Assembly (NCBI GenBank): GCA_038064455.1
Contig: JBBTTB010000005.1
Location: 21,983-85,982 of the forward strand
Length of the DNA stretch: 64,000 nt
Source: Patescibacteria group bacterium
GTDB lineage: Bacteria > Patescibacteriota > Minisyncoccia > 2-02-FULL-40-12 > GWA2-44-9
Reading direction: 5' to 3'
In this document: in pieces, positions 1 through 64,000 of the stretch
How the letters are laid out: each line of letters starts with the position of its first letter
Numbering within the stretch: position 1 is the stretch's first letter
Translations under genes and position numbers: made by a program
Notes under the pieces: generated by a model
Told to the model about the DNA's origin: nothing
The model's input: the letters and a program-made list of their open reading frames with translations, nothing else
The model's database searches: none

Positions 1-736
1 CTCGGTACAGCGTTTATTGGCGCCTTTCGCAAAAGGAATCTTCCTTGGTTTTGCAGAAGCACAGCGTTTTTTTGGGAAAACACCCACCATTGTAACGGGT
101 AATCCCGTGCGTCCCGATATCGCGGCTGGAGATCGCGCTAGGGCGATTACTACATTTCATATACAAGAAGGCATTCCAACACTGTTAGTGCTTGGCGGAA
201 GCCAGGGTGCCCAACAAATCAACGATATTATGTTGAACGGCATTTCCGAAATAACCGAGACAGTGAACGTGATCCATCAATGTGGCGTTATAAAGCATCC
301 TGCAGTGCAAGCGGAGCGAGAACGACTCATTCGCGATGGCGCAGGATCGTACGGTGACCGCATCGCGGCACGCTATGTTGCCGTGCCGTTTCTTGATGGA
401 AAAGATCTTGCTGACGCATATGCGCTTGCTGATGTAGTTGTAGCTCGTGCTGGCGCCGGCACTCTCGCTGAACTTGTGCTTCTTGGAAAGCCTGCGGTGG
501 TTGTACCACTTGCGTGGGCGGCACATGGGCATCAGCTTGCGAATGCTGCTGCGGTTGCATCGTTTGGCGTGCGCATTGTTGAGGGAGAAAATATCACGCC
601 ACATATTCTCATGAATCAAGTACGCGCACTTCTTGAACCAAACGAACGAGAGCGCGTGAGCGCGCTGATGCGCACGGGAGTAAAACCAGATGCCGCAATA
701 CGCATTGCAGATGCCGTGCTCACGAGTATACTCTAA
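1..736 (+). CDS. murG: UDP-GlcNAc:undecaprenyl-PP-MurNAc-pentapeptide GlcNAc transferase (MurG), C-terminal part; 5' end lies upstream of the window
   Basis: The ORF runs open from the window edge. It carries the MurG C-domain motif LVLGGSQGAQ and a glycine-rich GT-B C-terminal fold. The annotated M at 17 is internal. Confidence 0.75.
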   Translation, partial: SVQRLLAPFAKGIFLGFAEAQRFFGKTPTIVTGNPVRPDIAAGDRARAITTFHIQEGIPTLLVLGGSQGAQQINDIMLNGISEITETVNVIHQCGVIKHPAVQAERERLIRDGAGSYGDRIAARYVAVPFLDGKDLADAYALADVVVARAGAGTLAELVLLGKPAVVVPLAWAAHGHQLANAAAVASFGVRIVEGENITPHILMNQVRALLEPNERERVSALMRTGVKPDAAIRIADAVLTSIL

Positions 737-741
737 CCACT

Positions 742-1569
742 ATGCCGTGGCGCACTATTGGTTTTGAAGCTCAAAAAAAGAGGTGGGAGCAGGGACTTCC
801 TGCGGGAGCTCACGCATTTCTGTGGTCTGGTCTTGGTGGTATCGGCAAGCGCACGCTTGCGCTTGAGCTTACTGAACGCATACAGCCAGATCCTGGTGCG
901 CGCATTGTTATCGCTCCGAAAGATGACTCGGGCGACCACACCATCTCTATCGAAGCGGTTCGAGACATTATCCCGCTTACCACACTTGCCTCTGCACACG
1001 GACCTTTGTGCATTATTATTGATGATATCGAATCACTTAGTCGTGAAGCGGCAAATGCATTTCTTAAAACACTAGAAGAGCCGCGAGGTCCCACAGTGTT
1101 CATTGGCATTACCAGTCGACCGGGGTCGGTGCTTCCTACGATCCGTTCGAGATGTGTAGGCGAGTCGTTCTCTGCACACGCGGACGCCGTTATTACTGTC
1201 CTTCCTGAAATACAGTCATTAGCACAAGAGGATCGTGCGAATGCCGTCGCAATTGCCTGCGGGCGTATTGGGTGGGTAAAGCGCGCTCATGCAGACGGCG
1301 CGCTTGTGACGTTGTGCGCACACGCATCTGCATTTGAGCGGCTACAAACACAAGGCGTTGCAGAACGAATGCTCTATGCGCAGAAGCTTATTGCTGATGA
1401 AGCGCTCTCGGAAGCGCTCGATGTGTGGGTTGCTGCTGCGCAAAGAAACGCATCCGCTTTCGCGTCGCGGCCTCATATACTTCGTGGTTTACTAGACCTT
1501 GCAGAAAGTGCTCGGTTTTCCAATGCGAACCAACGCATTGCGCTCGAGAGTTTTCTACTTAGCTTCTGA
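742..1569 (+). CDS. holB: DNA polymerase III delta-prime subunit
   Basis: P-loop-like GLGGIGKRT and a TIRSRC sensor motif, at about 275 aa, typical of clamp-loader delta-prime. It starts 6 bp after the murG stop. Confidence 0.75.
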   Translation: MPWRTIGFEAQKKRWEQGLPAGAHAFLWSGLGGIGKRTLALELTERIQPDPGARIVIAPKDDSGDHTISIEAVRDIIPLTTLASAHGPLCIIIDDIESLSREAANAFLKTLEEPRGPTVFIGITSRPGSVLPTIRSRCVGESFSAHADAVITVLPEIQSLAQEDRANAVAIACGRIGWVKRAHADGALVTLCAHASAFERLQTQGVAERMLYAQKLIADEALSEALDVWVAAAQRNASAFASRPHILRGLLDLAESARFSNANQRIALESFLLSF

Positions 1570-1607
1570 CTTTTGTTTCTGGCGCGCCTCTGATACACTA
1601 GGCGGGT

Positions 1608-2165
1608 ATGTATCAAGCACTCATTCAGTCAAAAAAGAAGGATTTTGATAGTATTTTTACCTTTGTACAGCAGGAAGCTGCTTCGTTGCGCACTGGCCGT
1701 GCACACGGCAGTATTGTGTCTGATATTCCAGTTGAATACCTTGGGTCACGCCTCACGGTAAAAGAGCTCGCGAGTATTACCGTTCCTGAAGCACGCACTA
1801 TTTTTATTCAGCCATGGGATAAGGGCGCATTGTCCGCAATTGAAGCAGGCATTCGGGCAAGCACACTGGGGCTCAACCCGGTTGTCGACGGAACGACTGT
1901 TCGACTCAACATTCCACCCCTTACCGAAGAGCGACGCAAAGAACTCGTCCGCACGCTACATGCAAAAATGGAGGAAGCCCGCATTCGCATTCGTCAGGTA
2001 CGAGAAGATATCCTCAAAAAGGTGCAGGTCGCAGTGCGTGAAAAAGAAGCTCGCGAAGACGATCTTCATCACGCAAAGAATGCAGTACAAAAGGTAGTCG
2101 ATGAGCTTCATAAGAAGATTGATGCACTTGCGCACGCGAAAGAGCAGGAGCTCATGCAATCATAA
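1608..2165 (+). CDS. frr: ribosome recycling factor
   Basis: 185 aa with an RRF-like sequence throughout (VRLNIPPLTEERRKELVR...). Confidence 0.9.
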   Translation: MYQALIQSKKKDFDSIFTFVQQEAASLRTGRAHGSIVSDIPVEYLGSRLTVKELASITVPEARTIFIQPWDKGALSAIEAGIRASTLGLNPVVDGTTVRLNIPPLTEERRKELVRTLHAKMEEARIRIRQVREDILKKVQVAVREKEAREDDLHHAKNAVQKVVDELHKKIDALAHAKEQELMQS

Positions 2166-3250
2166 TGACCGCGATCCTCTTCATCCTCGTTATCAGTTTG
2201 CTAATCTTTGTTCATGAATTTGGTCATTTTATTATGGCCAAACGTGCGGGTATGCGCGTTGAAGAGTTTGGATTTGGTTTTCCGCCGCGCTTGTGGGGCA
2301 TCACTCGCGGCGAGACCGTGTACTCTATTAACTGGATACCATTCGGAGGGTTTGTAAAAGTATTCGGTGAAGATGGAGAGCACGCCGCTGCTCCTCGAAG
2401 TTTCTCCTCTGGAACTGCGTGGCAGCGTTTCGCGGTTCTTGTTGCAGGCATTGCTATGAACTTTGCGCTCGCAATCGTGTTCCTCACTGTAAATAATGCG
2501 GTGGGTGTACGCACGGCGCTTGATGAGGCAGACCAAAGTGCTCTCGCGAACGCAACGCAGAAGGCGGTGTACGTTGCTCGTGTGGCCCCCGAGAGCCCCG
2601 CAGAGGCCGCAGGAATGCGCACCCTGGATGTATTAGTCTCTGCGCAATATGGAAGTGCCGTACAACCGATTATGACTGCGGCTGACGTGCAAATGTTCAC
2701 CAATGTGTATAAAGGAAAGACGGTACAATTTACATTTAAGCGTGGTGATGAAGTGCTCGTAAAAGATGTCATGCTCCGCGCTGATCCACCAGAAGGCCAA
2801 GGCCCGCTTGGCATCTCCCCATTACTCATTGGGAAAGTGTCACACCCATGGTATGAGGCGCCAGTGCGCGGCTTTCTTGATGCGGTGCGCCTCACGGGGG
2901 TTACAATACAAGGGTATGTCGGCGTCCTTGTACAGCTGGTGACGACGGGAAAGGTAGGAGCGGATCTTTCGGGCCCTATCGGCATCGCGTCACTTACTGG
3001 TCAGGCTGCCCGCGTGGGATGGGATTACCTCATCCAATTTGTGGCGATGATCTCTATTAACCTTGCCGTGCTCAATGCATTTCCATTTCCTGCACTTGAT
3101 GGTGGCCGTATTTTATTTCTTGCGATTGAAAAAATTCGTGGTGCGCCTCTCGCGCACACGACCGAAGGTCTCGTGAATGGCATAGGATTTCTTGTCCTTC
3201 TCCTGGCGATGATTCTTATCACTGCCCGTGACGTTATGCAATTACTCTAA
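2165..3250 (+). CDS. rseP: RIP site-2 zinc metalloprotease (RseP family)
   Basis: HEFGHF zinc motif in an N-terminal TM, a PDZ-like middle region and a C-terminal LDGGRILF motif. The start overlaps the frr stop (ATAATG). Confidence 0.85.
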   Translation: MTAILFILVISLLIFVHEFGHFIMAKRAGMRVEEFGFGFPPRLWGITRGETVYSINWIPFGGFVKVFGEDGEHAAAPRSFSSGTAWQRFAVLVAGIAMNFALAIVFLTVNNAVGVRTALDEADQSALANATQKAVYVARVAPESPAEAAGMRTLDVLVSAQYGSAVQPIMTAADVQMFTNVYKGKTVQFTFKRGDEVLVKDVMLRADPPEGQGPLGISPLLIGKVSHPWYEAPVRGFLDAVRLTGVTIQGYVGVLVQLVTTGKVGADLSGPIGIASLTGQAARVGWDYLIQFVAMISINLAVLNAFPFPALDGGRILFLAIEKIRGAPLAHTTEGLVNGIGFLVLLLAMILITARDVMQLL

Positions 3251-3254
3251 CGAT

Positions 3255-4502
3255 ATGCGATTTTCAAAATTACTTACCAAAACACTGCGGCATGCTCCAT
3301 CTGATGAAGCGGCCGTGAATGCACAACTTCTTGTCCGTGGCGGTTTTGTGCATAAAGAGGTGGCTGGCGTGTACAGCATCTTGCCATTAGGTCTTCGTGT
3401 TATAGAGAAGATTGTGCGCATTATCGCAGAAGAGATGGATGCTATCGGTGGCGTGCAAATGAGAACATCTGTCCTCCAAAATAAAGAAGTATGGGAGAAG
3501 ACGGGGCGCTGGAGCGATGAAGTCGTAGATAACTGGTTTAAGACGACACTGAAGAGTGGTGGAGAGCTTGGACTGTCATTCACAAACGAAGAAGCCTACT
3601 CGGCAATCGTCAAAAACTTCGTGAGCTCTTATAAAGATTTGCCGGTGTATCCGTACGATTTTAAAACAATCTTCCGCAATGAAGCGCGAGCAAAAAGCGG
3701 CATTCTTCGTGGGAGGGAGTTCTACTGGAAGGCGCTCTACTCGTTCTCGAAAAACAAAGAAGAGCACGATGCGTTTTATGAGCAAGCAAAAGAAGCATAC
3801 CGTCGCGTCTTTGAGCGTGTAGGCATCGGCGCACAGACATATATAACATTTGCGTCTGGAGGCACATTCTCAAAATATTCTCACGAATTTCAAGCACTTT
3901 CAGACGCGGGCGAAGACACTATCTATATTGATGCCGAAAAAGGTATCGCGGTAAACCGTGAGGTGCTTACCGATGACGTGCTTGCTGATCTCGGATTGGA
4001 GCGTGCAAAACTGACCGAAGAAAAGGCGATTGAAGTTGGAAATATATTCTCTCTTGGATTTAAGTTTTCCGAACCTTTCAACCTGACATATAAAGATGCA
4101 GAGGGTAACGATGTTCCTGTATACATGGGCTCATACGGTATCGGGATTACGCGACTCATGGGGGCAATTGTAGAAATTGCGCACGATGACCGCGGTATTA
4201 TATGGCCAGAAAGCGTAGCACCCTATCGAGTGCACCTCGTGTCACTGGGGGATGTCGCAGGACGCGCAGATGTGCTCTACAACGCACTTATAAAAGAAGG
4301 GATTGAAGTTCTCTATGATGATCGAGTCGATGCAACGGCGGGTGAGAAATTTGCTGACGCCGATCTTATCGGATGCCCTGTACGCTGTGTTATGAGCGAG
4401 AAAACAATCGCCCAAGATGCTATTGAGATGAAGCGTCGCACCTCGTCAGAGCCAGAACTAGTAACCTACGAAGAGCTTATCAATATCTGCCGTTCCTTGT
4501 AG
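3255..4502 (+). CDS. proS: proline--tRNA ligase, short form without editing domain
   Basis: N-terminus MRFSKLLTKTLR...VRGGFV plus class-II aaRS motifs. The start was moved to the ATG at 3255, just after the rseP stop; the ORF-track start at 3228 overlaps rseP. Confidence 0.8.
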   Translation: MRFSKLLTKTLRHAPSDEAAVNAQLLVRGGFVHKEVAGVYSILPLGLRVIEKIVRIIAEEMDAIGGVQMRTSVLQNKEVWEKTGRWSDEVVDNWFKTTLKSGGELGLSFTNEEAYSAIVKNFVSSYKDLPVYPYDFKTIFRNEARAKSGILRGREFYWKALYSFSKNKEEHDAFYEQAKEAYRRVFERVGIGAQTYITFASGGTFSKYSHEFQALSDAGEDTIYIDAEKGIAVNREVLTDDVLADLGLERAKLTEEKAIEVGNIFSLGFKFSEPFNLTYKDAEGNDVPVYMGSYGIGITRLMGAIVEIAHDDRGIIWPESVAPYRVHLVSLGDVAGRADVLYNALIKEGIEVLYDDRVDATAGEKFADADLIGCPVRCVMSEKTIAQDAIEMKRRTSSEPELVTYEELINICRSL

Positions 4503-4546
4503 TCTTTGCGTCTCCTAGGGCTTTCTGCTAGGGTTGGTGTGCTCTC

Positions 4547-5608
4547 ATGCTCAGTAAATTTTTTGGATTTTGGTCAAAGGATATTGGCATCGATTTAGGT
4601 ACGGCAAATACCCTCGTATATGTGCGTGGCAAAGGTATTGTGATCAACGAGCCTTCGATCGTCGCCCTCAATCAAAAGACGGGCAAGATCCTCGCCATTG
4701 GCGAAGGCGCACGCCGTATGGTTGGCCGTACGCCGGGGCACATTGTGGTAACGCGCCCCATGGTGAACGGCGTGGTGTCTGATTTTGATGTGACCGAGCA
4801 GATGCTCAAGTATTTTATCGATCGTGTGCATCGCGAAGGTTTTACCTTACTTCCTCGCCCACGCGTTGTGGTCGGTATCCCATCGGGTGTTACTGAAGTA
4901 GAAAAGCGTGCCGTTGAAGACGCGACCTATAATGCCGGCGCACGCGAGGTTTTTCTTATTGAAGAACCTATGGCAGCGGCAATTGGTGCGCGACTTCCCG
5001 TTCAGGAAGCTGTCGCAAACGTTATTGTTGATATGGGCGGAGGCACCACTGAAGTAGCGGTGATCTCAATGGGTGGACTCATTGCATCTCGCTCGCTCCG
5101 CATCGCAGGAGATAAACTTATTGATGACATTATCCGCTACATGCGCGATGAACGTAACATTCTCATTGGCGAGGCAACAGCAGAGAATCTTAAACTTACT
5201 CTTGGTTCCGCACACCCACTTCAAGAAGAATTAAAAGGTACTGTTCGAGGCCGTGATCTCGTATCTGGTTTGCCACGCGAAATCGCAGTTACGTCACATG
5301 ATATCCGTGAAGCGATGCAGCGTTCTATCCGCAGTATTGTGACGGCGATTAAAGATACTATTGAACAAACACCTCCAGAGCTCACCGCCGATCTTATTAA
5401 CCGACAAATATATCTTGCTGGTGGCGGAGCGCTTTTGCGTGGGCTAGATACTATGATTGCAGCAGAGACGCAGTTGAATGTAACTATTGTCGACGATCCG
5501 TTGACCGCAGTAGCTCGGGGATGTGGTATGGTACTAGAGAATATTGATGAGCTTCGTTCGATGCTCGTGGCGATTGATCGCCAAGCATACACATCGCTCT
5601 CATCGTAG
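4547..5608 (+). CDS. mreB: rod shape-determining protein MreB
   Basis: Actin-like ATPase motifs IGIDLGTANTLVYV and LAGGGALLRGLD, 353 aa. Confidence 0.9.
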   Translation: MLSKFFGFWSKDIGIDLGTANTLVYVRGKGIVINEPSIVALNQKTGKILAIGEGARRMVGRTPGHIVVTRPMVNGVVSDFDVTEQMLKYFIDRVHREGFTLLPRPRVVVGIPSGVTEVEKRAVEDATYNAGAREVFLIEEPMAAAIGARLPVQEAVANVIVDMGGGTTEVAVISMGGLIASRSLRIAGDKLIDDIIRYMRDERNILIGEATAENLKLTLGSAHPLQEELKGTVRGRDLVSGLPREIAVTSHDIREAMQRSIRSIVTAIKDTIEQTPPELTADLINRQIYLAGGGALLRGLDTMIAAETQLNVTIVDDPLTAVARGCGMVLENIDELRSMLVAIDRQAYTSLSS

Positions 5609-5611
5609 CGA

Positions 5612-6400
5612 ATGACACGATCTTCGGGAATACGAACGCTAAGTATCGCTGTTGTGTGTGTCGTTGTGCTTGGAGGCGTGAATGCTGCCATGGGCGGAGC
5701 GGCGCAACGCTTTACACAGCGTATCGTTGAGCCCGCAATCGCTCGCATGCCAGGCCTTACCCGTGCCGTTCACTGGGTGGGCCAGTGGCAAATCTCACAC
5801 GAAACTCAAGATGATCTCCAAGCGCACATTATATCTCTTTCAGGGCGTCTTGCGGGTGCCCAAGATCTTGCAGATGAAAATGTTTTTCTGCGCTCGTTGC
5901 TTCGGCTTTCGTTGCCAGAAACATATGAGCGTATCGAGGCGCGCTTGTGGAGTATCCGCATGGACGGAGACGGTATGAGTGCACGTATCCAGCGCGGCTC
6001 TCGTGACGGAATTCGTGAAGGCGGCATTGTGATCTCGCAGGCCGGAGCACTCGTGGGAACCGTCCGTTCGGTTGCAGAAACAAGTGCACACATACGGCTG
6101 ATTATGGACCCAACATTTTCTGTAGCGGCGCGTACGCTTGAGGGAGGCATTGATCTTCTGGTGCGAGGTGACGCGGATCGCGGATTGCGTCTCGAACTCG
6201 TTTCTATAGATGATGCTATCCAAACAGGAGAGACGCTTGTAACAACCGGAGCTGATGCAATTCCTGGCGGTCTCGTCATCGGAACGATTGAGAGCGTCGT
6301 GCGCGATGCAGCTGCTGTGTTCCAATCAGTGCGCGCTTCGCCGCTCTTTGAGCGTGATTTTGATGGACGCGTGCTTATCCTCGTTCCTCCTTCGATATAA
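5612..6400 (+). CDS. mreC: rod shape-determining protein MreC
   Basis: Lies directly downstream of mreB. N-terminal TM, a coiled region and a C-terminal LVTTGADAIPGGLVIGTIESV motif typical of MreC. Confidence 0.8.
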   Translation: MTRSSGIRTLSIAVVCVVVLGGVNAAMGGAAQRFTQRIVEPAIARMPGLTRAVHWVGQWQISHETQDDLQAHIISLSGRLAGAQDLADENVFLRSLLRLSLPETYERIEARLWSIRMDGDGMSARIQRGSRDGIREGGIVISQAGALVGTVRSVAETSAHIRLIMDPTFSVAARTLEGGIDLLVRGDADRGLRLELVSIDDAIQTGETLVTTGADAIPGGLVIGTIESVVRDAAAVFQSVRASPLFERDFDGRVLILVPPSI

Positions 6401-6401
6401 T

Positions 6402-6926
6402 ATGTATTCTTCCGCGCCCTCACTTCGTAGCTCGTGGCTACTGCTCGCCATCCTTTGTGCGCTTCTCTGGGGGATCTCGTTTTTAATCCCGCTTACCTAT
6501 CCCATTATATATAGCTCCCTCGCGAGTGTCATTTTGTTTGGAGGTGTAGGGTGGACGGGACGCGTGCTCGTTACTGCATGGGTATGCGAAGTGTTGTTCG
6601 GTACTCTGTTTGGAACATACATACTGCCAACACTGTGTATGGTTGCCCTGTACGCGGTGTTTAGATCAATCGTTGTCATACATCCTATTGAAGACGTGCG
6701 CGCTCCATCGTTTTCTCAAATTGGCATTGCTCTTATCGGCGCCTACGTTCTCGCACTGGCTGGTTGGAGCATTGATGCAGTTGTCGTCCACTCCCTTTCT
6801 GGAGAGGCACTTCGTGCGTGGATGCCTCTCTGGGCGCGTTGGTCATGGATGCTCGCGAGCGCGTTTATTAGCGTTTCTCTATGGTTACTCGGGGTAGCGC
6901 TGGCGCGTGCTCGTCGCTTGGGGTAG
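6402..6926 (+). CDS. mreD: rod shape-determining protein MreD (polytopic membrane protein)
   Basis: The position mreB-mreC-X-PBP2 and about 174 aa of strongly hydrophobic sequence support MreD. The start is trimmed to the ATG at 6402, immediately after the mreC stop; the listed ORF start at 6255 overlaps mreC. Confidence 0.55.
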   Translation: MYSSAPSLRSSWLLLAILCALLWGISFLIPLTYPIIYSSLASVILFGGVGWTGRVLVTAWVCEVLFGTLFGTYILPTLCMVALYAVFRSIVVIHPIEDVRAPSFSQIGIALIGAYVLALAGWSIDAVVVHSLSGEALRAWMPLWARWSWMLASAFISVSLWLLGVALARARRLG

Positions 6927-6936
6927 AGTTGCAGAT

Positions 6937-8874
6937 ATGGCTCGATGGTCGTTTTTTAAGCGTCGCAACAATGCATACGCCGTCTCTCTTGATGGCGATG
7001 ATTGGGTTGCTCCAGAAGAAACGCTTGTTGACGTGGGGAGTAGCCACGTTGATCTGGAGCGCCCAGTGGATACTCGTATTTTCGCTCTCGCACGAGGTGC
7101 GGTGTGGCTTGTCGCTCTCGCACTGGTACTTGCTTCCGGGGCTCTTGCGATACAACAACATGAAACGCTCTCTGCCGCTGCTGAGTCGAATCGCACAGTA
7201 CAGATCTCCGTGAGTCCTCCTCGCGGCGCCATTGTAGATCGCACAGGAGTTCCGCTTGTGAAAAATACCCCAAGTTTTCAAATTGCTATCGTCTCTCGCG
7301 AGCTTCCAGCGACCCCTGAAGAACGTGAGGCGCTCTTCACAACAGTCGCTTCTATTCTCAAAGAAGACCCTGCGGTGCTCGTGCCGCAACTTCTTGAACG
7401 CGCACATGCGCAGAGCGTCTTTTTTGCTGCGACGGGCGTGCCAAAAGAAGCAACGGTGCAATTCTCCCAACTTTTGGGAAATGGCGTACACGTGGTAACT
7501 ACAACGGATCGCGCATATCTCAATGGCGAGCAATTTTCAACAGTGCTGGGATATACGGGACGGGTATCGGTTACCGATCGAGAGCGCGACACATCCTATG
7601 CGTCGTCTGATCGTGTTGGTCGCGCGGGGATAGAGGCCCAATATGAGCAAGAGCTCCGTGGTTCGCACGGGAGTATCACATTTTCGCGAGGAGAAGAAAG
7701 TGTCCAAAAAGATCCCATTCCGGGACACACGGTGGTGCTTGAAATAGATGCAGATGCGCAGAAGGCACTCTATAATAGTTTATTTTCAGTCTTACGGGGC
7801 GCAGCCGTTTCTGGGGCTGCTGCAATTGTGCAAGATCCACAAACGGGCGCCGTGCTAGGCATGGTGAGCTTCCCATCATATGATAACAACATATTCGCGG
7901 ATGGTATTTCACAAGGAGAATACCAGCGCTTGTTCACGTCATCGCGCAAGCCACTCTTTAATCGCGTCATCGGCGGCACCTATAACCCTGGCTCAACCAT
8001 TAAGCCATTTATTGGCATGGCAGCAGTAGAAGAGAATATTATCCGCCCATCCGACAATATTTGGGAGTGTGTAAACATCACCATTCCTAACCCGAGCAAT
8101 CCATCACGCCCGTATGTCTTTGAAAACTGGAGACCAGAGCATGGGCCGTTTAATCTTGCGCGAGCGATCGCAACGTCGTGCAATATTTACTTCTTTACTG
8201 TTGGCGGTGGACGCGATGCATTTCAAGGGCTAGGCATTGAGCGCATAGCTTCGTATCTGCAGAGGGCATTTGCTGATAAGGTGCTGGGCATTGATCTTCC
8301 GGGTGAGGTCGCTGGCTTTGTACCAACGTCGGCGTGGAAACAAGAAAAGCGTGGTGAGCCATGGTACCAAGGTGATACGTATAACGTTTCCATCGGCCAA
8401 GGAGATCTTTCCGTCTCTCCACTATGGATTAATGCGTATGTGAGCGCCATTGCAAACGGAGGGACACTCTACCAGCCACGCGTTGCACAGCGTATCCAGT
8501 ATGGCGCCGGCACTCCAGATACCGTGTTCGCACCAACCGAGCTTGCGAAGATGCCATTCAGTAGCACAACGATCGCGGCCATGCAAAAAGCAATGCGTGA
8601 GACGGTCCTCACGGGTACGGCAAAAATACTCCAAAATCTTCCCGTCTCATCTGCCGCAAAAACAGGTACGGCGGAAGTGACGAAGCATGGAAAGATCAAC
8701 TCACTCTTCACGGCGTTCGCGCCAGCAGAAAATCCAAAGGTTGCTATTACGGTGTTGGTGGAAAGCTCAATCTACAGCGAAGGATATGCAAGCCGCACGG
8801 CCCACGCATTCTTGAAATGGTTCTTTACGCGCCCATCCCCGTCATCCCCAGCGGAACCCTTGCCATCTTTGTAA
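6937..8874 (+). CDS. mrdA: penicillin-binding protein 2 (peptidoglycan D,D-transpeptidase, elongasome)
   Basis: Transpeptidase motifs STIKPF (SxxK) and KTGTAE, an N-terminal TM anchor, and a position after mreD. The start is trimmed to the ATG at 6937. Confidence 0.8.
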   Translation: MARWSFFKRRNNAYAVSLDGDDWVAPEETLVDVGSSHVDLERPVDTRIFALARGAVWLVALALVLASGALAIQQHETLSAAAESNRTVQISVSPPRGAIVDRTGVPLVKNTPSFQIAIVSRELPATPEEREALFTTVASILKEDPAVLVPQLLERAHAQSVFFAATGVPKEATVQFSQLLGNGVHVVTTTDRAYLNGEQFSTVLGYTGRVSVTDRERDTSYASSDRVGRAGIEAQYEQELRGSHGSITFSRGEESVQKDPIPGHTVVLEIDADAQKALYNSLFSVLRGAAVSGAAAIVQDPQTGAVLGMVSFPSYDNNIFADGISQGEYQRLFTSSRKPLFNRVIGGTYNPGSTIKPFIGMAAVEENIIRPSDNIWECVNITIPNPSNPSRPYVFENWRPEHGPFNLARAIATSCNIYFFTVGGGRDAFQGLGIERIASYLQRAFADKVLGIDLPGEVAGFVPTSAWKQEKRGEPWYQGDTYNVSIGQGDLSVSPLWINAYVSAIANGGTLYQPRVAQRIQYGAGTPDTVFAPTELAKMPFSSTTIAAMQKAMRETVLTGTAKILQNLPVSSAAKTGTAEVTKHGKINSLFTAFAPAENPKVAITVLVESSIYSEGYASRTAHAFLKWFFTRPSPSSPAEPLPSL

Positions 8875-8927
8875 AAGGGGAGTAGTATAGACCAACAGAA
8901 AAGCACCGCCGAGAGGCGGTTTAGTCT

Positions 8928-9389
8928 ATGGATACACAATATTTCAGCAAAGAAGGATTGGAAAAACTCAAGCAAGAGCTTACCGAACGCACCGAAACAG
9001 TGCGATCTGAAATCGCGCACCGTATTCGCGAGGCAAAAGAGCAAGGTGACTTGAGCGAGAACGCAGAATACGCAGAAGCAAAAGAAGCTCAAGCAATCAA
9101 CGAAGGTCGCATTGAAGAGCTCAAAGCAATCCTCGAGAATGCTGTCATTATTGATGATGAGCGTAAAAAGGGCGGTATCGTCGCTGTCGGTGCTTCCGTA
9201 AAGGTGGAATCAAAGAGCGGCTCAAGTACTTATACTATCGTTGGCCCCGCGGAATCAGACCCCGCACAAGGCTTCATCTCAAATGAATCTCCTCTCGGTT
9301 CTGCATTCCTTGGCCGCAAAAAAGGAGACTCTATCGATATCAAAACGCCTCGCGGCCTTATCACCTACAAGATCGTAGACGTGAAGTAG
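8928..9389 (+). CDS. greA: transcription elongation factor GreA
   Basis: 153 aa with an N-terminal coiled-coil containing acidic DLSENAEY and a C-terminal FKBP-like domain. Confidence 0.85.
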   Translation: MDTQYFSKEGLEKLKQELTERTETVRSEIAHRIREAKEQGDLSENAEYAEAKEAQAINEGRIEELKAILENAVIIDDERKKGGIVAVGASVKVESKSGSSTYTIVGPAESDPAQGFISNESPLGSAFLGRKKGDSIDIKTPRGLITYKIVDVK

Positions 9390-9404
9390 GCCAGAGACGC
9401 AGAA

Positions 9405-9430
9405 GCCGCCCATCCGGGCGGTTTTTCGTT
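9405..9430 (+). terminator. rho-independent terminator after greA
   Basis: GCCGCCC-atcc-GGGCGG hairpin followed by TTTTTCGTT. Confidence 0.6.
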
Positions 9431-9463
9431 GCAATTCGGAAGTGAAATGATACTATATTCGAT

Positions 9464-10933
9464 ATGCCTTTGGACGATATTCGTGATGGTCGCGTAGCAA
9501 AGCGCGCGCATCTTCTCGCATCACAGCAAGACCCATATCCCGCACACACCTCCCGCACGCACACTATTCGTGCGGTGCTTGATTCTTTCGATTCTTTGAA
9601 TGCAGAAGCAGCACCGCTCGTACTTGCGGGGCGCGTGATGGCTCGTCGTGAACATGGCGGCGCAATGTTCCTTGATCTCATGGATGCAAGCGGCACGTTA
9701 CAGCTTCACGCAACGCGTGATGCGCTGGGTGACGCTGTCTATGCGCTCCTTACCGAGACACTCGATATCGGAGATATCATCGAAGCGTCGGGCACTGTGT
9801 TTGTTACCAAGCGTGGCGAGCGAACGCTCGAAGTGCGCGGTGCGCGCATGCTTACCAAAACACTCTTGCCGTTGCCAGAAAAGTGGCATGGCCTGCAAGA
9901 CGTCGAAGAGCGCTACCGCAAGCGCTACCTCGATATTTTATTAAACACCTCCGTGCGTGAAAAGATGATCACACGCTCGCGTATCGTACAAGCAATGCGG
10001 AGCTTCATGCAGACGCACGGGTTCCTTGAAGTGCAGACGCCAACGCTCCAGCCGCTCTATGGCGGTGCATCCGCGCGCCCGTTCAAGACGCACATGCACG
10101 CGTTAGATATAGACCTCTACTTGCGCATCGCTCCAGAGCTGTACTTAAAGCGCTTGCTGGTTGCGGGCTTTGAGCGCGTGTGTGAATTCACCACGAACTT
10201 CCGCAATGAGGGCATCGATCGAGACCACAACCCAGAATTTTCTGGCATGGAGTTTTATGCCGCGTTCCAAGATCTTGATTGGGCGATGACCTTTACCGAA
10301 GAGCTTATGGCGCACGTGTTGGAATCATTGCAATTAGGCACCGCCACAACTTACCAAGGCACAGAAGTGCACTGGATGCGTCCGTTCGTCCGCGCTACAT
10401 TCTTCGAGCTCCTCAAAGAGCACGCCGGCGTTTCATATCTTGAAGCTTCAGAAGACGATATGCGAGCCGCGGCGCAGAAACTTGGTGTCACCATAGAAAA
10501 GCACGTGACGAAGCCGGGCATTGCCGATGAGCTTTTCAAAAAAGTAGTACGTCCTAACCTCGTTGAACCCACGTTTGTTATCGAGTATCCGGTAGAGCTT
10601 CTCCCGCTCGCGAAGCGCATCCCAGAGCGCCCTGAAGTGGTTAGCGCTTTCCAATTCTATGCAGGCGGCCTCGAGCTTATTAAAGCATTCACCGAACTCA
10701 ATGACCCCATAGATCAACGTGAGCGCTTCGCAGGACAAGAAAATCAGCGCGCAAAGGGCGACGAAGAAGCACAGCGCATGGACGAAGATTTCATTCAGGC
10801 ATTAGAATATGGCATGCCACCAGCCGCCGGGTGGGGCATTGGCCTTGATCGTTTTGTCGCACTCCTTACCGACTCTCATTCACTGCGAGAAGTAATCCTT
10901 TTCCCGCTCATGAAGCCGCAAGAGAACGAATAA
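9464..10933 (+). CDS. lysS: lysine--tRNA ligase (class II)
   Basis: OB-fold N-terminal domain, FRNEGIDRDHNPEFSGMEFY (motif 2 region) and a C-terminal GWGIGLDR. Confidence 0.9.
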   Translation: MPLDDIRDGRVAKRAHLLASQQDPYPAHTSRTHTIRAVLDSFDSLNAEAAPLVLAGRVMARREHGGAMFLDLMDASGTLQLHATRDALGDAVYALLTETLDIGDIIEASGTVFVTKRGERTLEVRGARMLTKTLLPLPEKWHGLQDVEERYRKRYLDILLNTSVREKMITRSRIVQAMRSFMQTHGFLEVQTPTLQPLYGGASARPFKTHMHALDIDLYLRIAPELYLKRLLVAGFERVCEFTTNFRNEGIDRDHNPEFSGMEFYAAFQDLDWAMTFTEELMAHVLESLQLGTATTYQGTEVHWMRPFVRATFFELLKEHAGVSYLEASEDDMRAAAQKLGVTIEKHVTKPGIADELFKKVVRPNLVEPTFVIEYPVELLPLAKRIPERPEVVSAFQFYAGGLELIKAFTELNDPIDQRERFAGQENQRAKGDEEAQRMDEDFIQALEYGMPPAAGWGIGLDRFVALLTDSHSLREVILFPLMKPQENE

Positions 10934-10938
10934 CGTAT

Positions 10939-12213
10939 ATGCTCGACATTAAATTTATTAGAGAGAACGTAGACGCAGTAAAGAAAGCCATTGTACAAAA
11001 GGGCCTCACCCTTGATATCGCGGAACTTATTGCCGTTGACGAAAAACGCCGCACTGTAATGCAAAAGAGCGAATCTCTCCGCTCCGAGCAGAAAAAGACC
11101 GAGGACCGTGAAAAGGCGACTGCTTTAAAAGCTGAATTTAAAGAACTTGAGGCCGAGCTTGAGCTTATTGAAAAAGAGTACATGAGGTTGATGGCTCAAG
11201 TTCCGAATATCCCGTCAGAAGATACGCCAGTAGGGAAAGATGGGCATGATAATGTTGAAGTATTCAGCTCGGGCGACCTTCCGAAATTTGATTTTGAGCC
11301 AAAGGATCACATTGCATTAGCTAAGCGTTTGAATGTGATTGATTTTGAACGAGGGGCAAAGGTTGCTGGCTACCGTGGATACTATCTGAAAAATGAGGGC
11401 GCACAGTTAGCGCTGGCTTTAATGATGTTCGCGCTCAACAAAATGATTGCCAAAGGCTATCAGCCCATGATTCCGCCAACCCTCGTTAAGGGAGCGGCAT
11501 TATTTGGAAGCGGGTATTTTAAGGGGTTGGAATACGATCCCGCAGTAGATGAGATTTACGAAATTGCGTCTCAAGATCGTAATATGAGCGGGGAGCAAAG
11601 TAAAGAAAAGAAGTTTCTTGTGGGCACAGCCGAGCCCTCTCTTCTTGCGTACTATGGAAACGAGATAGTAAAGGAAGACGACTTACCCATTCGTATAGCT
11701 GGCTTTAGTCAGTGTTATCGGAGCGAGATTGGTAGTTACGGAAAAGACACCAAGGGCTTATATCGCGTCCATGAATTCATGAAGGTGGAGCAGGTGGTGA
11801 TAACAACCGCCGATGTTGCAGATAGCGACAAGCTTCAGCAAGAGATGACTCAGATCACCCGTGAGATTCATGCCGACCTTGGTTTGCCGTTCCGACAAAT
11901 TCAAATCTGTACTGGTGACATGGGGTTAGGCAAATACAAAATGTTTGATACTGAAGTCTGGCTTCCTGGCTCAAGGCGTTGGGCTGAAACAGGTTCGGCG
12001 AGCAACTTTTTAGATTGGCAGGCGCGTAGATTAAACATTCGATATACAACAAAGTCTGGCGAAAAGAAATTCGCGTATCTTTTGAATAACACCGCACTTC
12101 CAACCCCTCGTCCATTGATAGCAATTCTGGAGAATTACCAAACGAAGGACGGCACAATAAAAATTCCAGAAGTTCTTATCCCGTACATGGGGGGTAAGAA
12201 AGAAATCGTTTAA
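10939..12213 (+). CDS. serS: serine--tRNA ligase
   Basis: N-terminal coiled-coil (MLDIKFIREN...) and a class-II core (FSQCYRSE, GSASNF). Confidence 0.9.
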   Translation: MLDIKFIRENVDAVKKAIVQKGLTLDIAELIAVDEKRRTVMQKSESLRSEQKKTEDREKATALKAEFKELEAELELIEKEYMRLMAQVPNIPSEDTPVGKDGHDNVEVFSSGDLPKFDFEPKDHIALAKRLNVIDFERGAKVAGYRGYYLKNEGAQLALALMMFALNKMIAKGYQPMIPPTLVKGAALFGSGYFKGLEYDPAVDEIYEIASQDRNMSGEQSKEKKFLVGTAEPSLLAYYGNEIVKEDDLPIRIAGFSQCYRSEIGSYGKDTKGLYRVHEFMKVEQVVITTADVADSDKLQQEMTQITREIHADLGLPFRQIQICTGDMGLGKYKMFDTEVWLPGSRRWAETGSASNFLDWQARRLNIRYTTKSGEKKFAYLLNNTALPTPRPLIAILENYQTKDGTIKIPEVLIPYMGGKKEIV

Positions 12214-12214
12214 T

Positions 12215-13039
12215 ATGCCTGTACGTCCTCTCGCATCAACGTCCGTGCGCACGTCGGACCGATTTGCACGTCGGAGGGAGCGTCGCGAACGCATCATGCG
12301 CTGGAGCTTTGGTTCCGCTGCCACTGTGGCTATTGTGGGAAGCGTGTACACACTCTTTTTCTCACCGTGGCTTTCCGTGCGCTCGATAGGTGTGGAGGGC
12401 ATGCAGTCACTGGACCAAGAAACGCTCCTCGCCCACATTCATACAGAACGTGAGCGCCGCACATGGGGATACGCGCGTGAGCACTATATGATCCTTGCGC
12501 GTCCCGATCACATCGCGGCATCATTGATTGCCGCATTTCCTATACTTGAGACTGTCACTACAGATAAACAGTTTCCCCATTCCATCACATTCACGGTGCG
12601 TGAGCGTACTCCCGTTGCGCGCTGGTGCGTTGGTGAAGAGTGCGCGCTCATCGATGCTTCTGCGGTACGCTGGGACCCAATAGGCAACACCGCGCCCGAT
12701 AGTCTTCCTATGGTTCGCGATATGCGAAATGGTATGCGCTGGCCCCAGAGCGATACTGCCATTCTCAATATCATCGACACGCTTCTCCCACAGTTTCGTG
12801 CGATGCAGATCGAACCACTCTCATGGGATCTTCCAGAAACAGCAGTTCCAGAGCTCCGCATTCTTGTTGCCGGAGGAAGTGAGCTACGCTTCAGCTTAGA
12901 AGACGACATACAAAAACAAATTACCGTGCTTGCGGTGTTTTTGCGCGATACACCCGGCACTATCGGAGCGTATCAGTATCTCGACATGCGCATTCCGGGG
13001 CGCGTCTACGTAAAGAAAAGGGGAGAAAATACGCCGTAA
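12215..13039 (+). CDS. ftsQ: cell division protein FtsQ/DivIB-like (TM + POTRA domain)
   Basis: Basic N-terminus, a single TM, and a POTRA-like region SIGVEGMQSLDQETLL...ITFTVRERTPVARW. Confidence 0.6.
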   Translation: MPVRPLASTSVRTSDRFARRRERRERIMRWSFGSAATVAIVGSVYTLFFSPWLSVRSIGVEGMQSLDQETLLAHIHTERERRTWGYAREHYMILARPDHIAASLIAAFPILETVTTDKQFPHSITFTVRERTPVARWCVGEECALIDASAVRWDPIGNTAPDSLPMVRDMRNGMRWPQSDTAILNIIDTLLPQFRAMQIEPLSWDLPETAVPELRILVAGGSELRFSLEDDIQKQITVLAVFLRDTPGTIGAYQYLDMRIPGRVYVKKRGENTP

Positions 13040-13040
13040 T

Positions 13041-13575
13041 GGGGGCTATTGACTCGCTCGCTGGGTATGCTATAATAGATACAGCCTCCTAGTTCTTTAA
13101 ACAACCGGGCCGCAAGGCTCGGAAAAAGCAAAGAAGCAGTATTCCTTGTTTTTTCCGGGTCTTGATCTGCAGGTCTCGCCTGGGCACTGAAGCTTATGGA
13201 TGGTCAACGCGACCATGGAAGCGGTTTGCCGACCTCTACCGTATCCTGAAGGCCTGTCAAGCAGGTCGATACGCCAAAAAGCTTATGAGGCTGGTGTAAG
13301 TGTTTCGTAGTCGTCGGTGCGCATGGAGACGGCCAAGCCGCAACAGTGCTCAAGCGTTCGATTCTCGACGACGGTCTGGCGGAGCGGCGCGCCTCTATAC
13401 TCCCCAGATTTCCTAATCCAGGCCAATCGGCCTTCAGCTCCTTTCTTCTCCGCCACCGGGCTATTAAGCCCTCCGACGTTCCCGTTTTCCGCAAGTCAGG
13501 GCCATCGAGCCCTTCCGTTGCGGGCCAGTAGGCCCGCCTGCCCCCCAAAGCTTTTTGCTGCGGGGGGTACTTTTT
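13041..13575 (+). ncRNA. candidate ~0.5-kb structured non-coding RNA, class unresolved
   Basis: A 545-bp gap holding only short, low-complexity ORFs. The 5' GGGGGC (13041) is complementary to GCCCCC near the 3' end. There are several GC-rich hairpins, including a GCAA tetraloop, and the gap ends in a strong intrinsic terminator (CCCCCCAAAGC-TTTTT-GCTGCGGGGGG + T6) at about 13537..13575. Confidence 0.3.
13049..13076 (+). promoter_or_regulatory. sigma70-like promoter (TTGACT-16-TATAAT)
   Basis: TTGACT at 13049..13054 and TATAAT at 13071..13076 with a 16-nt spacer, sitting in a 545-bp gene-free gap. Confidence 0.45.
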
Positions 13576-13584
13576 TATACAAAC

Positions 13585-15015
13585 CTACGGAAGTACGAGC
13601 ACGAGCGTGCCGTCAGAGATGCGCACCCTACTGTATTGCTCTGGAGAGAGATACAGAATGTTTTTGATCTGTTGCTGTTCTTCGGTGAACGTTTGCGTGA
13701 GGAAGCGGATCGGTGCGCTCTGGGCAGTAGTACGTGCAATAATGATCACCGGCCCGCCGTGTTCGCGGATGCGCTTGAGCATAGAGACATCATCAGCGCG
13801 ATAAAGCTCGCGGACATCAGGGTTTGTGCCCCAAATGACGTGCGCACGCACTGTTTCTGCAACGCCCATAGCGAGCACAAACGTGAGTGCAACCATAACC
13901 GCGGTCAAAGCTCCTTCCTGCACGTGCATGCTTCCGTGTGGCAAACGCACACTCAAATCATGAGGGTGCTTGGCGTGATACCAGTCAGCGAGGCGATCCA
14001 TGAACCACCACAGAGCTTGTCCTGCAAAGAGGAATACCACCGGCGCAATGCTCGCAAGGCGTATGGTTACGCGCAGATCATCGATGAGGGCTCCTCCCAC
14101 AAGGCCACAGAAGAACCATGCAACAAGAAGCGTGTGGGTCGGCGATACGTGGCTGCTTCCGTTGAGCTCCTTAAGGATCTTAATGATATTGCGCAAGAGC
14201 CCAGTGAGCGCGAGCGCAGCTACGGGCCAGAACACGAGCGAGCTTCCTACGATGCCATTCTGCCATTGCGTAATGCTAGGCATAAAAAGCCGCGCGAGCG
14301 CCGTGCGAACGCCGGCGCTCCAATCTGCAACAAGCGCGGTGCCTGCAGATGCGGGCAAAATGTTTTGTGCGCCAAAATATGAAACGAGCAAGAGCGCAAC
14401 AATACCAAAGAGAATAAATCCATTCCGCAGTGAATCATGCGCGCGTTGTGCACGAGCATCCTGCGTGTGTACACGCGTCATGTGGAAATACACCGCCGCG
14501 GCGATCGCGCCAGCAAGGAGCATGGGGCGTGCAAGGGTGTGTGTAGAGAGCGCCGCCGCCCAGATAATAGCCGCCGCCGCAAAGGTACCATGCGTGTGAG
14601 TAGCGAGGGCCATCCACAGCGCATAGAATCCCCACGTCGCAAAGAAGGCGAGGCTTGCTTCAGGGAGTGCGGTGCGTGAAATGAGGAAATACCAGAACGA
14701 ACCCGCGTAGAGAATGCTGGAAAGCGAAGCGATCTCCCACGAAAACAGTCTGCGTGCGAGGAAATAGAGGCCGGCAACCGACCCAATGCCAAAGAGAAGT
14801 GATGGAATGCGCGCTGCCCATGGGGTTGGGCCAAAAATGTGGATAGATACGTTTTGGAGTACGCCGTACACGCCGCTTTCTGGTTCTGCGAGAACGCGAA
14901 TAGCGTGTTGTGCTTCGCTACCAGAGATGCCAGCAGGAATACCACCGATATTAAACAACGAAACAACGAGCGTACCGAGGATAAGTGCGCCAAGCGCGAT
15001 TCGATGTAGATGCAT
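13585..15015 (-). CDS. GT-C fold membrane glycosyltransferase (ArnT/PMT, GT39/GT83-like)
   Basis: About 476 aa with roughly 11-13 TM helices and an N-terminal MHLHRIALGALILG...GIPAGISGSE loop typical of ArnT/PMT-like enzymes. Start chosen at the ATG at 15015; the listed 606-aa ORF carries a 130-aa low-complexity extension that overlaps the divergent gene. Confidence 0.6.
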   Translation of the reverse strand: MHLHRIALGALILGTLVVSLFNIGGIPAGISGSEAQHAIRVLAEPESGVYGVLQNVSIHIFGPTPWAARIPSLLFGIGSVAGLYFLARRLFSWEIASLSSILYAGSFWYFLISRTALPEASLAFFATWGFYALWMALATHTHGTFAAAAIIWAAALSTHTLARPMLLAGAIAAAVYFHMTRVHTQDARAQRAHDSLRNGFILFGIVALLLVSYFGAQNILPASAGTALVADWSAGVRTALARLFMPSITQWQNGIVGSSLVFWPVAALALTGLLRNIIKILKELNGSSHVSPTHTLLVAWFFCGLVGGALIDDLRVTIRLASIAPVVFLFAGQALWWFMDRLADWYHAKHPHDLSVRLPHGSMHVQEGALTAVMVALTFVLAMGVAETVRAHVIWGTNPDVRELYRADDVSMLKRIREHGGPVIIIARTTAQSAPIRFLTQTFTEEQQQIKNILYLSPEQYSRVRISDGTLVLVLP

Positions 15016-15089
15016 AATGGTAAAATATAGCACATTATGCGCAGGAGATGGGCTTGGACAAGTGGAAAGTGTGATATACTTTCCACTGT

Positions 15090-15485
15090 ATGAGTGAAGA
15101 AACACACGTCCAAATTGAGCAAGACATTCGTCGCCTTGAAAGTGAGCTCGCAAAGAAGCGTGCCACGCGCGATAGCGCCGTAGAGCAGAATGCAGGGGAG
15201 CAACATGATGACCAAGCGGCACTTCGTGAGGTAGTGCGTGAACACATTGTAGGTGCTCCAGCGCCAGCACCCGTTGAAGGGCACGGGCCCGCGGTTCCAT
15301 TAAACGATGATCAGGTTTCGCAGGTGCAAGCATTGGTACAAACAGCTCTTTCCGACGGTCTTGATGCCGCAGTGGTAGCCGCGCGCGCGACAAACAACCC
15401 TGCACTCATCGATGCTCTGCATGACGCGCTCGCGGACGTGTACTGGAAAGAAATGCTCCAGCGCGGTTTTGTAAAAGCACTCTAA
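15090..15485 (+). CDS. hypothetical protein (coiled-coil N-terminus, Ala/Pro-rich)
   Basis: 131 aa, divergent from the glycosyltransferase and directly upstream of the VirD4-like gene. Confidence 0.4.
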   Translation: MSEETHVQIEQDIRRLESELAKKRATRDSAVEQNAGEQHDDQAALREVVREHIVGAPAPAPVEGHGPAVPLNDDQVSQVQALVQTALSDGLDAAVVAARATNNPALIDALHDALADVYWKEMLQRGFVKAL

Positions 15486-15491
15486 TTCTTC

Positions 15492-17921
15492 GTGTCAGGT
15501 ATTTTTCTTATTGCTTACGGTGCGGTGTTTATACTCACGGCGGCTGCCGCGCTCGTATTTTTTGGCTCCCTCCGTGCGCGAGGACGTATTATGCGCGGCA
15601 TGGATATGTCGCTCTATCGCATCACGTTGCCACGTGAGGTCCAGCCAGCGCAAAAACAAGATCGCGAGCTGATCGCAGTGATGGAGCAACTCTTTGCTTC
15701 TATCACGAGTATCCACGCGCGCGGATGGAATAAGTTTATATACGGCGAGCCATACCTCGCGCTCGAGATGGCAGTGCACCACATGGGTGAAGACATTTTC
15801 TTTTATTGTGCCGTTCCTAAAAACTACGAAGCGGTATTCGTGAAGCAGGTACACGGCCTGTATCCAACTGCAGAAGTAGTGCAGTCTCCCGAATACACTA
15901 TTTTTCATCCGACGGGCGCATTTGCCGGATCATATCTCTCGCAAAAGAAAGAGGCCATTCTCCCATTCCGTACCTATGCGCGCCTTGAAAGCGATCCCCT
16001 TGGTGGCATTATTTCTGCGCTCTCAAAACTAGAAAAAGAAGGTGAGGGCGCGGCAATCCAGGTACTCATTCGTCCATCGCATCAAGAGAGCGTTCGTTCT
16101 CTCGCACAACGCGTCGCGCAGGAGATGCAGAAAGGCAATCCATTCAAAGAAGCTTTTTCACGCGCAACATCCAGCAAGAAAAAAGAACCAGAAGAATCGG
16201 CAAAACCAGCTACTGCATTTGAAGACGACGTCATTAAAGCGCTCCAGAGCAAAGCATCACGACCACTCTTTGATACCAACGTGCGCATTCTCGTGTCTGC
16301 CGAGACTCAAGATCGCGCCGACGCCATGCTGAACGACATTCAGTCGTCGTTTGTGCAGTTGGGGAGCCCAGATTTAAATGAACTGACGCCCGTTGGTTTG
16401 CGCGCTAAAGGGAAAGACAAACTTGCCTACGAATATGCATTCCGCATGTTCAACGATTCGTACACGATGCAGCTTTCCAGCGAAGAGCTTGCAAGCATCT
16501 ACCATTTTCCACTCCAACATAGTCAATCACCTCGCGTTGCGTTCTCGCATGTAAAAGCGGCAGAGCCACCCACAAATCTTCCAGAGCAAGGCATTATTCT
16601 GGGCGCGAATGTGTTCCGGGGTCAAGAACGCCCCGTGCGTATGACAGATTCAGATCGTCGTCGCCACCTCTACGTGGTAGGACAGACGGGCACTGGCAAA
16701 ACAACGCTCATGAAGCACATGATCGCGCAAGATATTCGTGCCGGGAAAGGCGTATGCATTATTGATCCCCACGGTGATTTTGCCGAATATGCGCTTTCAG
16801 TGATTCCGAAAGAACGCGTCGATGACGTTGTCTATTTCAATCCGGGAGACATTGATCGTCCGTTGGGCTTAAACATTCTTGAATTCGATCCCGCAAAGCC
16901 AGAACAAAAAACATTCCTTGCAAACGAGCTGTTGGCGATTATTAAATCGCTGTATAAATCACTTCCTGAAGCGTTCGGGCCGATGTTTGAGCAATACTTT
17001 AAGAACGCCATTTTACTCGTGATGGATGTCTACGAGCGCGCAGTGCGCGAGAAGGGTTCCAAAGAAGGATTAGAGCACCTCATTCCTACGATGGCGGACA
17101 TTCCGCGCATTCTCGTTGATGAAGACTATCGCCGCGAAAAGCTTGCGCTCGAAGATAACCCGCTCGTGAAATCATTCTGGGAACTGGAGGCAGAAAAAGC
17201 AGGTGGCGATGCGGCATTGGCCAACATGGCGCCCTACATCAACTCAAAGCTCAATCCATTTTTAGCGAATGACTATTTACGTCCCATTGTGGGGCAGAAG
17301 GTGAGCGCGTTTGATTTTCGTGCCATCATGGATGGAAAGAAGATTCTTATTGTAAATCTTTCCAAAGGCCGCATTGGCGAAATGAACGCGAACTTGTTGG
17401 GCATGATGATTGTCTCGCGCCTGCTTATGGCCGCACTTGGTCGCGTTGACCTGCCCGAAGAACAGCGAAACGATTTTTACCTCTACGTTGATGAGTTCCA
17501 AAACGTTACCACAGACAGTATTGCTACGATTCTTTCAGAAGCACGAAAATATCGCCTTGATCTCATCATCGCGCACCAGTACATCAAACAGATCCCCGAA
17601 GCAATCCGCGATGCCGTGTTTGGTAACGTCGGTTCGCAGATTGCGTTTCGCATTGGCTCCGATGACGCCGAAGCGTTGAAGAATAAATTTGAACCCGTGT
17701 TCACGCCTGCGGATCTTTCCAGCATCGACAACTTCAACGCGCATGTGCGTATGCTCATCGATGGGCAAAATGCGCGCCCTTTTTCCATTCAAACGATTCG
17801 TGAACCTGCGGGGGATCCTCGCTTAGTGAGCGCACTTGCAGAACTCTCTCGGTTGACGCATGGCCGTCCGCGTGCATTGATAGAGGAAGAATTGAAGAGC
17901 GGTTATCGAACCAATGCCTAG
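15492..17921 (+). CDS. VirD4/TraG/TrwB-like type IV coupling-protein ATPase with 2 N-terminal TM helices
   Basis: N-terminal TM pair, Walker A GQTGTGKT, Walker B LYVDEFQNV and IIAHQYIKQ, 809 aa. This architecture is that of T4SS coupling proteins. Confidence 0.55.
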   Translation: MSGIFLIAYGAVFILTAAAALVFFGSLRARGRIMRGMDMSLYRITLPREVQPAQKQDRELIAVMEQLFASITSIHARGWNKFIYGEPYLALEMAVHHMGEDIFFYCAVPKNYEAVFVKQVHGLYPTAEVVQSPEYTIFHPTGAFAGSYLSQKKEAILPFRTYARLESDPLGGIISALSKLEKEGEGAAIQVLIRPSHQESVRSLAQRVAQEMQKGNPFKEAFSRATSSKKKEPEESAKPATAFEDDVIKALQSKASRPLFDTNVRILVSAETQDRADAMLNDIQSSFVQLGSPDLNELTPVGLRAKGKDKLAYEYAFRMFNDSYTMQLSSEELASIYHFPLQHSQSPRVAFSHVKAAEPPTNLPEQGIILGANVFRGQERPVRMTDSDRRRHLYVVGQTGTGKTTLMKHMIAQDIRAGKGVCIIDPHGDFAEYALSVIPKERVDDVVYFNPGDIDRPLGLNILEFDPAKPEQKTFLANELLAIIKSLYKSLPEAFGPMFEQYFKNAILLVMDVYERAVREKGSKEGLEHLIPTMADIPRILVDEDYRREKLALEDNPLVKSFWELEAEKAGGDAALANMAPYINSKLNPFLANDYLRPIVGQKVSAFDFRAIMDGKKILIVNLSKGRIGEMNANLLGMMIVSRLLMAALGRVDLPEEQRNDFYLYVDEFQNVTTDSIATILSEARKYRLDLIIAHQYIKQIPEAIRDAVFGNVGSQIAFRIGSDDAEALKNKFEPVFTPADLSSIDNFNAHVRMLIDGQNARPFSIQTIREPAGDPRLVSALAELSRLTHGRPRALIEEELKSGYRTNA

Positions 17922-18525
17922 CTTATCTCGCCTCGACTATCTCGGCGCACTTATAACGGGTGCTACGACCGGCTGTATCGCATGGCAGATTTTTTCGTGG
18001 TTTGATATACCGCTTTATCTTGGGTTTTCATGGGCGTGGCTGGTTGTGCTCGTCCCCGTGCTTTGGCTACTCGGTGTGATCAAAGGCTACCTTTTAGGGA
18101 AATATGTTGCCCCCGTCTTCGCTGATTTTGGAAAATTTGTTGCCGTAGGTTCTACGAACGCCGCAGTCGATTTCGGCATTATGTATTTTCTCATTGCGCA
18201 GACTGGCATTGCCTCTGGCGGCTGGTTCTCTCTGTTTAAAACAGCTTCATTTATAGTTGCATTAGGCCACAGTTACACCTGGAACGCACTGTGGGTGTTT
18301 TCTAACCACGGCCGTGGTTTAAACCGCCGTGACTTTATTCGCTTTACTACCGTGGCGCTGGTTGCCCTCGCGGTGAACGTCGGCATAGCTTCATTCGTGG
18401 TGAATGGCATAGGACCTATGTTTGACCTCTCTCTGCGCGCCTGGGCCGGCGTAGGAGCTGTGGCGGGCTCTCTCCTCGCGCTCTTAGTGAGCTTCACCGG
18501 TTTTCGAAAGGTAGTCTTTGCGTGA
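17914..18525 (+). CDS. GtrA-family membrane protein (polysaccharide-synthesis associated) with extra N-terminal TM pair
   Basis: GtrA-like motifs FGKFVAVGSTNAAVDFGIMYFL and SYTWNALWVF. Its start overlaps the VirD4-like stop (ATGCCTAG). Confidence 0.5.
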   Translation: MPSLSRLDYLGALITGATTGCIAWQIFSWFDIPLYLGFSWAWLVVLVPVLWLLGVIKGYLLGKYVAPVFADFGKFVAVGSTNAAVDFGIMYFLIAQTGIASGGWFSLFKTASFIVALGHSYTWNALWVFSNHGRGLNRRDFIRFTTVALVALAVNVGIASFVVNGIGPMFDLSLRAWAGVGAVAGSLLALLVSFTGFRKVVFA

Positions 18526-18551
18526 CGCCCTCTTTCTGGTAAGGTGCCTCT

Positions 18552-19634
18552 ATGTTGTATCGCACGCATCGTCCGCATACATTCGCTGATGTCGTAGGGC
18601 AAGAGCACGTTATTCGCACCCTCAAGGGCGCGTTAACGAGCGGGCGCATTGCGCATGCCTATCTTTTTACGGGCCCTCGTGGCACGGGAAAAACAACCCT
18701 TGCTCGCATTTTTGCAAAAGCGGTGATGTGTCAGAACCGTGGCGCAAGTGGTGAGCCTGATAATGCCTGTCCGCACTGTATCGCGGTAGATAACGGATCT
18801 TCCCTTGATCTTATCGAAATCGACGGCGCCTCCCATGGGCGCGTTGATGAAATCCGTGCGCTGAAAGAATCGGCATCGGTTGCCGCTTCAAGCGCGAATA
18901 AGAAGATCTTTCTCATTGACGAAGTGCACATGGTCACGACGGGCGCGTTTAACGCTCTTTTAAAAGTGCTTGAAGAACCGCCTTCGCACGTCATGTTTCT
19001 TTTCGCGACAACGGATCCACAGAAGATCCCCGCAACGGTGCTTTCGCGTGTCCAACGCTATGATTTGCGCCGTCTCACGATTACCGAGATTTCTGACAAA
19101 CTATTGCGCATCGCGAAAGAGGAGAAAATGCCCCTCAAGCCTGATGCCGCTCACGTGATCGCCGCCGCCGCTGATGGCGCGCTTCGCGATGCAGAAGTAC
19201 TTCTCTCGAAAATGCACGGCATGAACGTTCCGGCACTCGATGTTGCCACGGTCACCGACGTGCTCGGGCTCGTACCCCATGCATTGCATCCAGAGTTTTT
19301 TGGATACCTCGTGGCGAATGATCGTGCCAACGCACTCGCATTTTTAGCACGTATCACCGAAGCGGGGATTAATCTCGATATTTTTGCTCGCGATTTTCTT
19401 GAATACGCACGCGCCGCTATGATCGCTCACGCAAACCCAGCGCTCCTTGCGGGGGTGAGTGGCGTGCATGATCACGCAACGCTTACTGCGCATGGGCAGG
19501 CCTGCACACCAGAGCATCACATTCGCATCATCATGGCATTTACCGATGCCCGCGCGCGCATGCGCACCGCATCTCTTCCACAACTTCCCCTTGAGCTCGC
19601 AGTGCTAGAGCTTATGCTCCCAGTGCAAGGGTAA
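18552..19634 (+). CDS. dnaX: DNA polymerase III subunit gamma/tau (short form)
   Basis: N-terminus MLYRTHRPHTFADVVGQEHV, Walker A GPRGTGKTT, a Zn module CxxC...C and an SRVQRYDLRRL sensor. Confidence 0.85.
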   Translation: MLYRTHRPHTFADVVGQEHVIRTLKGALTSGRIAHAYLFTGPRGTGKTTLARIFAKAVMCQNRGASGEPDNACPHCIAVDNGSSLDLIEIDGASHGRVDEIRALKESASVAASSANKKIFLIDEVHMVTTGAFNALLKVLEEPPSHVMFLFATTDPQKIPATVLSRVQRYDLRRLTITEISDKLLRIAKEEKMPLKPDAAHVIAAAADGALRDAEVLLSKMHGMNVPALDVATVTDVLGLVPHALHPEFFGYLVANDRANALAFLARITEAGINLDIFARDFLEYARAAMIAHANPALLAGVSGVHDHATLTAHGQACTPEHHIRIIMAFTDARARMRTASLPQLPLELAVLELMLPVQG

Positions 19635-19696
19635 ATAGCATCTGGTTTTTTATAAAATATGTGGTAAAGTATGCAAGCTCTTGAATAGGAGGAGTC

Positions 19697-19933
19697 ATGG
19701 AGCTTGTCGCGACGTTCCTAGGTGTAGCGCTGGCATACACCCTGATGCTCGTCTTCTCGGTTGCCGTGTTGGTGTACGGCCTCTTCTTGTGTGTCTCGGT
19801 GCTAGTATGGGATCGTGATTCACTTGGAGACATCGGCACCTCGGGGGTCATCGTTGTCGTGGGCCTGCGCCTCGCGTGGCTGATGTGGGACATCGGAGCG
19901 ATGCTCGGATCCCGTCTCCCTCCCATCTTCTAG
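19697..19933 (+). CDS. small membrane protein (2 TM), hypothetical
   Basis: AGGAGG SD 6 nt upstream, 78 aa, two hydrophobic helices, followed by a terminator. Confidence 0.4.
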   Translation: MELVATFLGVALAYTLMLVFSVAVLVYGLFLCVSVLVWDRDSLGDIGTSGVIVVVGLRLAWLMWDIGAMLGSRLPPIF

Positions 19934-19940
19934 CCACTCT

Positions 19941-19982
19941 GGCCGGACACGTATTCACTACGTGCCCGGCCTGGTTTTTTAT
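19941..19982 (+). terminator. rho-independent terminator
   Basis: GGCCGGACACG-(9 nt loop)-CGTGCCCGGCC followed by TGGTTTTTT. Confidence 0.65.
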
Positions 19983-20016
19983 TGCGAGAAGTTCTGTGGG
20001 TGCGTATACTGGAGAT

Positions 20017-21189
20017 ATGATCAATGTCATCTTGCTGGGGATCACATCACTCCTTACGGATCTTTCCAGTGAAATGATCGTCCCGATTCTCCCGTTCCTT
20101 ATTCAATCGCTTGGTGGCGGTGGATTGGCGATCGGACTCGCGTTTGGTGTAGGCGATGCCGTTGCGGCACTCATGAAGGTGTTTTCTGGATACTGGGCAG
20201 ACCGCACAAAGCGTTTTAAAACGTTTGTATTCGTCGGCTATTTCTTTTCTGCGTTTGCAAAGTTTTTCTACCCCTTCATTTCGAGCTGGCAAAGCATCGC
20301 CATTCTCCGTCCCATTGAACGCCTTGGCAAAGGGTTTCGTGACGCACCACGCGACGCCATCGTTTCAGAGTCGGTTCCTCCAAACATGCGTGGCAAAGCA
20401 TTCGGCGTCCAGCGTGCGATGGATAGCGTCGGCGCGCTCATTGGTTCCGTGGCGGTGCTGGTGCTATTTCTCATCTTTGGACTTTCTCTCCAAACGCTCT
20501 TTTTCTTTGCCGCACTGATTGGCATTGTCGCGGTGATTCCTATTTTCTTTGTGCGCGTGCCAAGCAACCTCACGCTCTCGCGCAAGCGCATTGGATTTCG
20601 CGAACTTCCTATAAAGGCGCGTTACTTCATCGCCATCGCAACCGTATTTGCCATTGCGAACTTTAGCAACGCGTTTTTCATTCTGCGTGCGCAGGGTTTA
20701 TTTACTGACCTTTCATTCCAAGATTCGCTTTCGTTGGCGTTGGTGCTCTACATCTTCTTTGGTATTTTTGACGCCGTATTTTCCGAACCTGCAGGCGCTC
20801 TCTCTGACCAGCTTGGCCGCCGCCGCATTATTCTCACGGGCTATTTGTTGTTTAGCGTCGTGTCGCTTGGGTTTATGGCCGTGCCGTATATTGCACACAC
20901 AACCGTTTCGCAATTTTTAGTGATGCTTGTGTTCTTTGCGCTCTATGGTGTCTTCCGTGCATTCATTGATGCATCACAGCGTGCTATGGTCGCTGATCTT
21001 TCGGATCCAGGGCAACGCGCAACAGCACTAGGAACCTTTGAAGCCGCAACGGGACTTGCTGCTATTCCTGCTGGTCTCATCGCTGGATTCCTGTGGGATT
21101 TCTCTCCTGCGCTCACCTTCGCACATGGGTTTGGCTTTAGTCTTCTCGCCAGCGCGCTCTTACTCGTGTTTATCCGCGACCAGAAATAG
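20017..21189 (+). CDS. MFS transporter
   Basis: 12 predicted TM helices with an MFS loop 2-3 motif GYWADRTKRFK. Start trimmed to the ATG at 20017, which has a GGAG SD. Confidence 0.7.
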   Translation: MINVILLGITSLLTDLSSEMIVPILPFLIQSLGGGGLAIGLAFGVGDAVAALMKVFSGYWADRTKRFKTFVFVGYFFSAFAKFFYPFISSWQSIAILRPIERLGKGFRDAPRDAIVSESVPPNMRGKAFGVQRAMDSVGALIGSVAVLVLFLIFGLSLQTLFFFAALIGIVAVIPIFFVRVPSNLTLSRKRIGFRELPIKARYFIAIATVFAIANFSNAFFILRAQGLFTDLSFQDSLSLALVLYIFFGIFDAVFSEPAGALSDQLGRRRIILTGYLLFSVVSLGFMAVPYIAHTTVSQFLVMLVFFALYGVFRAFIDASQRAMVADLSDPGQRATALGTFEAATGLAAIPAGLIAGFLWDFSPALTFAHGFGFSLLASALLLVFIRDQK

Positions 21190-21405
21190 AAAAAGGGGAC
21201 GGCGCTTAACGTTGCGCCGCCCCCTCCTGTTTCCGCAGTACCTCGGTTGGAGCTTTTCCCTGGAGCCTCCTCATGTGTGCGGTTATCATTTCGCGACTCG
21301 CGCCTTTGGCGCGCTCGCAGTGCTACGAAGTCACTATCATACCATAAAAATAGAAAAAAGCAAAATGACTTTTTGTATCACTGCGCTACTATATAAAAAT
21401 CACTC

Positions 21406-21762
21406 ATGGGCACATTCCGTCTTCCTGAATCAGAAAAGGCATATCGCAACGCTATAGCACAAGGTGCGCTCGCAGGTGCGTGCCCGTTGTGCGCGAAAGA
21501 AGCTATAAAAACGTTTACGCACTGGCGCCTTATCGTAAACGATTTCCCCTACGACAAAATCGCACGCGTACACCACATGCTCATTCCGAAGCGATGCGTT
21601 CCAGAAGGCAGCCTCACATCAGAAGAGCGCGAAGAACTACTCACGCTTAAGAGCGGCGAGATCAACGAAGGCTACGAATATATTATTGAGGCATTACACA
21701 ACAAAAAATCCATCCCCGGACACTTCCATCTACACTGCGTCATTGTGCGACACGAGGAATAG
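21406..21762 (+). CDS. HIT-family (histidine triad) protein
   Basis: C-terminal GHFHLHCV matches the HxHxHxx triad, and there is an N-terminal CxxC. Confidence 0.55.
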   Translation: MGTFRLPESEKAYRNAIAQGALAGACPLCAKEAIKTFTHWRLIVNDFPYDKIARVHHMLIPKRCVPEGSLTSEEREELLTLKSGEINEGYEYIIEALHNKKSIPGHFHLHCVIVRHEE

Positions 21763-21805
21763 TCTTGTTTGAAAAACACTCATCTTTCCTGTACTATGGC
21801 CCTAT

Positions 21806-21879
21806 TGCGGGGTCGTCTAATGGTAGGACAGCGGCCTTTGAAGCCGTGAATCTTGGTTCGAGTCCAGGCCCCGCAGCCA
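21806..21879 (+). tRNA. tRNA-Gln (anticodon UUG)
   Basis: Manually folded cloverleaf. Acceptor TGCGGGG/CCCCGCA with U1:A72 and G73 as in bacterial tRNA-Gln, D-arm GTCT/GGAC, anticodon stem GCGGC/GCCGT with loop CTTTGAA, T-arm CTTGG-TTCGAGT-CCAGG and an encoded CCA. Confidence 0.8.
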
Positions 21880-22037
21880 AGTCGAGATAGGCTTTCGTGC
21901 CAGAAGGGCGGATATCCTCTCGCGCACCCCACGCCTATGTCTAAGTTTGAAAATACATAAATGTCGGAGTATAGTTGACGAGTAGTAATCACTGTCGAGA
22001 CTTCTAAATTTATAATAGCTGCAATTAAAACAGACAT

Positions 22038-22436
22038 ATGTCAAAAGAAGGACTTCCCACAGGGGTAGATACGAGTGTAGAGAAGGGGCCTGATTCTATA
22101 GTAGAAAATGACAACCAAGAACGGTTCGCTTCCTTGGTAGCGAACCCAGTTTTTGCTAAGTTAGAAATAGCAGCCGCTGAATCTAACCCAGTGGTCTTAG
22201 GTGCAGCAGTGCGACAACTGTTTAAAGATATGAGTCTCGATGATCTGCGGCAGGCGATCGAGTTTTCAAAATCGGTAGTTTTGACTTTACGAGATTTAGC
22301 TAATACACCGGAGCAAATTAAGAGAAACAGGAGTGCTCCAGTCACTCGCCTCGATCATGCCATTCATAAGCTTGATAACTACGAAAGAGTAAGACGAAGT
22401 CTTAGTGGCATGATTGAACCCCCAAAGAATCCTTAA
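22038..22436 (+). CDS. hypothetical protein
   Basis: 132 aa, first gene after the tRNA, with an AT-rich upstream region. Confidence 0.4.
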   Translation: MSKEGLPTGVDTSVEKGPDSIVENDNQERFASLVANPVFAKLEIAAAESNPVVLGAAVRQLFKDMSLDDLRQAIEFSKSVVLTLRDLANTPEQIKRNRSAPVTRLDHAIHKLDNYERVRRSLSGMIEPPKNP

Positions 22437-22458
22437 GTCGTGATGATACAAAATACAC

Positions 22459-22677
22459 ATGATTAAAACTTTACCCGTGTGGGCAAAAATAGCTTGGTGG
22501 GCGAGTGTAGTTGTTATACTTGGCCTCGCGATCATAACAGTGGATACGTTAGCGGGGATTAACTCCGGAAGGTACGACTCAATGGCCTTTCTGGTTTTCA
22601 ACTATTTAGTTATCCCAGTTGGAGGACTTTTAGTGTTGGTTTGGGCCATTGTTTTCGTTGTCCGACGAAAGAAATAA
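22459..22677 (+). CDS. small membrane protein (2 TM)
   Basis: 72 aa with two hydrophobic helices and a basic C-terminus. Confidence 0.35.
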   Translation: MIKTLPVWAKIAWWASVVVILGLAIITVDTLAGINSGRYDSMAFLVFNYLVIPVGGLLVLVWAIVFVVRRKK

Positions 22678-22710
22678 AATGAGAAATAAGGCGTATACTA
22701 CAGCCACTCA

Positions 22711-23337
22711 ATGGCTAATCAAATCACCCATGTTGCTTTAGCAGAAAAGAAGTATGACTCACTTTTCTCAAAATTTGGGAAAGAAGATTTTTTTATTGGC
22801 ACAGTATTCCCCGATATTAGATACCTGGGCGTCATAGACCGAGAAAGAACCCATAATACAAACTTTTTACTACCAGCTATACTCGATGGTGAAAACACTG
22901 CATTTCAAGCAGGAGTAAAGTATCACTGCCTCGTTGATGCAGTTCGGGAAAAGTTTATTATCGAACAGGGCCTCTACGCTTTAGTGCCACAATCAAAGTA
23001 TATTACTCAAGCGATAAAGTGCCTGGAAGATGAAATCTACTATCCCAAAGTGTCGGACTGGGCAGTATATGTTGCGATGCTCCACAAGACATTGCCGGAA
23101 GAAACTGCCTACGGGGTAGCATCCGATGATATTGCGCGTTGGCATAATCTTTTAGCGGACTATTTTCGTAAAACTCCAGACGATATAAGTCGCGAGGGCT
23201 TGATGATGAGTATTGGATTTCCAAAAACTGTAGCAGATGAGATCAATACCTTGGTTCGCCAGATGCGGGAGAGTGGGCCAGTTGTGGGTATCATCGCGCA
23301 GTTTTGGAACAACTTTGATGCGCTTCTCAATGAATAA
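22711..23337 (+). CDS. hypothetical protein (His/aromatic-rich N-terminal motifs)
   Basis: 208 aa with THVALAE...GTVFPDIRY...H motifs. Its stop overlaps the next start (ATGAATAA). Confidence 0.45.
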   Translation: MANQITHVALAEKKYDSLFSKFGKEDFFIGTVFPDIRYLGVIDRERTHNTNFLLPAILDGENTAFQAGVKYHCLVDAVREKFIIEQGLYALVPQSKYITQAIKCLEDEIYYPKVSDWAVYVAMLHKTLPEETAYGVASDDIARWHNLLADYFRKTPDDISREGLMMSIGFPKTVADEINTLVRQMRESGPVVGIIAQFWNNFDALLNE

Positions 23338-23881
23338 TCTTGAAAAAATACGCGGCCTCTCTTGGCCAGATGTTGTAGACACTTGGCGTTCAACTGAAGA
23401 AAACCTAGAGCACTGGCAGAAGTTTTGGTCGGCGAAGGGCTTTTCATCGTGGCAGGCGTGGCGAGAGAAAACCCACGCCAACCTGCGAGGTCCCGAACTC
23501 TCCTGGGCGCTATACAAAGTATCAGACTCGCTCAATCAGGTGCCACAATGGCGAGGCGGAATGTTTCACTCGTGGGCTAAGTGGTTCTATCCGATGCTTG
23601 CCGAACAGCCGCCACGATTGAGAGATTTACTTGAACATCCAGGAGTGCATAATCACTGGTTCATCCGAGACATTGCCAAAACATTCCCTGCGGCCACGAC
23701 GATTATGGCGATACGAACCTCAAATGGAGATATTGTAATTGTTGAGGGGATGCACCGCTGTTGCGCATTAGCACTTCTTGCGCGCGATAAGAAATCTGTG
23801 GCTACCGAGCTGAATATTGTCCTTGCCGACTGGCCGTTTGGTGATATGCCGCGCCTAGGGAGCGGCTGGGAGAAACCATGA
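23330..23881 (+). CDS. ParB/Srx-fold (ParB-like nuclease domain) protein, Trp-rich N-terminus
   Basis: C-terminal IVIVEGMHRCCALALLA resembles the (D/E)GxHR core of ParB N-domain/sulfiredoxin nucleases. It is translationally coupled on both sides. Confidence 0.4.
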   Translation: MNNLEKIRGLSWPDVVDTWRSTEENLEHWQKFWSAKGFSSWQAWREKTHANLRGPELSWALYKVSDSLNQVPQWRGGMFHSWAKWFYPMLAEQPPRLRDLLEHPGVHNHWFIRDIAKTFPAATTIMAIRTSNGDIVIVEGMHRCCALALLARDKKSVATELNIVLADWPFGDMPRLGSGWEKP

Positions 23882-24333
23882 AAAACCTCCCAATACTCTT
23901 TCTGAAAGCAGTCATCGTGCTCATCGGCATCGGTGCGCTGGCTTTTCTCCTTATAGAACCCCACTTTGAAGGCAGGAATGTAAATGCCACGCTCTTTCAG
24001 ATTTACTTTAACGATCCATTCTTAGTATATGCATACATTGCATCTATTCCATTCTTTGTGGCGCTTCATCGGGCATTCAAGGTGCTGGGGCACGTAAGGC
24101 GTGGCAACACATTCTCTCAAGCGACTCTGCGTGCGATGCGAACGATCAAACACTGTGCAGTAGCCATCATAGCTTTTGTTATTCCCGGGATCATCTTTAT
24201 TCGGTTTTTTAGTGGCAGTGATGACTCCGCCGGCGGAGTTGCCATGGGTGCCTTCGTTATCTTAGGCTCGCTTATCGCCGTAGCCACCACAACAACGATT
24301 GAGCATATTCTGCAGGATGCCGGTGGGCGCTAG
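23878..24333 (+). CDS. DUF2975-like 4-TM membrane protein
   Basis: 151 aa with a four-helix topology and conserved-looking loop motifs. The start overlaps the previous stop (ATGA). Confidence 0.35.
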   Translation: MKNLPILFLKAVIVLIGIGALAFLLIEPHFEGRNVNATLFQIYFNDPFLVYAYIASIPFFVALHRAFKVLGHVRRGNTFSQATLRAMRTIKHCAVAIIAFVIPGIIFIRFFSGSDDSAGGVAMGAFVILGSLIAVATTTTIEHILQDAGGR

Positions 24334-24371
24334 TCGTTTGTGTTTCAGAGAGCTGGGCGTATACTGATGAC

Positions 24372-25031
24372 ATGATAGATACAGTTCCGCCGATTCCACC
24401 GCTGATACCGTCTCAAGCACCGTCCGACTCGGGTGGATCCAAGTACAAGCCCGTGTGGTCGTGGTTGGTTGGCATTTTGATCCCGATAGTCTTTTTTGCT
24501 TCGTGGATTGGCTTTTCTCGTCCCGGCTCACCCTTCGGAAATGGACTTACGGCGGCATACCTAGGGGCACTCACTGATATATTATTAGTATCGGCGCTAT
24601 GGCCGATGCTTATTGCGGTAAAAGTCGGTATTCCCTACATGGTTGTTGAGGCCGCCGGCTTCGGTTTGCCGTCACCGCTTGGGTTGCTCTTGAGCGGATT
24701 TGTCTGGATGCTTATCGGGAGGGGGTTATATGTGCTCTACCATTCGCGTCTTAAGATTATTTTTTGGCCCCTTATTCTTGCCGCAATTGGTGCGCTAGGA
24801 ATTGGCGCATATATCGGAACTGGAGATTTTCGTACGATAGAAAAGGCGAAAGAAACGAAAAATGTTTCATACTGCAATAGGTTTGAAGGCGAAGCGAAGG
24901 GGTATTGTCTGATTGATGTTGCGGTTGCCGCCAATGACCCGAGCATATGTGAAAACATACCCGGGTTTCAGCGTACCGCATGTTTTCGTAGTTTAGATGC
25001 GCCATACACACCCTTGCCGGGCATGAAGTAA
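24372..25031 (+). CDS. polytopic membrane protein with Cys-containing C-terminal tail, hypothetical
   Basis: 219 aa with about 5 TM helices and a C-terminus carrying C..C...C..C. Confidence 0.4.
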   Translation: MIDTVPPIPPLIPSQAPSDSGGSKYKPVWSWLVGILIPIVFFASWIGFSRPGSPFGNGLTAAYLGALTDILLVSALWPMLIAVKVGIPYMVVEAAGFGLPSPLGLLLSGFVWMLIGRGLYVLYHSRLKIIFWPLILAAIGALGIGAYIGTGDFRTIEKAKETKNVSYCNRFEGEAKGYCLIDVAVAANDPSICENIPGFQRTACFRSLDAPYTPLPGMK

Positions 25032-25134
25032 GACAATGTGAGTAACGCGATATTTTTACTAGAGCTAAAAATTCAACTTACCTCTCGGTCACTATGCACT
25101 CTTTGGTAGCTCTCTTTTAGATGGAGAGGATCAG

Positions 25135-26715
25135 TTAATTCAGTTCGGCTGAACGGCGATCCTCATATCGCGTAATGCGACGACCTAAGAGAGCGGTTGT
25201 GCGACGTTCAAGTGCATTGGTAATAGCATCGTATCGCTCGTCATCCTTTTTTCCTTGAGCGGCCTGCGCGAGCTCAAGAAGCGCTTTTGCGTGCATGCGA
25301 GCCCAGCGGGCCTGCTGCTCCTGGTTCTCGTAATCAAGGCCTTTGTCGAGTTCCGCTTCCGACACTCCGGCTTCTTCTCGAGCCTTTCGGTCATGGTGCT
25401 TCCACGCTTCCAGAATTTCAGTTGTCCAGTACAGTTCTCGAGATTCGTTATCGGCATAACTATCGTATGCGTTGGCGGCACGACTGATCATGCCTCGATA
25501 GCTTAACCCTCGGCGAAGCGCGTCGCGGTGATCGGTAAATACATAGAGGTCGTCGATCCACGTTTTTTCCTCCATGTCTTCGTACTCAGGAGTACCCGAT
25601 GGTGGCAATTTCGTTTCCCGCACCTTGTCTGGAATAGGACGATCGGGGCGTTCTGGTTGGGCTGGTTTTTGGTCTTCTCCTTTTCTCCGACGTGGCAACA
25701 ACAAAGGAATGAAAAGAAGGAGAGGTACTGGTATGATCAGCGTTTCGCTCTTATCTCCTTCATAGCTTACGGTGATTTTTACCCCTCGTTTTGAGCTCAG
25801 AATTTCATCAAGGCGCCCTTTGTGTTCCAGTGGTTCATTGTTGTTATATTTACGAATGAGGTTAAATATCTTCTCAAGAGAATCAACGCCATTCTCATCC
25901 TTTGCAAGTTCTGCAAGCTCTGCCTGTTCGGATTCACTAAACTGAAGCTCTTCACCTTGCACCTGCATGGCGGCCGCTTCGAGTTGATCGGCGCTGATTC
26001 CTTTGCGGGCGAACCCTTCTCTCATCGCCTCAAGCGCATGAGAAGCGCGAAGCTCTCCGAGCGCGATATTTTCCTGATCAATGGCCTCTTGCTCTAACGT
26101 ATTCGCGCCTTTGTGTTCCGGACCCTCCGGTGAAGCCAGACCGGTTACGGCGATGCGGGTAATGCGTACATCCTGCAGTCCAGGTTGCTCGTGATGGAGC
26201 CCGTAGACTTCTTTACTCCGTGCGAATCCATAAAGCACGTCCGCGAGCTGTTTCTCCACCTCTTGATCCACGTATTGTACAAGACGTTCTTGCCCTTCAG
26301 GATCAACCGATGTTGCCGTGTCAAAGCCGCGACTGTATTCATAAGGCAAGTGAGCTGTGCGCTCCATTTCCTCTTTTATGTCTCGAGAGACTTCAATTTG
26401 GAAGGGGGCGATGAGTGACCATGGATTAAATCGAGTTTCACCCTTGTCGTCTTTGTAAAAAAATGCCAAATGACCGTCCGGCCACTTTGCTTCCCACCCT
26501 TGTTCCGCTACTGTTGTTTCGAGTTCTGCCTTATGAGTCTTTGCTTCGACGCTTCCAGCACCGCCAAGACCGGCAAACAGAGCGAGATAGGTGATTCCAG
26601 CCTGTTCGCGCATGCGTTGCGACCATAGCTTTAATCGCCTCGATTCTTGAGGCTCTTGTGTCTCAGCGGCCTCAACGTGACTAACCGGTTCATGTGAGAG
26701 AGGTGTTTTTTCCAT
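25135..26715 (-). CDS. hypothetical protein (526 aa, acidic, central TM segment)
   Basis: Long clean ORF on the minus strand with a central LIIPVPLLLFIPLLLPRRRK hydrophobic segment. No recognisable catalytic motif. Confidence 0.5.
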   Translation of the reverse strand: MEKTPLSHEPVSHVEAAETQEPQESRRLKLWSQRMREQAGITYLALFAGLGGAGSVEAKTHKAELETTVAEQGWEAKWPDGHLAFFYKDDKGETRFNPWSLIAPFQIEVSRDIKEEMERTAHLPYEYSRGFDTATSVDPEGQERLVQYVDQEVEKQLADVLYGFARSKEVYGLHHEQPGLQDVRITRIAVTGLASPEGPEHKGANTLEQEAIDQENIALGELRASHALEAMREGFARKGISADQLEAAAMQVQGEELQFSESEQAELAELAKDENGVDSLEKIFNLIRKYNNNEPLEHKGRLDEILSSKRGVKITVSYEGDKSETLIIPVPLLLFIPLLLPRRRKGEDQKPAQPERPDRPIPDKVRETKLPPSGTPEYEDMEEKTWIDDLYVFTDHRDALRRGLSYRGMISRAANAYDSYADNESRELYWTTEILEAWKHHDRKAREEAGVSEAELDKGLDYENQEQQARWARMHAKALLELAQAAQGKKDDERYDAITNALERRTTALLGRRITRYEDRRSAELN

Positions 26716-26803
26716 AACGAAAAGTATACACCTTTTTCCATGATAAAAGGAGTATTCTGTACTTAATAGTGCGGCCTACATCAAGACGCTCCCGTAGGGG
26801 ATA

Positions 26804-26832
26804 TTGACCCTTCCGATTTATTATTGTATCCT
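26804..26832 (+). promoter_or_regulatory. sigma70-like promoter upstream of the Cys-rich micro-ORF
   Basis: TTGACC at 26804..26809, a 17-nt spacer and TATCCT/TATATA. Confidence 0.35.
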
Positions 26833-26882
26833 ATATATCGATCTTTCCCCCGTACCTTTCTGGGGAGGAGGTGAGGAAGAAA

Positions 26883-26984
26883 ATGGCGCGCGACTGTTCG
26901 CACAGTGGCAAGTGCGGTACCAAGAACCACACCGGCAACAGCAGCCACGGCTGGTGCAAGTACTGCAAGAAGTGCAACAGCTGA
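26883..26984 (+). CDS. 33-aa cysteine/histidine-rich peptide MARDCSHSGKCGTKNHTGNSSHGWCKYCKKCNS
   Basis: ATG at 26883 with a GGAGGAGGTGAGG SD 5-12 nt upstream and a TGA stop at 26982. A perfect terminator follows 15 nt later. The ORF is absent from the supplied ORF track, which lists only ORFs of 60 aa or longer. Confidence 0.45.
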   Translation: MARDCSHSGKCGTKNHTGNSSHGWCKYCKKCNS

Positions 26985-26998
26985 CGGCAAGGTCGTGA

Positions 26999-27034
26999 CA
27001 TGGGGGAGGCTCGCATAGCTCCCCCATGTTTTTT
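26999..27034 (+). terminator. rho-independent terminator
   Basis: CATGGGGGAG-gctcgcata-GCTCCCCCATG followed by TTTTTT. Confidence 0.7.
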
Positions 27035-27047
27035 ACAAGGAGGCACA

Positions 27048-27277
27048 AAGTGGCTCAAGTGGGCAAGCCGTTTCACGAGCTGACGGAAAGCGAGGCGAAG
27101 AAGATCGTCAAAGCGATCGTGAGATCGTCGCACTCGGAGGAGGAAATCCGCCGGCGCCTGACGGAGGCGGGCTTCAGCGGAGCGAGTGCGCTCATCGCTG
27201 CAGACAGCTGCTGCAATGGGTTCCAGGTGATGGTTCGCTCCCCACGTGGGAAGACCATCAGCATCTCGGCTCACTAA
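27048..27277 (+). CDS. small hypothetical protein (GTG start)
   Basis: AAGGAGG SD 7 nt upstream of the GTG. About 76 aa (VAQVGKPFHELTESEAKKIVKAIV...). Confidence 0.4.
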
Positions 27278-27287
27278 GGAGGACGTC

Positions 27288-27437
27288 ATGAGCGTTCGAG
27301 AACAAGCAGAAGAAGTCGTCGAGACGCTCGACGACGCGACGTTCTTCACCGCGCTTCAGGCGGAGTGCGAAGAAACGCTCTTCCTCCTGAGGACCCGAGG
27401 ACCGAGGGGTGGAACACGCTCATGCGTGCACGCATGA
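27288..27437 (+). CDS. small acidic hypothetical protein
   Basis: TAAGGAGG SD upstream of the ATG. 49 aa (MSVREQAEEVVETLDDATFF...). Confidence 0.3.
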   Translation: MSVREQAEEVVETLDDATFFTALQAECEETLFLLRTRGPRGGTRSCVHA

Positions 27438-27547
27438 GCACTCTGCATCAGCTCACTGGAGCAGCCCTCGGCAAGAACAAGAAGTAGCACAACCTCGGTC
27501 TCAACGACGCACGGCGGCTAGCGATAGCCGCCTTTCTCTTTGCAAAA

Positions 27548-27578
27548 GCCTAGCATTCCCATGTGTGAGCGCGTAGAA
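27548..27578 (+). repeat. 31-bp promoter-like box, copy A (GCCTAGCATTCCCATGTGTGAGCGCGTAGAA)
   Basis: Near-identical to copy B at 28384..28414, 29 of 31 matching. It sits just after a terminator-like hairpin. Confidence 0.6.
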
Positions 27579-27598
27579 CGAGAGTACGCATCCGATAC

Positions 27599-27628
27599 TT
27601 GACACTGCTACTATCTTCTCTGTATAAT
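27599..27628 (+). promoter_or_regulatory. consensus sigma70 promoter (TTGACA-18-TATAAT)
   Basis: TTGACA at 27599..27604 and TATAAT at 27623..27628, about 115 bp upstream of the ATG at 27743. Confidence 0.5.
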
Positions 27629-27742
27629 ATTGTTGTTAGTGCGCACCTTACAATAAACCGAAACCGATATACCGCCGCACACTGCGGCCCCGGCCTTTCA
27701 GGCGCGGGAAGAATACCGACTTTCAGCCGGAAGGAGAACGTC

Positions 27743-28312
27743 ATGTCCAAATACGGACACCTGCCCCACAACTACTTCGAATACATCATGAATCGTCTCG
27801 GTGGCGAAGAGGGAGCCGAAGCGTTCAAGCGCGGGGATGTGATCCTGGCCCCGAACTCCCAGAAGCTTCTGCGATTGGTGGTGAGGGCGACCCCGCTCCC
27901 CGTCATCAAGGAACTCGTGGTCAAGGACATGTTCACCAGCAAGAACTCCTCGCGCGAATTCCGGAACGCGTTTTTCAACGTTGTGGAGCGAAACATCCCA
28001 GCGTCGCAGGTTCACATCATGACGCTGTTGGAGGAGGCGGATGGCCTGTCCATCGCAACCATGCTGGGAGTTCGGAGATCTGTGGTGTGGCTGTCCCACT
28101 TCGTCGACATTCTCCAGAACGACCTTCTCTTCTTCCTCACCAAGCGCGTCATGGCGTTCATCATGGACGCGAGCGGCGTGGACGTGCAGATCGTGGAGGC
28201 TTGCCGGCTGCACGGTGAGTGGTACTACGACGTCGTCTCGCTGGGCAACATGAACGTGCGGCAGAAAGGCTCCTATTTCGTGGTTTCGTCACCCGAGAGC
28301 CCGAGCGCCTAG
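27743..28312 (+). CDS. hypothetical protein (189 aa, GC-rich)
   Basis: GGAAGGAGA SD upstream of the ATG at 27743. The listed ORF start at 27599 lies inside the promoter. Confidence 0.5.
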   Translation: MSKYGHLPHNYFEYIMNRLGGEEGAEAFKRGDVILAPNSQKLLRLVVRATPLPVIKELVVKDMFTSKNSSREFRNAFFNVVERNIPASQVHIMTLLEEADGLSIATMLGVRRSVVWLSHFVDILQNDLLFFLTKRVMAFIMDASGVDVQIVEACRLHGEWYYDVVSLGNMNVRQKGSYFVVSSPESPSA

Positions 28313-28383
28313 CCGCACCGAGCTCGTCAGCCCCCAGTCCCGCTGTGGTTTCCTTCACGGACCATGGCGGGGCTTTTTGTTTT

Positions 28384-28414
28384 GCCTAGCATTCTCATGT
28401 GCGAGCGCGTAGAA
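28384..28414 (+). repeat. 31-bp promoter-like box, copy B (GCCTAGCATTCTCATGTGCGAGCGCGTAGAA)
   Basis: Second copy. It ends 12 nt before the ATG at 28427, which would give a near-leaderless mRNA if the TAGAAT acts as a -10. Confidence 0.6.
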
Positions 28415-28426
28415 TAGAGCCTATCT

Positions 28427-28774
28427 ATGTCACACGAAAAACCAATAATACCACAGCCGCCGGAGCGCGTAGAGCAAGAACCAACGCTCGCAGAGTGTCT
28501 ACTCAATGCCTTGCGCACCGAAGGACTTGTCGGAGAGCATACCCAGCAGTACATTCAAGAGTGGTGGACTGCGCGTGAAGCCCTTTCTGATGAGGGTCGT
28601 TGGGAGGCAGATCTGATTCGTGCGGGGATATTTCTTACCGCTGGGTTCATTTCTGAAGCACTTGAGGAATTTGAATCTATAGCACAGCAAGCCTACGAAG
28701 CACAGAAAGACGACATCGTTGACCGTTGCGATCAATGCATCGAGGCGATCCGCAAAGCTATCCCGAACGAATAG
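28427..28774 (+). CDS. hypothetical acidic protein (115 aa)
   Basis: Clean ORF directly after box B. A terminator follows at 28783..28810 (AGCCCCTCACGGGGCTTTTTGTT). Confidence 0.5.
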   Translation: MSHEKPIIPQPPERVEQEPTLAECLLNALRTEGLVGEHTQQYIQEWWTAREALSDEGRWEADLIRAGIFLTAGFISEALEEFESIAQQAYEAQKDDIVDRCDQCIEAIRKAIPNE

Positions 28775-28865
28775 CTACAGCCCTAAGCCCCTCACGGGGC
28801 TTTTTGTTGCTTTTCTCTAGTGCTTTTGAGAATATGAGGAATGAACAAGCCTCTTTGCTATTAGT

Positions 28866-29069
28866 ATGAGGCGAATCGTTTATATTTTAAAAATGAGTAA
28901 AACAGAGTTAAAACAACACGCCGAACAGATCGAAGTAAACCTAAAAGCATACCTGGAATTACTTGCAGAGTTAGAACATGAGAGAAAAAAGATTATTGAC
29001 GAATTCTCAGAAACTCTAAGATTGAGAAAAATCAAAGAGTTAAAAAGATCTTTATCTACTAATGGATAA
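28866..29069 (+). CDS. small hypothetical coiled-coil protein (alt start 28893)
   Basis: AT-rich ORF of 67 aa, Lys/Glu-rich. Confidence 0.3.
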   Translation: MRRIVYILKMSKTELKQHAEQIEVNLKAYLELLAELEHERKKIIDEFSETLRLRKIKELKRSLSTNG

Positions 29070-30009
29070 TCAAGAAGTAGTTCCCGCAATAAAGCCCCTG
29101 GAAGTTTCGGAACAACAATCCTTAAAAACTAAGGAAGAACTTGAGGTTTCTGATGAAAAACAGCTAGAGTTGCTTAAAGACCGAGTTCTTGGGGTTATCA
29201 GAAGCAAGGCGCAGGGAGTAAAAAAGACCATCACTGGTTCACTTGATCGTGTATTCAAGTCCTTTAATTTGTTCCGTGGGTCTATCGGGGATCGAGAAGA
29301 AAATGATTTTGATGCCGAATTCTCCTTGAATTCTGAAGAAATTGACCAATTGGCGGGGTATTTTGAAGAACAAGTCAAGGATATCACCCCGGGCTTGATT
29401 GGCTTAGGGGCTGAGAAAAAAATCTACCAACATCCCTTGCACCCAGATAGAGTAATCGGTGAGTATAACGAGGATCATCCTGATTCAGTTCGTAAAGCTA
29501 AGGCCCGTTTTTATTTTTATAAAATATTAAACACTCTTCTCCTCGATTATTTTCCAAGAATGATACTGGCGGCAGAGAAAAGGTTTGAAGCATCACGATT
29601 GGATGGGGACCCTTATAAAAAACTTCGCGACCGTCTTAGGCAAAATAGGGGTCATCTCAACCCCACCCAAATAGATCGGGTATTAGAAAAACTACATGTA
29701 ATGGAGGAGGGTTTTCGCAGAACTAGCCGGTTTAAGAAATTTCAGAATGATCTATGGTCTCTCGGTATAGCGGCGGATGCAAATAGGGTAAACTTTTTTG
29801 ATGCCACTGATGGGTTAAAATATGTGGATACTATCGATCCGTGGTTGAATAGATATAGTGACGGTGCTCTTGTACCTAATTTTAACCCAGAGCAACTCTT
29901 GCAGATAATTGAGAGCCTCCCTGATGAGCAAAGAGCGAGAACCAGAGTCTACTATGAGAGACTGGTCGGTTTGTTGACGGAAGAGAGAGAGATTACTATG
30001 CCGGCATAG
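29062..30009 (+). CDS. hypothetical protein (315 aa, low GC)
   Basis: Long ORF with no recognisable motif. It overlaps the preceding ORF by 8 nt. Confidence 0.5.
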   Translation: MDNQEVVPAIKPLEVSEQQSLKTKEELEVSDEKQLELLKDRVLGVIRSKAQGVKKTITGSLDRVFKSFNLFRGSIGDREENDFDAEFSLNSEEIDQLAGYFEEQVKDITPGLIGLGAEKKIYQHPLHPDRVIGEYNEDHPDSVRKAKARFYFYKILNTLLLDYFPRMILAAEKRFEASRLDGDPYKKLRDRLRQNRGHLNPTQIDRVLEKLHVMEEGFRRTSRFKKFQNDLWSLGIAADANRVNFFDATDGLKYVDTIDPWLNRYSDGALVPNFNPEQLLQIIESLPDEQRARTRVYYERLVGLLTEEREITMPA

Positions 30010-30282
30010 ATGCTTATAGCCCCCTAAGTGTTTATTTAGGGTCTCAATTTATCTCATTTTCCCAGATCAATGAGCCTCATTCTGCCTCTGGCTAAAGACT
30101 TAACCCTCTAGTATGCATTCTATAAATGCGATCACTAGAGTGGGTACCGCAACTGCCGCGCTCGAATCCCGAGAGGGAAACTAACCCTATCCTACGCGCC
30201 CTATGTACCCGTTGCACGGGGCGTCTGTTTTTTAGTGGTATATAATGAATGTAACGTTTCATGATAGGCACTATTGATGTAT

Positions 30283-30323
30283 GGGTTAACTTGTGTTAAC
30301 CTTATAGGAGCGATAGGGTTAAC
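30283..30323 (+). promoter_or_regulatory. three GGTTAAC-containing repeats (two as inverted pair) upstream of HTH gene
   Basis: GGGTTAAC-ttgt-GTTAACC followed by GGGTTAAC, a likely operator for the adjacent HTH protein. Confidence 0.4.
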
Positions 30324-30330
30324 GAAACAT

Positions 30331-30612
30331 ATGGAGCAAAACACTACAAAAAAGACATTCCTCTCTGTCCCAGAATTGGCCAAAATGCTTGGCATTAGCC
30401 GTATTGCGGCTTTTCGTAAGGTTAAAAAGGGACACATTCCAGCCCACAAAATTGGGCGTATGTACGTTATTTCCATGGAAGATGCGCTCGCGTTTGTGAA
30501 CGAGGGGCAGTCTGACGTGCTCACGGAACCTAAAAAAGACGAAATTAAAAAGGCAGTTGCTCGAGTTGTCCAAGAATACGGCGAAACACTCAAGCTTTTA
30601 GGGAAAGAATAA
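30331..30612 (+). CDS. helix-turn-helix (excisionase/MerR-type HTH_17) DNA-binding protein, putative antitoxin/regulator
   Basis: VPELAKMLGISRIAAFRKVKKGHIPAHKIGRMYVI matches excisionase-family HTH. The start is uncertain, between 30274 and 30331. The stop lies 1 nt before the Doc gene. Confidence 0.5.
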   Translation: MEQNTTKKTFLSVPELAKMLGISRIAAFRKVKKGHIPAHKIGRMYVISMEDALAFVNEGQSDVLTEPKKDEIKKAVARVVQEYGETLKLLGKE

Positions 30613-30613
30613 T

Positions 30614-31039
30614 ATGAAGCTGAAACGGCTCACCCTCACTGATATAGAGTACGTCGCACATAGACTTGCACAAGAAACGATGTCGTGGCGTGAACCTATC
30701 CCTGACTTCGGCACACGATACTCAAACGCGCTTGAGCGGTGCATTGATGCGCCGTTCCAATCCTTTGGTGGTAAGCAGTTATATCCCGGCCTTGTGAGGA
30801 AGGCTTCGATACTATTTTATTTGATGATCAAAAATCATCCGTTTCAGAACGGAAATAAAAGATTAGCGATGACGACGCTCTTCTTTTTTCTCTTTCGGAA
30901 TAAGAAGTGGATGAAAGTTGATACACAAGAACTGTATAATTTTGCAGTCTGGGTTGCGAAAAGCAATGCGAAGGTGAGGGCCGACACCATACGAGCGGTA
31001 GAAACATTTCTCGGTAGCTATATAGTTGATATAGAATAA
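30614..31039 (+). CDS. Doc (death-on-curing)/Fic-fold toxin family protein
   Basis: HPFQNGNKRLAMT matches the Doc variant of the Fic motif (HxFx[DN]GNKR). 141 aa. Confidence 0.6.
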   Translation: MKLKRLTLTDIEYVAHRLAQETMSWREPIPDFGTRYSNALERCIDAPFQSFGGKQLYPGLVRKASILFYLMIKNHPFQNGNKRLAMTTLFFFLFRNKKWMKVDTQELYNFAVWVAKSNAKVRADTIRAVETFLGSYIVDIE

Positions 31040-31044
31040 ACGCG

Positions 31045-32058
31045 ATGAAACGCCTTTCTTATGGTGTTATAGCGTTGGTGCTCGCTATGCTCGTGGTGGG
31101 CGGCGTTTCGCTTTTGAGTGACAGGAGCCAGACCATCACCAACGGAACTGAAACGAGATCACCATTTTCGTTCCCCGATATTCCTTCTTTCTTTTCCAGC
31201 AAAGAGGGAAGCATGATCTTTGTGGGAGATATCATGCTCTCGCGTTCCGTGGGCATTCGCATGGCGAAAGAAAATGATTACACCTTTCCATTCCTGCACG
31301 CCGCCGCGTTTCTCCAAGATGCGGATATCACCTTCGCGAATCTTGAGAACCCAGTCTCTGCTCGGGGAAAGAACGTGGGGAGCATCTACTCGTTCCGCGC
31401 TGATCCAAAAACAATCGAAGGGCTTGTGCTCGCGGGCTTTGATGTAGTCTCTATCGCGAATAACCATATGTGGGACTACGGGCGCGAAGCGTTCCTTGAT
31501 ACGCTCTCGCATCTCACACAGGCCGGCATTGATTTCGTGGGCGGCGGGAACAACGCCGCAGAGGCAGAGCGGCCCGTGGTGCGAGACGTGCAGGGCACGC
31601 GCGTGGCGTTTTTGGCCTATACCGAATTTCTGCAGAGTGCGGTGGCGGGGGAGGCATCGGCGGGCATCAGCCGGTGGGATCCCGAGCGCATGGCCGCCGC
31701 TATTGCCAGCGCAAAGCAGGAGAATAATATCGTGGTGGTTTCATTGCACTGGGGCGAGGAATACAAAACACAGCACAACCAACAGCAGGAGACCATTGCG
31801 AAGGCGGCGATTGATGCGGGGGCGGATCTGGTCATCGGGCACCATCCGCACGTGGTGCAAGAGGTGGAACGCTACAAAGATGGCTGGATAGCCTACAGCC
31901 TTGGTAATTTTATATTTGATCAGTATTTTTCAGAAGCAACGATGCGGGGCCTTGTGCTGAAGGTGCGCATCAAAGATGGGAAAGTGCAGAGCGTAGAGGA
32001 ATATGATAGCGCGCTCTCAAAAGAGTTTCAGGTGCGCATCACCGCACGTAAGGAATAG
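31045..32058 (+). CDS. CapA/PgsA-family metallophosphoesterase-like protein (poly-gamma-glutamate/capsule-type), membrane anchored
   Basis: N-terminal TM, then IFVGDIML...NLENP, GFDVVSIANNH and GHHPH motifs typical of the CapA family. Confidence 0.65.
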   Translation: MKRLSYGVIALVLAMLVVGGVSLLSDRSQTITNGTETRSPFSFPDIPSFFSSKEGSMIFVGDIMLSRSVGIRMAKENDYTFPFLHAAAFLQDADITFANLENPVSARGKNVGSIYSFRADPKTIEGLVLAGFDVVSIANNHMWDYGREAFLDTLSHLTQAGIDFVGGGNNAAEAERPVVRDVQGTRVAFLAYTEFLQSAVAGEASAGISRWDPERMAAAIASAKQENNIVVVSLHWGEEYKTQHNQQQETIAKAAIDAGADLVIGHHPHVVQEVERYKDGWIAYSLGNFIFDQYFSEATMRGLVLKVRIKDGKVQSVEEYDSALSKEFQVRITARKE

Positions 32059-32073
32059 GGCACGGCATAACCG

Positions 32074-32091
32074 GTCAATATAATAATTGAC
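32074..32091 (+). promoter_or_regulatory. perfect palindrome GTCAATATAATAATTGAC (operator/promoter-like)
   Basis: A 6-bp inverted repeat flanking an ATAATA core, 110 bp upstream of the GTG start at 32204. Confidence 0.35.
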
Positions 32092-32203
32092 ACGTAACTC
32101 TTAGCTATGCATAATATGTGCACTGGGGTGCTAAGGCACTACCAGAGGCTGTGGTGACCGGAAGCTTAAGGGCTGAAGGCGCTACGTTAACAAGGAGTTT
32201 CAC

Positions 32204-33187
32204 GTGGATCACATGACGTTGGCGGGTGCCTGCATCAGTATCGCGGGCATCCTGTTTCTGCTGTTCCTGGCCGTGAGCGCGCTGGCCAAGAAGTGGGGTG
32301 AGATGCCCTACTTTCTCTACAACACGGTAGGCGGTATCACCGCCATCTGCGGCGTTGATGAGTACCGTGAGGCGAAGAGGCGCGGAAGGCGTTGGACGAT
32401 TGACGGGAAGTTTCTGGTAGTGCCGAGTGTCGTCGTCTTCGGCAACGCATCCGAGAAGTTCCGACACCTGGTTGCCACTGTCTTCGTGTATCACGAGAGG
32501 GAGAAGCTGGAGAAAACTCTCTTCGTGCCGTTTGCTTCGGAGAGGTACTTCGCGGCGAATGAGCAAGAAGCACTGTTCTTCGGTGGCAATTTCGCGGCTC
32601 GTCTTTCGGGTGTTCCACCATCGCTTGCCTACAGCAGAGCCCAGCAGTGGGTTGCTAACAAGATCGCCGGCATCGATGCCAACGACTGGCGTCGGCGTTT
32701 CGCCCAGAAGTGGCTCGCGGGTTCGACTCTGCGTCTGCTGATCTGTGTCGCTATGGCGGGCTTCCTCGCGCTCGGCGTCGCATACTACGAGTCAGCGCGT
32801 TCTGCGCGTGAACGTACGAACACCACCTACTACTTCACAGAGATGGAGCGGGGTAAGTTAGCCCCTGTGATGGGAGTGCCGGAAGAGCTGGAGAAGCTCC
32901 CTATGCGCGAGACTGACGTGACAGATCGAAGTCTGCGCGCTGGGCGCGCAAAGCGCGTCATGAGCGTCGGCGGGGGTCTGGACTTCGTTTGCATCTCCGT
33001 AGAGGGGAGAGAGCTCTGCGGCTTCTCTGCGCGGGTGCTCAACGTGCAACAGGGCGACGACGTGGTATTTCGAGGCGGGAGACCGATCGTCACTCCGGCT
33101 TTTAACTATGCCCAGTGGCTCTGGTGGGTGATCAGCAAGGAAGAGGCCGAAGCGCTCAAGCGCGTCGGTTTCGAGGTCGTCAGGTAG
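32204..33187 (+). CDS. membrane protein, hypothetical (GTG start, GC-rich)
   Basis: AAGGAG SD 8 nt upstream of the GTG. 327 aa with N-terminal and central TM helices. Confidence 0.45.
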   Translation: MDHMTLAGACISIAGILFLLFLAVSALAKKWGEMPYFLYNTVGGITAICGVDEYREAKRRGRRWTIDGKFLVVPSVVVFGNASEKFRHLVATVFVYHEREKLEKTLFVPFASERYFAANEQEALFFGGNFAARLSGVPPSLAYSRAQQWVANKIAGIDANDWRRRFAQKWLAGSTLRLLICVAMAGFLALGVAYYESARSARERTNTTYYFTEMERGKLAPVMGVPEELEKLPMRETDVTDRSLRAGRAKRVMSVGGGLDFVCISVEGRELCGFSARVLNVQQGDDVVFRGGRPIVTPAFNYAQWLWWVISKEEAEALKRVGFEVVR

Positions 33188-33294
33188 TTCTTCTTCCCGG
33201 AGTGGGGCCTTGCCTTCACTCCGGGATTTTCTTTTTGCCTATTTCGCGCTGTACCAGCTTGTGACAGTGTGCAGTGTAGCGTATGGTAAGAGCT

Positions 33295-33459
33295 ATGGAT
33301 TCATTGTTATACATGCTCGCGGGGTTTGCGGGGTTTACGCTGGGGTTTGAGGTGCATCGTCAGATGGTGGCGGAGGGATTTTTTTCATGGAATCGTGCGT
33401 TGAGGGCTATGGGCATTGCGCTGGTGATCGCGTTTGTGTTAGCGCTTCTTCTCAATTAG
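33295..33459 (+). CDS. 54-aa small membrane protein (not in ORF track)
   Basis: ATG at 33295 to TAG at 33457. Two hydrophobic segments MDSLLYMLAGFAGFTLGF...IALVIAFVLALLLN. Confidence 0.25.
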   Translation: MDSLLYMLAGFAGFTLGFEVHRQMVAEGFFSWNRALRAMGIALVIAFVLALLLN

Positions 33460-33469
33460 TATACGGTAC

Positions 33470-34555
33470 GTGAATCTTTCCGATATCGCACAACTTCGGT
33501 TGCAGAGCCAACGCATTGGGCGCACGCCGTTTGCAACGGTTGCAGCAGTCGTGCGCCACTTAGGCGCAGTACAAGCACAAGATATCCCGAGTGCGCTCTG
33601 GGCTGTTGGTCTGCGCATGAAGCGTGCGAATGAACAGACTATTCTTGATGCGCTTGCGGAACAGCGCATTGTGCGCACGTGGCCCATGCGTTCCACGCTT
33701 CACTTTGTTGCGCGAGAAGATGTGCGCTGGATGCTTGATCTTATGACACCACGCGTCCTTTCCGCCTATGCGCATCGCATGCGCATGCATGGCATCACCA
33801 CGGCAACCTATGACAAAAGTAGGGTGCTTTTTGAAAAAGCGCTGAAGGGTGGCAAGGCGCTGACGCGCGAAGAACTCTATGCGGTTCTTGAATCTGCGGG
33901 CATTCCTGCAAAGCGAGCAAGTTTGGGATTGCACATCATCGGGCGCTTAGCGCACGAACAGTTGCTCTGTTTTGGCCCACGGCGAGGCAAACAACAAACG
34001 CTGGTGCTTCTTGACGAATGGGTGCCGCGCGTTGGAAAGCCGCGAGATCGAGATGATGCACTGCGTGAATTGGCGATTCGGTATTTCACCAGTCACGGTC
34101 CTGCGCAGGAAAAAGATCTCGCATGGTGGTCCGGTCTTGCTCTCAAAGATATCCGCGCGGGCATCGCGCACGCAGTCAAGGCGCTCACGAGCGTTGCTGT
34201 AGAGGGTACAACGTATTGGATGGCGCCGCGTCGAGTAGTGCCGCAGAAAACAGGAGAGGCCTTTCTCCTTCCTTCGTTTGATGAATTCTTTGTTGCGTAC
34301 CGTGATCGGAGCGCCTCGTTGGAGGCAATGCACACGCATCACATAAACCCGGGCGCAAATGGCATGCTCCAACCTATTATTGTGGTTGATGGGCAGGTGC
34401 TTGGCACATGGAAGCGGGTGATCACAAAAGACACCGTGCAGATTTCACTTCACTTTTTCAATAAACCTTCTCCAGAGGTGAAAACCGCAGTGCACGAAGC
34501 AGGCGAGCGCTATGCCCATTTTCTTAGGCTCTCTTTGGAATTAAAAAAGGGGTAG
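33470..34555 (+). CDS. winged-helix DNA-binding protein, YcaQ/DUF1006-like (putative DNA glycosylase family)
   Basis: 361 aa with a non-ATG start. An overall YcaQ-like length and pattern (TWPMRSTLHFV, LLPSFDEF). Confidence 0.5.
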   Translation: MNLSDIAQLRLQSQRIGRTPFATVAAVVRHLGAVQAQDIPSALWAVGLRMKRANEQTILDALAEQRIVRTWPMRSTLHFVAREDVRWMLDLMTPRVLSAYAHRMRMHGITTATYDKSRVLFEKALKGGKALTREELYAVLESAGIPAKRASLGLHIIGRLAHEQLLCFGPRRGKQQTLVLLDEWVPRVGKPRDRDDALRELAIRYFTSHGPAQEKDLAWWSGLALKDIRAGIAHAVKALTSVAVEGTTYWMAPRRVVPQKTGEAFLLPSFDEFFVAYRDRSASLEAMHTHHINPGANGMLQPIIVVDGQVLGTWKRVITKDTVQISLHFFNKPSPEVKTAVHEAGERYAHFLRLSLELKKG

Positions 34556-34581
34556 TGAAGCCACGAAGACTTCACTACCCC
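34549..34581 (-). terminator. rho-independent terminator for the minus-strand SPFH operon (overlaps YcaQ-like stop)
   Basis: GGGGTAGTGAAG-ccacgaaga-CTTCACTACCCC hairpin with an A-run on the + side, which reads as a U-tract on the minus strand. Confidence 0.55.
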
Positions 34582-34587
34582 CGCCTG

Positions 34588-35793
34588 TTACTTGCCCCCT
34601 GGCGTCGCCTGGATGCCGATCTCTCTCGCGGTCTTGACCGTGAAGAGGTCGATGAGCGTCTGGACACTCGTGGCGTTCCCGTTGCCGCCACCTCCAGAGA
34701 CGACCGTCGGAACCAGAGGCATCTTCATCTCTTTGAGCGCCTGCGCGTAGAGCTCGTTCACCCTCACGTACGCGGCCAGACGCGCGTCGAGCGCATTGTC
34801 GGCGGCCATCACCAACTTTCGCCGCTCGGCCTCACCTTCGCCCAACAGAATCTGCTTGCGCTTCTCCTGGGCAGCTGCTTCGGCGTCGAGCCTGGCAACC
34901 TCGAGCTTTTGCTGCGCCTCGGTCACCATGGTCGCTTTGATCACCTCCTGCTTCCACTTGGCTTCCGCCGCTTGCGCTTGCCCGTTCTTTTCCGCGGTGA
35001 TGGCGTCCTGTTCCGCCTTCTTGGCGTTTGCCATGGCGGTCTGCACGTCCATCATGGCCTTTTGTTGTGCGGCGATCTGCTTGTCGACCGTGTCGTCATA
35101 GGTGACGGAGTTGATCGAAAGGTTGAATGTCCGAACGCCGAACACCTTGAGAGGGCTCTCTTCTTGGCGCTGGATCACGCCCTCCGCTTCGACGAGGCGG
35201 ACGTAGTTGACCGTTCGATCCGAGCCAGATAGCGGATCCTTTTCTTTCACGGTCTCGGTCCGCGTCTGGTAGATTCCGTTGTTGATCTGGTCTTCGATGA
35301 ATCGGATGAGGTCGTTACGCCGCTCGGCGTACGACTCCTTTGAGCTCATCAGGGGCCCGGTCATGTAGACCGCCTTCTCGACGATGGTGCGTACGAGCTG
35401 TTGCTCGAGCGCGTGGTGCGTACCGTACTTCGTGTGGAGCAGGGTGAGCGCCTTCTCGTCGAGTGGGATCTCCCAGGCGATCGAGCCAGATACCTGCGCG
35501 TGACCGCCGTCGTTGAACCGTACCTTGATGGACTGGTCGGAAGTGTTCTGCTCACTCTTCGCAGAGAACCAGTACTGGCTCCGCTTGGGATACTTCGTGA
35601 CAGACCCGAACCACTGCATCTTGAAGCCTGGTGTGGTGTGCCAGACCAGGGTTCCGGTCGGGTACTGAACGACCATGACCTGCGTGGCGTCCAAGTGCTC
35701 CACGGTGCGTGGCGTGAGGTAGATCCCCACGGCGCAGAGGATGCCGATCAAGATCGGCTTGATCGTGTTCGGCGCGCGACTGGATTCGTACAT
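34588..35793 (-). CDS. SPFH/band-7 (flotillin/HflK-like) domain protein
   Basis: N-terminal TM, an SPFH core, and a long Ala/Glu/Lys/Gln coiled-coil. Confidence 0.7.
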   Translation of the reverse strand: MYESSRAPNTIKPILIGILCAVGIYLTPRTVEHLDATQVMVVQYPTGTLVWHTTPGFKMQWFGSVTKYPKRSQYWFSAKSEQNTSDQSIKVRFNDGGHAQVSGSIAWEIPLDEKALTLLHTKYGTHHALEQQLVRTIVEKAVYMTGPLMSSKESYAERRNDLIRFIEDQINNGIYQTRTETVKEKDPLSGSDRTVNYVRLVEAEGVIQRQEESPLKVFGVRTFNLSINSVTYDDTVDKQIAAQQKAMMDVQTAMANAKKAEQDAITAEKNGQAQAAEAKWKQEVIKATMVTEAQQKLEVARLDAEAAAQEKRKQILLGEGEAERRKLVMAADNALDARLAAYVRVNELYAQALKEMKMPLVPTVVSGGGGNGNATSVQTLIDLFTVKTAREIGIQATPGGK

Positions 35794-35824
35794 GCTTCAC
35801 CTCTTCGTTTGTTGCGGCACTGGT

Positions 35825-36148
35825 TTAGTGGATAAGCCCGTCTTTTTTCGCTGGTTTTTCAACCGTCTCCGTTGTGGACTCCTCGGGATCGAAGATCCCA
35901 TGGAGTTTTTGATCCAAGATCGCCGCACGCTCGAAGCGGCGTCGATCGAGTTCTTGCTGAATGCGAAACGCCTCCTCCCGTTCCGCATCTCTTCGGAGTT
36001 CTTCTCGGAGCTCATCGAGCGTCTTCCCTCGGCGTCGCATGGTGGTGTCGATGATTCCAATGGCAGTGCGAGCCAATGGGATCATGACTTTGAACACCAG
36101 GACGCCTCCGAAGAAGACAAAGAGCAACGCTTCGAGTAATAGCTGCAT
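35825..36148 (-). CDS. small membrane protein co-transcribed upstream of SPFH gene (NfeD-like partner?)
   Basis: 107 aa with an N-terminal TM and a charged helical tail, 31 bp upstream of the SPFH gene. Confidence 0.4.
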   Translation of the reverse strand: MQLLLEALLFVFFGGVLVFKVMIPLARTAIGIIDTTMRRRGKTLDELREELRRDAEREEAFRIQQELDRRRFERAAILDQKLHGIFDPEESTTETVEKPAKKDGLIH

Positions 36149-36292
36149 TTCTTCTCCTCGCCCTCCCGTTATTGTTATTGTAAAAGAATGGGAAGACTAT
36201 AGTATCTATATTGTGTTATGTCAATAGGCTCCTGATGGATGGCATATTCGTGGTCTTCTTAGTATGATAGTGCGAGATGCGGGTATAAAGAC

Positions 36293-37327
36293 ATGGGAGA
36301 AAAAACTCATTTTGAACACGTCGTCGGTGGAAGTGAGAAAGACAAAGGAGAGGCTATGGAATTTCTCCAAAGGCTTTTTTCAAAGCCACCTGAAATCTTG
36401 GCAGAATTTGAGCTTGAAAAGACTCCAGAAGATATTGCCGTTATTCATGAGGTCCAAGAGCTTGTTGATGAAATGGCTGCAAAGTACGGAGGTGCGCCGA
36501 AGCAACTACCGCTTGAGAACATACACCTTCTCAAGCCGGGTGCTGTATTTGAGCTTACACAGGGAAAGCTTCGCGTTGGCATTCATAGGTCCCTTTCTCT
36601 CCGCATCGGCGTAGAGAAGCGTCCATCAAGGATCCCTTTCTGTGGCACTCTTGCACACGAGCTGTTCCACGCACAGGGTTTTAAATCGTTCTATATCCGA
36701 CCAGATGGCAAGGGGACTCTCTATCGTAGTGGCATTCAGACGGTTGATCAAAAAGATCCTTCTGCGGAGCTCGGTGACGAGAAGATGTACTTTAGCCAGC
36801 TTGAGGAGGCAATTGTCACAGAGTGCGCACGGCAACTCGTAGAAACACTTGGGCAACAGGGCTTTTTTGGTGAAGAAGAGGAGGCTATGAGAACATTGCG
36901 TAATTTGGCGAATGCGCACCAGCGTCGTTTAGGCTGGACACAACAGCAGATGCAAGAGTTTGCGGAGGAAGTAAAATATGTAGAAGATCCAATACGCGCT
37001 CTGGAAACAATAAAAGTCGCGTATCCGTCTGAAGAGAAGCGATCGGCATATGCAGCCGGCCTTATAGAGGGTATGAAAAATCGCGGAGCTGTTGAGATGA
37101 AGGAAAGGTATTTTGAGCGTAAAAAGTTTTATAGACTTCTTGATGAGCTTATTGAGAAGTCACAGGGTGCATATACGCAACGATCAGAGATCTTCGCAGA
37201 GTTTGCCAAGGCACATTTCTCTGGACGCTATCTTCCGTTAGCGCGCATAGTAGAAGGTATTCTTGGCGAGGGGGCATTTCGGAGAATAGCGAATGATTTC
37301 AGCGAGACGCCAGGCAAGAAGAAATAA
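36293..37327 (+). CDS. hypothetical HExxH-motif protein (putative zinc metallopeptidase)
   Basis: 344 aa with LAHELFHAQGF, an HExxH motif. Confidence 0.4.
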   Translation: MGEKTHFEHVVGGSEKDKGEAMEFLQRLFSKPPEILAEFELEKTPEDIAVIHEVQELVDEMAAKYGGAPKQLPLENIHLLKPGAVFELTQGKLRVGIHRSLSLRIGVEKRPSRIPFCGTLAHELFHAQGFKSFYIRPDGKGTLYRSGIQTVDQKDPSAELGDEKMYFSQLEEAIVTECARQLVETLGQQGFFGEEEEAMRTLRNLANAHQRRLGWTQQQMQEFAEEVKYVEDPIRALETIKVAYPSEEKRSAYAAGLIEGMKNRGAVEMKERYFERKKFYRLLDELIEKSQGAYTQRSEIFAEFAKAHFSGRYLPLARIVEGILGEGAFRRIANDFSETPGKKK

Positions 37328-37337
37328 TTTCAACACC

Positions 37338-37760
37338 ATGAAACTCAACATCCAACTCTTACATTCAGATGCAGTCATGCCCAGCTACGCCAACGCTGGT
37401 GATGCGGGCATGGATCTCTACACCGTTTCGCGTGTGGTGATAAAACCAAAACAGCTTGTGGTGGTGCCTACAGGCATTGCGATGGCGCTCCCGCGTGGCA
37501 CGGTGGGGCTCATTTGGGATAAAAGTGGATTAGCGATAAAGCATGGCCTCAAGGTGATGGGCGGTGTGATCGATTCTAGCTACCGTGGTGAAGTGCAGGT
37601 GGGGATCATAAATCTTGGTACGAAAGCCGTAATACTTGAAGCAGGGCACAAAGTAGCGCAGATGCTTATACAGAAAGTGGAGCACGTCTCTTTTAAACAA
37701 GTCGCCTCTCTTTCCACCACGAAGCGTGGCGCCAAAGGCTTCGGTTCTAGTGGGAAGTGA
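37338..37760 (+). CDS. dut: dUTP diphosphatase
   Basis: Five dUTPase motifs (AGDAGMDL, GLIWDKSG, VIDSSYRGEV, ...). Start trimmed to the ATG at 37338. Confidence 0.85.
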   Translation: MKLNIQLLHSDAVMPSYANAGDAGMDLYTVSRVVIKPKQLVVVPTGIAMALPRGTVGLIWDKSGLAIKHGLKVMGGVIDSSYRGEVQVGIINLGTKAVILEAGHKVAQMLIQKVEHVSFKQVASLSTTKRGAKGFGSSGK

Positions 37761-37840
37761 TTGACATATACCAATATATACTGTATATTTACACATGCAT
37801 ATGAACAATAGAAATCGCCACATCTATATCGCACTTACGT

Positions 37841-37866
37841 CCCAGAAAACGGTCTGGGGTTTTTGC
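37841..37866 (+). terminator. rho-independent terminator after dut
   Basis: CCCAGA-aaacggt-TCTGGG followed by TTTTTG. Confidence 0.6.
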
Positions 37867-37933
37867 CGTTATTCTGTTTATTTGACCAAGGCGATGTTGT
37901 TCTAATTTCTTTTTTATCAGTTAGTTCCCAAGA

Positions 37934-37966
37934 GCGCCTCGGTTAGATAGACCGAGGCGTTTTTGT
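37934..37966 (+). terminator. second intrinsic terminator/attenuator-like hairpin upstream of MFS gene
   Basis: GCGCCTCGGT-tagatag-ACCGAGGCG followed by TTTTTG. Confidence 0.5.
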
Positions 37967-38003
37967 TCTATCTAAAGAGTTCTTTTACAAAAATGGAGGC
38001 GCT

Positions 38004-39104
38004 ATGACGCGAGAAATGCGTGAGACGGTGCGGTGTTACTTTGTGCTCCAGGCGACGACTGGGTTCGGGATGGCGTTTGTTGTTGCGTTTTATGCGATGT
38101 TTGATGTGTTTGGGAGAAAGTTCTCCTATGTTACCGCCTGTACGTTGCTTGGTGCGGGGATGTTCATCTATGGATCCGCCGACTCATTTTGGGGATTCAT
38201 TGCTGCGGAGATGGTGTGTGCTGTTGGTAGTACGTTTGCAAGTGGCGCATTCACCGCATGGCTTGTTGATCGTTTGCGCGGCCAAGGATTTACCGGGTCG
38301 TTAAGTCATATCTTCGCTCGAGAGCAGCAAGTGAACGGCGTTACTCGCATTCTCGCGGCGATTCTTGGTGCCGCCACGTCGAACCGAGACATGGCATTGC
38401 CTTGGTTTGTCGGTGGTGCATGCATGATCCTTGCGGCTCTTATCGCCACAGCGTACATGAGAGAAACAGATGCTCCAACTTTAAGGAGGTCATTGTCTGG
38501 TGGCGGGCTGTATGCAATGCGGCAAACGATAGTTTCTAGCGCATTACACATACGCACAAGCGGCGCTATGCGCTTTGTTCTCATCGCGAGTGCGGCGCAA
38601 CAGTTTGCCATGCAGGCTCCAAACATGCAGTGGCAACCACTCTTTGGAGAATTCCTTCACGATAGGATGTTTTTTGGCATCTTGTTTGGAGGAATTGTTC
38701 TTGCCACGATGGCTGGTGCAACGCTTGCGCCGGCATTTCTTCGCAACGTGAGAGACGAGAGAAGGGCAATCTTATATGCCCAAGTGGCTACCGGACTCTG
38801 TATCTGTGCCACAGTCGTTGCGTCGAGCTTTGGGTTTGCGCTCGGTGCTTTTCTCGCACACGAAGTTGCGCGAGGGCTCTTTGTGCCACTCAAGGATGTG
38901 TATCTGAACGACAACATCCCATCCAAAGAACGTGCGACGCTCATGTCGTTTGACCAGATTGCCCGACATATAGGAGGCATGATCGGGTTGTTGGTGAGTG
39001 GGGCGCTTGCACACTACGTGGCGCTCTCTACGGCATGGATAGTTTCCGGCGCGGCGCTTGTAGCTGTGGCGCTCGCACTATTGAGGAGAAGACAAAGAGT
39101 GTGA
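38004..39104 (+). CDS. MFS-type transporter (10-12 TM)
   Basis: Polytopic with an MFS-like hydrophobic pattern and a WLVDRLRGQGF loop. Confidence 0.6.
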   Translation: MTREMRETVRCYFVLQATTGFGMAFVVAFYAMFDVFGRKFSYVTACTLLGAGMFIYGSADSFWGFIAAEMVCAVGSTFASGAFTAWLVDRLRGQGFTGSLSHIFAREQQVNGVTRILAAILGAATSNRDMALPWFVGGACMILAALIATAYMRETDAPTLRRSLSGGGLYAMRQTIVSSALHIRTSGAMRFVLIASAAQQFAMQAPNMQWQPLFGEFLHDRMFFGILFGGIVLATMAGATLAPAFLRNVRDERRAILYAQVATGLCICATVVASSFGFALGAFLAHEVARGLFVPLKDVYLNDNIPSKERATLMSFDQIARHIGGMIGLLVSGALAHYVALSTAWIVSGAALVAVALALLRRRQRV

Positions 39105-39109
39105 CGTAC

Positions 39110-39152
39110 AAAGCGGTGCGATAACATCAAGCCGCTTTTTCTTTGGTACAAA
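39110..39152 (+). terminator. rho-independent terminator
   Basis: AAAGCGGtgcgataacatcaaGCCGCTTTTTCTTT. Confidence 0.6.
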
Positions 39153-39227
39153 AGGCTTCGGCTCAAGCGGGAGGTAATTGACAGTATCTCTCTTTTAGTG
39201 TAAAAACTTACCCCAAGGAGGTGGAGC

Positions 39228-39497
39228 TTGAGTGAATACGTGCTACTTCGTTTGATGCGAGCCTCGGTCTTTCTGGCGACTGTCGTACTGCTTGGAGGGA
39301 GCGTCACCTCTGCTCTGCAAGCGGTCTACTGGGGCCTAGTGACCATCGAGAGGCGGTTCATCGGCGGGACCCAAGAGATGCACAGGGAGCTTACGTATCG
39401 GGAGGTGCGCGACAAGGCGCTCCTTGAGTCTCTGGTGATGAGTGCGTGTCTTCTCTCGCTCGAGGTGATGCGCCTGTTCCTCGGCGAGTACGCGTGA
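39228..39497 (+). CDS. small hypothetical protein (TTG start)
   Basis: AAGGAGG SD 8 nt upstream of the TTG, a hydrophobic N-terminus, and its own terminator at 39501..39541. Confidence 0.3.
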   Translation: MSEYVLLRLMRASVFLATVVLLGGSVTSALQAVYWGLVTIERRFIGGTQEMHRELTYREVRDKALLESLVMSACLLSLEVMRLFLGEYA

Positions 39498-39568
39498 GGA
39501 GGCCCCGGTGTGCTGCATGCATATCGGGGCTTGTCTTTTTACTTCCAGGGGGCGTAGAGTGAGAAGGT

Positions 39569-40687
39569 ATGGCATTCCTTATAGGCACTTTCTATCGCCA
39601 TATTGTAAAACCCATTCTTTTTCTCTTTCCCGCGGATCGCGTGCATGAGTGGGCGCTTACCCTTGGCGCGTGGAGCGGCACTGTGGCGCCTCTGCGATGG
39701 CTCGTGCGTGTGTGTTGTGCGGTTACTGATCCACGACTGGAAACTACAGTCGCGGGCATCACATTTTCGAATCCCGTTGGTCTTGCCGCCGGCTTTGATT
39801 ACGATGGCCGGCTTATAGATATCATCCCGAGTGTGGGGTTTGGATTTCATACCGTTGGCACGATAACTAACCAGCCCTACGCCGGAAACCCACGCCCTAT
39901 GTTGGGCCGCTTGCCTCGCTCGCAGGCGCTTTTGGTGAATAAGGGGTTTAAGAACGCGGGCATGGAACACGTGCTCCAGCGCGTGCCACAGTGTGCCCAT
40001 GGACCTGTAGGGATAAGCATCGGTTCCACGAACCGCTCCTACCCTTCGTTTGATGCGGTGGTGGCGGATATTACGGGTGGTTTTCAGAAGGCGATTGCGC
40101 ACCCGCTCTTTTCTTATTTTGAATTAAACATCAGCTGTCCGAACCTTATTCATGTGACATCGTTTGCAGAGCGTCCGGATACGCCAGAAGGACTCTCGCG
40201 CATTCTCACCGCCCTTGCGGCGCTTCCCATCGTTTGTCCCGTGTTTATTAAAATGCCGCTGGAGCGTTCCTTTGAAGAAATAGACGCGCTTATTGCAATT
40301 GCAGAACCATTCGCATTCATTCGCGGGTTTGTATTTTCGAATCTTGTGAAAGATCGCAGTAACCCGCATCTTGACCATGAAGAAGTGGCACGTGCAGGGA
40401 AGGGCAACTTCAGCGGTGCGCCAACGCGTGATGGGGCGAATGCACTCATTGGCCACGTGGCACGGCACTACAGCAAGCGTTTTATAATTATTGGATGTGG
40501 CGGTATTTTTACCGCAGAGGATGCCTACGAAAAGATTCGTCTTGGCGCTTCACTCGTGCAGCTCATCACCGGCATGATTTATTTCGGCCCGCAACGCGTT
40601 GGGGAGATTAACCAGGGGCTTGCGCGCCTGCTTGCGCGAGATAGTTATTCTCATATCAGCGAAGCGGTTGGTGCGGCGCATCGCTAG
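39569..40687 (+). CDS. pyrD: dihydroorotate dehydrogenase (quinone-type, class 2)
   Basis: N-terminal membrane-association helix plus GLAAGFDYDG, NKGFKNAG and GCGGIFTAEDAYEKIRLGASLVQ motifs. Confidence 0.85.
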   Translation: MAFLIGTFYRHIVKPILFLFPADRVHEWALTLGAWSGTVAPLRWLVRVCCAVTDPRLETTVAGITFSNPVGLAAGFDYDGRLIDIIPSVGFGFHTVGTITNQPYAGNPRPMLGRLPRSQALLVNKGFKNAGMEHVLQRVPQCAHGPVGISIGSTNRSYPSFDAVVADITGGFQKAIAHPLFSYFELNISCPNLIHVTSFAERPDTPEGLSRILTALAALPIVCPVFIKMPLERSFEEIDALIAIAEPFAFIRGFVFSNLVKDRSNPHLDHEEVARAGKGNFSGAPTRDGANALIGHVARHYSKRFIIIGCGGIFTAEDAYEKIRLGASLVQLITGMIYFGPQRVGEINQGLARLLARDSYSHISEAVGAAHR

Positions 40688-40707
40688 AGGTGTGCTACTA
40701 TACTGGT

Positions 40708-41208
40708 ATGCGTACTATTCTTGCTCTTATTGTCGTTCTTGTGGGTGGTGGGTTTCTGCTTTGGAAAGGCCTTGCGACTGCTCCAGAAAACGTTGGAGAT
40801 TATCGCAATGCAACATATATCATTGAAGGCGAGCGCGTGCAGTTGGTAGATGGCGAAGCGGAAGTAGGCTCGGTGATTACGCAAGCGTTTGGGAATGAAG
40901 CATCTGCGGATCTCACGGGGGATAGTATCCCTGATGTTGCCTTTATTCTCGCACAGCAACCCGGGGGCACGGGGACATTTTATTATATTGCCGTAGCGCG
41001 AGGAGTGGCCGGTGGTGGCTATGAGGGCACGAATGCTCTTTTGCTTGGTGATCGCATTGCGCCTCAAACAACAGAGATCCGTAACGGAACTATCATTGTA
41101 AACTACGCTGACCGTAGGCCCGATGAGCCCATGACTGCCGATCCAACGGTTGGGGTCTCTCGTACGTTTCGCATGGAAAGCGGTACTTTGAAAGAAGTCA
41201 CCCAGTAA
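40708..41208 (+). CDS. secreted/anchored hypothetical protein
   Basis: Signal/TM MRTILALIVVLVGGGFLLW followed by a Gly-rich beta-type domain. Confidence 0.45.
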   Translation: MRTILALIVVLVGGGFLLWKGLATAPENVGDYRNATYIIEGERVQLVDGEAEVGSVITQAFGNEASADLTGDSIPDVAFILAQQPGGTGTFYYIAVARGVAGGGYEGTNALLLGDRIAPQTTEIRNGTIIVNYADRRPDEPMTADPTVGVSRTFRMESGTLKEVTQ

Positions 41209-41475
41209 GTAGATTGTTATGAAATATCTTTTCTCTGAAATGGGAATAGGAAATAGTAGCCTCTTTTCTACGGAGATAGAAGAGGGAGCGAACGAGTGGC
41301 GCGTTTCAAAGTTTCTTCTGCCTAAAAAAATTACTGATTATTACATTCGCATCTGGATTTGGAGAAAGGTGCTTATCCTTTCGACAAAAGATGGCATGAA
41401 ATTTAAAACAAAGGATACAAAGAGGTTCAAGTTCCTACTTGGTATCGGCGGAGAGAGCGAGTAGGATATGAGTAT

Positions 41476-41682
41476 ATGAAGAACTACTTAAACATTCTGC
41501 TTGCAGTGTTGGTAGTTATCGTGCTGGGTGTGGTGTTCGCGTCTTTTGATAACGCGCCTACCCAGCCTCCTCGGTACGACTATCCTTGCACCATGGAAGC
41601 TAAATTGTGCCCAGACGGCTCCGCAGTAGGGCGCGTTGGGCCACATTGTGAGTTCGCGCTATGCCCAGGTGAACAGAGGTGA
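41476..41682 (+). CDS. small secreted 4-Cys protein
   Basis: 68 aa with a signal/TM and CTMEAKLC...CEFALC (two Cys pairs). Confidence 0.4.
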   Translation: MKNYLNILLAVLVVIVLGVVFASFDNAPTQPPRYDYPCTMEAKLCPDGSAVGRVGPHCEFALCPGEQR

Positions 41683-41706
41683 TTTTGCGGGTGGGGATAG
41701 CGCCTA

Positions 41707-41978
41707 TTGACTTTTTTAGCGAAATATGATAGTATGACAACACTGAGCAGTAGGGCTCACCACCTCTCACTTTCAGGGCTTCAGAAAGCCAGTAACTCGT
41801 ATCTATTTCGTTAGATTCTAGCTATCTTTCAGGCAAACAGACTCGTAAGCTTTTCGCTTTATTTTGTCACTCGGCCTTTAGCAAACATAGTTAGGTATTG
41901 GTTTTCTTAAACACTGAATAGCTCGGTCATCTTCAGTTTGGAGAAACAAAAAGCACCACAATACGTGGTGTTTTTTGT
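41707..41978 (+). ncRNA. candidate small RNA / structured leader (promoter TTGACT-17-TAGTAT to terminator)
   Basis: Promoter at 41707..41735. The roughly 235-nt transcript has no ORF, and a terminator AGCACCAC-aatac-GTGGTGCTTTTTGT lies at 41950..41978. Confidence 0.3.
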
Positions 41979-42022
41979 AGGGCCTAAGAGCACACGAGTA
42001 ATCTTACTTACCCAGCGACTTT

Positions 42023-42060
42023 CCCTTGCAGTACGGCCGCCCAGCTATCCCTTGCGGTAC
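42023..42060 (+). repeat. direct repeat CCCTTGCAGTAC / CCCTTGCGGTAC in ABC-F upstream region
   Basis: Two 12-bp copies, 11 of 12 matching, spaced 26 bp start-to-start and about 130 bp upstream of the ABC-F ATG. Confidence 0.4.
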
Positions 42061-42193
42061 AACTTCCGTACTCTCAAACCCTGTATATAGGGTGCGCCTC
42101 TGGGAGAGGGCGTCAAGAATGTCCTTGTGGATAACGGGAGGATGCTTTACCACGCAGAGAAAATGTGGCATACTCGTATCTCCTTTTTTAGTT

Positions 42194-43660
42194 ATGGCAC
42201 ACGGAGAGTCTATTATCCGCTTTGAGAAGGTGTCCTTCGAATATGGGCACAAGAAACCCATCCTCACCGAGGTAGATTTTTCTATTCGTCGTGGTGCGAA
42301 AATTACGATTATGGGGCAGAACGGTGCCGGCAAGAGCACGCTGTTCCACCTGATTACTCCAACAGGACACGCAGGAGCTCTCGCTCCAGAATCTGGTTCA
42401 GTGCACCGTGCGCCCGGACTCACGATTGCGATGGCGCGTCAGGTGGTAGCGCGCAATCAGCTCGACATGACCGTGCGCGAATTCTTCCAGCAATGCTTTG
42501 CGCATAAAGTACACGATATCGATCCGAAAATTGACGCCGTGCTTGAGGTGGTAAATCTGAACGCGCCTCATGATCGCGTGGTGCGTTCATTCTCTGGCGG
42601 CCAGCAGGCGCGCCTGCTCTTAGCCTCTGCGCTCATTCAAGATGCGGATGTGTTGCTACTCGATGAACCAACGAATAATCTTGATAAAGAAGGCATCGCA
42701 CATTTGCGACAGTTTTTAGTGCAGTATAAGAAGACGTGTGTGGTTATCTCACATGATGCTGACTTCTTGAATGCTTTCACAGATGGCGTGCTCTATTTAG
42801 ATATCTACACGCGCAAGATCGAACAATACCAAGGCAACTATTTTAATGTAGTAGAGCAAATTGCCGCTCGTATCGAAAAGGAAAACAGTAAAAATGCGCG
42901 ACTTGCGAAAGAGGCAATAGAGAAGAAAGAGAAGGCAAACTATTTTGCCATGAAAGGTGGTCGTTTGCGCTTACTCGCGAAACGCATGCGTGAAGATGCT
43001 GCAGAAATGGAAGACGAGCAGGTGGATGTACGCAAAGAAGACAAAACAATTCGTCCTTTTACGATTCCGGCACAGCAGGGGCTCATCGGACCCGTGGTGA
43101 GCATCTCTGCGGTTTCTGTGATCAAGAACCACAAAGCCACACAAAAGAAGGTGAATGTGATTTTGCATAAAAATCGGCACCTGCTTCTCTCGGGTCCGAA
43201 TGGCATCGGCAAGAGCACACTCCTTGAGGCGCTTGCATCGGGTCACACAAAGGGCGCAGTAATCTCGCCGGGCGTGAAGATTGGGTATTACCGGCAGGAT
43301 TTTTCAACCCTACCGTTCGACCATACGGTGTTGGAATCATTAAAAGAGCTTAATACAGGAATGAGTGATGAAGAACTTCGTGGTGTCGCGGCGAGCTTCC
43401 TTATCACGGGGGATGCTATTTTTACAAAAATCGGCAGCTTATCTGAAGGTCAAAAGGGCTTAGTGGCGTTTATTCACCTCGTGCTCCAAAAGCCGGGGCT
43501 CCTTATTTTAGACGAGCCAACGAACCATATTAACTTTCGGCACATTCCGGTCATCGCAAAGGCGCTTGATGCATATCAGGGGGCGATGATACTCGTGAGC
43601 CACGTGCCAGAGTTTGTGCACCAGATTCGCATTGATGAAATACTCGAATTAGGGGAATAG
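42194..43660 (+). CDS. ABC-F family ATPase (two fused ABC domains, EttA/Uup-like translation factor)
   Basis: Two Walker A motifs (GQNGAGKST, GPNGIGKST), two signatures (SGGQQARLLLA, LSEGQKGLVAF), an inter-domain linker and no TM domain. Start chosen at the ATG at 42194 (MAHGESIIRFEKVSFEY). Confidence 0.8.
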   Translation: MAHGESIIRFEKVSFEYGHKKPILTEVDFSIRRGAKITIMGQNGAGKSTLFHLITPTGHAGALAPESGSVHRAPGLTIAMARQVVARNQLDMTVREFFQQCFAHKVHDIDPKIDAVLEVVNLNAPHDRVVRSFSGGQQARLLLASALIQDADVLLLDEPTNNLDKEGIAHLRQFLVQYKKTCVVISHDADFLNAFTDGVLYLDIYTRKIEQYQGNYFNVVEQIAARIEKENSKNARLAKEAIEKKEKANYFAMKGGRLRLLAKRMREDAAEMEDEQVDVRKEDKTIRPFTIPAQQGLIGPVVSISAVSVIKNHKATQKKVNVILHKNRHLLLSGPNGIGKSTLLEALASGHTKGAVISPGVKIGYYRQDFSTLPFDHTVLESLKELNTGMSDEELRGVAASFLITGDAIFTKIGSLSEGQKGLVAFIHLVLQKPGLLILDEPTNHINFRHIPVIAKALDAYQGAMILVSHVPEFVHQIRIDEILELGE

Positions 43661-43679
43661 TTGACGAAGTGGTGCATAT

Positions 43680-44213
43680 GTGACAAAGCCCCTTGCGTTC
43701 TTCAGAAAGTGGTATACTAAGGGGATGAAAAACGCTATAATTTTTGTTCTCGTAGTACTTGTTTTGGGCGGTGCGGGGTATCTTCTCAAGGGAGAATATG
43801 TGGATACACCAGAGGAAGCGCAGCAAACACCAGTGGGTGGCACGCTGAACATGAGCGGCAAGGGGCTTACAAAGGTGCCATCGTATGTGTTTGACGCTCG
43901 TGAAGTCGCAGTATTAGACCTTTCGAACAACGAACTTTCAGGCTCGTTGCCCGCTGAAGTTCGTCAACTCCAGAACTTGAAGGTGTTAAATTTGAGCAAC
44001 AACACGTTCAGTGGAGTGCCTGCAGAGATCGGCCAGCTTACGAATTTAGAGGTGCTTGATCTTTCCAACAACAAGATCACAGGGCTTCCAAATGAACTCG
44101 GAAACCTTTCAAAGCTCATAACACTCAATATCTCCGGTAATCTGTATTCGGAAACGGATCTCGCAGGTATCCGTGCGCGCTTGCCAGCGTCAGTAGTCAT
44201 TAAGACTCAATAG
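43680..44213 (+). CDS. leucine-rich repeat (LRR) protein, membrane anchored
   Basis: N-terminal TM followed by at least 5 tandem 24-aa LxxLxLSNNxxSGxLPxExGxLxN repeats. Confidence 0.6.
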   Translation: MTKPLAFFRKWYTKGMKNAIIFVLVVLVLGGAGYLLKGEYVDTPEEAQQTPVGGTLNMSGKGLTKVPSYVFDAREVAVLDLSNNELSGSLPAEVRQLQNLKVLNLSNNTFSGVPAEIGQLTNLEVLDLSNNKITGLPNELGNLSKLITLNISGNLYSETDLAGIRARLPASVVIKTQ

Positions 44214-44245
44214 ACAGTCTACGCGTCTGCGCCTAGCCCCACTCT

Positions 44246-44536
44246 ATGTTTAAAACTTACCTTACATACATACGAGACAACCCACAGCACCTATGGTTTA
44301 AGCGAAAGTGGTTTGGATGGGGCTGGACGCCGGCAACGTGGCAGGGGTGGTTGGTTACGGTTGTCTATATAGGGTTGCTCGTACTGTTCGGTCTTACTAT
44401 CGATGATGATTCGCCGCGTCGTGAAGTTATGTTTTTATTTATATTGCCTGCTCTTTTTCTTACGATAACTTTTTTGCGCATTGCATATAAAACAGGGGAA
44501 AAGCCACGATGGCAGTGGGGCATGCCTAAAGAGTAG
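44246..44536 (+). CDS. small Trp-rich membrane protein, hypothetical
   Basis: 96 aa with 2 TM helices. Confidence 0.35.
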   Translation: MFKTYLTYIRDNPQHLWFKRKWFGWGWTPATWQGWLVTVVYIGLLVLFGLTIDDDSPRREVMFLFILPALFLTITFLRIAYKTGEKPRWQWGMPKE

Positions 44537-44539
44537 CGG

Positions 44540-44800
44540 ATGTACATTGTCTATATTCTGAAGTGTCGCGATGGCAGTTTGTATACGGGTATCACCACTG
44601 ATGTAGCGCGTCGTTTGCGCGAGCATAAGGCGGGGAAGGGCGGCAACTATACGCGCGCTCACGGCGCGATGCGCATGGTGTATACAGAGAAGTGCGGCTC
44701 ACGGAGTGCCGCGCTGAAACGCGAAGCGGCGATAAAACGCCTTCCCAGAGCCCAGAAGCTCTTTTTAATTCAGAGGAGAAAGCGTACAGTTATTATATGA
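44540..44800 (+). CDS. GIY-YIG nuclease-superfamily protein (UPF0213/YhbQ-like)
   Basis: MYIVYILKCRDGSLYTGITTDVARRLREH matches the YhbQ family GIY-YIG motif. Confidence 0.7.
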   Translation: MYIVYILKCRDGSLYTGITTDVARRLREHKAGKGGNYTRAHGAMRMVYTEKCGSRSAALKREAAIKRLPRAQKLFLIQRRKRTVII

Positions 44801-44996
44801 ATCACAATACTTCTTCGGATGCGGTGTATGGGATGGGGCTTATTGGTGCGGCAGTATATTTCATTCAGCAAGCAGATTCGTTTGGAACGGGAATTGTAGG
44901 GCTCCTCAAAGCATTCATCTGGCCCGCGCTGTTGGTATATCGTTTCCTTGCGCTCTAGCGGGTAGTAGTGTATACCTTCTCTGTAAGGAGGCTCGC

Positions 44997-45275
44997 ATGG
45001 CAACAGAAGAAGTTGAAAAGAGATCCGTATCCTTTTTCATCTGCACAGGTGGCAGGTGTAGCACCAGCTGGGCACATGGACATTACGCCATCCCCCTGGG
45101 CCTGAAGGAGCGCCCGATCTGGTCGTCTCCGCTCTTCTCGAGAGTGAGTGCAAACGAATATTGTCGGGAGCACTTCCCGAAGGAAGATTGGGAGCGCCTC
45201 ATGGCGGAGGTGAGAAGTACCGAACTGCCGCTCATACTCGAAGAGGACATCGGTGATCCCGACGAGGACGAATAG
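44997..45275 (+). CDS. hypothetical protein (92 aa, acidic C-terminus)
   Basis: GTAAGGAGG SD 6 nt upstream of the ATG. Confidence 0.45.
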   Translation: MATEEVEKRSVSFFICTGGRCSTSWAHGHYAIPLGLKERPIWSSPLFSRVSANEYCREHFPKEDWERLMAEVRSTELPLILEEDIGDPDEDE

Positions 45276-45382
45276 CTATCAACCAACACCCCGTGCGAAT
45301 GTATCGTGCGGGGTTCGTTCTTTTATTTGATATTTTTTGAGTTTTATGGTATGATTACTACACGTAGCTTTGATCTCTCGCG

Positions 45383-46663
45383 GTGAGGTTCTATGAAACG
45401 CGCGGCGGGTTCTCTAGTTCGTATTTTATCTTGGAACAAAACACATCACTTCCGGTAGCTGGATTTTCTGGATTAAGCATTGCCCCTCTGTTTTTAGAGG
45501 CGCTTACACGTATCAATTACAGCGTGCCGACGCCCATTCAGCAGCAGGTTATTCCTATTGCTGTTGAAGGCAAGGATATCGTCGGTATCGCACAAACGGG
45601 AACAGGAAAAACGCTCGCTTTCTGTTTGCCAATGCTTCAGCGTCTTTCAAACATGGATGCGCAGGGGTTGGTGCTCGTGCCAACGCGCGAGCTCGCCTCA
45701 CAGGTTGAAGAATCTATCCAGCAATTAAGCGCTGGTATGGGCGTACGCACTGCGGTGCTCATTGGTGGCGCGCCTATGTATCCGCAGGTACGCGCATTGC
45801 GTAATCACCCACACGTCATTGTGGCGACTCCCGGACGTTTTATGGATCACCTCAAGCAGAAGAATTTTAATCTCACGCGCGTACGCGTTGTGGTGCTCGA
45901 TGAGGCTGATCGCATGCTTGATATGGGGTTTGCACATCAGATCACGACCATTTTGAAAATGATCTCGACAGAGCGACAAACTATGTTGTTTTCAGCAACG
46001 ATGCCAGCAGAGATCATGAAACTCGCCACGGGACACATGCAGCTCCCTATTCGTATTGAAATTGCACCAGCGGGTACGACGGCTTCTCGCGTGACGCAAG
46101 AAATCTTTATCGTTCAGCGTGACGCAAAGATCCCTATGGTGGAAAAGCTTCTTGCGAAATATTCAGGAACGACGCTTATTTTCTCAAAGACAAAGCACGG
46201 CGCACGCAAGCTGACCGACATGATCCGTGGCATGGGGCACACCGTTGCAGAGCTCCACGCAAATCGCTCGTTAGTGCAACGCCGTGAAGCGTTGGCTGGG
46301 TTTAAATCTGGAGCATATCGTGTGCTCGTTGCTACTGACATTGCGTCTCGTGGTATTGATGTGACGGGGATCGAGCTGGTCATCAACTTTGATTTGCCTA
46401 TGAATCCTGAAGATTATGTACATCGCATTGGCCGCACTGCTCGCGCAGGTGCCGGCGGACATGCTATTTCTCTTGCGACGCCCGACCAACGCATCACATT
46501 GCGCAATATTGAGCGTATTATTCGCATGGAAATTCCTACATCGGAAGGTCCTGGAATGCCCCAAATGGATCGCCAAAGTAGCCAGGGTTCGCGTCCATTC
46601 GCAGGCCGTCGTCGCACGTTTGGCGCACGCCGCGGATTCCGCCCTCGTCGTCGTTCCTTCTAG
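45383..46663 (+). CDS. DEAD-box ATP-dependent RNA helicase
   Basis: Q motif, AQTGTGKT, DEAD, SAT, HRIGRTARAG and a basic RG-rich C-terminus. The exact start is uncertain; the listed start is a GTG. Confidence 0.8.
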   Translation: MRFYETRGGFSSSYFILEQNTSLPVAGFSGLSIAPLFLEALTRINYSVPTPIQQQVIPIAVEGKDIVGIAQTGTGKTLAFCLPMLQRLSNMDAQGLVLVPTRELASQVEESIQQLSAGMGVRTAVLIGGAPMYPQVRALRNHPHVIVATPGRFMDHLKQKNFNLTRVRVVVLDEADRMLDMGFAHQITTILKMISTERQTMLFSATMPAEIMKLATGHMQLPIRIEIAPAGTTASRVTQEIFIVQRDAKIPMVEKLLAKYSGTTLIFSKTKHGARKLTDMIRGMGHTVAELHANRSLVQRREALAGFKSGAYRVLVATDIASRGIDVTGIELVINFDLPMNPEDYVHRIGRTARAGAGGHAISLATPDQRITLRNIERIIRMEIPTSEGPGMPQMDRQSSQGSRPFAGRRRTFGARRGFRPRRRSF

Positions 46664-46684
46664 TTCGTAGCATATACTACCTGT

Positions 46685-47665
46685 TTGTGGCATACTCTTT
46701 GTATGTTAGTTGATGATGTTACTATTTCAGTAAAAGCAGGAGATGGCGGCACAGGAGCCGTCGCTTTTGATAAGAATAAAATGAGCCTTGGTCCTTCGGG
46801 AGCCAGCGGCGGCAATGGCGCAGATGTGTATATGGAAGGCGTAGCTGACATTGGCGCGCTCACCCAATTTCGCAATGTAAAAGAGATTAAGGCGACAGAC
46901 GGAGAGGGCGGCAACCCTCAATTTCGTGATGGGCGTGATGGCGAGCCGGTAGTACTCAAAATTCCTGTTGGGACCGTTATCCATAATCTTGATACGGGAG
47001 AGGATCAGGAAATTATTAGCACGAGTGATCGCGTACTTGTGGCGCGTGGCGGAAAGGGTGGAAAGGGCAACTTCCATTTTCGATCTTCAATCAATACGAG
47101 CCCGAAAGAATTCCAAGAAGGTACGCCTGGTGAATTTTTTCATATTCGACTCGAGTTGAAGCTCATTGCTGATGTTGGTTTTGTCGGGCTTCCGAATGCT
47201 GGAAAATCGAGTCTTCTAAACGAACTTACCAATGCAAAGAGTCGTGTCGCGAACTACCCTTTTACGACACTAGAACCAAACCTTGGCTCGTATTACGGAC
47301 TTATCCTCGCCGACATTCCGGGGCTCATTGAAGGCGCCTCGCATGGGAAGGGCCTCGGTATTCGCTTCCTGCAGCACGTGGAACGCACGAAAACACTTTT
47401 TCATTTAATTTCGGCAGAATCATCCGACCCCGTTGCTGATTATAAAACAGTGCGTGGTGAGCTTTCAGCATATCGTGAGACGCTTGGCGCAAAACCAGAA
47501 CGCGTATTTTTGAGTAAGAGTGATATGGTGACGGCAGAAGTGTTTGCAGAGCATGTTGCCGCTCTTAAGAATATAGGCGTTGAGGCAACGCCGCTTTCTA
47601 TCCACGATTCCGAAAGCCTTGCCCGCGTTGAGGTCATCTTGCGTGAAATTCAAAAAACGAAGTAG
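46685..47665 (+). CDS. obg: GTPase Obg
   Basis: Glycine-rich Obg fold (GGDGGTG, GGKGGKGN) and G-domain GLPNAGKSSLL. Confidence 0.85.
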   Translation: MWHTLCMLVDDVTISVKAGDGGTGAVAFDKNKMSLGPSGASGGNGADVYMEGVADIGALTQFRNVKEIKATDGEGGNPQFRDGRDGEPVVLKIPVGTVIHNLDTGEDQEIISTSDRVLVARGGKGGKGNFHFRSSINTSPKEFQEGTPGEFFHIRLELKLIADVGFVGLPNAGKSSLLNELTNAKSRVANYPFTTLEPNLGSYYGLILADIPGLIEGASHGKGLGIRFLQHVERTKTLFHLISAESSDPVADYKTVRGELSAYRETLGAKPERVFLSKSDMVTAEVFAEHVAALKNIGVEATPLSIHDSESLARVEVILREIQKTK

Positions 47666-47678
47666 TGGCTTGTATGCT

Positions 47679-48953
47679 ATGGAGTCATTCACATTATCAA
47701 ATGGCCTGCGTGTAGTATATGTACCAATGGACCGTCGTTCAGTGCTTGTGACGCTCAAGGGTAATGTAGGGCGTCGTGCGGAACATGAAACAGAGGTAGG
47801 GGCTGCACATTTTTTAGAGCATCTGTTATTCGATGGCACCGAGCGTATGTCGACATCACAAGAGCTTGCACGATTTACGCAGGCGCACGGCATTCGTCGT
47901 AATGGAGTCACGAGCGCCGAGCATGTAGAATATTGGGCCAGTGGTGCGCGAAGTCAGGTTGAATATATTTTTAGCTATCTAGGAGATATTACGCAACATT
48001 CTCTATTGCGTCAGGAAGATATTGTTAAGGAGCGAAAGGTGATTGCTCAAGAAGCCGCCTTACGGAAGACCGATCCGGCGAGTGCGCTCTCGCGCATGGT
48101 GTTGAGGGATGTAATCGCAAATAATCATCCGCTGGGCAGAACTATTTTTCAAGACGAAGAGTTCCTTGCATCCATGACGAGTGATGTTCTACGTGGATAT
48201 ATGCAACGCGTATACGGTGCAGAAAACTTTGTACTCGGCATCGGTGGTGGCATCAGCGAATCGGATGCGCGGCGTTTTGCTGAACAATCCTTTAACTCCT
48301 TCCCCACGCTTGGTGCGGCGACACCTCCTAGTCCCGCCCGTTTACGAGAAGGCTCGTATACTCGGTGGTATGAACGTGATATAGAACAGGCACAAGTAGA
48401 AATGGTGCTCCCAGGCATTGGCAGGGTGCATCCGGATGCGCTTACCTATGTTACGCGCGCAATGGTTTTCGGGAGGATTTTTGCTCAAGGGAGCGCCTCA
48501 CATCTATACCAGCGTGTCCGCGAGCAGGAACACTTGGTGTACCATATTGGCGGAGACTCTGATATGTTCAGCGATATCGGATTATGGTCGATCTCCTTTG
48601 CGGCAACCTCTGAAAACATACCAAAAGTCTTTTCCGCCATATGTGATGAGGCGACTCATTTTTTACAGAGAGGAGTTTCGCGTGAGGAGCTAGAGAGTGC
48701 AAAAGTGCCACTGTTAACAGGATTAGAAATGAGCCTAGACTCTTATGATTCTATCCTCGATGCGCACATGAACGCTCTGCTTACGAACGTTGAGTTTTGG
48801 TCTGTAGATATGTTGATGGAACACATTCGCAATGTAACCCCTGAAGACATCATGTTCTTTGCGCGCGAGTTATTTGCTATGCCATGTAAGACGTATATTC
48901 TTGGTCGCAAGGAAGCGCACGTGCCAGGTCCAGACAGATTGGTTAATGCGTAG
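47679..48953 (+). CDS. M16-family zinc peptidase (insulinase-like)
   Basis: Inverted zinc motif HFLEH...E. About 425 aa. Start trimmed to the ATG at 47679, after the obg stop. Confidence 0.7.
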   Translation: MESFTLSNGLRVVYVPMDRRSVLVTLKGNVGRRAEHETEVGAAHFLEHLLFDGTERMSTSQELARFTQAHGIRRNGVTSAEHVEYWASGARSQVEYIFSYLGDITQHSLLRQEDIVKERKVIAQEAALRKTDPASALSRMVLRDVIANNHPLGRTIFQDEEFLASMTSDVLRGYMQRVYGAENFVLGIGGGISESDARRFAEQSFNSFPTLGAATPPSPARLREGSYTRWYERDIEQAQVEMVLPGIGRVHPDALTYVTRAMVFGRIFAQGSASHLYQRVREQEHLVYHIGGDSDMFSDIGLWSISFAATSENIPKVFSAICDEATHFLQRGVSREELESAKVPLLTGLEMSLDSYDSILDAHMNALLTNVEFWSVDMLMEHIRNVTPEDIMFFARELFAMPCKTYILGRKEAHVPGPDRLVNA

Positions 48954-49092
48954 CTCTTCCGATCCGCGTCATAATGCGATAGAATATACTTATCTATGTC
49001 TGCACGTGGTTCTCTGATTGGGGCAACGCCCCTTATAAGCGCCGGATCTCTTGTTGGTGTCGCGATGATGTTTTTCATGAGCGTCTCATAGT

Positions 49093-49581
49093 ATGACCGC
49101 ACACACACTAAAGGGATTCGTGCGCGCACACGGATATCCTCTGCTTTTTGCAGTGGCGCTATTTACCGTGGGCTGGCTCATCCTCAAGGGTCAAACCATC
49201 ACCTTTCCTGGAGTGCAGGTGGGGAAGAATGCACTTCTTGTTGTCGATCAGCGCCCGGGGCTTGCGGTTCGTGTTGAGCTTGCGGCGTTTGATCGTCCAG
49301 GGTTCGTGGTTATTCAATATGCAATTGTTCGTCCAGGCGCGCGCTCTTATGCGGGAGCTACGGCGCTCCTTGCAGTTGGAGAGCATCAGGGCTTAGAGAT
49401 CGTGCTTTCTGGGCCAAGTAAAAACGGAGAAGGGTATGTCGCGGTACTCTATGCCGATGATGGGGATGGTCGCTTTGACCCACTCCTTGATAAGCCGATT
49501 GCTGACGTCTGGAAAAATCCTATTGCAGCACTCTTTCACACGCTCGATTCCGCAAAGGATTCTTGGGATATACGATTTTAA
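49093..49581 (+). CDS. membrane-anchored hypothetical protein
   Basis: 162 aa with an N-terminal TM. Confidence 0.4.
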   Translation: MTAHTLKGFVRAHGYPLLFAVALFTVGWLILKGQTITFPGVQVGKNALLVVDQRPGLAVRVELAAFDRPGFVVIQYAIVRPGARSYAGATALLAVGEHQGLEIVLSGPSKNGEGYVAVLYADDGDGRFDPLLDKPIADVWKNPIAALFHTLDSAKDSWDIRF

Positions 49582-49652
49582 CGAGCGGACTTCTCGAATG
49601 CCGTGTGCATAAGCGTTCTTGCGCTCGAGAAGTGACGTTATATACTAGGTGT

Positions 49653-50411
49653 ATGAAACGACATTCAATCGTGTTTGTTGCAGTTACGCTTGCTTTGGGC
49701 CTCATGGGTGCGCCTATTGCATATGCAGAAAGCGAAGATAATTCCGTGTCTCCTTCTCCAAAGAGTGAGATTCGAGAGAAAGAGCGCGAAGCACTAAAAA
49801 AGAAGCAGGAGGTTGAAAAAACAAAGCGCGCAGAAGAGCGCGAAGCGTTGAAGCAGAAGGAAGAGAAGGCGCGCGAGGCAATGAAAGATAAGCGAGAGCA
49901 AGAGCGCGAAGCGTTCAAGAAAAAGCTTGCGGGGCTGAAAGATGAAAAGAAGAAGCAGATCGTAGAGCGCATTGATGGTCAAATTGACGCGCTCAATGCT
50001 CGTATCACAAAAAACTTTGTGAGCGTTCTTGAAAAAATAGAAGTCTCCCTTTCCCGCATTGAGGCTCGCGTTGCCGACCTCAAGAGTGCGGGTAAAGATG
50101 TCACGAAGGCAGAGGTCGCTATTGTTACTGCGAAGGAAGCGATAGCCACAGCTCGCGCACGCGTTGAGGTTCAAGCTGGCGAAGCGTATGTGATCACTAT
50201 TACCACGGAAGATAAACTTGGCTCTGCAGTAAGTACAGTCCGTAAGTCGCTCTATGAAGATCTCAAGGAGGCACAGGAGTCTGTGCGTGAAGCGCACAGT
50301 GCTGTTAAAGAGCTCTCCGAAGTGGTAAAAGAGGTTATCCGTGGGCGTGAAGATGATGACGAAGTTTCCCCGTCTCCACTCCCAAGCACATCTCCTGCGG
50401 TAACCCAATAA
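49653..50411 (+). CDS. secreted coiled-coil protein (KEKE-repeat), hypothetical
   Basis: Signal peptide, then REALKKK/REAFKKK-type repeats and a Pro/Ser tail. Confidence 0.45.
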   Translation: MKRHSIVFVAVTLALGLMGAPIAYAESEDNSVSPSPKSEIREKEREALKKKQEVEKTKRAEEREALKQKEEKAREAMKDKREQEREAFKKKLAGLKDEKKKQIVERIDGQIDALNARITKNFVSVLEKIEVSLSRIEARVADLKSAGKDVTKAEVAIVTAKEAIATARARVEVQAGEAYVITITTEDKLGSAVSTVRKSLYEDLKEAQESVREAHSAVKELSEVVKEVIRGREDDDEVSPSPLPSTSPAVTQ

Positions 50412-50417
50412 AAACTG

Positions 50418-50657
50418 ATGAATGATTCTCATGGTTCATTCAGTTGGCTGTGGGCGATTGTGCTTATTGCGCTTGCGAGTGTTATAGGATGGGTGCTCAT
50501 GCAACAGGGCACTCCAGAAGACGTTGATTATAAAAAGATGCCAGCGCCCTCGGCTAAAGTATCCGCATCACCCGATGCGCTCGAGATAAATGAGATTGAA
50601 GACGTAGACCTTGATAAGGAGCTACAAGAAATCGATAACGCGGCTCAAGGGCTCTAA
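50418..50657 (+). CDS. small membrane protein, acidic tail
   Basis: 79 aa with one TM. Confidence 0.35.
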   Translation: MNDSHGSFSWLWAIVLIALASVIGWVLMQQGTPEDVDYKKMPAPSAKVSASPDALEINEIEDVDLDKELQEIDNAAQGL

Positions 50658-50737
50658 GAGAGTAACACTATCAAAAGACCGACATATGTCGGTTTTTTGA
50701 TACTTTCACAGGGATGTAAAGTGTGAGAATATGTGGC

Positions 50738-51124
50738 ATGACCTCACGTGATCCATATAAAGAGAAGCTTTCGCAAGATCAATATCGCATACTGCGCGAA
50801 GGAGCTACGGAAGCGCCATTTTCAGGAGCATATGTTGCTACGAAAGAGGCAGGTATGTATATGTGTGCGGCATGTGGCCAAGAGCTCTTCTCCTCCGATA
50901 CAAAATTCGATTCAGGCACTGGATGGCCTAGTTTTACCGATCCCGTGAATCGCGAGCATGTTATTCTCCAATCTGATATGTCGCACGGCATGGTGCGCGT
51001 TGAGGTGCGATGTAAGAAATGCGACTCTCATTTAGGGCACGTATTTGACGATGGTCCACAGGAAGCTGGAGGAAAGCGTTTTTGTATTAATTCAGCGTGT
51101 CTTCAATTCAAGCCAAAAAACTAA
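50738..51124 (+). CDS. msrB: peptide-methionine (R)-S-oxide reductase
   Basis: SelR motifs CAACGQELF...GWPSF...RCKKCDSHLGHVFDDGP. Confidence 0.85.
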   Translation: MTSRDPYKEKLSQDQYRILREGATEAPFSGAYVATKEAGMYMCAACGQELFSSDTKFDSGTGWPSFTDPVNREHVILQSDMSHGMVRVEVRCKKCDSHLGHVFDDGPQEAGGKRFCINSACLQFKPKN

Positions 51125-51759
51125 CACGGGCACTTCGAGCATTGCTCACATCCGAGGAGCGTGCACTCATGGGCTCTTTGCGTACGCCAGAGCGCGTACA
51201 GGATTTTCTTTCTGCGTTACCTGCAAATCATGAGCCTGAAGGGGATTCATGCCTTTCGCCGCATCTCGTTATGCAGAATCGCACAGCTCATTGTTTTGAA
51301 GGAGCTCTTTTTGCCGCAGCAACGCTCTGGTATCATGGACAACGGCCACTGCTCTTAGATCTACAAACAGCGCCTCATGATTTCGATCACGTGGTGGCGT
51401 TATTCCGGCGCGATGGTTTATGGGGCGCAATAAGTAAAACAAACCATGCGGTTTTGAGATGGCGAGACCCGATTTATCGAACAGTTCGCGAGCTCGCGCT
51501 TTCCTATTTCCACGAATATTTCCTTGATTCGGGAGAGAAGACGCTCCGCGCTTATTCACGGCCATTTTCGTTAGAGCGGTTCGGCGCGGAGTGGGTGGTT
51601 TCGGATGAGCCACTTTGGTATATTGGAGATGCCCTAGATGCCTCGCCACATAGTTCTATAGCACCGCTGCGCATTTTACGACGAGCGCGCCCCGCTGAAG
51701 CATTTGAGCGATTAGTAACCGCACACGAAGAACACACACGAATACGTACGGAAAAATAA
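51097..51759 (+). CDS. hypothetical protein, possible transglutaminase/papain-like fold (Cys...His...Asp)
   Basis: TAHCFEGALFAAATLW...HDFDHVVALF...GLWG spacing is reminiscent of a transglutaminase-like core. The alternative start at 51169 avoids overlap with msrB. Confidence 0.35.
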   Translation: MSSIQAKKLTRALRALLTSEERALMGSLRTPERVQDFLSALPANHEPEGDSCLSPHLVMQNRTAHCFEGALFAAATLWYHGQRPLLLDLQTAPHDFDHVVALFRRDGLWGAISKTNHAVLRWRDPIYRTVRELALSYFHEYFLDSGEKTLRAYSRPFSLERFGAEWVVSDEPLWYIGDALDASPHSSIAPLRILRRARPAEAFERLVTAHEEHTRIRTEK

Positions 51760-51760
51760 C

Positions 51761-52885
51761 ATGACCGAACATCATCACGATGCACACGACCACAAACCAC
51801 ATGGCCTCCTCGCAGTGGGTGTTTTTTGCCTTTCCATCGGCATGCTCTGGTATGCTGGGTTTTTCTCTTCTGATCGGACAATTGATTTAAAAGACGAGAG
51901 TATTTTCTCTGGTGTGGTGACCGAGGTACTCGAAGAGCGCACGGTCCCAAGCATTGTACCTGGTCGAACGATTCGTGAGCAGAAACTTTCAGTGGATACG
52001 ACGCTTCCTGATGGTGTGCGTGTTGTCGTGGTGATAAATGATTTTGTGCCTCTTGCCGCCGGTGATCGCGTGTATGTACAGCAAACGGGAGGAAGTGAGA
52101 GTGAGCAGTTTTTTATTGTTGATGTGCAGCGTGGCCGTGGTCTCCTCGCGCTTGTAGCGCTCTTTGTGGGCACTGTGATTACTATGGCAGGGAAGAAGGG
52201 GCTTTATGCGCTTTCTGGTCTTATCTTCAGTTTTGCGCTTATTGTCACATGGATTGTGCCGCGCATTCTCGCAGGTAATGATCCGGTGCTCATCGGCCTT
52301 ATTGGGTCTATGCTTATTCTGACCGTCACGCTTGCGGTTTCATATGGAGTAAACCGAAAATCTATCTCGGCACTTTTAGGAATTTTGATCGCTCTCTTAG
52401 TTGTTGGTGCCTTATCAAGCGTTACCGTGAGCGCTCTCCACTTCCCCGGGTTTTCAGCTGAAGAGGCTATTTACCTTAATATGGAATCAGAGCACGCCGT
52501 GAACCTTGTGGCGCTGGTAGTGGCGGGTATTATTATTGCTGCAATCGGGGTCCTTGATGATATCGCAATCACACAAGCGGCTACTGTATTTAGTCTCGCA
52601 CACACAGATCCACGCTTGACGCGCATGCAACTTTTTTCACGGGCTATGGATGTTGGGCGCGATCACATTTCTGCAGTGATAAATACACTCATGCTTGCAT
52701 ACGCTGGCGCGTCTCTCCCCTTAGTGTTGTTAGTGAGCGTTCGTAAGTTCCCACTCTTTTTTGTGATAAATGGAGAAATCGTCGCCGAAGAAATTGTGCG
52801 CACTCTGATTTCCTCTACGGGATTAGTATTAGCCGTTCCTGCAACGACACTTATCGCAGCATATATGGCAAAACGAGATGCGTAA
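51761..52885 (+). CDS. polytopic membrane protein, YibE/F-like
   Basis: His-rich N-terminus, one TM, an extracytoplasmic segment, then 6-7 TM helices. Confidence 0.4.
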   Translation: MTEHHHDAHDHKPHGLLAVGVFCLSIGMLWYAGFFSSDRTIDLKDESIFSGVVTEVLEERTVPSIVPGRTIREQKLSVDTTLPDGVRVVVVINDFVPLAAGDRVYVQQTGGSESEQFFIVDVQRGRGLLALVALFVGTVITMAGKKGLYALSGLIFSFALIVTWIVPRILAGNDPVLIGLIGSMLILTVTLAVSYGVNRKSISALLGILIALLVVGALSSVTVSALHFPGFSAEEAIYLNMESEHAVNLVALVVAGIIIAAIGVLDDIAITQAATVFSLAHTDPRLTRMQLFSRAMDVGRDHISAVINTLMLAYAGASLPLVLLVSVRKFPLFFVINGEIVAEEIVRTLISSTGLVLAVPATTLIAAYMAKRDA

Positions 52886-53648
52886 TATTATTATCTCACT
52901 TTTCTTTGGGATAGGAGCCCTCATCGTTGTAGGAGCATACATGGTGGGCGCTTTTCCAGATGCGAAGGAGGGTATGCCAACTACTTCTCCGCTACTCATG
53001 CCGCTTACATCCAAGGTAGTACCGACGCCAACTCCACTGCCATCCCCATCTATTCTTCCAGAACGCGTCGTGCACAGCGTTTCTTTCGTCGCCCAAGCAC
53101 CGTTTGGTGATTGGGCAGATCCGCGCCAACAAGGGGCGTGTGAGGAATCTACGATGCTCATGGCGGTGCGATGGGCTCGGGGCGAGACTATCAATCCGGC
53201 CACGGTTTTAGAAGATATTTTCGCGCTTTCTGATTTTGGTAAGAATCGCTTTGGCACAATCCGTGATACGTCGGCTCAAGATACTGCCTTGTTCGCGACA
53301 GAATTTTTAAATCACCCAAATGTATCCGTGGAAAACGACCCCACAATAGATGATATTCGCAGAGCGCTTGCGAGTGGAGCCGTCGTTGCAGTACCTACGA
53401 ATGGGCAGGTTATCGGGAACCCATACTACACGCCGCCTGGCTCCGCGTATCACATGGTGCTTATCATTGGGTATGATAATGCGCACGGCGTTTTTATTAC
53501 GAATGACCCCGGGACGCGCCACGGCGCTTCTTTCGAGTATCCTTACGCTACGTTGTATAATGGCATTCGTGATTATCCAACGGGTGACCATGAGCCGGTG
53601 CCGCGTATCATAAAAACAATGATTGTCGTGCGCCAAGCTATGCGTTGA
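52878..53648 (+). CDS. peptidase C39-like (papain-fold) domain protein, membrane anchored
   Basis: QAPFGDWADPRQQGACEESTMLMAV (Cys motif), a later YHMVLIIGYD (His) and an N-terminal TM. Confidence 0.45.
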   Translation: MRNIIISLFFGIGALIVVGAYMVGAFPDAKEGMPTTSPLLMPLTSKVVPTPTPLPSPSILPERVVHSVSFVAQAPFGDWADPRQQGACEESTMLMAVRWARGETINPATVLEDIFALSDFGKNRFGTIRDTSAQDTALFATEFLNHPNVSVENDPTIDDIRRALASGAVVAVPTNGQVIGNPYYTPPGSAYHMVLIIGYDNAHGVFITNDPGTRHGASFEYPYATLYNGIRDYPTGDHEPVPRIIKTMIVVRQAMR

Positions 53649-53679
53649 TTTCACGGAAGGACAGGGTATACTCACTGAT

Positions 53680-54336
53680 ATGCAATTTCCTTTTACACAA
53701 CGGGGGAGCGGCGCCCTTTGGATTATATTGATTATGGTGGCGAGCATAGCCGCGCTCGTCCTTCTTACGTACCGGCCTTCTCAAAATGGCTCTGGTACGC
53801 TCTCAAGTGCCCCAGTAGAAGGGGAGGATCGTATTCAGGGGTCTCTGGCCGCTTCCGCGGTACTTGTTGAGTATAGCGATTTCCAGTGCCCTGCATGTGC
53901 GCAATTTGAACCACTTTTGCAGGAAGCGAAGGATGCATTTGGTGATAAGCTGACGCTCGTATATCGTCATTTCCCGCTACGCACGATCCACGCAAATGCA
54001 AATCTAGCAGCACAAGCGGCGGAAGCCGCTGGCGCGCAGGGTAAGTTTTGGGAGATGCACGGAATTTTATTTACGCAACAACAGACGTGGTCTACTGCTT
54101 CAAATGCGCGCGATCTCATGATTGGGTATGCGCGTCAGTTTGGTCTCAATGCGGAACAATTCGTTCGCGATATGGACGCGAACGCTACCCAGGCGCGCAT
54201 TGATCGCGATCTTGCGTCGGGCGCTGCATCAGGAGTAACAGGCACTCCCTCCTTCTTCTTAAACGGCGCGAAACTCACTCCATCTTCGAGCGAAGGATTT
54301 CTCAACAGCATCCGTGCAGTTATTGAACAGCAATAA
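53680..54336 (+). CDS. DsbA-like thiol:disulfide oxidoreductase (thioredoxin fold), membrane anchored
   Basis: TM followed by YSDFQCPACAQF (CPAC active site) and a KFWEMHGILF helical insert. Confidence 0.7.
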   Translation: MQFPFTQRGSGALWIILIMVASIAALVLLTYRPSQNGSGTLSSAPVEGEDRIQGSLAASAVLVEYSDFQCPACAQFEPLLQEAKDAFGDKLTLVYRHFPLRTIHANANLAAQAAEAAGAQGKFWEMHGILFTQQQTWSTASNARDLMIGYARQFGLNAEQFVRDMDANATQARIDRDLASGAASGVTGTPSFFLNGAKLTPSSSEGFLNSIRAVIEQQ

Positions 54337-54341
54337 CCTCT

Positions 54342-55193
54342 ATGGAAAAGCTCACGAGCATTCCGAATATTGCAAAGCCGATTCAAGAATTTTCGGATTT
54401 CTCTTTTGTGAGTTGGGAGCGTGATATGCACCCACAGTTTAAGGCTGGGGTGAGCGACGCAGAAACATCATTTTTTGCGACATTTATTCGGGACCACAAG
54501 GTGCAATCGTTGATCGACTTTGGCGTAGGGAGCGGCGCGACACTCTCGGCACTTATCACAAGGCTTGCCGAAAGTGGTTATTCATTAGAACGAGTTGCTG
54601 GAAATGATGTGCAAGATTCTTTCTTGAGTCGTGCGCGTGAGCTTTTCGAAGAGCGAGGGCAAAAGGTTGAACTTCATCAGGCAAATTGGCTTGATTTTCC
54701 AGAGGGCATCCCACCTTATGCGCCAGAGTCTTTCGAGTTTGGCATCCTTACAGGCACATCGCTTTCTTATGTAGGCGGAGGGACGCTCTCGCATACACGT
54801 GCGCTTCAGAAGAGTGTTGTCCGTCGGCTCGCATCGCTGATTAAGCCCGGAGGACATATCTTTATCGATTTGCGGAACTACAGCCACCTCGCATTACTCA
54901 TGCACGAGCCGCAACGCGCAGGCGAGGTCACGTTAGATCCATCAACGTACTACCACGGGTTCCAGAGTCACGTGGTGACCTTTCCCGCCTATGTAAGCGA
55001 TAGCCTTGTAGTGATGCACTTTTACGATACAGAGAAAAAGATTTGGAGTAAGCTCGACATCTTCCCGCTGTTTCCAGAAGAAATGGCATCATTATTGAGT
55101 GAATATTTCACCATTGAACATACCTTCTACGATTTCGAGCCAGAGCATAAAACGAAAAGCCTCTTTACGCAGTACGTCGCAAAAAAGAAATAA
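54342..55193 (+). CDS. class I SAM-dependent methyltransferase
   Basis: Motif I LIDFGVGSGATLSAL and motif post-I. Confidence 0.65.
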   Translation: MEKLTSIPNIAKPIQEFSDFSFVSWERDMHPQFKAGVSDAETSFFATFIRDHKVQSLIDFGVGSGATLSALITRLAESGYSLERVAGNDVQDSFLSRARELFEERGQKVELHQANWLDFPEGIPPYAPESFEFGILTGTSLSYVGGGTLSHTRALQKSVVRRLASLIKPGGHIFIDLRNYSHLALLMHEPQRAGEVTLDPSTYYHGFQSHVVTFPAYVSDSLVVMHFYDTEKKIWSKLDIFPLFPEEMASLLSEYFTIEHTFYDFEPEHKTKSLFTQYVAKKK

Positions 55194-55204
55194 CCATATT
55201 TATC

Positions 55205-55960
55205 ATGAACCATACTGACCCACAATCGCACGAAGTACATTCTGATAGCGCGCCACATGCTCCAGCTCCATTTTTCCATGACGCTGTTGAAAAGCGCCCA
55301 CCACTTGATATAAATAAGCTGATTCTTGCGGGGGCAATCGTGTTTGCTGGTGTGCTGGTGGCTGGCGCGGTAGTGTGGACAGATATGCGAAAAGCTTCTG
55401 ATGGCGCTCAACCCGTTGTGAAAGTATCTGCCGACGACGATGCGGTATTGGGTGACAAAAAAGCGCCAGTCACCATTATTGAATTTAGCGACTACCAATG
55501 TCCATACTGTCGCGCATTCTGGCGCGAAACCTACCCTCGTCTTAAGAAGGATTTTATCGAAACAGGTAAGGTGCGCTTAGTGTTCCGCGATTTCCCACTT
55601 TCAAACCATCCCGGGGCGATTCCCGCAGCTCATGCCACTGAATGTGCCGAGGAGCAGGGTAAGTTTTGGGAGATGCACGACATGATTTTTGCCGAGCAGG
55701 ATACAAAGGGAGTAAATACGATCTCATTCTCTGTAGATGATCTTAAGCGTTGGGCAGGCAAGGTGGGCCTTAACCAAACCGCGTTTAATACGTGTTTAGA
55801 CAGCGGAAAGTATAATGAAGAGATCGCAAAAGACCTCAAAGATGGAGCGGCCTCCGGTGCTTCAGGAACCCCAAGCTTCTTCATCAATGGCAATCTCATT
55901 GTGGGCGCACAGCCTTACGAAACATTTAAGGCAGCGATTGAACAAATACTCGCGAAATAA
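55205..55960 (+). CDS. DsbA-like thiol:disulfide oxidoreductase, second copy
   Basis: TM followed by FSDYQCPYCRAF (CPYC) and KFWEMHDMIF, a paralog of the 53680 gene. Confidence 0.7.
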   Translation: MNHTDPQSHEVHSDSAPHAPAPFFHDAVEKRPPLDINKLILAGAIVFAGVLVAGAVVWTDMRKASDGAQPVVKVSADDDAVLGDKKAPVTIIEFSDYQCPYCRAFWRETYPRLKKDFIETGKVRLVFRDFPLSNHPGAIPAAHATECAEEQGKFWEMHDMIFAEQDTKGVNTISFSVDDLKRWAGKVGLNQTAFNTCLDSGKYNEEIAKDLKDGAASGASGTPSFFINGNLIVGAQPYETFKAAIEQILAK

Positions 55961-55982
55961 TAATCACCATCCCCGTCGGTTG

Positions 55983-56444
55983 TTACTTACAGATCACTTC
56001 ACAGTTTGGAGAGGTGCTCGCTTGAGGTAGCGCGGTGGCACTGGGTGAAGCGCTTGTGGTGGGTGAAGGTTGCTCTGGCGAAGACGAGCTAAAGCGATCT
56101 AGTAATATCTGCGTTGGAGATCGTTCGGATATGGACTCGCTTAGCGATTGTATAACGGTGTCTGAATTGTTGAATTGTTCCACCGCTTGCTGAAGCGTTG
56201 TGCGTTCTGCGGCGCTTATGTTTTTTGAGTTGAGAAGAAGCGGAGCTTGTTCGGTAAAAAAAGTGCGGAGAGCTTCTTGGTGTGGCGTAAGGTTCTCTAT
56301 GAGTATCTCGTTCTGTGTTTTTGGGATAATGGCTTCTATAAGCTGGCTTCGCAGTGAAGAGATCTGATCAGGAAAAGGAAGCTGTCCTAATGAAAGCGAG
56401 AAGATCCCCACAAGGGCTCCTACGAGGAGGATGAGATATATCAT
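55983..56444 (-). CDS. membrane-anchored Ser/Pro-rich hypothetical protein
   Basis: 153 aa with an N-terminal TM. It overlaps the upstream gene by 4 nt (operon). Confidence 0.4.
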   Translation of the reverse strand: MIYLILLVGALVGIFSLSLGQLPFPDQISSLRSQLIEAIIPKTQNEILIENLTPHQEALRTFFTEQAPLLLNSKNISAAERTTLQQAVEQFNNSDTVIQSLSESISERSPTQILLDRFSSSSPEQPSPTTSASPSATALPQASTSPNCEVICK

Positions 56445-57211
56445 GATCTTGGTGCCGGCGTGGGAAGTGGTGGAAGATTCTGCTGGAAATTTACGAGATC
56501 AGGATTGATTGTGTTTAAGATAGCGTATGCAGCGAGAAGAAAGAGGGCTCCCACAAAGACGTCTTGGATATCACTACGCGCCTTGGTGACTGCGTTCGGA
56601 TTATCCGCGTTCATGAGAATAGTAAATCCACTCTTAACGATTATAAAGAACATAATTGCGCCGAGTAACAATATTGCCCACTCATATACTTGAGCGATCA
56701 TGCCACCAAGCGTTTTGTCCGTGGTGACCGGAGGGGGAGGTGAACCGCTTGGTGACGGTGTCTCGGCTAGCGCGGGCATACTGAAAAGGAGCAGCACAGA
56801 CTCAGAGATTCTTTCGCTTATATTAATTCGTGCCACTGCTTGCAGTGCCATGCTCCCCGTACTTTCATTGTATGCATCTGGCGCAAGAGCTTCCCACATA
56901 TCGCGGGTAAAAGTAAGGTGCGCCGTGGCGCTTTGACCAGTTGCATCAAATGTTGCTTGAAGGGTTGTGGCTTTACGTATACGATCAGCGCCCTTATAGA
57001 TATCCACATACACAATTATATTTGGACACTCACTTGCGGAAATGTTTATGGGCACAGATTGCCCTACTGGTACTGTGCCTGTAACACCCCAACGTATGCC
57101 GGGACTACTGGTGAGGGTACATACGGCGTAAGCTTGCTGGGGCGTGAAAAGAAAAGCGATAGAACTTGCAAAAACTACCAAAAAGACGTGCAGTGTGCGC
57201 ATATACTTCAT
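56441..57211 (-). CDS. secreted protein with C-terminal double-helix hydrophobic hairpin (VirB2/TrbC pilin-like?)
   Basis: Signal peptide, a beta-rich domain, a Pro-rich linker, then two about 20-aa hydrophobic helices separated by NADNPNAVTKARSD. Confidence 0.35.
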   Translation of the reverse strand: MKYMRTLHVFLVVFASSIAFLFTPQQAYAVCTLTSSPGIRWGVTGTVPVGQSVPINISASECPNIIVYVDIYKGADRIRKATTLQATFDATGQSATAHLTFTRDMWEALAPDAYNESTGSMALQAVARINISERISESVLLLFSMPALAETPSPSGSPPPPVTTDKTLGGMIAQVYEWAILLLGAIMFFIIVKSGFTILMNADNPNAVTKARSDIQDVFVGALFLLAAYAILNTINPDLVNFQQNLPPLPTPAPRS

Positions 57212-57293
57212 TATATCCCTTTTTTTGCTTTGTTTTTATTGAAGTGTCTATAAGCTCCGTTGCGATTCTAAGGTCATTCTGTATCATGGGATT

Positions 57294-57776
57294 ATGAAAT
57301 CGCTCGGCATTCTCTTTGTGGTGCTTCTTGGCGTAATGGCTGGTATTTGGTTATGGCCGCAAGATCAGCAATCTGACCCGACGGTTTCATTGAGCGCCTC
57401 TCCTTCAAGTGCGGCATCTCCAAGCGAAGCCCCCTCGACAAGCGCGCTTCCTTTGGCATCAGCGACACCTATACCGAGTATAACGCCAGTAGTAAGTAAA
57501 AATTACACCATTGCCATTCGCGCGTCCGGCGTTGTGCCAAAAGAGCTCGCTATTCGTCCTGGGGATTCTGTAACGTTCGTAAACGAAGAAGTAGAAGGTG
57601 CGTGGCCTGCCTCTGACCCACATCCATCACATACGCTCTGTCCATTTTTTGATGTTAAAAAGCGCATGGCAATCGGGGAATCGTATACAGTTACTTTTCC
57701 CGAAGTAAAAACGTGTTCGTTCCATAGTCACACAAACCCCAGTACTATATTTAAAGGGGTTATTCGTGTGCAATAG
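57294..57776 (+). CDS. cupredoxin-like domain protein, membrane anchored
   Basis: TM, an Ala/Ser/Pro linker, and a beta domain with H...C...H...(M/F) spacing (DPHPSHTLCPFFD, CSFHSH). Confidence 0.35.
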   Translation: MKSLGILFVVLLGVMAGIWLWPQDQQSDPTVSLSASPSSAASPSEAPSTSALPLASATPIPSITPVVSKNYTIAIRASGVVPKELAIRPGDSVTFVNEEVEGAWPASDPHPSHTLCPFFDVKKRMAIGESYTVTFPEVKTCSFHSHTNPSTIFKGVIRVQ

Positions 57777-57782
57777 CATATC

Positions 57783-59102
57783 GTGAAACCATTTTCTTTT
57801 TTCTCTGTTGGCGTGCTCATTATATCCGCGTATGTAGGAGGATTTTTTGTCGAACTAGCACATGCGGCGGTTACTGATGAGATCGCAGAGCGGACCCGTC
57901 AAATCGAGGAGATCCAACGCCAAATTAATGAGCTTCAGGCGCAAGTCGATGCGAATAAAGGTAAGTCGGCGACATTGCAAGGAGAAATTAGTCGTCTCAA
58001 CGGTCAGATTAACCAACTAAACCTTGAGATTCGCAGTCTGAATCTCTCTATTGAGCGCACCACTATTGATATCCGTGGTACTGCGGACAATATCTCCGAA
58101 GCAGAAACAGAGCTTCAGAAACATAAAGGCGCTTTAAGTAAATATGTGCAATACGCATATGAGCTTGACCGTTTTTCACTCACTGAAGTGCTTTTGAATA
58201 ATGATACACTCTCTGATTTCTTTAACGACCTTAATAATGTACAAACAACGCAAGATAGTCTAAAGTCAGCCATCGTAAGTATTCGCGAGTTAAAAATTGG
58301 TCTTGAAGAAAAGAAGATGTCGCTTGAAGAAAAGAAAGAAGAGCTTGAGCGTCTCAAGAGTATCCAAGAAATAGAAAAGCGGATGATTGATACGACGAAG
58401 GCTCAAAAAGATCGTGTGCTACGTGAAACCAAGGGGCAAGAATCAAAATATCAAGAGCTGGTAAAGCAGAAAAAACTTGATCTTGAACGGATCCGTGATC
58501 AGATCACGTACCTGCAGCAAAACGGTGTAAGCGCAGAAGATGCAGTGAAGTTTGGACAATTGGCGGCGCGTCGGGCTGGTGTTCGTCCCGCATATCTTAT
58601 TGCAGTGCTAGAGGTAGAATCAGGTCTTGGGCGCAATGTGGGGCGCTGTAATCGCGCCGATGATCCTCCATCGAAGAAGTGGGATGTCATTATGCATACG
58701 CGAGACCATAAGCCATTCATTGTAGTTACAGAACAGCTGGGACTTGACCGTAATAGTACTCCTGTCTCTTGCCCCCAAATCGTGAACGGTAGACAACTCG
58801 GATGGGGCGGCGCAATGGGCCCCGCGCAGTTCATTCCCTCTACATGGGTTTCATATGCGGAGGAAGTTGCTCGTCTTGTAGGTCGATCTCCGGCGAACCC
58901 GTGGAATATTGAAGATGCATTTATGGCGGCAGCAATTAAGCTGGCTCGCGGCGGAGCATCCGCGCAAACAAGAGCGAGTGAAATCGCGGCATCGAAGGCA
59001 TACTATAGCGGCAACTCAAAATGTTCCTCGAGCTCATGTAACTCATACGCAAACGCTATCCAAAAGAAAGCTGCTACCATCGAAGAGAACTTGGGGGAAT
59101 AA
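57783..59102 (+). CDS. coiled-coil + lytic transglycosylase (GH23/SLT-like) domain protein
   Basis: Long N-terminal coiled-coil, then LIAVLEVESGLG (catalytic ES) and GGAMGPAQFIPSTW (GLMQ-type motif). Confidence 0.5.
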   Translation: MKPFSFFSVGVLIISAYVGGFFVELAHAAVTDEIAERTRQIEEIQRQINELQAQVDANKGKSATLQGEISRLNGQINQLNLEIRSLNLSIERTTIDIRGTADNISEAETELQKHKGALSKYVQYAYELDRFSLTEVLLNNDTLSDFFNDLNNVQTTQDSLKSAIVSIRELKIGLEEKKMSLEEKKEELERLKSIQEIEKRMIDTTKAQKDRVLRETKGQESKYQELVKQKKLDLERIRDQITYLQQNGVSAEDAVKFGQLAARRAGVRPAYLIAVLEVESGLGRNVGRCNRADDPPSKKWDVIMHTRDHKPFIVVTEQLGLDRNSTPVSCPQIVNGRQLGWGGAMGPAQFIPSTWVSYAEEVARLVGRSPANPWNIEDAFMAAAIKLARGGASAQTRASEIAASKAYYSGNSKCSSSSCNSYANAIQKKAATIEENLGE

Positions 59103-59105
59103 TCT

Positions 59106-60380
59106 ATGCGACGATTTTTTACTATTGCCGCCGCGAGCACGGTGCTTGGCCTCTGTGCGATTATCTGGTTCTTACAGAAGCCAGATGCACTTGGCGTCCG
59201 TTCATTTGATATTCAAAGCGCCCTTGCGTTTGATCGTGTTTTCTCTCCAACATATCCAATTGATGAGGCCAATATGCGAGCACTTCTCGCTCTGGCGGAG
59301 GAGCTTCTCAACGACGCACCTATTTCAGTTGGAGAGCTACCGCTTACGTATGCGGAGCAACGCATTGTTAATAATGGGGGCGGACCGGCTGTAGTGAATA
59401 AAGAATTTACAGACGTAGAACGCCAACTCGCGCTGGCGGTGCTTGATATAAAAAGCGGCGAGGTATCAATTGTTCCAGTCATAAAGCGCGGCGCCGATAT
59501 AGTTGTTCCCGACGGGTATCGCATCAGTATTGCGCCACGTGTAAATGGTATCGCATGGAATTATTGGGCAACACAATTTGTCATTGAAGAACCAAAGCAT
59601 CGCGTGGTCATTATGACAAAATTTCCGCTCTCCGAGACGGTGCGCGTTGGGCGCGCCACAGAAACACGAATTGAACCAATTCTGTATACCGCATACACAG
59701 AAGAATTAAATGATCGCCCGTTTATTGAAACAGGCGCTCGTTACGTTGCTGATATTGTTGCAAAGGCGCGTGAGGATCTGCGCGCGCAAGGAGTGCAATC
59801 ACGTGCCATTCCTGGAAAGCTTATTGTTGATGTACTGCCCGCAGATATATTTCAACGCATCCCATTTTTAGAGCAGGGCGACTTACTTGAAGTCCTTGTT
59901 GATGCGGAATATGTTGCGCGGCGCGTGCTTGGAACACTTGGTTATAATGGTGCGCGTGCATTTGCGAATACAGAAAGTTCTGTTGGTGCGCGTGGGTGGC
60001 TACAGTTTACTGACAACGCAATCCGCACACAACCTGGAACATACTCACAATTGCGCCGACTATACCCGAAAGCGTTATTAGAATCCGACTTTAAAAAAGG
60101 AGCGTCGGATCATCTTAATAGCATGAAGGCTGCGATACTTCTCCACGATGAGAATCTTGCCTACTTTATGCGAAATCTTGGAGAGCAGATCGCGTCCGAC
60201 GCTCGGCTTGAAGAGTATCTTGCCGCCGCATATAATGGTCCTCCTGCGCGTGCGTTAAATGCTCTACGTGAGGTTGGGGCGGGACAGGATTGGATTGCTG
60301 AACTAGCCCCAGAAACACAAGGATTCATTACTAAATTACGCATTTGGAAGCAGTACGGAGTGCCTGAAAAATATCTCTAA
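59106..60380 (+). CDS. secreted hypothetical protein with possible SLT-like motif
   Basis: N-terminal TM/signal. NTESSVGARGWLQFTDNA resembles the ES...GxxGLMQ motif. Confidence 0.35.
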   Translation: MRRFFTIAAASTVLGLCAIIWFLQKPDALGVRSFDIQSALAFDRVFSPTYPIDEANMRALLALAEELLNDAPISVGELPLTYAEQRIVNNGGGPAVVNKEFTDVERQLALAVLDIKSGEVSIVPVIKRGADIVVPDGYRISIAPRVNGIAWNYWATQFVIEEPKHRVVIMTKFPLSETVRVGRATETRIEPILYTAYTEELNDRPFIETGARYVADIVAKAREDLRAQGVQSRAIPGKLIVDVLPADIFQRIPFLEQGDLLEVLVDAEYVARRVLGTLGYNGARAFANTESSVGARGWLQFTDNAIRTQPGTYSQLRRLYPKALLESDFKKGASDHLNSMKAAILLHDENLAYFMRNLGEQIASDARLEEYLAAAYNGPPARALNALREVGAGQDWIAELAPETQGFITKLRIWKQYGVPEKYL

Positions 60381-60390
60381 CGATATAACG

Positions 60391-60417
60391 AAAAATCCCC
60401 CGAAGTGGGGGATTTTT
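60391..60417. terminator. bidirectional intrinsic terminator
   Basis: AAAAATCCCCC-gaagt-GGGGGATTTTT. Confidence 0.65.
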
Positions 60418-60427
60418 CGCAAGGCCA

Positions 60428-60490
60428 TTAGAGGCGCTTCTTCTTGGCGCCGCCCTTTTTCTTTGCTGCTTTTTTCTTTTTTGCTGCCAT
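60428..60490 (-). CDS. 20-aa lysine-rich micro-ORF MAAKKKKAAKKKGGAKKKRL (speculative)
   Basis: ATG to TAA on the minus strand, ending at the bidirectional terminator. There is no obvious SD. Confidence 0.15.
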   Translation of the reverse strand: MAAKKKKAAKKKGGAKKKRL

Positions 60491-60743
60491 ATGAATCGTT
60501 TAGTAGTCAGAGATCAAATGTGTGGATGTAAGATTCACAACACTTCATCTCATCCCTCCTTCTAGAGTACTAATGTGCGACACCGACCGTACAATTTCTG
60601 CACCGTACATGCCACACGTTCTACGTTGCAACGTACTCTTACATATAATTATACGCGTCGTGCGCATTCATGATAAAAAAATAGTGGATAACTTCACAGA
60701 AAAAACATTCGACAAAAAATATTTTGTTTTGTACGATGCGCGC

Positions 60744-61037
60744 ATGCCGGAACCAGAAAAAAGTTTTGAAACAAAGCAAGAAACATGGCACGCAAGTCGT
60801 GTGCAGCGAATCGAATTCGAGGGCGGCTCGTATAAGCTCATCGTGGGCGTGCGAAGTTCGGTAGGGGATCTGCGTGTTGTCCAAGTGTTTTATGATGCAA
60901 CCGGTAAAAAAGAAGAAAGAACGGTCATATCACATGAGAAAGACAAGCGCGATCTTTCATTACAAGAGCAACACGAGATCATCCGCGTTGCGATGGGCTT
61001 TCTCAACGCACATCCCGAAGCTGGCCACGCCGCCTAA
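60744..61037 (+). CDS. hypothetical protein (start uncertain; ORF open from 60522)
   Basis: AT-rich upstream region. The ATG at 60744 begins MPEPEKSFETKQETWHASRVQRIEFEGG. Confidence 0.35.
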   Translation: MPEPEKSFETKQETWHASRVQRIEFEGGSYKLIVGVRSSVGDLRVVQVFYDATGKKEERTVISHEKDKRDLSLQEQHEIIRVAMGFLNAHPEAGHAA

Positions 61038-61086
61038 CAGCTCTTCCTGAAGCGCTCGCACCACGGTGTGCGGGCGCTTTTCTTTA

Positions 61087-61305
61087 TTATGTGATGTCTA
61101 TAATTTTTGTACGAGCAGCATGTCCCGCGATAATAGAAATCCGAGAGGGCGCTGTGTGGAAATGGTTCGCAAGAGCTTTGCGAACCGCCTCGTTTGCATT
61201 TCCTTTTTCAGGATGCTCATGTACCGCGACGCGGTAGGTGCCATCTTCAAGAGTGGTGATACTCGCACGCGACGCTCCTGTTTGTACGCGAACGGTGATG
61301 CGCAT
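61087..61305 (-). CDS. DUF167/YggU-family protein
   Basis: 72 aa; ITVRVQTGASRASI...EHPEKGNANEAVRKALANHF...ISIIAGHAARTKII matches UPF0235. Confidence 0.65.
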   Translation of the reverse strand: MRITVRVQTGASRASITTLEDGTYRVAVHEHPEKGNANEAVRKALANHFHTAPSRISIIAGHAARTKIIDIT

Positions 61306-61306
61306 A

Positions 61307-63202
61307 TTATTTATGCTTCATTTCGTATACGCCATTCCATGTTTCAGGTGGATGCTCTTTAAAATAAGCGATCCGTTCTGCAAGAAGCTGTGTGGGGCCA
61401 TCGTGTGGCGCGCGCGAGAGAGCGCGTTGTGCGTATAGAGAGGCACGATCCCATGCGCCTTGTGCGTATGCATTACGTAGCTCAATAAAGTCTGCCGCAA
61501 TAGACTCCCACAAGCTCACGCGTCCAGAAGGGATTACTTCATAAATAGTAACACCCTCCGTTTTTCCTTTCACTTGCACGCAATCAATGTTGCGCATGGG
61601 TATGTGTGTAGCTTCGTTTCCGAGGGCGAGTTTAGTTTTTTCAGTAATGAGTATGCGTACCCCATACATCTTTGTAAGGCTTTCAAGTCGTGAGGCGAGA
61701 TTCACCGCATCTCCCATGACCGTGTAGTCGAAGCGCTGCTCCGAACCCATATTTCCGACGGTAACATCTCCTGTGTTAATACCAATGCCAATATCAATAT
61801 GTGGATCGCCACGCGTCTCACTTTCTGTGTTGAATACGTCGAGCGCTGTCGTCATCTCGAGCGCAGATATCACAGCGTCATGTGCGTGTGTTTGTGAAGG
61901 AAGGGGAGCGCCCCAGAATGCCATAATTGCGTCGCCAATATATTTATCAATCACTCCGCGACGCCCTAAAATGATAGTGGTCATACGCGTGAGGTAGCGG
62001 TTCAGAAATGCGGTCAACTGTTCTGGAGTGAGTGTTTCTGAAAGAGTAGTAAATCCACGTACGTCAGAAAAAAGAATAGAAAGCGTTGCGCGAGATCCGC
62101 CTAAGCGTAGCATGCTCGGGTTTTGTACAATTTGTTGGATGACGGCAGGTGCAAGATATCGCGAAAAGCTTTCTTGAATGAATTTCTTTTCCTGGTGTGT
62201 CGCGCGATAACGCATAATAACTCCATAACTTGCGCCTCCAATAAGCGCGACGACCGGATAGAGTATGGGAAGCGTTATTGCACGGGACATGAGGAACGAT
62301 GCTACGCCCACATATGCAAATGTGGTGCCGGCAATGCTTGGGATGCTGATGTGCATGGGCGAATAGCGCATGACAAGAGATCCTATGCAGTACCCTACGA
62401 TGATAAAGATGGGAACCCAATCACCAACGCTTCGCTCATGAGTATTATTGAGGAATTGTTCAATGGCATGCGCCTGTATGGTGACGCCACTCATCACCCC
62501 AAATGGTGTTGAGTGAGTGTCTTGAAGATCTGCGGCAGTGGCGCCGATGAGTACAATATTATTCGTGAATAGCGACGTATCCACAACGCCCTCAAGCACA
62601 TCAATAGCGCGCACATGGGGGAACGATTGCTCGCCACCAGCAAAGAAAATGCGGCGCAAGTCTTGCGTGTGGCGTGGGAGTGGTGCACCAGCAAGTCGCG
62701 CAACGAGTGCGCTAAAACTTTCTGTCTCGCCTCGATACATGCGCACGCGTCGTGCGACGCCGTCTGCATCAACCGCAATGTTTGCAAACCCTTTCTCTGC
62801 GCGAGCTACTGCTGAAATGAGCGGTGCAAGAGCCCCTTCTCGTGTTACATCACTTGTCACTACAATAGAAGCAGATGTGCGAGCTATCGCTTGTGCCAGC
62901 ATCGCATCATCGTGCGCGCCAAGGCGCGACGGTTCTTTAAAATTTACATCTATACCAATAATATCCGCGGCACCAATGCGCTGAATGAGCTGTGCAAATG
63001 AGGCTCGTGGCCATGGCCACTGTCCGTGAGCGCGAAGACTTGCGTCATCAATGTCAACAATAACAATACGATCGCGCACGAGACGTGTTTGAAGGAGTGC
63101 GTCTTGGAGGCGCGCATCCCAGAGGGTGCCAAGATCAATAAACCATGCGCCGAGCGTGATGGCGATAAGAGCAATAAGGCCAAGGATAAAACGCGCGATC
63201 AT
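61307..63202 (-). CDS. CHASE2 sensor domain-containing class III adenylate/guanylate cyclase
   Basis: N-terminal TM plus a CHASE2-like periplasmic region and 3 TM helices. The cyclase core has ILFSDVRGFTTLSE and KYIGDAIMAFWGAP. Confidence 0.75.
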   Translation of the reverse strand: MIARFILGLIALIAITLGAWFIDLGTLWDARLQDALLQTRLVRDRIVIVDIDDASLRAHGQWPWPRASFAQLIQRIGAADIIGIDVNFKEPSRLGAHDDAMLAQAIARTSASIVVTSDVTREGALAPLISAVARAEKGFANIAVDADGVARRVRMYRGETESFSALVARLAGAPLPRHTQDLRRIFFAGGEQSFPHVRAIDVLEGVVDTSLFTNNIVLIGATAADLQDTHSTPFGVMSGVTIQAHAIEQFLNNTHERSVGDWVPIFIIVGYCIGSLVMRYSPMHISIPSIAGTTFAYVGVASFLMSRAITLPILYPVVALIGGASYGVIMRYRATHQEKKFIQESFSRYLAPAVIQQIVQNPSMLRLGGSRATLSILFSDVRGFTTLSETLTPEQLTAFLNRYLTRMTTIILGRRGVIDKYIGDAIMAFWGAPLPSQTHAHDAVISALEMTTALDVFNTESETRGDPHIDIGIGINTGDVTVGNMGSEQRFDYTVMGDAVNLASRLESLTKMYGVRILITEKTKLALGNEATHIPMRNIDCVQVKGKTEGVTIYEVIPSGRVSLWESIAADFIELRNAYAQGAWDRASLYAQRALSRAPHDGPTQLLAERIAYFKEHPPETWNGVYEMKHK

Positions 63203-63208
63203 GGAGTG

Positions 63209-64000
63209 TTAGTTGAGTGGTGAGATGGTTAACGCATCGGGGAGCTGGGCTTTCAAGCCGTTTTTTGCCCGTACAAAAACGGTGTATGTTCCTGGGGCAA
63301 GCTCTGGCGTTGTCACAAAGAGCGTGAATGAATCGATGGTGCTAAATGGTACTCCTGCTGACCCAACCATTACTTCAGCGATTGCCGGAAGATTTCTCCC
63401 TTCAACAAACCGTTCACCGTTTAAAGCGAACTGTTCGCCCGGGCGCACTATTTTGGGCAACACCGAGCGAAGTAGTGGAGGAAGGGGCTCTGGCGTATTG
63501 GATACCACAAGAGTTGGTGAGCTTGTTGGCGTACTCGAAGACAATGGCGTTGTAAGGGGCGTTGCAAGCGGACTCGGTTTTATGAGCGGCGATGGTGATA
63601 TAAGCAAGCTTGGGCGCGGAGATGCAGACGGTAATCGTGTCGCAGGAAGACGCGATGGCAACGGGCTTTGAATTCGCTGTATGATGCGTTGCATAATCGG
63701 ACGATCCTGCATTTTTGCTTTGAATACAGGGTCATCGATGCGTTTTTCAATGGCGTCGCGGATAAACGTTCTTAGTTGAGCATTCTCTGGGTTTTTAATG
63801 TCATCTGGCTCAATATCGAGAAGCATGTTCTGCACAAACGGTTTTTTGAAATCATCTGACGCGAGCATGCGCTTTACCAATTTTTGTTTTGGATTTGGTA
63901 GTGATGTGGCATCAACATTAATAGTCTCACCTGGCTCTACATCGGTGTCGGTTCCGTCAATATCTTTTTGTGTTGCAGGGTCGCGTGCTTTTGTTTTTAC
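63209..64000 (-). CDS. hypothetical protein with Pro/Ser/Thr-rich linker and C-terminal Ig-like domain; 5' end beyond window
   Basis: The reading frame stays open upstream of the listed start to the window edge at 64000. Confidence 0.45.
   Translation of the reverse strand, partial: VKTKARDPATQKDIDGTDTDVEPGETINVDATSLPNPKQKLVKRMLASDDFKKPFVQNMLLDIEPDDIKNPENAQLRTFIRDAIEKRIDDPVFKAKMQDRPIMQRIIQRIQSPLPSRLPATRLPSASPRPSLLISPSPLIKPSPLATPLTTPLSSSTPTSSPTLVVSNTPEPLPPLLRSVLPKIVRPGEQFALNGERFVEGRNLPAIAEVMVGSAGVPFSTIDSFTLFVTTPELAPGTYTVFVRAKNGLKAQLPDALTISPLN

Follow-up and report, generated by a model that had tools for sequence, protein, structure and literature searches.

In the ParB/Srx fold, a GxxR P-motif (Box II) binds NTP phosphates (PMC12704722; PMC4619093). 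The closest described proteins include the ParB-CTPase proteins ParB, KorB, Noc and PadC, which belong to the Pfam family PF02195 (ParBc), the model with which a recent survey of the ParB-CTPase fold was searched (PMC12704722). Sulfiredoxins (Srx; PDB 6ky4, 1xw3 and 1yzs) carry the signature F-(G/S)-G-C-H-R with its catalytic cysteine, and the free serine kinases SerK and SbnI (PDB 5x0b and 5ujd) are larger, two-domain proteins of 240-254 aa. The ParB/Srx domains of DUF262/GmrS, DndB, BrxU and SspE are associated with defence; they have DGQQR or DGQHR motifs and come with HNH/DUF1524 nucleases or dnd/ssp genes, whether by fusion or by pairing, in defence islands. Two other kinds of protein bear on the locus described here: DUF2975 proteins (PF11188), which are often paired with a small HTH regulator and for which a literature search found no functional study, and the Zn-dependent phospholipases C and alpha-toxins (Zn-PLC; PF00882; PDB 1ah7, 1olp and 8cqm).

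Here we analyse three overlapping genes, A, B and C, in a 64-kb stretch of DNA (the window) taken from a metagenome-assembled genome of the Patescibacteria (candidate phyla radiation, CPR). An earlier, sequence-only reading had put the trio forward as a new defence or toxin module. Such a module would have mattered, but the evidence points to an accident of gene packing. We consider it probable that A, B and C are accessory genes with independent evolutionary histories that came to lie side by side by happenstance in a variable region downstream of a tRNA-Gln gene, and do not form a conserved functional unit.

Gene layout and overlaps

In the list of open reading frames (ORFs), all three genes lie on the forward strand: A at 22711-23337 (208 aa), B at 23330-23881 (183 aa) and C at 23878-24333 (151 aa). 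Both junctions are as first described, with an 8-nt overlap between A and B (ATGAATAA, 23330-23337) and a 4-nt overlap between B and C (ATGA, 23878-23881). The longest possible ORF for B starts at 23237 and the 183-aa version at 23330; we place the start at 23330 because that is where an identical database protein (P0001) begins, as do 17 homologues of 181-200 aa. The NCBI record identical to B is named 'MAG: hypothetical protein AAB463_00950 [Patescibacteria group bacterium]'.

The choice of these three genes is arbitrary: they belong to a longer run of six tightly spaced, co-directional ORFs that spans 22038-25031. This run opens with a 132-aa ORF without a family match (22038-22436, forward strand) and a 72-aa small hydrophobic protein whose only matches, to C-terminal anchor motifs, are below threshold (22459-22677, forward strand), and it closes with a 219-aa membrane ORF from the ORF list (24372-25031, forward strand). 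A promoter and terminator scan found no terminator-like site between the genes of the run and no promoter match above shuffled expectation; the best sigma-70-like match of the region lies at 21947-21975, just upstream of the 132-aa ORF. A, B and C probably share transcripts with their neighbours.

The overlaps had been taken to imply coupled expression and a fixed stoichiometry, an argument undercut by how routine such junctions are. In a crude gene call of the window, overlaps of 1, 4 or 8 nt occur at 7 of 72 same-strand junctions and gaps of at most 20 nt at a further 20; one unrelated pair, a HerA/TraG-like ATPase gene (15492-17921) and GtrA (17914-18525), overlaps by 8 nt. Elsewhere, B homologues overlap or abut whichever gene is upstream: LigA by 4 nt (L006), a 79-aa ORF (L002 and L003) or a NUDIX gene by 8 nt (L065), and the homologue at L004 starts on the final base of the YchF stop codon. 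The A/B and B/C overlaps are no more than chance gives in the source genome, and would reflect the close gene packing that is usual in this compact Patescibacteria genome.

The ATPase encoded at 15492-17921 is an 809-aa protein with DUF87, TrwB_AAD_bind and TraG-D_C matches and a PADLOC match to mad8 (E 1.4e-17); it could be a protein of the conjugation or DNA-translocation type in a Patescibacteria chromosome.

A protein family with a predicted ParB/Srx-like fold

A word-indexed search returned 18 relatives of B of about 183 aa, and an exhaustive HMM search extended the family to 323 clusters at 50% identity (E <=1e-3), almost all of 175-200 aa and matched end to end. The cluster names of 10 diverse members were all 'hypothetical protein' or absent. 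Three longer members (P0099, P0150 and P0208; 265-410 aa) have a C-terminal CoA_binding_2, acylphosphatase or alpha/beta-hydrolase domain; we did not use these fusion partners to assign function because they vary from protein to protein and could reflect merged gene calls.

One-genome-per-species contigs were scanned with a 17-member alignment, as the 40-member alignment was too diverse, and the family was found at 49 loci, most of them in Patescibacteria (Parcubacteria, Yanofsky-, Moran-, Uhr-, Falkow-, Magasanik- and Andersenbacteria, Saccharibacteria and Microgenomates). A few B-bearing bins lie elsewhere, namely in Acidobacteriota, Dormibacterota, Methanosarcinaceae (an archaeon), Gammaproteobacteria and Micavibrio (L018, L019, L024, L026 and L045) and in Elulimicrobium, with the Acidobacteriota gene on a 4.5-Mb contig. 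Unless horizontal transfer or binning errors account for these outliers, the family is not strictly limited to Patescibacteria. The viral contigs scanned held no relatives.

B contains the EGMHRC motif (residues 139-144, codons at 23744-23761 on the forward strand), in which G140-x-x-R143 takes the position of the GxxR P-motif; E139, G140, M141, H142, R143 and C145 are invariant in the close family. B is also rich in tryptophan, with 13 Trp among its 183 residues (7.1%). Across 40 diverse members, W29, R45, W59 and G140 are invariant, and W19, E23, W41, W44, G77, W82, H142 and R143 are at least 90% conserved. The sequence-only reading had seen an unusual Trp-rich N-terminus fused to the motif-bearing domain; the conservation of these N-terminal two-thirds throughout the family shows instead that the Trp-rich region is integral to B, and there is no fusion.

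In the predicted structure, B has a core alpha/beta fold that superposes on Srx or on the ParB N-terminal domain. The suggestion that EGMHRC fits the (D/E)GxHR loop of this fold is borne out by the model, in which G140-M-H-R143 sits where expected, at the strand-to-helix junction between strand 135-139 and helix 141-152. Judged by the order of secondary-structure elements, the core would comprise strand 4-10, helix 12-24, strands 122-129 and 135-139, helix 141-152 and strand 160-167, and residues ~25-120 would form a Trp-rich helical insertion of ~95 residues. We consider it probable that the B family is a stand-alone, ~180-aa version of the predicted ParB/Srx-like fold with a Trp-rich insertion.

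This similarity is one of fold, and profile searches tell a sparser story. The Pfam searches suggested earlier matched C to DUF2975 and gave no ParBc match for B, with nothing to PF02195 at E up to 1, so that the family would have been missed by the PF02195-based survey (PMC12704722). When 40 members were run against Pfam, a single DndB match (E 0.0016) and a single GmrSD_N match (E 0.14) were the only ones; NCBIfam returned nothing for B, and PDB sequence-profile searches with the 17- and 40-member alignments gave chance matches only. B might instead lack the ParB/Srx fold altogether, the likeness coming from a small beta-hairpin-helix motif with a chance GxHR in a family of different, new fold and function; we consider this unlikely.

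Within the fold, B differs from each of the described groups. It is not a sulfiredoxin: where that group has its catalytic Cys, B has Met (V-E-G-M-H-R against F-(G/S)-G-C-H-R), and the position varies among relatives (M, T, S, H, L or Q). Its own Cys residues come after the Arg and are not conserved family-wide, it has the ~95-residue Trp-rich insertion, identity to Srx is 12-16% and there is no peroxiredoxin context. Nor is B a canonical ParB, because it is a single 183-aa domain in which the HTH and the C-terminal dimerization domain are missing, with no ParA; Pfam found no HTH family in B, and no ParA was present among 101 neighbours of B homologues. In contrast to the ParB-CTPase proteins, B also lacks a parS context and lies off mobile elements in most genomes. 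Compared with the two-domain SerK and SbnI, B is single-domain, and no cysteine or siderophore biosynthesis genes were found beside its homologues. Finally, B is not a recognizable DUF262/DndB-type defence domain. No family emerged consistently when 40 members were scanned against Pfam and PADLOC, and B is stand-alone, has HR and not QR, and has neither the nuclease or dnd/ssp partners nor a PADLOC system.

By analogy with Srx, SerK/SbnI and ParB, the likeliest mechanism for B would be NTP binding, with the NTP phosphates held by the (D/E)GxHR loop where helix 141-152 begins. B would then act in housekeeping or in a nucleotide-related process, as a nucleotide-dependent enzyme or switch, and the Trp-rich insertion may be its substrate or partner site.

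Genomic neighbourhoods of B homologues

A Pfam scan of 101 immediate neighbours from ~52 non-redundant loci found a variable and mostly housekeeping neighbourhood: NUDIX (7 of 101), NYN (4), YchF (3), MetK (2) and otherwise single housekeeping genes, with neither DUF2975 nor PLC among the recurrent families. Contexts vary from one lineage to the next and include an unknown gene and Peptidase_C39 (L001); LigA upstream and GatC-GatA downstream (L002, L003 and L006); YchF upstream and NYN, S6, SSB and S18 downstream (L004, L014 and L016); ManC (L064); and NUDIX/NYN (L065). The sequence-only reading had suggested a test for co-occurrence with defence islands; B homologues lie mostly among these housekeeping genes, and no relative was found on viral contigs.

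The commonest of these neighbours raises the idea that B works with a NUDIX hydrolase, an NYN RNase or both in nucleotide or RNA housekeeping, and that the copy in the window has been displaced from its partner. NUDIX genes neighbour B at L012, L021, L040, L047 and L065 (and L046), several of them (L012, L040 and L065) overlapping B or within 7 nt of it; NYN genes, the next most frequent, do so at L004 and L065, and a NUDIX link would fit an NTP-binding fold. However, ~85% of loci have no NUDIX neighbour, and no NUDIX or NYN gene lies near B in the window. The NUDIX neighbours look heterogeneous and do not share one NCBIfam equivalog, these genomes carry many NUDIX genes and the 7 of 101 is a raw count, which is why we treat this loose association as a lead only. 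As an account of B it is rather improbable.

Genes A and C

Gene A (22711-23337) encodes a predicted all-helical protein that distantly resembles Zn-dependent phospholipase C. Its score against PF00882 is 16.1 bits, below the gathering cut-off of 26.8 (E 0.011), and covers the N-terminal 73 residues only; generic helical matches score equally. A is shorter than the Zn-PLC and alpha-toxin proteins, lacks their C-terminal PLAT domain and, unlike its own distant relatives, has no signal peptide. It is a candidate cytoplasmic, distant Zn-phospholipase-C/P1-nuclease-like metallohydrolase. Its homologues occur in three independent contexts, beside DUF218, GrpB or Bac_transf. The closest homologue, 77% identical, follows a GrpB gene (L066, 1619-2240; L067, 1090-1711) and appears as two tblastn pieces (residues 1-148 and 151-207) and as a truncated 161-aa gene call, which suggests a gene disrupted by an internal stop or frameshift, or an assembly error.

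Gene C (23878-24333) is a DUF2975 membrane protein, as had been supposed from its sequence: residues 43-148 match PF11188 at 70.3 bits against a cut-off of 27 (E 1.9e-19), and the NCBI name of an identical protein is 'DUF2975 domain-containing protein'. Three clear hydrophobic spans and one weaker one, both computed and judged by eye, fit four transmembrane segments. C has 3,989 homologues, many of them ~60% identical and from other phyla. In three contexts, these homologues lie beside GrpB/Fic or beside a GTPase and an unknown gene; L060 has the familiar pair of DUF2975 and HTH_26. Unlike HTH-paired DUF2975 genes, C has no HTH gene beside it, either in the window or in its closest relatives.

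The variable region beside tRNA-Gln

A tRNA-Gln gene (anticodon TTG; 21806-21879, forward strand) was identified with ARAGORN and is the sole Rfam match in the whole window (tRNA, 61.3 bits). The trio had been placed next to this tRNA; the tRNA is indeed upstream, but not immediately adjacent, because 832 nt and two small ORFs intervene between it and A.

We compared the window by blastn with L061 (CP129474.1), the 615-kb Paceibacterota genome of a close relative. The flank at 18142-21189 is 83% identical in nucleotides and 94-95% in amino acids, GtrA, DnaX and MFS showing these same values, and the tRNA-Gln genes are 96% identical. Beyond the tRNA, homology is lost. The tRNA forms the left edge of a strain-variable, accessory region (21880-28417), and synteny with L061 is regained at 28418. 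Inside this region only the DUF2975 gene (72% nucleotide identity) and two fragments of 151 and 62 nt (26883-27033, 92% identical, and 27515-27576) match L061. The DUF2975 match begins at 23876, 2 nt ahead of the ATG of C; the two proteins are 71% identical, and C is the sole trio gene common to both genomes at this site. A and B are absent from the corresponding region of L061, which has a GrpB gene instead. Because L061 keeps tRNA-Gln and the DUF2975 gene without A and B, the comparison indicates that A and B are accessory insertions into the variable region, beside an older resident C. Their GC content is also unlike (42.6% for A and 51.4% for B). The window contains no integrase, and since no second copy of the tRNA-Gln 3' end (the mark of an attR) was found in it, it shows no integrated island with recognizable ends.

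The L061 site (3967-4985) has repeats of its own. The tRNA-Gln 3' end is duplicated 233 bp downstream of the tRNA (4271-4302, 94% identical to 21860-21891 of the window), and the GrpB gene (4331-4855) lies between 30-nt direct repeats (GAAGGCGACACGAGTGAGATTCCAGGCCCC; 4254-4285 and 4955-4984) that include the duplicated tRNA-end sequence. The arrangement resembles a hotspot at tRNA-Gln that has taken up cassettes one after another; no integrase was seen there. In the window, 31-nt direct repeats (27548-27578 and 28384-28414; 94% identical, 836 nt apart) bracket a 237-aa ORF (27599-28312) and may mark a further cassette boundary within the variable region; L061 has a conserved counterpart (7103-7164) of the short stretch that contains the first copy.

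Five consecutive ORFs at 25135-30009 (526, 172, 237, 115 and 315 aa) were without matches in Pfam and PADLOC; the largest, on the minus strand, encodes a highly charged 526-aa protein with one hydrophobic segment. At 30614-31039 is a 141-aa Fic/DOC-domain protein that matches the PADLOC candidate system PDC-S23 (E 1.4e-18). In L061, a different Fic gene (5614-6021) directly follows the DUF2975 gene.

Conservation of the trio and links to defence

Homologues of A or C were found within 4 kb of a B homologue at none of ~57 B-carrying loci. When A, C and four further proteins from the flanks of the trio in the window were searched by tblastn against all B-carrying loci, none matched, and the A-B pair had no counterpart elsewhere in the surveyed contexts of B, A and C. 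The trio does not behave as a conserved operon, in which the same genes would be adjacent in several lineages. The sequence-only reading had named two outcomes that would speak against a module: lack of conservation of the trio, which is what we found at these loci, and a B protein without a ParB/Srx fold, which the predicted model does not bear out.

Against PADLOC-DB 2.0, A and C had no matches, and no defence system was found for the trio. B had one weak match, to PD-Lambda-5_A (E 0.0023), over 39 residues around the GxHR motif. PD-Lambda-5_A is a methyltransferase-containing component of a compact RM+Abi system (PMC9519451); the matched region is its ParB-like N-terminal part, and only 1 of 40 B-family members gave the match. 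Window neighbours of the trio gave generic Fic and HerA-type matches only. The proposal of a new defence or toxin module does not survive these results, with the trio not conserved as a unit, L061 carrying C only and PADLOC finding nothing significant.

A narrower version, in which A-B-C is a lineage-specific, translationally coupled defence or toxin cassette of abortive-infection-like type acquired at a tRNA-Gln hotspot, with B as a ParB-like nuclease or NTPase, A as a phospholipase- or nuclease-like effector and C as a membrane effector or anchor, can point to the position of the trio inside the variable region, the cassette-like insertions flanked by tRNA 3'-end repeats in the sister genome, tight packing with no terminator-like site between the genes, the likeness of A to PLC toxins and the PD-Lambda-5_A match, but is very improbable given that no two trio genes co-occur across the ~57 B loci, three independent A contexts and three C contexts, that B relatives keep housekeeping and not viral company, that the sister genome has C without A and B, that A and B differ in GC content, that PADLOC finds no system and that the window has neither an integrase nor a second att copy.

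Discussion

Our preferred reading, that A, B and C are independent accessory genes brought together by happenstance, makes the trio an ordinary accessory gene cluster that includes one uncharacterized ParB/Srx-like family of modest interest. The locus is a clear example of how 4- and 8-nt start/stop overlaps in compact Patescibacteria genomes are not a sign of functional coupling.

The B family, mostly from Patescibacteria, is invisible to current Pfam-based surveys of the ParB-CTPase fold. We tentatively propose that B represents a previously undescribed, Patescibacteria-enriched family (~320 clusters at 50% identity, modelled in neither Pfam nor NCBIfam and missed by PF02195 surveys) in which a ParB/Srx NTP-binding fold with a Trp-rich insertion may serve as a stand-alone nucleotide-dependent enzyme or switch in core physiology, possibly with NUDIX or NYN enzymes. 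Should the family bind a nucleotide, the fold, whose functional range is being actively studied, would gain a stand-alone branch that is neither a DNA clamp nor mobile; and if the proposal as a whole is true, the ParB-CTPase fold would extend to a new housekeeping role in ultra-small bacteria.

Follow-up and report, generated by a model that had tools for sequence, protein, structure and literature searches.

A conserved 33-residue microprotein gene of a groundwater Patescibacteria genome, missed by annotation, belongs to a new family of small Cys5His2, presumably metal-binding modules

The stretch of DNA analysed here (the window, 64,000 nucleotides of contig JBBTTB010000005.1 from a Patescibacteria group bacterium) contains a micro-ORF on the forward strand that runs from an ATG at 26883-26885 to a TGA at 26982-26984 and encodes the 33-residue peptide MARDCSHSGKCGTKNHTGNSSHGWCKYCKKCNS (Table 1). 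The window contig is part of a Hainich groundwater assembly (ENA ERZ1292619, 'H41_01um'). Five cysteines (positions 5, 11, 25, 28, and 31) and three histidines (7, 16, and 22) are distributed along the peptide, which ends in CKYCKKC, is hydrophilic and strongly basic (net charge +6), has neither a signal peptide nor a hydrophobic stretch, and lacks Leu, Ile, Val, and Phe altogether; NHTGNSSHGWCK is the tryptic peptide predicted from it. GC content by codon position is 0.30/0.58/0.91. No gene was called between 26715 and 27698 in the source annotation, no record was retrieved by exact look-up of the 33-residue product or of the 75-residue ORF downstream, and there is no second copy of the micro-ORF within the window.

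Table 1. Features at the micro-ORF locus (coordinates of the window).
Feature	Position	Strand	Basis or remarks
Promoter-like pair TTGACC-17 nt-TATCCT	26804..26832	+	9/12 matches; weak, putative
Shine-Dalgarno region GGAGGAGGTGAGG	26864..26876	+	6-11 nt ahead of the ATG
CDS of the 33-aa microprotein, stop included	26883..26984	+	homologues, invariant residues, third-position substitutions
Intrinsic terminator, G+C-rich 10-12-bp stem, 10-nt loop, T6	26997..27034	+	fold energy, homologues
GC-/GC3-rich island of short, separately terminated units	26880..28414	+ strand units	composition, terminators

With the 33-mer as query, phmmer gave four matches among 1.84 billion representative proteins (E 1.1e-11 to 1.6e-5), the best being a 34-mer with 84% identity (E 1.1e-11). 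The others are a 46-mer and two longer proteins (56 and 60 residues), each of which carries the Cys/His-rich module twice in tandem. After three profile iterations the family counted about 25 members among billions of predicted proteins, and scans at the DNA level detected uncalled copies in a “Ca. Ryanbacteria” genome (MHNO01000006; locus L005) and on further groundwater contigs. Third-position substitutions dominate in all pairwise comparisons with the window (differences at codon positions 1/2/3 are 1/3/8 for L004, 4/3/15 for L002, 4/6/17 for L005, and 4/5/13 for L006), dN/dS amounts to ~0.07-0.15 where dS is estimable, i.e. not saturated, and one Ser codon is switched from AGC to TCC in L004 relative to the window. 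These substitution patterns indicate that the product is under purifying selection. The original prediction had postulated a Cys/His-rich ORF of 33 residues at this place, absent from the list of open reading frames only because of its length, and both statements hold: coordinates and translation are as described, the frame is conserved, and the homologues make a chance occurrence untenable. The micro-ORF is thus almost certainly a real, conserved protein-coding gene overlooked by the source annotation. ATG 26883 is the true start, because the leaderless homologues of L002, L003, L005, and L022 begin with 'MA', 1-3 residues ahead of the first Cys, and a GTG at 26871 was rejected on the same ground.

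None of the three antisense frames is interrupted within the micro-ORF; one of them, 26821..27048, had been predicted to be a mere shadow of the gene. In every comparison between window and homologues, fewer residues change in the sense frame than in any of the other five (2-7 of 31 residues vs. 4-20 of 30-31), and for five close homologues residue differences reach 13-63% in antisense compared to 6-23% in sense. The 172-aa antisense frame contains stops in L005, L006, L003, and all Bacteroidota homologues, the 69-aa frame in several homologues, and while the 75-aa frame (26821..27048) stays mostly open, 9-19 of its 30 residues are changed. Since antisense changes and the stops gained by two of the three frames exceed what is seen in sense, the openness of the antisense strand is a composition effect, and 26821..27048 is indeed a shadow. 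We also looked for homologues with a broken sense frame and a preserved antisense frame; the opposite was seen, with the sense frame being preserved.

The strong Shine-Dalgarno (SD) sequence that had been noted, GGAGGAGGTGAGG, is in place, and SD sequences recur upstream of the ATG of homologues (GGAGGTGAG in L002 and L005, GAAGGAGG in L003, GGAGGTGAC in L022). The predicted perfect 10-bp-stem terminator was likewise confirmed: its arms CATGGGGGAG (26999-27008) and CTCCCCCATG (27019-27028) are extendable to 12 pairs and lead into T6 (27029-27034), its distance from the stop codon is 14 nt, and its region folds with -24.1 kcal/mol (z = -3.5), equalled by none of 200 shuffles. A GGAGG-type SD and a hairpin terminator 3' of the stop, with a G-run in its 5' arm, also flank the ORF in L002, L004, L005, and L006, and the nucleotides of these four loci align with the window in the coding part and not in the flanks. 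With a strong ribosome-binding site and an intrinsic terminator to itself, the micro-ORF is effectively monocistronic, and because both signals recur while only the coding part aligns, the gene acts as a self-contained monocistronic cassette. The 'textbook' promoter did not withstand scrutiny, as the -35/-10 pair reaches only 9/12 matches and sites of this type are no commoner than in shuffled sequence (7 in 6 kb vs. 4.9 +/- 2.2). A TTGAC[ACG] hexamer is found upstream in L004 and L005 as well, at different distances, the one in L005 being unflagged by the promoter scan. In the MFE fold there is some pairing of a C-run (26845-26852) with the SD, and this pairing is not conserved among homologues; Rfam searches at gathering and E <= 1 thresholds matched only a distant tRNA. 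A linkage to tRNA genes, which had also been suspected, was not observed, with the nearest tRNA 5 kb away in the window and none in 11 homologous loci.

The micro-ORF is the first unit of the GC-rich island (Table 1), followed on the same strand by ORFs at 27050-27277, 27288-27437, and 27740-28312, with additional terminators at 27513-27532 and 28336-28374. The GC content of the island is 0.54-0.61 compared to ~0.45-0.50 on either side, and GC3 of its four ORFs is 0.91, 0.79, 0.65, and 0.83 vs. 0.45-0.57 for the long genes of the window (for the micro-ORF, 0.89-0.91 vs. ~0.5 for the genome). GC3 of the peptide gene is also high in L004 and L006, at a host GC of 49% and 37%, respectively, while its codon usage is host-like in Bacteroidota and in the Ryanbacteria locus L005, which is why translational selection was rejected as a general cause of the C-ending codons. 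In L004, the peptide gene is the first gene of a 1.85-kb insert that splits the homologues of two genes adjacent in the window (40690-41208 and 41213-41461). The foreign GC3, this insert, and the codon usage together indicate a sporadic spread of the family by horizontal transfer and a fairly recent arrival here; the island was probably acquired, and judging from composition, the micro-ORF would have reached the genome horizontally within it. The family itself probably moves about as cargo of variable or defence-related regions.

The alignment of 22 modules yields the consensus C-x-H-x(3-6)-C-G-x3-H-x(2-7)-G-[WFY]-C-x2-C-x2-C-N, with C5, H7, C11, G12, H16, G23, C25, C28, C31, and N32 invariant (window numbering), W, F, or Y always at residue 24, and T, S, or A at residue 13. 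Nearly all remaining positions vary, including the lengths of two loops, and His22 of the window is not conserved. Thus, five Cys, two His, and two Gly are fixed in a module of 27-30 residues across very different bacteria, and the window peptide contains one such module (residues 5-32). Three architectures can be distinguished. Leaderless single modules of 33-34 aa are found in the window, L002 (63% GC), L004, L005 (Ryanbacteria), and L006, the last of which bears a 14-residue extension. Acidic proteins with two modules head to tail, without leader or spacer (P0003, P0004, P0005, P0008), occur at L003 (61% GC) and L022 (69% GC). Bacteroidota-type proteins of 73-85 aa, from loci with 32-41% GC, consist of a conserved N-terminal region of ~50 (~45-55) residues (LEQDTLELPT..DFVETEK..EL.NSIDLPM) and one C-terminal module; two such paralogues lie in tandem at L013, and L021 has T9SS Por_Secre_tail neighbours. 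Net charge flips with architecture, single modules being Lys-rich and tandem forms Asp/Glu-rich, while the ligands stay; therefore, the conserved property is the ligand set rather than charge or hydrophobicity. The proposal of a toxin-like peptide finds little favour given the hydrophilic character, the missing signal peptide, the odd number of Cys, and the variable charge. A type I or other small membrane toxin was rejected, as there is no hydrophobic transmembrane helix and not a single Leu, Ile, Val, or Phe in residues 1-33.

The family has no counterpart in the databases searched. Pfam-A hmmscan of the window peptide at E <= 1 returned no family, neither the peptide nor its homologues matched NCBIfam, PHROGs, or PADLOC, and no zinc-finger, metallothionein, or ferredoxin HMM matched, even at E <= 1, apart from sub-threshold matches to Zn_ribbon_Elf1 (E 0.12) and RecQ_Zn_bind (E 0.49). 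Sequence searches of PDB with the profile and with single sequences gave nothing significant (best match a C2H2 finger, E = 9). Two AlphaFold2 runs, the first on P0002, yielded no confident fold (mean pLDDT 54 and 59.5), and Foldseek found no PDB match. [quoted passage not shown] We regard the module as a new, unclassified family among the small Cys/His-rich, presumably metal-binding microproteins.

The reading that we prefer, with a probability of roughly 50%, is that the micro-ORF encodes an autonomous metal-binding microprotein, metallothionein- or zinc-knuckle-like in its mode of action without belonging to either family by sequence. Metal binding is favoured by the five Cys and two His invariants, and a metal-coordination shell is suggested because of the high ligand density, the tolerance to charge reversal, the duplication of the module, and the lack of a partner gene, no neighbour being shared across the homologous loci. 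Metallothioneins and zinc fingers likewise grow by duplicating modules. Roughly a quarter of the residues are invariant ligands (seven thiolates and imidazoles), which might wrap one or two metal ions, most likely Zn(II) or Cu(I) and possibly a small Fe-S cluster, while the knuckles would be shaped by the fixed glycines together with the aromatic residue that precedes Cys25. Such a module could buffer metal or hand it over, or else serve as a metal-stabilised interaction module, and would need no partner encoded alongside. Several points speak against this reading. Neither AlphaFold2 nor the Foldseek, HMM, and PDB searches gave a confident fold or a relative, and no metal-homeostasis gene or metal-sensing regulator is linked to the micro-ORF or its homologues. 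Seven ligands do not simply correspond to one or two tetrahedral sites, and the ~50-residue leader-like region of the Bacteroidota versions, which resembles a modified-peptide precursor, is left unexplained by a metal buffer.

In terms of function, bacterial metallothioneins (SmtA/BmtA, Pseudomonas MTs, MymT of Mycobacterium tuberculosis) are the closest analogy, although membership fails at the sequence level. Members of both groups are tiny Cys- and His-rich proteins of the cytoplasm that lack enzymatic domains and are encoded by stand-alone genes, and in size and content the module, with its five Cys and two His in 27-30 residues, agrees with metallothioneins. The tandem forms are matched by the eukaryotic two-domain MTs, which likewise show module duplication. 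However, neither the peptide nor its homologues match Metallothio_Pro (Pfam) or an NCBIfam model, the ligands of the module are fewer and follow a different, rigidly conserved spacing, and a divergent SmtB-type metal-sensing repressor is missing. The ligand density is comparable, with 7 of ~27 residues in the module next to the Cys9His1-2 clusters of SmtA and the PflQ2 MT (PMC7387436).

A second comparison concerns the zinc-knuckle and zinc-ribbon microproteins, with which the module shares a CxxC knuckle, 'CG' and Gly-aromatic-Cys turns, and strong expression signals. Such free-standing mini-domains of 30-60 residues are known, e.g. from ribosomal protein L36 (CCCH site) and the archaeal CPxCG proteins. 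The module differs in having seven invariant ligands instead of four and only one classical CxxC pair, which is extended to CxxCxxC and accompanied by CxH and C-x4-H half-sites; moreover, HMM and PDB searches show no similarity, and AlphaFold2, at a pLDDT too low for fold assignment (54-59.5), recovers no such fold. The invariant CxxCxxC triad together with remote invariant Cys residues is also reminiscent of the CxxCxxC...C motif of [4Fe-4S]/[3Fe-4S] ferredoxins. Unlike Fer4, however, the triad is followed only by N-P/S, without a Cys-Pro at +4 (no CxxxCP) and without a match to a Fer4-type HMM, hydrophobic residues that could shield a cluster are few, and the two invariant His would stay unexplained.

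An alternative that we deem unlikely, yet worth serious consideration, is that of a microprotein belonging to mobile or defence islands, stabilised by metal and acting in interactions or regulation, i.e. a mini zinc finger that would bind nucleic acid or a host or defence protein rather than handle metal as such, with regulator, anti-defence, or addiction factor as candidate roles. Defence or mobile-element genes often neighbour family members: SMODS, a PNP-type effector, an XRE regulator, and a TrwB/VirD4-like ATPase (36.6% identical to that at 15492-17921 of the window) in L009, defence-type E1-E2 plus NYN in L013, a CapP-like M78 peptidase plus type I R-M in L017, HsdR in L031, and HATPase_c_3 in L022, with Fic and HTH_17 lying ~3.5 kb downstream of the micro-ORF in the window. 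A CFI-box-CTERM protein (NF041770) is encoded directly upstream on the same strand in two unrelated loci (L002 and L017-L020); the window has no such gene. The differing position of the gene between related genomes and the strongly basic window peptide (+6) would also fit. On the other hand, basicity is not a constant feature, the tandem forms being acidic, no fixed partner gene exists, and PADLOC and PHROGs match neither the peptide nor its neighbours in the window. No relatives were detected in IMG/VR viral contigs with a profile-derived pattern (seven HGWCxxCxxCN matches in viral contigs were all out of frame or stop-filled), and GenBank phages and PLSDB plasmids contain no family member. 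A regulatory or anti-defence role would still mean a metal-binding module.

It is distinctly improbable that the module is a RiPP core or precursor modified (e.g. by Cys-derived cross-links or heterocycles) by enzymes encoded elsewhere, in which case the Bacteroidota versions would carry a leader, while those from groundwater, which lack it, would either undergo modification in its absence or be used unmodified. The resemblance to Cys-rich RiPP precursors such as SCIFF/ranthipeptides and methanobactin- or bufferin-type MNIO substrates lies in the short Cys-rich C-terminal core and, for Bacteroidota members only, in the leader-like N-terminal region directly followed by the Cys-rich module at the C-terminus and in the tandem paralogues of L013. 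Versions with one and two modules recall the 6/12-Cys bufferin-type families, each gene is short and has its own terminator like many precursor genes, and the peptide contains both Ser/Thr and Cys. However, the window peptide is leaderless, with its first invariant Cys at residue 5, leader and spacer are both missing from the tandem forms, and no known leader family or NCBIfam precursor model was matched. In the window and ~12 independent loci, radical-SAM (including SPASM), YcaO, LanB/C/M, MNIO/DUF692, peptidase-ABC exporter, and other maturase domains are absent within 5-10 kb, conserved neighbours are missing, and the invariant His and Gly would suit a fold better than a modification site. 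The ThiF protein of L013 matches defence-type E1-E2 models and adjoins a weak, sub-threshold Prok-E2_E match, unlike a cyclodehydratase partner. This ThiF had also brought up C-terminal Asn adenylation of the MccA/MccB type, which was rejected given the E1-E2 defence type and L013 peptides that do not end in Asn. The suggestion of a precursor for modification in the original prediction thus gains no support in the window itself, lacking leader and maturase, while the leader-like region of the Bacteroidota homologues leaves it a small probability.

More speculatively, and with a small share of our confidence, the module could be either the core of ribosomal natural products or metallophores that make up a new class, or an unmodified, new minimal Cys5His2 metal-cluster fold without a relative in PDB. 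In the case of a natural product, unlinked, novel enzymes would process the Bacteroidota versions as precursors with a leader, and the leaderless 33-residue groundwater versions, including that of “Ca. Ryanbacteria” (CPR), would be the minimal self-sufficient form.

The remaining two readings are essentially refuted. A regulatory leader peptide or attenuator, where translation of the Cys-rich ORF would control the terminator at 26997-27034 and hence ORFs 27050-27437, is highly improbable: the order of short ORF, terminator, SD (AAGGAGG, 27037-27043), and, 20 nt later, a further ORF on the same strand is suggestive, but the peptide sequence itself is under purifying selection across phyla, different genes lie downstream at every locus, no alternative antiterminator pairing stands out, no Rfam element was found, and the Cys codons are dispersed instead of clustered. 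A chance ORF or a true gene in antisense (26831-27349, 26821-27048, or 26781-26990, minus strand) has next to no probability left, despite the open antisense frames of the window, one of which is open in most homologues, and the GC-rich third positions that the 172-aa frame shares with the micro-ORF, given that antisense frames change 4-19 of 30-31 residues vs. 2-7 in sense, that the 172-aa ORF is broken by stops as described above and crosses the terminator and differently phased forward ORFs, and that protein-level searches retrieve the sense frame with its invariant Cys and His.

The micro-ORF is a conserved gene that was invisible to both the source annotation and a 60-aa ORF cut-off, and illustrates concretely how microproteins escape notice in metagenome-assembled genomes, those of ultra-small groundwater bacteria included. 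The family to which it belongs combines a sharp Cys5His2 signature with three architectures spread over distant phyla and no match in Pfam, NCBIfam, PHROGs, or PDB. At 27-30 residues, the module is small enough for chemical synthesis, making metal stoichiometry and structure quickly accessible. If it proves to be a new minimal metal-binding fold or an unrecognised modified-peptide core, it would be a new entry in either catalogue, and should it turn out to be island cargo that acts in regulation or anti-defence, it would rank among the smallest such factors.

The position of the peptide gene differs among related genomes, as is apparent from the comparison of the homologous locus L004 (positions 1-2896) with window 40690-41461. 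In L004, a 1.85-kb segment carrying the peptide gene together with two ORFs and a gene for an ASCH-domain protein is present between two genes whose homologues, the 172-aa ORF and DUF3977 (43% and 56% identity), are adjacent in the window. This arrangement points to an insertion/deletion hot spot.

In the window, the peptide gene is followed by further ORFs with high GC3 (see table below). The two short ORFs right after it yielded no homologue by exact look-up or in HMM libraries, and the 190-aa ORF had no family match in Pfam, NCBIfam, PHROGs, or PADLOC. At the site of the latter, the source annotation instead calls an antisense ORF (27698-28213, minus strand), in which codon position 1 has the highest GC; this annotation is probably on the wrong strand. 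The 190-aa unit is flanked by a pair of 31-nt direct repeats (GCCTAGCATTC(C/T)CATGTG(T/C)GAGCGCGTAGAA), the two full copies being 94% identical and both located immediately 3' of an intrinsic terminator. This repeat could serve as an operator or as a site of recombination, or it may mark an island junction.

Features downstream of the peptide gene in the window and of a neighbouring gene at homologous loci
Feature	Locus	Position	Strand	Details
Uncalled 75-aa ORF	window	27050-27277	+	GC3 0.79; own SD AAGGAGG at 27037
Uncalled 49-aa ORF	window	27288-27437	+	GC3 0.65; own SD AAGGAGG at 27277
Terminator common to 75-aa and 49-aa ORFs	window	27513-27532		
Direct repeat, first copy	window	27548-27578		31 nt
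Sigma-70 promoter of 190-aa ORF	window	27599-27628		TTGACA-18-TATAAT; 12/12 match
190-aa ORF (counted from ATG)	window	27740-28312	+	GC3 0.83
Terminator after 190-aa ORF	window	28336-28374		16-bp
Direct repeat, second copy	window	28384-28414		31 nt
Direct repeat, third copy	window	28463-28479		partial
CFI-box-CTERM domain protein	L002	2895-3425		NCBIfam NF041770
CFI-box-CTERM domain protein	L017	4154-4882		NCBIfam NF041770
CFI-box-CTERM domain protein	L018-L020			NCBIfam NF041770

Upstream of the peptide-gene start, the minimum-free-energy fold of the transcript allows base pairing between a C-run (UUUCCCCC, 26845-26852) and the beginning of the SD (GGGGAGGA, 26862-26869), which could partially mask the latter; this pairing is not kept in the homologues.

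Regarding gene neighbourhood, in two genomes that are unrelated to each other (63% and 38% GC), the CFI-box-CTERM gene lies immediately upstream of the peptide gene and in the same orientation, making its product a possible recurrent partner. None was present in the window, and a literature search on the domain found nothing. The only metal-protein neighbour across all loci, assigned by eye, was a cupredoxin-like 175-aa protein (C-terminal ...YCSVGSHRQMGM...) of “Ca. Ryanbacteria” (L005, 5554-6081, minus strand), encoded ~2 kb from the peptide-gene copy of that locus. Further, a gene for a TrwB/VirD4-like protein (L009, 5988-7277) is located 0.7 kb upstream of a Bacteroidota family member, and its product shares 36.6% identity over 399 aa with an 809-aa DUF8128/DUF87/TrwB_AAD_bind ATPase encoded in the window (15492-17921). 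This likeness may reflect a link to conjugation or mobile elements.

Follow-up and report, generated by a model that had tools for sequence, protein, structure and literature searches.

Little is known about how transcription starts, and how genes are taken up, in the ultra-small CPR/Patescibacteria, and a pair of near-identical 31-bp boxes next to two adjacent genes raises both questions at a single locus: what does the box do, and why is it there twice? The genome, of the Patescibacteria/Paceibacteria, comes from Hainich groundwater, and the boxes lie in 64 kb of its chromosome (the window, i.e., the whole stretch of DNA analyzed). Comparison with two relatives (L002 and L003) suggests that the 31-base box is most likely the compact promoter of a small gene. 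A more specific account, somewhat better than even in our judgment, is that it is a lineage-specific very-short-leader promoter that was duplicated as a unit carrying gene A became inserted downstream of the promoter's -10 element and ahead of gene B. The features of the locus are as follows.

27513..27542, + strand: terminator 2, stem-loop CGGCGGCTAGCGATAGCCGCC (stem 27513-27532) followed by a T-run, directly 5' of box A.
27548..27578, + strand: box A, the upstream copy, GCCTAGCATTCCCATGTGTGAGCGCGTAGAA.
27579..28383, + strand: inserted segment of 805 bp, flanked by both boxes and absent from L002.
27599..27628, + strand: gene A promoter, sigma-70 consensus TTGACA-18-TATAAT (12/12 consensus bases).
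27663..27742, + strand: gene A leader with three conserved hairpins, ending in an AGGAG ribosome-binding site.
27743..28312, + strand: gene A, 189 aa, GC3 0.82.
28336..28383, + strand: terminator 3, a 16-bp stem (28336-28374) followed by a T-run, forming the end of the inserted unit.
28384..28415, + strand: box B (28384-28414, GCCTAGCATTCTCATGTGCGAGCGCGTAGAA) with the final T of its -10, reading TAGCAT-17-TAGAAT.
28416..28426, + strand: pre-ATG segment of gene B, 11 nt, AGAGCCTATCT, lacking a Shine-Dalgarno motif.
28427..28774, + strand: gene B, 115 aa, GC3 0.47 (native composition).

The duplicated box, first proposed in a sequence-only reading of this DNA, is present exactly where that reading placed it: the two copies, both on the + strand, are identical at 29 of 31 bases, differ by C/T at position 12 and T/C at position 19, and share no exact word longer than 12 nt. 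The chance expectation for such a pair in 64 kb is ~2e-6, and 100 shuffles of the window yielded zero copies. A third copy was not found in the 64-kb window with up to 3 mismatches allowed. Altogether, five copies occur in ~100 kb of three genomes (the window, L002 and L003), all of them in one island, and a profile built from these five gave no additional match. The corrected degenerate box pattern had no match in viral contigs, and nothing resembling a box-cassette-box unit was found in phage and plasmid collections; one further candidate carrier (L004) was rejected as a chance match within a coding region. Folding of all copies on both strands gave no advantage over shuffled sequence (z +0.4 to +1.3), and no dyad symmetry was found in it; its lack of secondary structure fits a site read as duplex DNA.

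The relative L002 has a single box, located between the same upstream terminator and the start of gene B; what the window has in addition is exactly the 805-bp unit and one more box. In L003, two diverged boxes are present. The first lies 12 nt before an unrelated DUF2177 gene and repeats the arrangement seen at gene B (TAGAAT, 11 nt, ATG, with no Shine-Dalgarno motif), while the second, with a -10 reading TAGGCT, precedes a peptidase S9 gene, and gene B comes directly after it. The peptidase S9 insertion falls within 2-3 nt of the insertion point in the window, a small insertion hot spot in two lineages. Thus, the check proposed in the sequence-only reading, whether downstream genes vary while the box is kept, has a positive answer: gene A, gene B, DUF2177 and peptidase S9 all follow boxes among the three genomes. 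The gene starts given in that reading (27743 and 28427) hold. It would have been refuted by downstream ORFs that are paralogs, but no similarity exists between genes A and B, and that refuting outcome did not occur. The upstream neighbors are also non-homologous, being a frameshifted small gene with terminator 2 for box A, gene A with terminator 3 for box B, and the stop codon of a Fic gene for the first L003 box. Terminator 2 is kept along with the box in L002 and L003. The terminator-like hairpins predicted before each copy are both there with their T-runs, the first at coordinates shifted by ~10 nt from those predicted. Use of DUF2975 neighbors as anchors led to unrelated contexts only, none of them with a box.

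Homology between copies starts at position 1-2 of the box irrespective of the upstream sequence and stops at the ATG. In both the window and L002, the box and its short leader occupy the entire 43-nt gap from the terminator tail to the ATG of gene B; between genomes, 33-38 of these 43 nt match, and all 31 box nucleotides, spacer included, are conserved across the three genomes better than nearby coding sequence. The -10 hexamer TAGAAT also appears in the L002 box. The pre-ATG segment AGAGCCTATCT is identical in L002 and retains 9 of 11 bases before gene B in L003; it matches AAAACTTATCC, which precedes the L003 DUF2177 gene, at 7 of 11 positions.

These observations are consistent with a compact promoter composed of the 31-bp box, the next T and the 11 nt to the ATG, with a -35-like TAGCAT, a 17-nt spacer and the -10 TAGAAT. 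Its native role would be to restart transcription of gene B just past the upstream terminator. The near-leaderless geometry noted earlier for copy B stands: TAGAAT ends at 28415 and the ATG begins at 28427, leaving 11 nt between with no Shine-Dalgarno motif, and a transcript from box B would be a near-leaderless mRNA with a leader of ~4-5 nt. Such an arrangement agrees with the habits of this genome, in which a Shine-Dalgarno motif occurs at 6 of 37 starts, TAnnnT is found 6-11 nt before the start at many genes, and genes lacking a Shine-Dalgarno motif with a -10-like hexamer near the start codon are the rule. The originally suggested promoter TAGCAT-17-TAGAA(T/C) is thus supported by its module-like behavior, by the way it fills the gap between terminator and ATG, and by the same geometry in L003, but its -35 half fares worse: TAGCAT matches TTGACA at 2 of 6 bases, and the box was not picked up by a consensus promoter scan. 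Other points also speak against the promoter reading. The genome's other promoter-like sites carry TTGnnn at -35, conservation of the full 31 nt exceeds what a plain sigma-70 promoter needs, and 11 nt from -10 to ATG is near the upper end of the range for leaderless genes. A GCG before the -10, considered as a lineage-specific extended -10, was dropped after a control trinucleotide scored equally. Rfam models gave no match over 26700-28900 at E values up to 1, and over the whole window only a tRNA-Gln.

The 805-bp segment is a self-contained transcription unit in which gene A is preceded by a consensus promoter and a 110-nt leader and followed by a terminator. The canonical TTGACA-18-TATAAT promoter reported earlier after copy A is borne out at every consensus base. 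The long leader and the strong ribosome-binding site are atypical for this genome, and so is the composition of gene A: its GC3 of 0.82 compares with ~0.5 for housekeeping genes. The description of the locus as a GC-rich cassette is accordingly right for gene A and for the small gene at 27050-27277 (GC3 0.78) and wrong for gene B, which is native in composition. Gene A is missing from L002 and L003, and elsewhere only remote relatives exist. Its foreign composition suggests that the unit was horizontally acquired, and we infer a gain rather than a loss. The ends of the insert read CGAGAGTACG... (left) and ...GGGGCTTTTTGTTTT (right), no inverted-repeat pair joins 27579 and 28383, and no repeat of the gene A 3' end was found in the window. 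An antisense ORF at 27698-28213 was rejected as a real gene, the true gene being gene A on the + strand.

Searches of Pfam, NCBIfam and PHROGs with gene A and its relatives, with gene B and with the small upstream genes had no hits; a 33-aa peptide likewise had no match in NCBIfam and PHROGs, and no gene A relatives were found in viral contigs. Across the gene A family, the N-terminus is conserved (MSKYGH.PHN.FE...GGEE) and the C-terminus variable; single-sequence structure prediction for gene A reached a pLDDT of 40, too low for the model to be used. The gene A leader is homologous to leaders of family members in five other genomes, matches no Rfam family, and, taken as a single sequence, shows no significant gain in stability over shuffled sequence. 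As a separate observation, the family combines a conserved structured leader with at least one member that is a target of a diversity-generating retroelement (DGR): in L011, a C-terminal variable repeat differs from a template repeat at template adenines only. For gene B, a confident model predicts a five-helix, TPR-like bundle, and a structure search with this model returned generic TPR-like helical matches only (all E >0.1). Its homologs are confined to L002 and L003 (71-77% identity), and a genome scan with the gene B alignment returned the L002 contig alone.

The proposed history would then run as follows. In the window lineage, the 805-bp unit, with its own promoter, leader, gene A and terminator, would have been inserted between the -10 and the start of gene B, and the 31-bp target would have been duplicated in the same insertion event. 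In favor of this history, boxes A and B have in common a GT at positions 16-17 that is seen in none of the relatives' boxes. Box B (TAGAAT, which meets TAnnnT) would have stayed intact, still driving gene B behind the new terminator 3. Box A reads TAGAAC, and thus fails TAnnnT, because the junction of the inserted unit falls right after box position 31; having lost the final T of its -10 and been made redundant by gene A's own promoter, it is probably a relic. Two earlier proposals are not supported by this comparison. Copy A does not head gene A, given a -10 broken at the insert junction and a gene with its own promoter, leader and ribosome-binding site. For the same reasons (the broken -10 and the separate gene A promoter), the two copies are better described as repeats flanking an indel than as parallel promoters of co-regulated genes. 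Certain observations weigh against our preferred history as well. A 31-bp target duplication is far above that of ordinary transposition, and no candidate enzyme was found among the ~50 window ORFs or in the precomputed annotation. In addition, box A is the copy nearest to the relatives' boxes and has the ancestral state at both positions (12 and 19) that distinguish the pair, so that box B, the supposed functional copy, holds both derived substitutions.

Among the alternatives, the one that survives best, and is still unlikely, reverses the direction of the event: tandem box promoters would be ancestral, L002 would have lost gene A by box-box recombination, and L003 would have lost or replaced it separately. 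Deletion between 31-bp repeats is a simple RecA-mediated or slippage event that yields the exact structure of L002, and L003 shows that several box copies can coexist. This history, however, asks for two losses in place of one gain, gene A being absent from both relatives, and for a foreign gene whose own consensus promoter would be needless behind a working box. Boxes A and B also resemble each other (29 of 31 bases) more than either resembles the L002 box (28 for A, 26 for B), which speaks against this history, although the difference is not significant.

Rather unlikely, in our estimate, is that the box is an attachment site, at which a circular cassette of gene A plus box was integrated by a single crossover within the box through a recombinase encoded elsewhere; in this respect it would be likened to integron cassettes or integrase-less mobilizable elements, the boxes being cassette borders in a variable array. 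Direct repeats do flank a single-gene unit of integron-cassette size, L002 resembles an empty site, and a crossover in positions 20-31 would be expected to leave the ancestral states at positions 12 and 19 in A and the derived ones in B. The second insertion at nearly the same point in L003, the two boxes of that genome, and duplicated tRNA-Gln ends in the relatives' same island point in the same direction. However, the L003 peptidase S9 insertion came without a second box, the two boxes of that genome do not enclose a simple cassette, and other loci of the gene A family have neither flanking repeats nor a box. No recombinase (integrase or transposase), reverse transcriptase or Cas1 was found among the ~50 window ORFs or in the precomputed annotation (Pfam list, +/-10 kb), and the box offers neither a dyad nor a hairpin. 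A foreign element would, moreover, already need to have had the window-specific GT at positions 16-17, which is common to boxes A and B and occurs in no relative's box.

We consider it quite unlikely that, as the sequence-only reading suggested, the box chiefly binds a regulator or a dedicated alternative sigma factor, with genes A and B co-regulated in a small island regulon. Conservation of all 31 nt, spacer included, and a weak -35 that may need an activator or another sigma factor would suit such a role, as would a third occurrence of the box 11-mer GAGCGCGTAGA, 60 nt downstream within gene B. That occurrence, however, is conserved in neither L002 nor L003, the box lacks dyad symmetry, and no sigma factor or regulator gene adjoins it. 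The complete consensus promoter between box A and gene A and the broken -10 of box A also argue against co-regulation, and the five copies known from ~100 kb of three genomes are limited to one island.

More ambitious, and improbable, is the view that the box is the recombination site of a new Paceibacteria cassette-exchange system, which would move promoter-bearing single-gene units into a promoter-proximal site with duplication of ~31 bp. The exchange could proceed by an att-like crossover or by cuts staggered by 31 bp, in the manner of Cas1-type integrases, and such a system would explain two insertions at the same 2-3 nt in two lineages. Finally, an assembly artefact or chimera, joining through the repeat sequences that are contiguous in no real genome, is effectively refuted: 31 nt is near k-mer sizes in common use and the DNA comes from a metagenome assembly, but a k-mer assembler would not be misled by a longest shared exact word of 12 nt, gene B has the same neighbors on six contigs from different samples, and an NCBI genome of the same organism has gene A beside gene B (AAB463_00970, AAB463_00975).

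Overall, on the account preferred here, in which the promoter of gene B was duplicated upon entry of the gene A unit, the locus provides a concrete and testable near-leaderless candidate promoter, and L002 and the window form a before/after pair: a foreign gene placed between a promoter and its gene, the promoter copied, and both genes predicted to be kept expressed, at a small hot spot of insertion common to two lineages. Should the duplication prove enzymatic and not accidental, it would represent a new way to build variable gene arrays. The conserved structured leader and the small protein family with a DGR target are side findings of interest for CPR biology.

A side-by-side comparison with known systems revealed partial likeness to several of them. 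As in Campbell-type att duplication (integrase-mediated or homologous), a delimited insert lies between direct repeats of a few tens of bp, and L002 has the empty site with one copy; unlike it, no integrase lies in or near the insert, which is 805 bp with one gene, and the repeat is a promoter region and not a tRNA end. Integron cassettes and their attC sites likewise offer a ~0.8-kb single-gene unit bounded by a repeated element, with gene content variable among relatives. The box, however, forms no attC hairpin, no intI tyrosine recombinase was found, the window cassette has its own promoter and terminator, and the box copies are nearly identical, whereas attC sites are diverse. Insertion sequences, MITEs and transposons differ by their 2-15 bp target-site duplications (vs. 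31 bp), and neither a transposase nor terminal inverted repeats are present here. Leaderless and short-leader sigma-70-type promoters are known from Actinobacteria, Deinococcus and others; relative to these, the box has a spacing of 11 nt instead of 6-7, from which a 4-5 nt leader is expected, and a non-canonical -35. DGRs are abundant in CPR bacteria (Roux et al. 2021, PMC8144416), and the gene A family joins their variable proteins through L011, with the two repeats described above; the window itself has no template repeat or reverse transcriptase. The box pair was rejected as a DGR template/variable pair, its differences being C/T transitions that are not adenine-confined. Putative mobile promoters, for which the operational cutoff is an alignment of >=50 nt with an identity of >=80% (Matus-Garcia, Nijveen & van Passel 2012, PMC3488235), share with the box a similar non-coding sequence just upstream of non-homologous genes with non-homologous upstream neighbors, a small family size, and similarity that stops at the start codon or a few nt short of it. 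They differ from it in length, the box having 31 nt (94% identity in the window), or 43 nt with the leader, which is below the 50-nt threshold, and in distribution, the window copies being direct repeats around one inserted gene in one variable island and not dispersed. The locus would be a tidy yet rather common instance of a promoter reused at a hot spot of gene insertion.

A 31-nt promoter-like box occurs twice on the + strand of the window, at the positions from which the sequence-only reading had described a duplicated box heading two genes, and its upstream (box A) and downstream (box B) copies differ at positions 12 (C/T) and 19 (T/C). The chance expectation for a pair as similar as this is ~2e-6 in 64 kb. 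The same reading had placed a terminator-like hairpin 5' of each box and a second, canonical promoter after box A; both stems are present, each with a T-run, and the promoter agrees with the consensus at 12/12 bases, 21 nt after the box. A strong GGAAGGAG ribosome-binding site precedes gene A; gene B has TAGAAT 11 nt upstream of its start and no Shine-Dalgarno sequence. At ≤3 mismatches no third copy of the box was found in the 64-kb window, nor any in 100 shuffles, and a five-copy profile run on the window returned nothing beyond the known copies.

Features around the box pair (L002 is a contig of a related genome)
26883 to 26984, gene for a 33-aa cysteine-rich peptide (MARDCSHSGKCGTKNHTGNSSHGWCKYCKKCNS) with its own promoter and leader
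27050 to 27277, 75-aa gene, GC3 0.78
27288 to 27487, small gene; counterpart intact in L002 (71 aa, 9690 to 9905)
27513 to 27532, stem of terminator 2
27548 to 27578, + strand, box A
27599 to 27628, promoter TTGACA-18-TATAAT
27663 to 27742, leader of gene A
27743 to 28312, + strand, gene A, 189 aa
28336 to 28374, stem of terminator 3
28384 to 28414, + strand, box B
28427 to 28774, + strand, gene B, 115 aa

Among 5.8 billion proteins gene B has only two homologs (77% and 71% identity), and the contigs carrying them, L002 from the Hainich genome H51-bin004_1 and L003 from the complete 615-kb genome CP129474.1, were compared with the window. L002 presents the same small genes followed by terminator 2 (CGGCGGCTAGCGATAGCCGCC), one box (GTCTAGCATTCCCATTGGTGAGCGCGTAGAA), TAGAGCCTATCT and the gene B ATG; its left flank matches that of box A and its right flank that of box B. 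Therefore, 27579-28383 (805 bp) is an indel between boxes that form 31-bp direct repeats, and it comprises a full transcription unit of consensus promoter, 110-nt leader, gene A and terminator 3.

The window's sequence recurs unchanged within a 91.6-kb contig from the 0.1-um filter fraction of Hainich groundwater, and the flanking genes are of a housekeeping kind (ribosome recycling factor, MreB/MreC, PBP2, GreA, several aminoacyl-tRNA synthetases, DNA polymerase III subunits, Obg). Between the tRNA-Gln gene (21806-21879, the only Rfam family match in the window) and the PGA_cap gene (31045), mostly unannotated genes differ strongly between the window and its two relatives; outside this stretch all three have a common gene order at 75-88% nucleotide identity. 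All five known box copies fall in this one island, on the basis of about 100 kb from three genomes. The AT-rich segment 28810-31039 (41-45% GC), which encodes an HTH_17 / Fic-Doc toxin-antitoxin pair (30274-31039) as well as two unannotated products of 67 and 315 aa, is missing from L002 and is another insertion into the island. Both relatives have extra copies of parts of tRNA-Gln and its flank, 250-300 bp away from the intact gene (L003 4995-5026; L002 8146-8178; window 21785-21891): a repeat of the 3' end in L003, with an apparent minus-strand tRNA in between, and a repeat of the 5' part in L002. Past integration at the island edge may have left these copies.

Upstream of box A, the terminator region of the 33-aa peptide gene (26992-27033) is 100% identical over 42 nt across three genomes whose identity elsewhere is 75-88%; the gene itself, missed by gene finders, shares 92% identity with its counterpart in L003. 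A 13-nt deletion shifts the frame of the gene at 27288-27487, with an ORF stop at 27437, and the window copy is probably a pseudogene. L003 has neither this gene nor the 75-aa gene, and terminators 1 and 2 are just 7 nt apart there.

Two diverged boxes are present in L003.

Boxes in L003
6747 to 6777, first box, 27/31 matches to box A, 3' of the stop codon of a Fic gene
7860 to 7890, second box, 25/31 matches, -10 TAGGCT, 3' of terminator 2

The first precedes a DUF2177 gene as TAGAAT-AAAACTTATCC-ATG, with the 11-nt spacing of gene B; the two leaders are identical at 7/11 bases, every difference being a transition. The second heads a peptidase S9 gene (677 aa), whose stop codon is directly followed by AAGCCTATCT-ATG of gene B. 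Relative to the single-box arrangement, homology ends at about box position 33 and restarts at about position 35, so a second, unrelated insertion lies within 2-3 nt of the site of insertion in the window, here with no duplication of the box. In the five copies, similarity starts at position 1-2 regardless of the upstream sequence and reaches the ATG in 3/5.

The best reading of the box, from its sequence context, is a promoter. In the window and L002, the interval from the terminator tail to the gene B start codon contains only the box and the next 12 nt, and the geometry is retained before the unrelated DUF2177 gene in L003. Neither strand of the box forms secondary structure, and the box is thus most likely read as duplex DNA. 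[quoted passage not shown] Transcription would start ~7 nt after TAGAAT, leaving a leader of 4-5 nt. Weak points of the promoter reading are the -35-like TAGCAT, with only 2/6 consensus positions, and the conservation of all 31 nt, which may indicate that a regulator, or else a non-standard sigma factor, takes part. Elsewhere in the window, a 20-nt stretch GCGTATACTG..GA.ATGAT is repeated at 20002-20021 and 24357-24376 (17/20 identical). Each copy places a -10-like TATACT 6 nt ahead of the ATG of a membrane-protein gene, one for an MFS transporter and the other for an unrelated 219-aa protein; this may be promoter reuse again, here in a truly leaderless form.

Box A itself we read as a relic. 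The insert junction comes after TAGAA, so its -10 is TAGAAC; the last T of a sigma-70 -10 element, nearly invariant, is gone, and gene A supplies its own perfect promoter. Gene A is atypical of its surroundings (GC3 0.82 vs. 0.47 for gene B and ~0.5 for housekeeping genes, a long leader, a strong ribosome-binding site) and is missing from both relatives. Box positions 16-17 are GT in both A and B, TG in L002, and GG and AT in L003. This shared GT, together with the absence of gene A from the relatives, makes it more likely that the window's lineage gained the unit than that two boxes are ancestral and the relatives later lost gene A, which recombination from box to box could have deleted; match counts of 29 vs. 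28 are too small a difference to settle the direction. For a gain, the duplication may stem from breaks staggered by 31 bp and filled in once the unit was inserted. It may also stem from integration of a circle carrying the box by a single crossover: both box differences fit a crossover in positions 20-31, but the donor box would already have needed the window-specific bases. No recombinase, transposase, reverse transcriptase or Cas1 was found among ~50 window ORFs or in precomputed annotation, no terminal inverted repeats at the ends of the insert, no attC-like hairpin in the box, and nothing similar in phage, plasmid and viral collections. Other gene-A-family loci have no flanking repeats and no box; hence, the repeat belongs to the site, not the cargo.

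Public annotations of gene A conflict: one gene caller takes an antisense 171-aa ORF (27698-28213, -), and NCBI starts gene A at Met16. The + strand frame has the GC3 > GC1 > GC2 pattern of real genes, which the antisense ORF is without; this and the conserved family N-terminus identify the ORF from 27743 as the real gene. A full HMMER search listed 33 proteins, 32 remote relatives and the gene's own NCBI entry, so gene A is not an orphan. The relatives (93-353 aa, with one outlier of 2,413 aa; at least one from Candidatus Paceibacterota) have a common N-terminus, MSKYGHRPHNWFEAIVNKLGGEE.AEAFLRG (MSKYGHRPHNWFE...GGEE), and divergent C-termini. The gene A leader is homologous to 5' leaders of the relatives in five other genomes, with three hairpins ending at the ribosome-binding site.

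Homologs of the gene A leader at loci of family relatives
L010, 192 to 273
L011, 5930 to 6000
L012, 642 to 723
L013, 2917 to 3000
L016, 1040 to 1112

In an alignment of six sequences, 92% of cells are paired and 7/18 pairs have compensatory changes, both above shuffled and slid controls; no Rfam family matched, and the leader is a candidate new cis-regulatory RNA motif. At L011, a second copy of the gene's 3' end lies 570 nt downstream (102-nt repeats at 6502-6603 and 7072-7173). Since all 7 differences in 102 are at adenines of the downstream copy, the signature of a diversity-generating retroelement (DGR), the repeats are, by this pattern, a DGR template/variable pair; a bAvd-like gene lies alongside. 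The window contains neither a reverse transcriptase nor a template repeat for gene A.

AlphaFold models gene B confidently (pLDDT 90) as a TPR-like bundle of five helices, preceded by 20 disordered residues at the N-terminus; comparisons by structure and by sequence gave no significant match for this protein, known from three genomes only. Within the gene, at 28463-28473, box positions 20-30 (GAGCGCGTAGA) recur exactly for a third time, 60 nt 3' of their occurrence in box B; the number expected in the window is 0.04. Gene B of L002 and that of L003 do not keep this copy.

Among known systems, an integron cassette is ruled out (no attC fold, no intI, and a cassette bearing its own promoter), an IS or MITE insertion is rejected for the 805-bp unit, and a DGR repeat pair for boxes A and B. 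Closest to the box among described elements is the "putative mobile promoter", a homologous promoter sequence 5' of non-homologous genes, defined operationally by ≥50 nt at ≥80% identity (PMC3488235). The concept fits the box, which we do not file as a member because, at 31 nt, it falls outside the ≥50 nt / 80% definition.

Follow-up and report, generated by a model that had tools for sequence, protein, structure and literature searches.

A probable HTH-Doc toxin-antitoxin cassette with predicted GGTTAAC operator sites and an antitoxin fold unusual for Doc in a Patescibacteria genome

Doc/Fic toxins are known with DNA-binding antitoxins of several unrelated folds, one HTH class included, as the Xre-Fic/Doc and AbrB-Fic/Doc pairs show (Makarova et al., 2009; PMC2701414). 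According to this census of type II systems, the partners of Doc are PHD, AbrB, Xre, and YhfG, whereas MerR-like antitoxins are found with PIN only, and it does not describe an HTH_17-Doc family with a defined operator. The variant motif of Doc has been defined as HXFX(D/N)(A/G)NKR (PMC13034048). For EFDoc of Enterococcus faecalis kinase activity has been reported, the toxin being described as moving a phosphate of ATP onto EF-Tu, and residues 52-79 of EFPhd as well as the C-terminus of Phd bind Doc as a helix (PMC13034048).

The locus described here shares with the Phd-Doc system of bacteriophage P1 a toxin with the Doc variant motif, a tightly coupled operon of two genes with the antitoxin first, a bipartite antitoxin whose N-terminal DNA-binding domain is followed by a C-terminal helix, and a palindromic operator, predicted in our case, within the operon's own promoter. 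In contrast to P1, the DNA-binding domain is an HTH_17 winged helix and not the Phd/YefM fold, the operator is composed of GGTTAAC half-sites, with one pair 10 bp apart and additional sites at a distance of about two helical turns, and the hosts are mostly uncultured Patescibacteria. The EFPhd-EFDoc system of E. faecalis (PDB 9VZC; PMC13034048, NAR 2026) is chromosomal and contains the closest solved Doc. There, too, the DNA-binding domain of the antitoxin has been swapped while the C-terminal Doc-binding helix was kept (a role predicted for the helix in our case), and a palindromic operator is recognized, as is predicted here. However, the N-domain of EFPhd is an AbrB-like β-sheet dimer instead of a winged HTH, and EFPhd recognizes a single palindrome where three to four positions for half-sites exist in the present family. 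EFPhd and the HTH antitoxin share no sequence similarity that could be detected. In the predicted MerR(truncated)-PIN systems (Makarova et al., 2009; PMC2701414), the antitoxin is likewise a truncated MerR-like HTH protein without wing 2 and sensor domain, but the toxin is a PIN RNase and not Doc, with the putative toxin-binding extension at the N-terminus instead of the C-terminus. The Xre antitoxins (HTH_3/HTH_31) of Xre-Fic/Doc pairs belong to another HTH family than HTH_17; Xre-class HTH antitoxins for Fic/Doc are already known. Proteins of the excisionase/BldC/RacA family, which bind short repeated sites, share the fold of residues ~10-60 of our antitoxin, but they possess neither the conserved 26-residue C-terminal helix nor a linked Doc gene, and an integrase partner is absent here.

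The window, i.e., the whole 64-kb stretch of Patescibacteria DNA that was analyzed, contains the following features, in which the promoter elements and operator sites are predictions.

30274..30279, + strand: -35-like hexamer TTGATG, which is also the TTG "start" of a mechanical 112-aa ORF
30283..30301, no strand assigned: predicted operator palindrome GGGTTAAC-ttgt-GTTAACC, with GGGTTAAC at 30283-30290 and GTTAACC at 30295-30301
30297..30302, + strand: candidate -10 TAACCT with TG at 30294-30295 (extended -10), inside the right half of the palindrome
30316..30323, + strand: GGGTTAAC, third predicted operator site, 8 nt from the downstream ATG in what is predicted to be a short 5' leader
30331..30612, + strand: predicted antitoxin gene, 93 aa, HTH_17 and TIGR01764 above cut-offs
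30358-30510, + strand: winged HTH, MerR-like/excisionase-type, antitoxin residues ~10-60
30526-30603, + strand: long C-terminal helix of the antitoxin, residues 66-91, with the conserved EYGETLKLLGKE as its end
30614..31039, + strand: predicted toxin gene of the Doc family, 141 aa, Pfam Fic and TIGR01550 above cut-offs
30836-30862, + strand: catalytic motif HPFQNGNKR, Doc residues 75-83

The HTH/Doc gene pair with its clustered GGTTAAC repeats, which had been predicted from the DNA letters of the window, is confirmed as a real observation. What had to be corrected is the length of the HTH protein, given as 112 aa in the original prediction after a mechanical ORF at 30274..30612 (+) that starts with TTG and ends with a TAA stop at 30610-30612. 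This reading contradicts the statement, made in the same prediction, that the repeats lie upstream of the gene, because all three GGTTAAC sites fall within that ORF. Homologues align from residue 1 of the version that starts with ATG 30331, NCBI holds an identical 93-aa protein (P0121), and TTG 30274 falls on the conserved -35-like hexamer. For these three reasons ATG 30331 is taken as the real start and the 112-aa version was dropped; a -35 hexamer explains the TTG at 30274 better than a start codon does. Given the start at 30331, three GGTTAAC sites do lie upstream, two of them forming the palindrome, as had been claimed. The spacing of 1 nt (base 30613) between the HTH gene and the Doc gene, whose ATG is at 30614, agrees with the prediction, and the two genes are probably translationally coupled across this gap.

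The 141-aa protein exceeded the cut-offs of both models in the Fic/Doc HMM search that had been proposed as a check, with 39.2 bits (E=1.3e-9, cut-off 24) for Pfam Fic PF02661 and 46.5 bits (curated cut-off 38.65) for TIGR01550 DOC_P1. The Doc-type motif HPFQNGNKR is present at residues 75-83 as predicted and, rather than being poorly conserved among homologues, which would have spoken against the prediction, the motif HXFX(D/N)(A/G)NKR is nearly invariant, occurring in 119/120 database homologues and 80/81 locus proteins (199/201 family members). The closest protein of solved structure is Doc from E. faecalis (9VZC_A; E=7e-9, and 1.6e-10 with a profile), similarity to P1 Doc (3k33) is marginal (E=0.061), and the NCBI title of the identical protein reads "type II toxin-antitoxin system death-on-curing family toxin". 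An AF2 model of Doc (32 close homologues) shows six helices at a pLDDT of 49.2, a value due to the shallowness of the alignment, and is too unreliable for fold comparison. At the level of sequence, these data support a Doc-type protein and not an AMPylating Fic enzyme. If it acts as P1 Doc and E. faecalis Doc do, its target would be EF-Tu, whose phosphorylation would arrest translation; we infer both this activity and the toxicity of the protein. Doc identity amounts to 60-85% across phyla (Patescibacteria, Omnitrophota, Elusimicrobia, and others), which is unusually high for a toxin, and this conservation could indicate a role other than classical addiction.

For the 93-aa HTH protein, matches above cut-off were obtained with HTH_17 (E=3.6e-9, 37.2 bits, cut-off 27) and TIGR01764 "excise" (32.6 bits, cut-off 28.8), together with a weak match to PHROG 66, "excisionase and transcriptional regulator". 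No Phd/YefM match was found, Pfam and NCBIfam giving only HTH_17 and excisionase-type models and the PDB profile search giving none, and the protein falls outside the Phd/YefM family, its model being a winged HTH. The AF2 model (pLDDT 78.8) has the topology β-α-α-β-β-α followed by a 26-residue helix. Its Foldseek neighbours are RacA (5i44, rmsd 2.2 Å over 54 columns), BldC (6ama, rmsd 1.4 Å over 49 columns), Pukovnik Xis (4j2n, rmsd 1.7 Å over 48 columns), and RdfS, with TM target values of 0.6-0.78 for the truncated-class RacA, BldC, and Xis. Describing an HTH_17 partner, in place of Phd/YefM, as non-canonical for Doc is fair in view of the partners listed in the 2009 census, and a literature search of incomplete coverage retrieved no description of an HTH_17, excisionase, or MerR partner of Doc.

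The last 12 residues of the antitoxin are the best conserved part outside the HTH. A search of the PDB with the C-terminal helix gave only designed helical-repeat proteins and centrins and no Phd-like antitoxin, and is uninformative. The N-terminal MerR-like/excisionase-type winged HTH would bind the GGTTAAC half-sites, and the conserved amphipathic helix of residues 66-91 would dock on Doc and neutralize the toxin as the corresponding helices do in Phd and EFPhd; by this analogy, residues 66-91 are the most likely site of Doc neutralization. The same helix could instead be a MerR-style dimerization helix.

The total number of GGTTAAC sites in the 64-kb window is unremarkable, since there are 4 as compared to 4.7 in shuffles. 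However, three of the four are crowded into 40 bp immediately ahead of the HTH gene, a clustering with a Poisson p of ~4e-9 per 40-bp window and ~1e-5 over the whole window. The palindrome is made up of two GTTAAC hexamers with their centres 10 bp apart. Among the orthologous loci, GTTAAC has a density of 16 per kb upstream of the HTH gene versus 0.095 per kb elsewhere (~170-fold), and the palindrome GTTAAY-N4-RTTAAC occurs in 45/75 upstream regions and not once in 410 kb of remaining locus DNA. A third hexamer follows 19, 22, or 23 bp after hexamer 2 in the orthologues, and mostly starts 14-17 nt before the ATG.

The position of these repeats relative to the core promoter is conserved as well. 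In 35 orthologous loci, the window included, the start of a TTGAC-like hexamer precedes operator hexamer 1 by exactly 11 nt, and all 35 have TAnnnT inside hexamer 2 at a spacer of 17 nt from the -35-like hexamer, with no other spacer length performing equally. The window's own elements, TTGATG and TAACCT, are weak, and neither was called in a simple promoter scan of the window.

Variants of the operator are matched by co-varying residues in the predicted recognition helix. Loci of the GTTGTC type have Q or T at HTH residue 25 in 5/5 cases versus 0/66 of the others (Fisher p=4e-7, uncorrected for phylogeny), and Q29 is found in 3/6 loci with CTTAAC sites versus 0/66, all of these statistics ignoring the shared ancestry of the loci. 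Such natural co-variation of operator and recognition helix provides ready-made material for specificity-swap experiments.

The GGTTAAC repeats are most likely the operator of the HTH gene's own promoter. Comparative evidence, namely the HTH_17 domain, the enrichment of sites, their fixed position overlapping the core promoter, and the co-variation with the recognition helix, argues for autoregulation of the kind expected from a type II antitoxin and lends support to the autoregulatory operator that had been proposed. The inverted half-site pair would cover the operon promoter across its spacer and -10, with the third site in the short leader, and occupancy of the half-sites would block RNA polymerase and so autorepress the operon. 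Repression, and not activation, by the HTH protein is the effect suggested by this arrangement.

The same HTH gene is found directly upstream of Doc in 80/80 related genome loci, and in the reverse test Doc is the next gene downstream in 76/79 loci retrieved by the HTH profile. In 81 pairs the intergenic gap ranges from -8 to +12 nt, mostly from -4 to +3. Only the HTH and Doc genes are common to the loci and the flanks vary, containing, for example, type I restriction-modification genes, methyltransferases, and MazG; because the flanking genes are not conserved, the pair is regarded as a self-contained mobile cassette. As in a type II module, two small, co-oriented, and tightly spaced genes travel together between contexts. 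Local GC is 41-45% versus ~51% for the window, and the antitoxin diverges faster than the toxin, the best homologue showing 68% versus 85% identity. In the window, the neighbouring genes code for PGA_cap, an AlkZ-like glycosylase, and proteins of unknown function.

We consider it likely, and hold with some confidence, that the locus is a self-contained, horizontally mobile operon of the type II toxin-antitoxin kind, which would encode a Doc kinase and an autorepressing winged-HTH antitoxin with a neutralizing helix. The main points of the original prediction, i.e., the Doc type of the toxin, the HTH_17 partner, and the operator, are supported by these sequence comparisons. A role of the cassette mainly in abortive infection, anti-phage defence, or defence-island stabilization is compatible with the toxin-antitoxin reading but, taken as the main function, somewhat doubtful. 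It is suggested by the match of Doc to the C-terminal domain of the PADLOC candidate family PDC-S23 (E=1.4e-18), by the type I restriction-modification genes and DNA methyltransferases that flank several orthologous loci, and by a shift of the toxin-antitoxin field towards defence roles (introduction of PMC13034048). However, PDC-S23 is only a candidate family, its proteins of ~327 aa being fused and built differently, and the window's own neighbours named above are not defence genes. Distinctly unlikely, in our view, is a HTH protein that acts as a transcription factor only, uses its long helix for MerR-like dimerization, and may activate the promoter, with Doc as a regulatory kinase controlled transcriptionally. 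The operator dyad does lie between -35 and -10 as in MerR-type promoters, and Foldseek aligns ~95-107 columns, the long helix included, to HiNmlR, SoxR, BmrR, and MtaN; but these full-length MerR alignments are poor (rmsd 6-14 Å, TM 0.3-0.46), and the good matches are to the truncated RacA, BldC, and Xis (TM target as given above). Activation by MerR typically uses an over-long spacer of 19-20 nt, whereas the best-placed -10 gives the optimal spacer of 17 nt. The extreme conservation of the antitoxin's last 12 residues, moreover, parallels that of Doc, and strict pairing with tight translational coupling typifies toxin-antitoxin pairs.

Two further explanations concern the identity of one or the other protein. 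The match of the 141-aa protein to the general Pfam Fic model would also suit a Fic enzyme that AMPylates its target and has an inhibitory partner of the class I type, an outcome that would have gone against the original prediction. AMPylating Fic proteins have the motif HxFx(D/E)GNGRxxR, and their class I partners, for example in VbhT-VbhA and FicT-FicA, have the inhibitory motif (S/T)xxxE(G/N). The motif HPFQNGNKRLAM of the 141-aa protein has K where AMPylators have G and is without the second arginine, the score with the Doc-specific TIGR01550 is above its curated cut-off, and (S/T)xxxE(G/N) occurs in only 2/81 partner proteins and is absent from that of the window. With both the AMPylating motif and the inhibitory partner motif missing, this explanation was rejected as highly unlikely. 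Hardly credible is the other possibility, that the HTH gene codes for an excisionase (recombination directionality factor), the repeats being recombination arm sites and Doc merely adjacent. The TIGR01764 "excise" score above cut-off, the weak PHROG 66 match, Xis and RdfS among the fold neighbours, and tRNA genes directly upstream in 2/80 loci (L062 and L075) are in line with it. In contrast, no conserved integrase is present in the flanks of the 80 loci and none among the window neighbours scanned with Pfam, the repeats keep a constant position over the promoter that directly precedes the HTH gene, and the protein, which has an additional conserved helix at its C-terminus, shows linkage to Doc in 96-100% of loci. 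The excisionase reading was rejected, the domain model being present and the integrase neighbour missing. A tRNA-linked integration site, which was considered separately, would find an adjoining upstream tRNA in those two loci only.

Read as a toxin-antitoxin operon, the locus is a real yet fairly ordinary cassette, in which only the antitoxin fold is unusual for Doc. If the pairing is confirmed, a MerR-like/excisionase-type winged helix would join Phd/YefM, AbrB-like, Xre, and YhfG as partners of Doc, and the operator of such an antitoxin would be defined at the same time. The general picture would remain unchanged, as it is known that toxins and the DNA-binding domains of antitoxins are reshuffled, and pipelines already call the toxin Doc. 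For Patescibacteria, which are not growable alone and about whose growth control and defence against phages little is understood, a compact and well-conserved toxin-antitoxin family would become available. A more far-reaching and rather unlikely proposal is that the cassette is a lineage-spanning growth/dormancy or abortive-infection switch of ultra-small episymbiotic bacteria, in which a conserved Doc is held by a MerR-like antitoxin through a mode of neutralization new for Doc, and in which the combinations I/V25-GTTAAC, Q/T25-GTTGTC, and Q29-CTTAAC constitute a readable recognition code.

The cassette is present in ~390 species-level genomes, mainly of Patescibacteria. Among IMG/VR viral contigs no Doc relative was found with the patterns used, and the Doc relatives found in plasmid and phage collections are all distant (<41% identity), their partners being of other kinds or lacking annotation. 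A permissive Rfam search of 29950-30340 gave no match, and over the whole window Rfam identifies a single element, a tRNA-Gln at 21806.

The cassette consists of an HTH gene, coding for the predicted antitoxin, followed by a Doc gene, coding for the predicted toxin. The reading frames and the Doc motif lie in the window as follows.

30274..30612, + strand: mechanical ORF of the HTH protein, TTG start, 112 aa, TAA stop at 30610-30612
ATG 30331, + strand: revised start of the HTH gene, 93 aa
30614..31039, + strand: Doc ORF, ATG start, 141 aa, one base after the HTH stop
30836-30862, + strand: HPFQNGNKR motif of Doc, residues 75-83

Pfam Fic (E=1.3e-9) and TIGR01550 DOC_P1 (46.5 bits, over the curated cut-off of 38.65) both hit the 141-aa protein. 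Its best solved relative is the Doc toxin of Enterococcus faecalis (EFDoc, 9VZC_A; E=6.9e-9 alone, 1.6e-10 with the family profile), whose HCFYNANKR lines up with HPFQNGNKR, and P1 Doc (3k33) is marginal (E=0.061) with the motif still aligned. AMPylating Fic enzymes possess the motif HxFx(D/E)GNGRxxR; the window motif departs from it, and this assignment was rejected. HPFQNGNKR satisfies the Doc motif HXFX(D/N)(A/G)NKR (PMC13034048), which is found in 119 of 120 database homologues and in 80 of 81 proteins from the collected loci, the sole exception (L079) being a truncated gene whose Doc is cut off after 46 codons. With this motif and the DOC_P1 match, the second gene is Doc-type, as the original prediction had it. 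More than 5,000 database relatives of Doc exist; the best 120 are 140-147 aa long with 73-100% identity, the named ones among them are from Patescibacteria/Paceibacterota, and several are titled 'type II toxin-antitoxin system death-on-curing family toxin' at NCBI. The toxin is already named in public annotation; for the antitoxin, the curated libraries gave no name beyond a generic HTH or excisionase domain.

The predicted arrangement, with an HTH ORF ending 1 nt before the 141-aa Fic/Doc ORF, stands, but the length of 112 aa does not. If translation began at TTG 30274, all three GGTTAAC sites would fall within the coding ORF, so that they could not be both coding and 'upstream'; this reading was discarded. 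The alignment of HTH homologues from 80 loci begins at residue 1 of the version starting at ATG 30331, an NCBI protein record (P0121, 'helix-turn-helix domain-containing protein [Patescibacteria group bacterium]') has the same 93-aa sequence, and a conserved -35-like hexamer falls on TTG 30274. On these three grounds, the predicted start of the HTH gene is ATG 30331.

For the 93-aa protein, the family hits are Pfam HTH_17 (E=3.6e-9, 37.2 bits, cut-off 27) and TIGR01764 'excisionase family DNA-binding domain' (32.6 bits, cut-off 28.8), with no Phd/YefM match in the Pfam or TIGR model searches. Its AF2 model (mean pLDDT 78.8) consists of a strand-helix-helix-strand-strand-helix topology at residues 10-60 and one long helix at residues 66-91. 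Foldseek against the PDB places the modelled N-domain with truncated MerR-like winged helices, i.e., RacA 5i44 (rmsd 2.2 A, 54 columns), BldC 6ama (1.4 A, 49 columns), Pukovnik Xis 4j2n (1.7 A, 48 columns), and RdfS 8dgl, at E-values of only about 1e-2 and target TM-scores of 0.6-0.78.

Mean column identity of the HTH protein (55%) is below that of the strongly conserved Doc (84%, 32 representatives), and its conservation is concentrated in the HTH and in the final 12 residues, EYGETLKLLGKE, whose tail pattern is found in 183 of 201 sequences. Class I Fic antitoxins carry the inhibitory motif (S/T)xxxE(G/N), which is absent from the window's HTH protein and present in 2 of 81 partner proteins. 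EFPhd, the antitoxin of EFDoc, has a C-terminal helix that inserts into the toxin with residues 52-79 (PMC13034048). By analogy to Phd and EFPhd, and given the conserved tail, the C-terminal amphipathic helix of the 93-aa protein probably binds Doc and holds it inactive. Alternatively or additionally, it may serve for dimerisation, as the helix of full-length MerR regulators does; Foldseek also aligns these regulators to the model, but those alignments are poor (rmsd 6-14 A). Free Doc would be expected, from its family membership, to phosphorylate EF-Tu and stop translation; for EFDoc, kinase activity is reported and a transfer of phosphate from ATP to EF-Tu is described (PMC13034048).

The comparative data support a Doc-bearing type II toxin-antitoxin module, which is of a well-known kind, whereas the partner of Doc is unusual. 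In a 2009 survey of type II systems, the partners given for Fic/Doc are PHD, AbrB, Xre, and YhfG, and truncated MerR-like antitoxins appear with PIN toxins only (PMC2701414). The HTH_17 antitoxin with Doc differs from both, and with no Phd/YefM match it is non-canonical, as had been proposed. EFDoc's antitoxin has an AbrB-like DNA-binding domain (PMC13034048, 2026 study), thereby illustrating domain swapping, in contrast to the winged HTH predicted here. The literature searched does not describe an HTH_17, excisionase, or MerR partner for Doc, and that on Doc systems in Patescibacteria likewise does not describe an HTH-Doc pairing. Within these sources, the DNA-binding fold of the antitoxin has not previously been described for Doc.

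The putative operator of the cassette is clearly definable; its sites and the promoter elements are listed here.

30274-30279, + strand: -35-like hexamer TTGATG, from conservation across loci
30283-30290: site 1, GGGTTAAC, upstream of ATG 30331
30295-30301: site 2, GTTAACC, inverted copy of site 1, 4 bp away
30297-30302, + strand: candidate -10 TAACCT, from conservation across loci
30316-30323: site 3, GGGTTAAC, upstream of ATG 30331

The 64-kb window contains 4 copies of GGTTAAC, an unremarkable total (shuffled mean 4.7), three of them within 40 bp upstream of the HTH gene. The Poisson probability of such a cluster is about 4e-9 per 40-bp window and about 1e-5 over the whole window; the original observation therefore holds. 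In the 75 loci whose upstream DNA is 100 nt or longer, GTTAAC has a density of 16 per kb over the 150 nt preceding the HTH gene, compared with 0.095 per kb for the remaining 410 kb; the palindrome GTTAAY-N4-RTTAAC occurs upstream in 45 of the 75 and 0 times elsewhere in locus DNA. A TTGAC-like hexamer begins exactly 11 nt before hexamer 1, the first half of this palindrome, in 35 loci including the window, and in 35 of 35 a TG followed by TAAC(C/A)T, the latter forming the inner part of hexamer 2, is placed by a 17-nt spacer so that TAAC(C/A)T serves as -10 candidate. Since the window's promoter hexamers are weak and a generic promoter scan made no call on them, we infer its promoter from conservation across loci. 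The inverted half-site pair would cover spacer and -10, site 3 would lie in a predicted leader of about 20 nt, and binding of the winged HTH to these sites would repress transcription.

Co-variation of the sites with the predicted recognition helix (residues 24-33, with residue 25 in the first turn) is the best evidence for recognition of GTTAAC-type sites by the HTH protein. Ignoring shared ancestry (L048 and L057 are closely related), Q or T at residue 25 occurs in 5/5 loci with GTTGTC/GACAAC-type sites versus 0/66 others (Fisher p=4e-7), and Q at residue 29 in 3/6 CTTAAC/GTTAAG loci versus 0/66 others (p=3e-4). Loci with GTTAAT-type sites are the only ones to have H at residue 24 (3/23 versus 0/49). 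Loci with GGTTGTC/GACAACC (L048, L055, L057, L066, L080) or ACTTAAC/GTTAAGT half-sites (L040, L042, L070) and the matching Q/T25 or Q29 appear to be natural specificity variants. Enriched upstream, placed over the promoter, and co-varying with the recognition helix, the repeats fit the proposed autoregulatory operator at the comparative level.

A third hexamer follows hexamer 2 by 19, 22, or 23 bp, mostly 14-17 nt ahead of the ATG, and many loci carry a fourth at 19 or 22 bp ahead of hexamer 1, unlike the window, where no GTTAAC is found 19-22 bp before hexamer 1. In more distant loci the sites are differently arranged around TTGACA, yet always over the promoter. L016 has seven GTTAAC hexamers within 160 nt upstream of its HTH gene, a duplicated GGTTAAC-N4-GTTAACC palindrome among them, in what looks like an expanded operator array. 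In L018 and L062 the ATG follows the -10-like TAACCT/TAACTT by just 7-8 nt and the third site is absent; these cassettes may be transcribed as leaderless mRNAs.

Upstream of the window cassette, a near-palindrome, ATGTAACGTTTCAT, is located at 30239-30252, about 30 nt before the -35-like hexamer. The 320-nt gap upstream of the cassette (region of note 30095-30235, + strand) folds better than shuffles do (-43.9 kcal/mol, z=-2.66), has no Rfam match, and has at its end a strong hairpin (about 30196-30224) with a T-run behind it, resembling an intrinsic terminator of the 315-aa ORF upstream or a small structured RNA.

With a single genome scanned for each species, 390 genomes have a Doc relative; the best 80 (60-80% identity) are Patescibacteria in the main, some being MAGs labelled Omnitrophota, Elusimicrobia, Aminicenantes, Firestonebacteria, and others. 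An HTH homologue (38-66% identity) lies directly upstream of Doc in 80/80 of these loci, with -8 to +12 nt, mostly -4 to +3, from HTH stop to Doc start. In the reverse direction, 80 metagenome loci were pulled by the HTH profile, and Doc is directly downstream in 76 of the 79 with enough downstream DNA. An orphan HTH gene adjoining uvrB lacks Doc and retains the GTTAAC operator (L112 and L120, the same element), and in L111 the HTH gene is followed by an unrelated 87-aa ORF; together with the truncated L079, these are signs of decay or partner change.

Clustering of flanking ORFs leaves HTH and Doc as the only genes common to the loci; the variable flanks include type I restriction-modification genes, methyltransferases, MazG, and another Fic protein. 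GC content at 29001-31000, covering the cassette and the 315-aa ORF upstream (29062-30009, without Pfam, PADLOC, or PHROG match), is 41-45% versus about 51% for the window, suggesting horizontally acquired DNA. With no other gene in common, variable flanks, and locally low GC, the pair behaves as a mobile two-gene cassette. Plasmid and phage collections contain nothing nearer than distant Doc relatives (<41% identity), and none was found in IMG/VR. A tRNA gene ends directly upstream of the cassette promoter in L062 (Ser, 759-843) and L075 (His, 2608-2683); as only a minority of the 80 loci have tRNA genes within about 1 kb, a tRNA as general integration site was rejected. In PADLOC, Doc matches PDC-S23, a candidate defence family, in its C-terminal domain (E=1.4e-18), and with restriction-modification genes in some flanks a defence role is possible. 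Most remaining neighbours at 22.7 to 35.2 kb of the window have no Pfam match; downstream lie a PGA_cap (CapA-like) protein (31045-32058, E=1.2e-80) and an AlkZ-like DNA glycosylase (33470-34555, E=1.6e-64).
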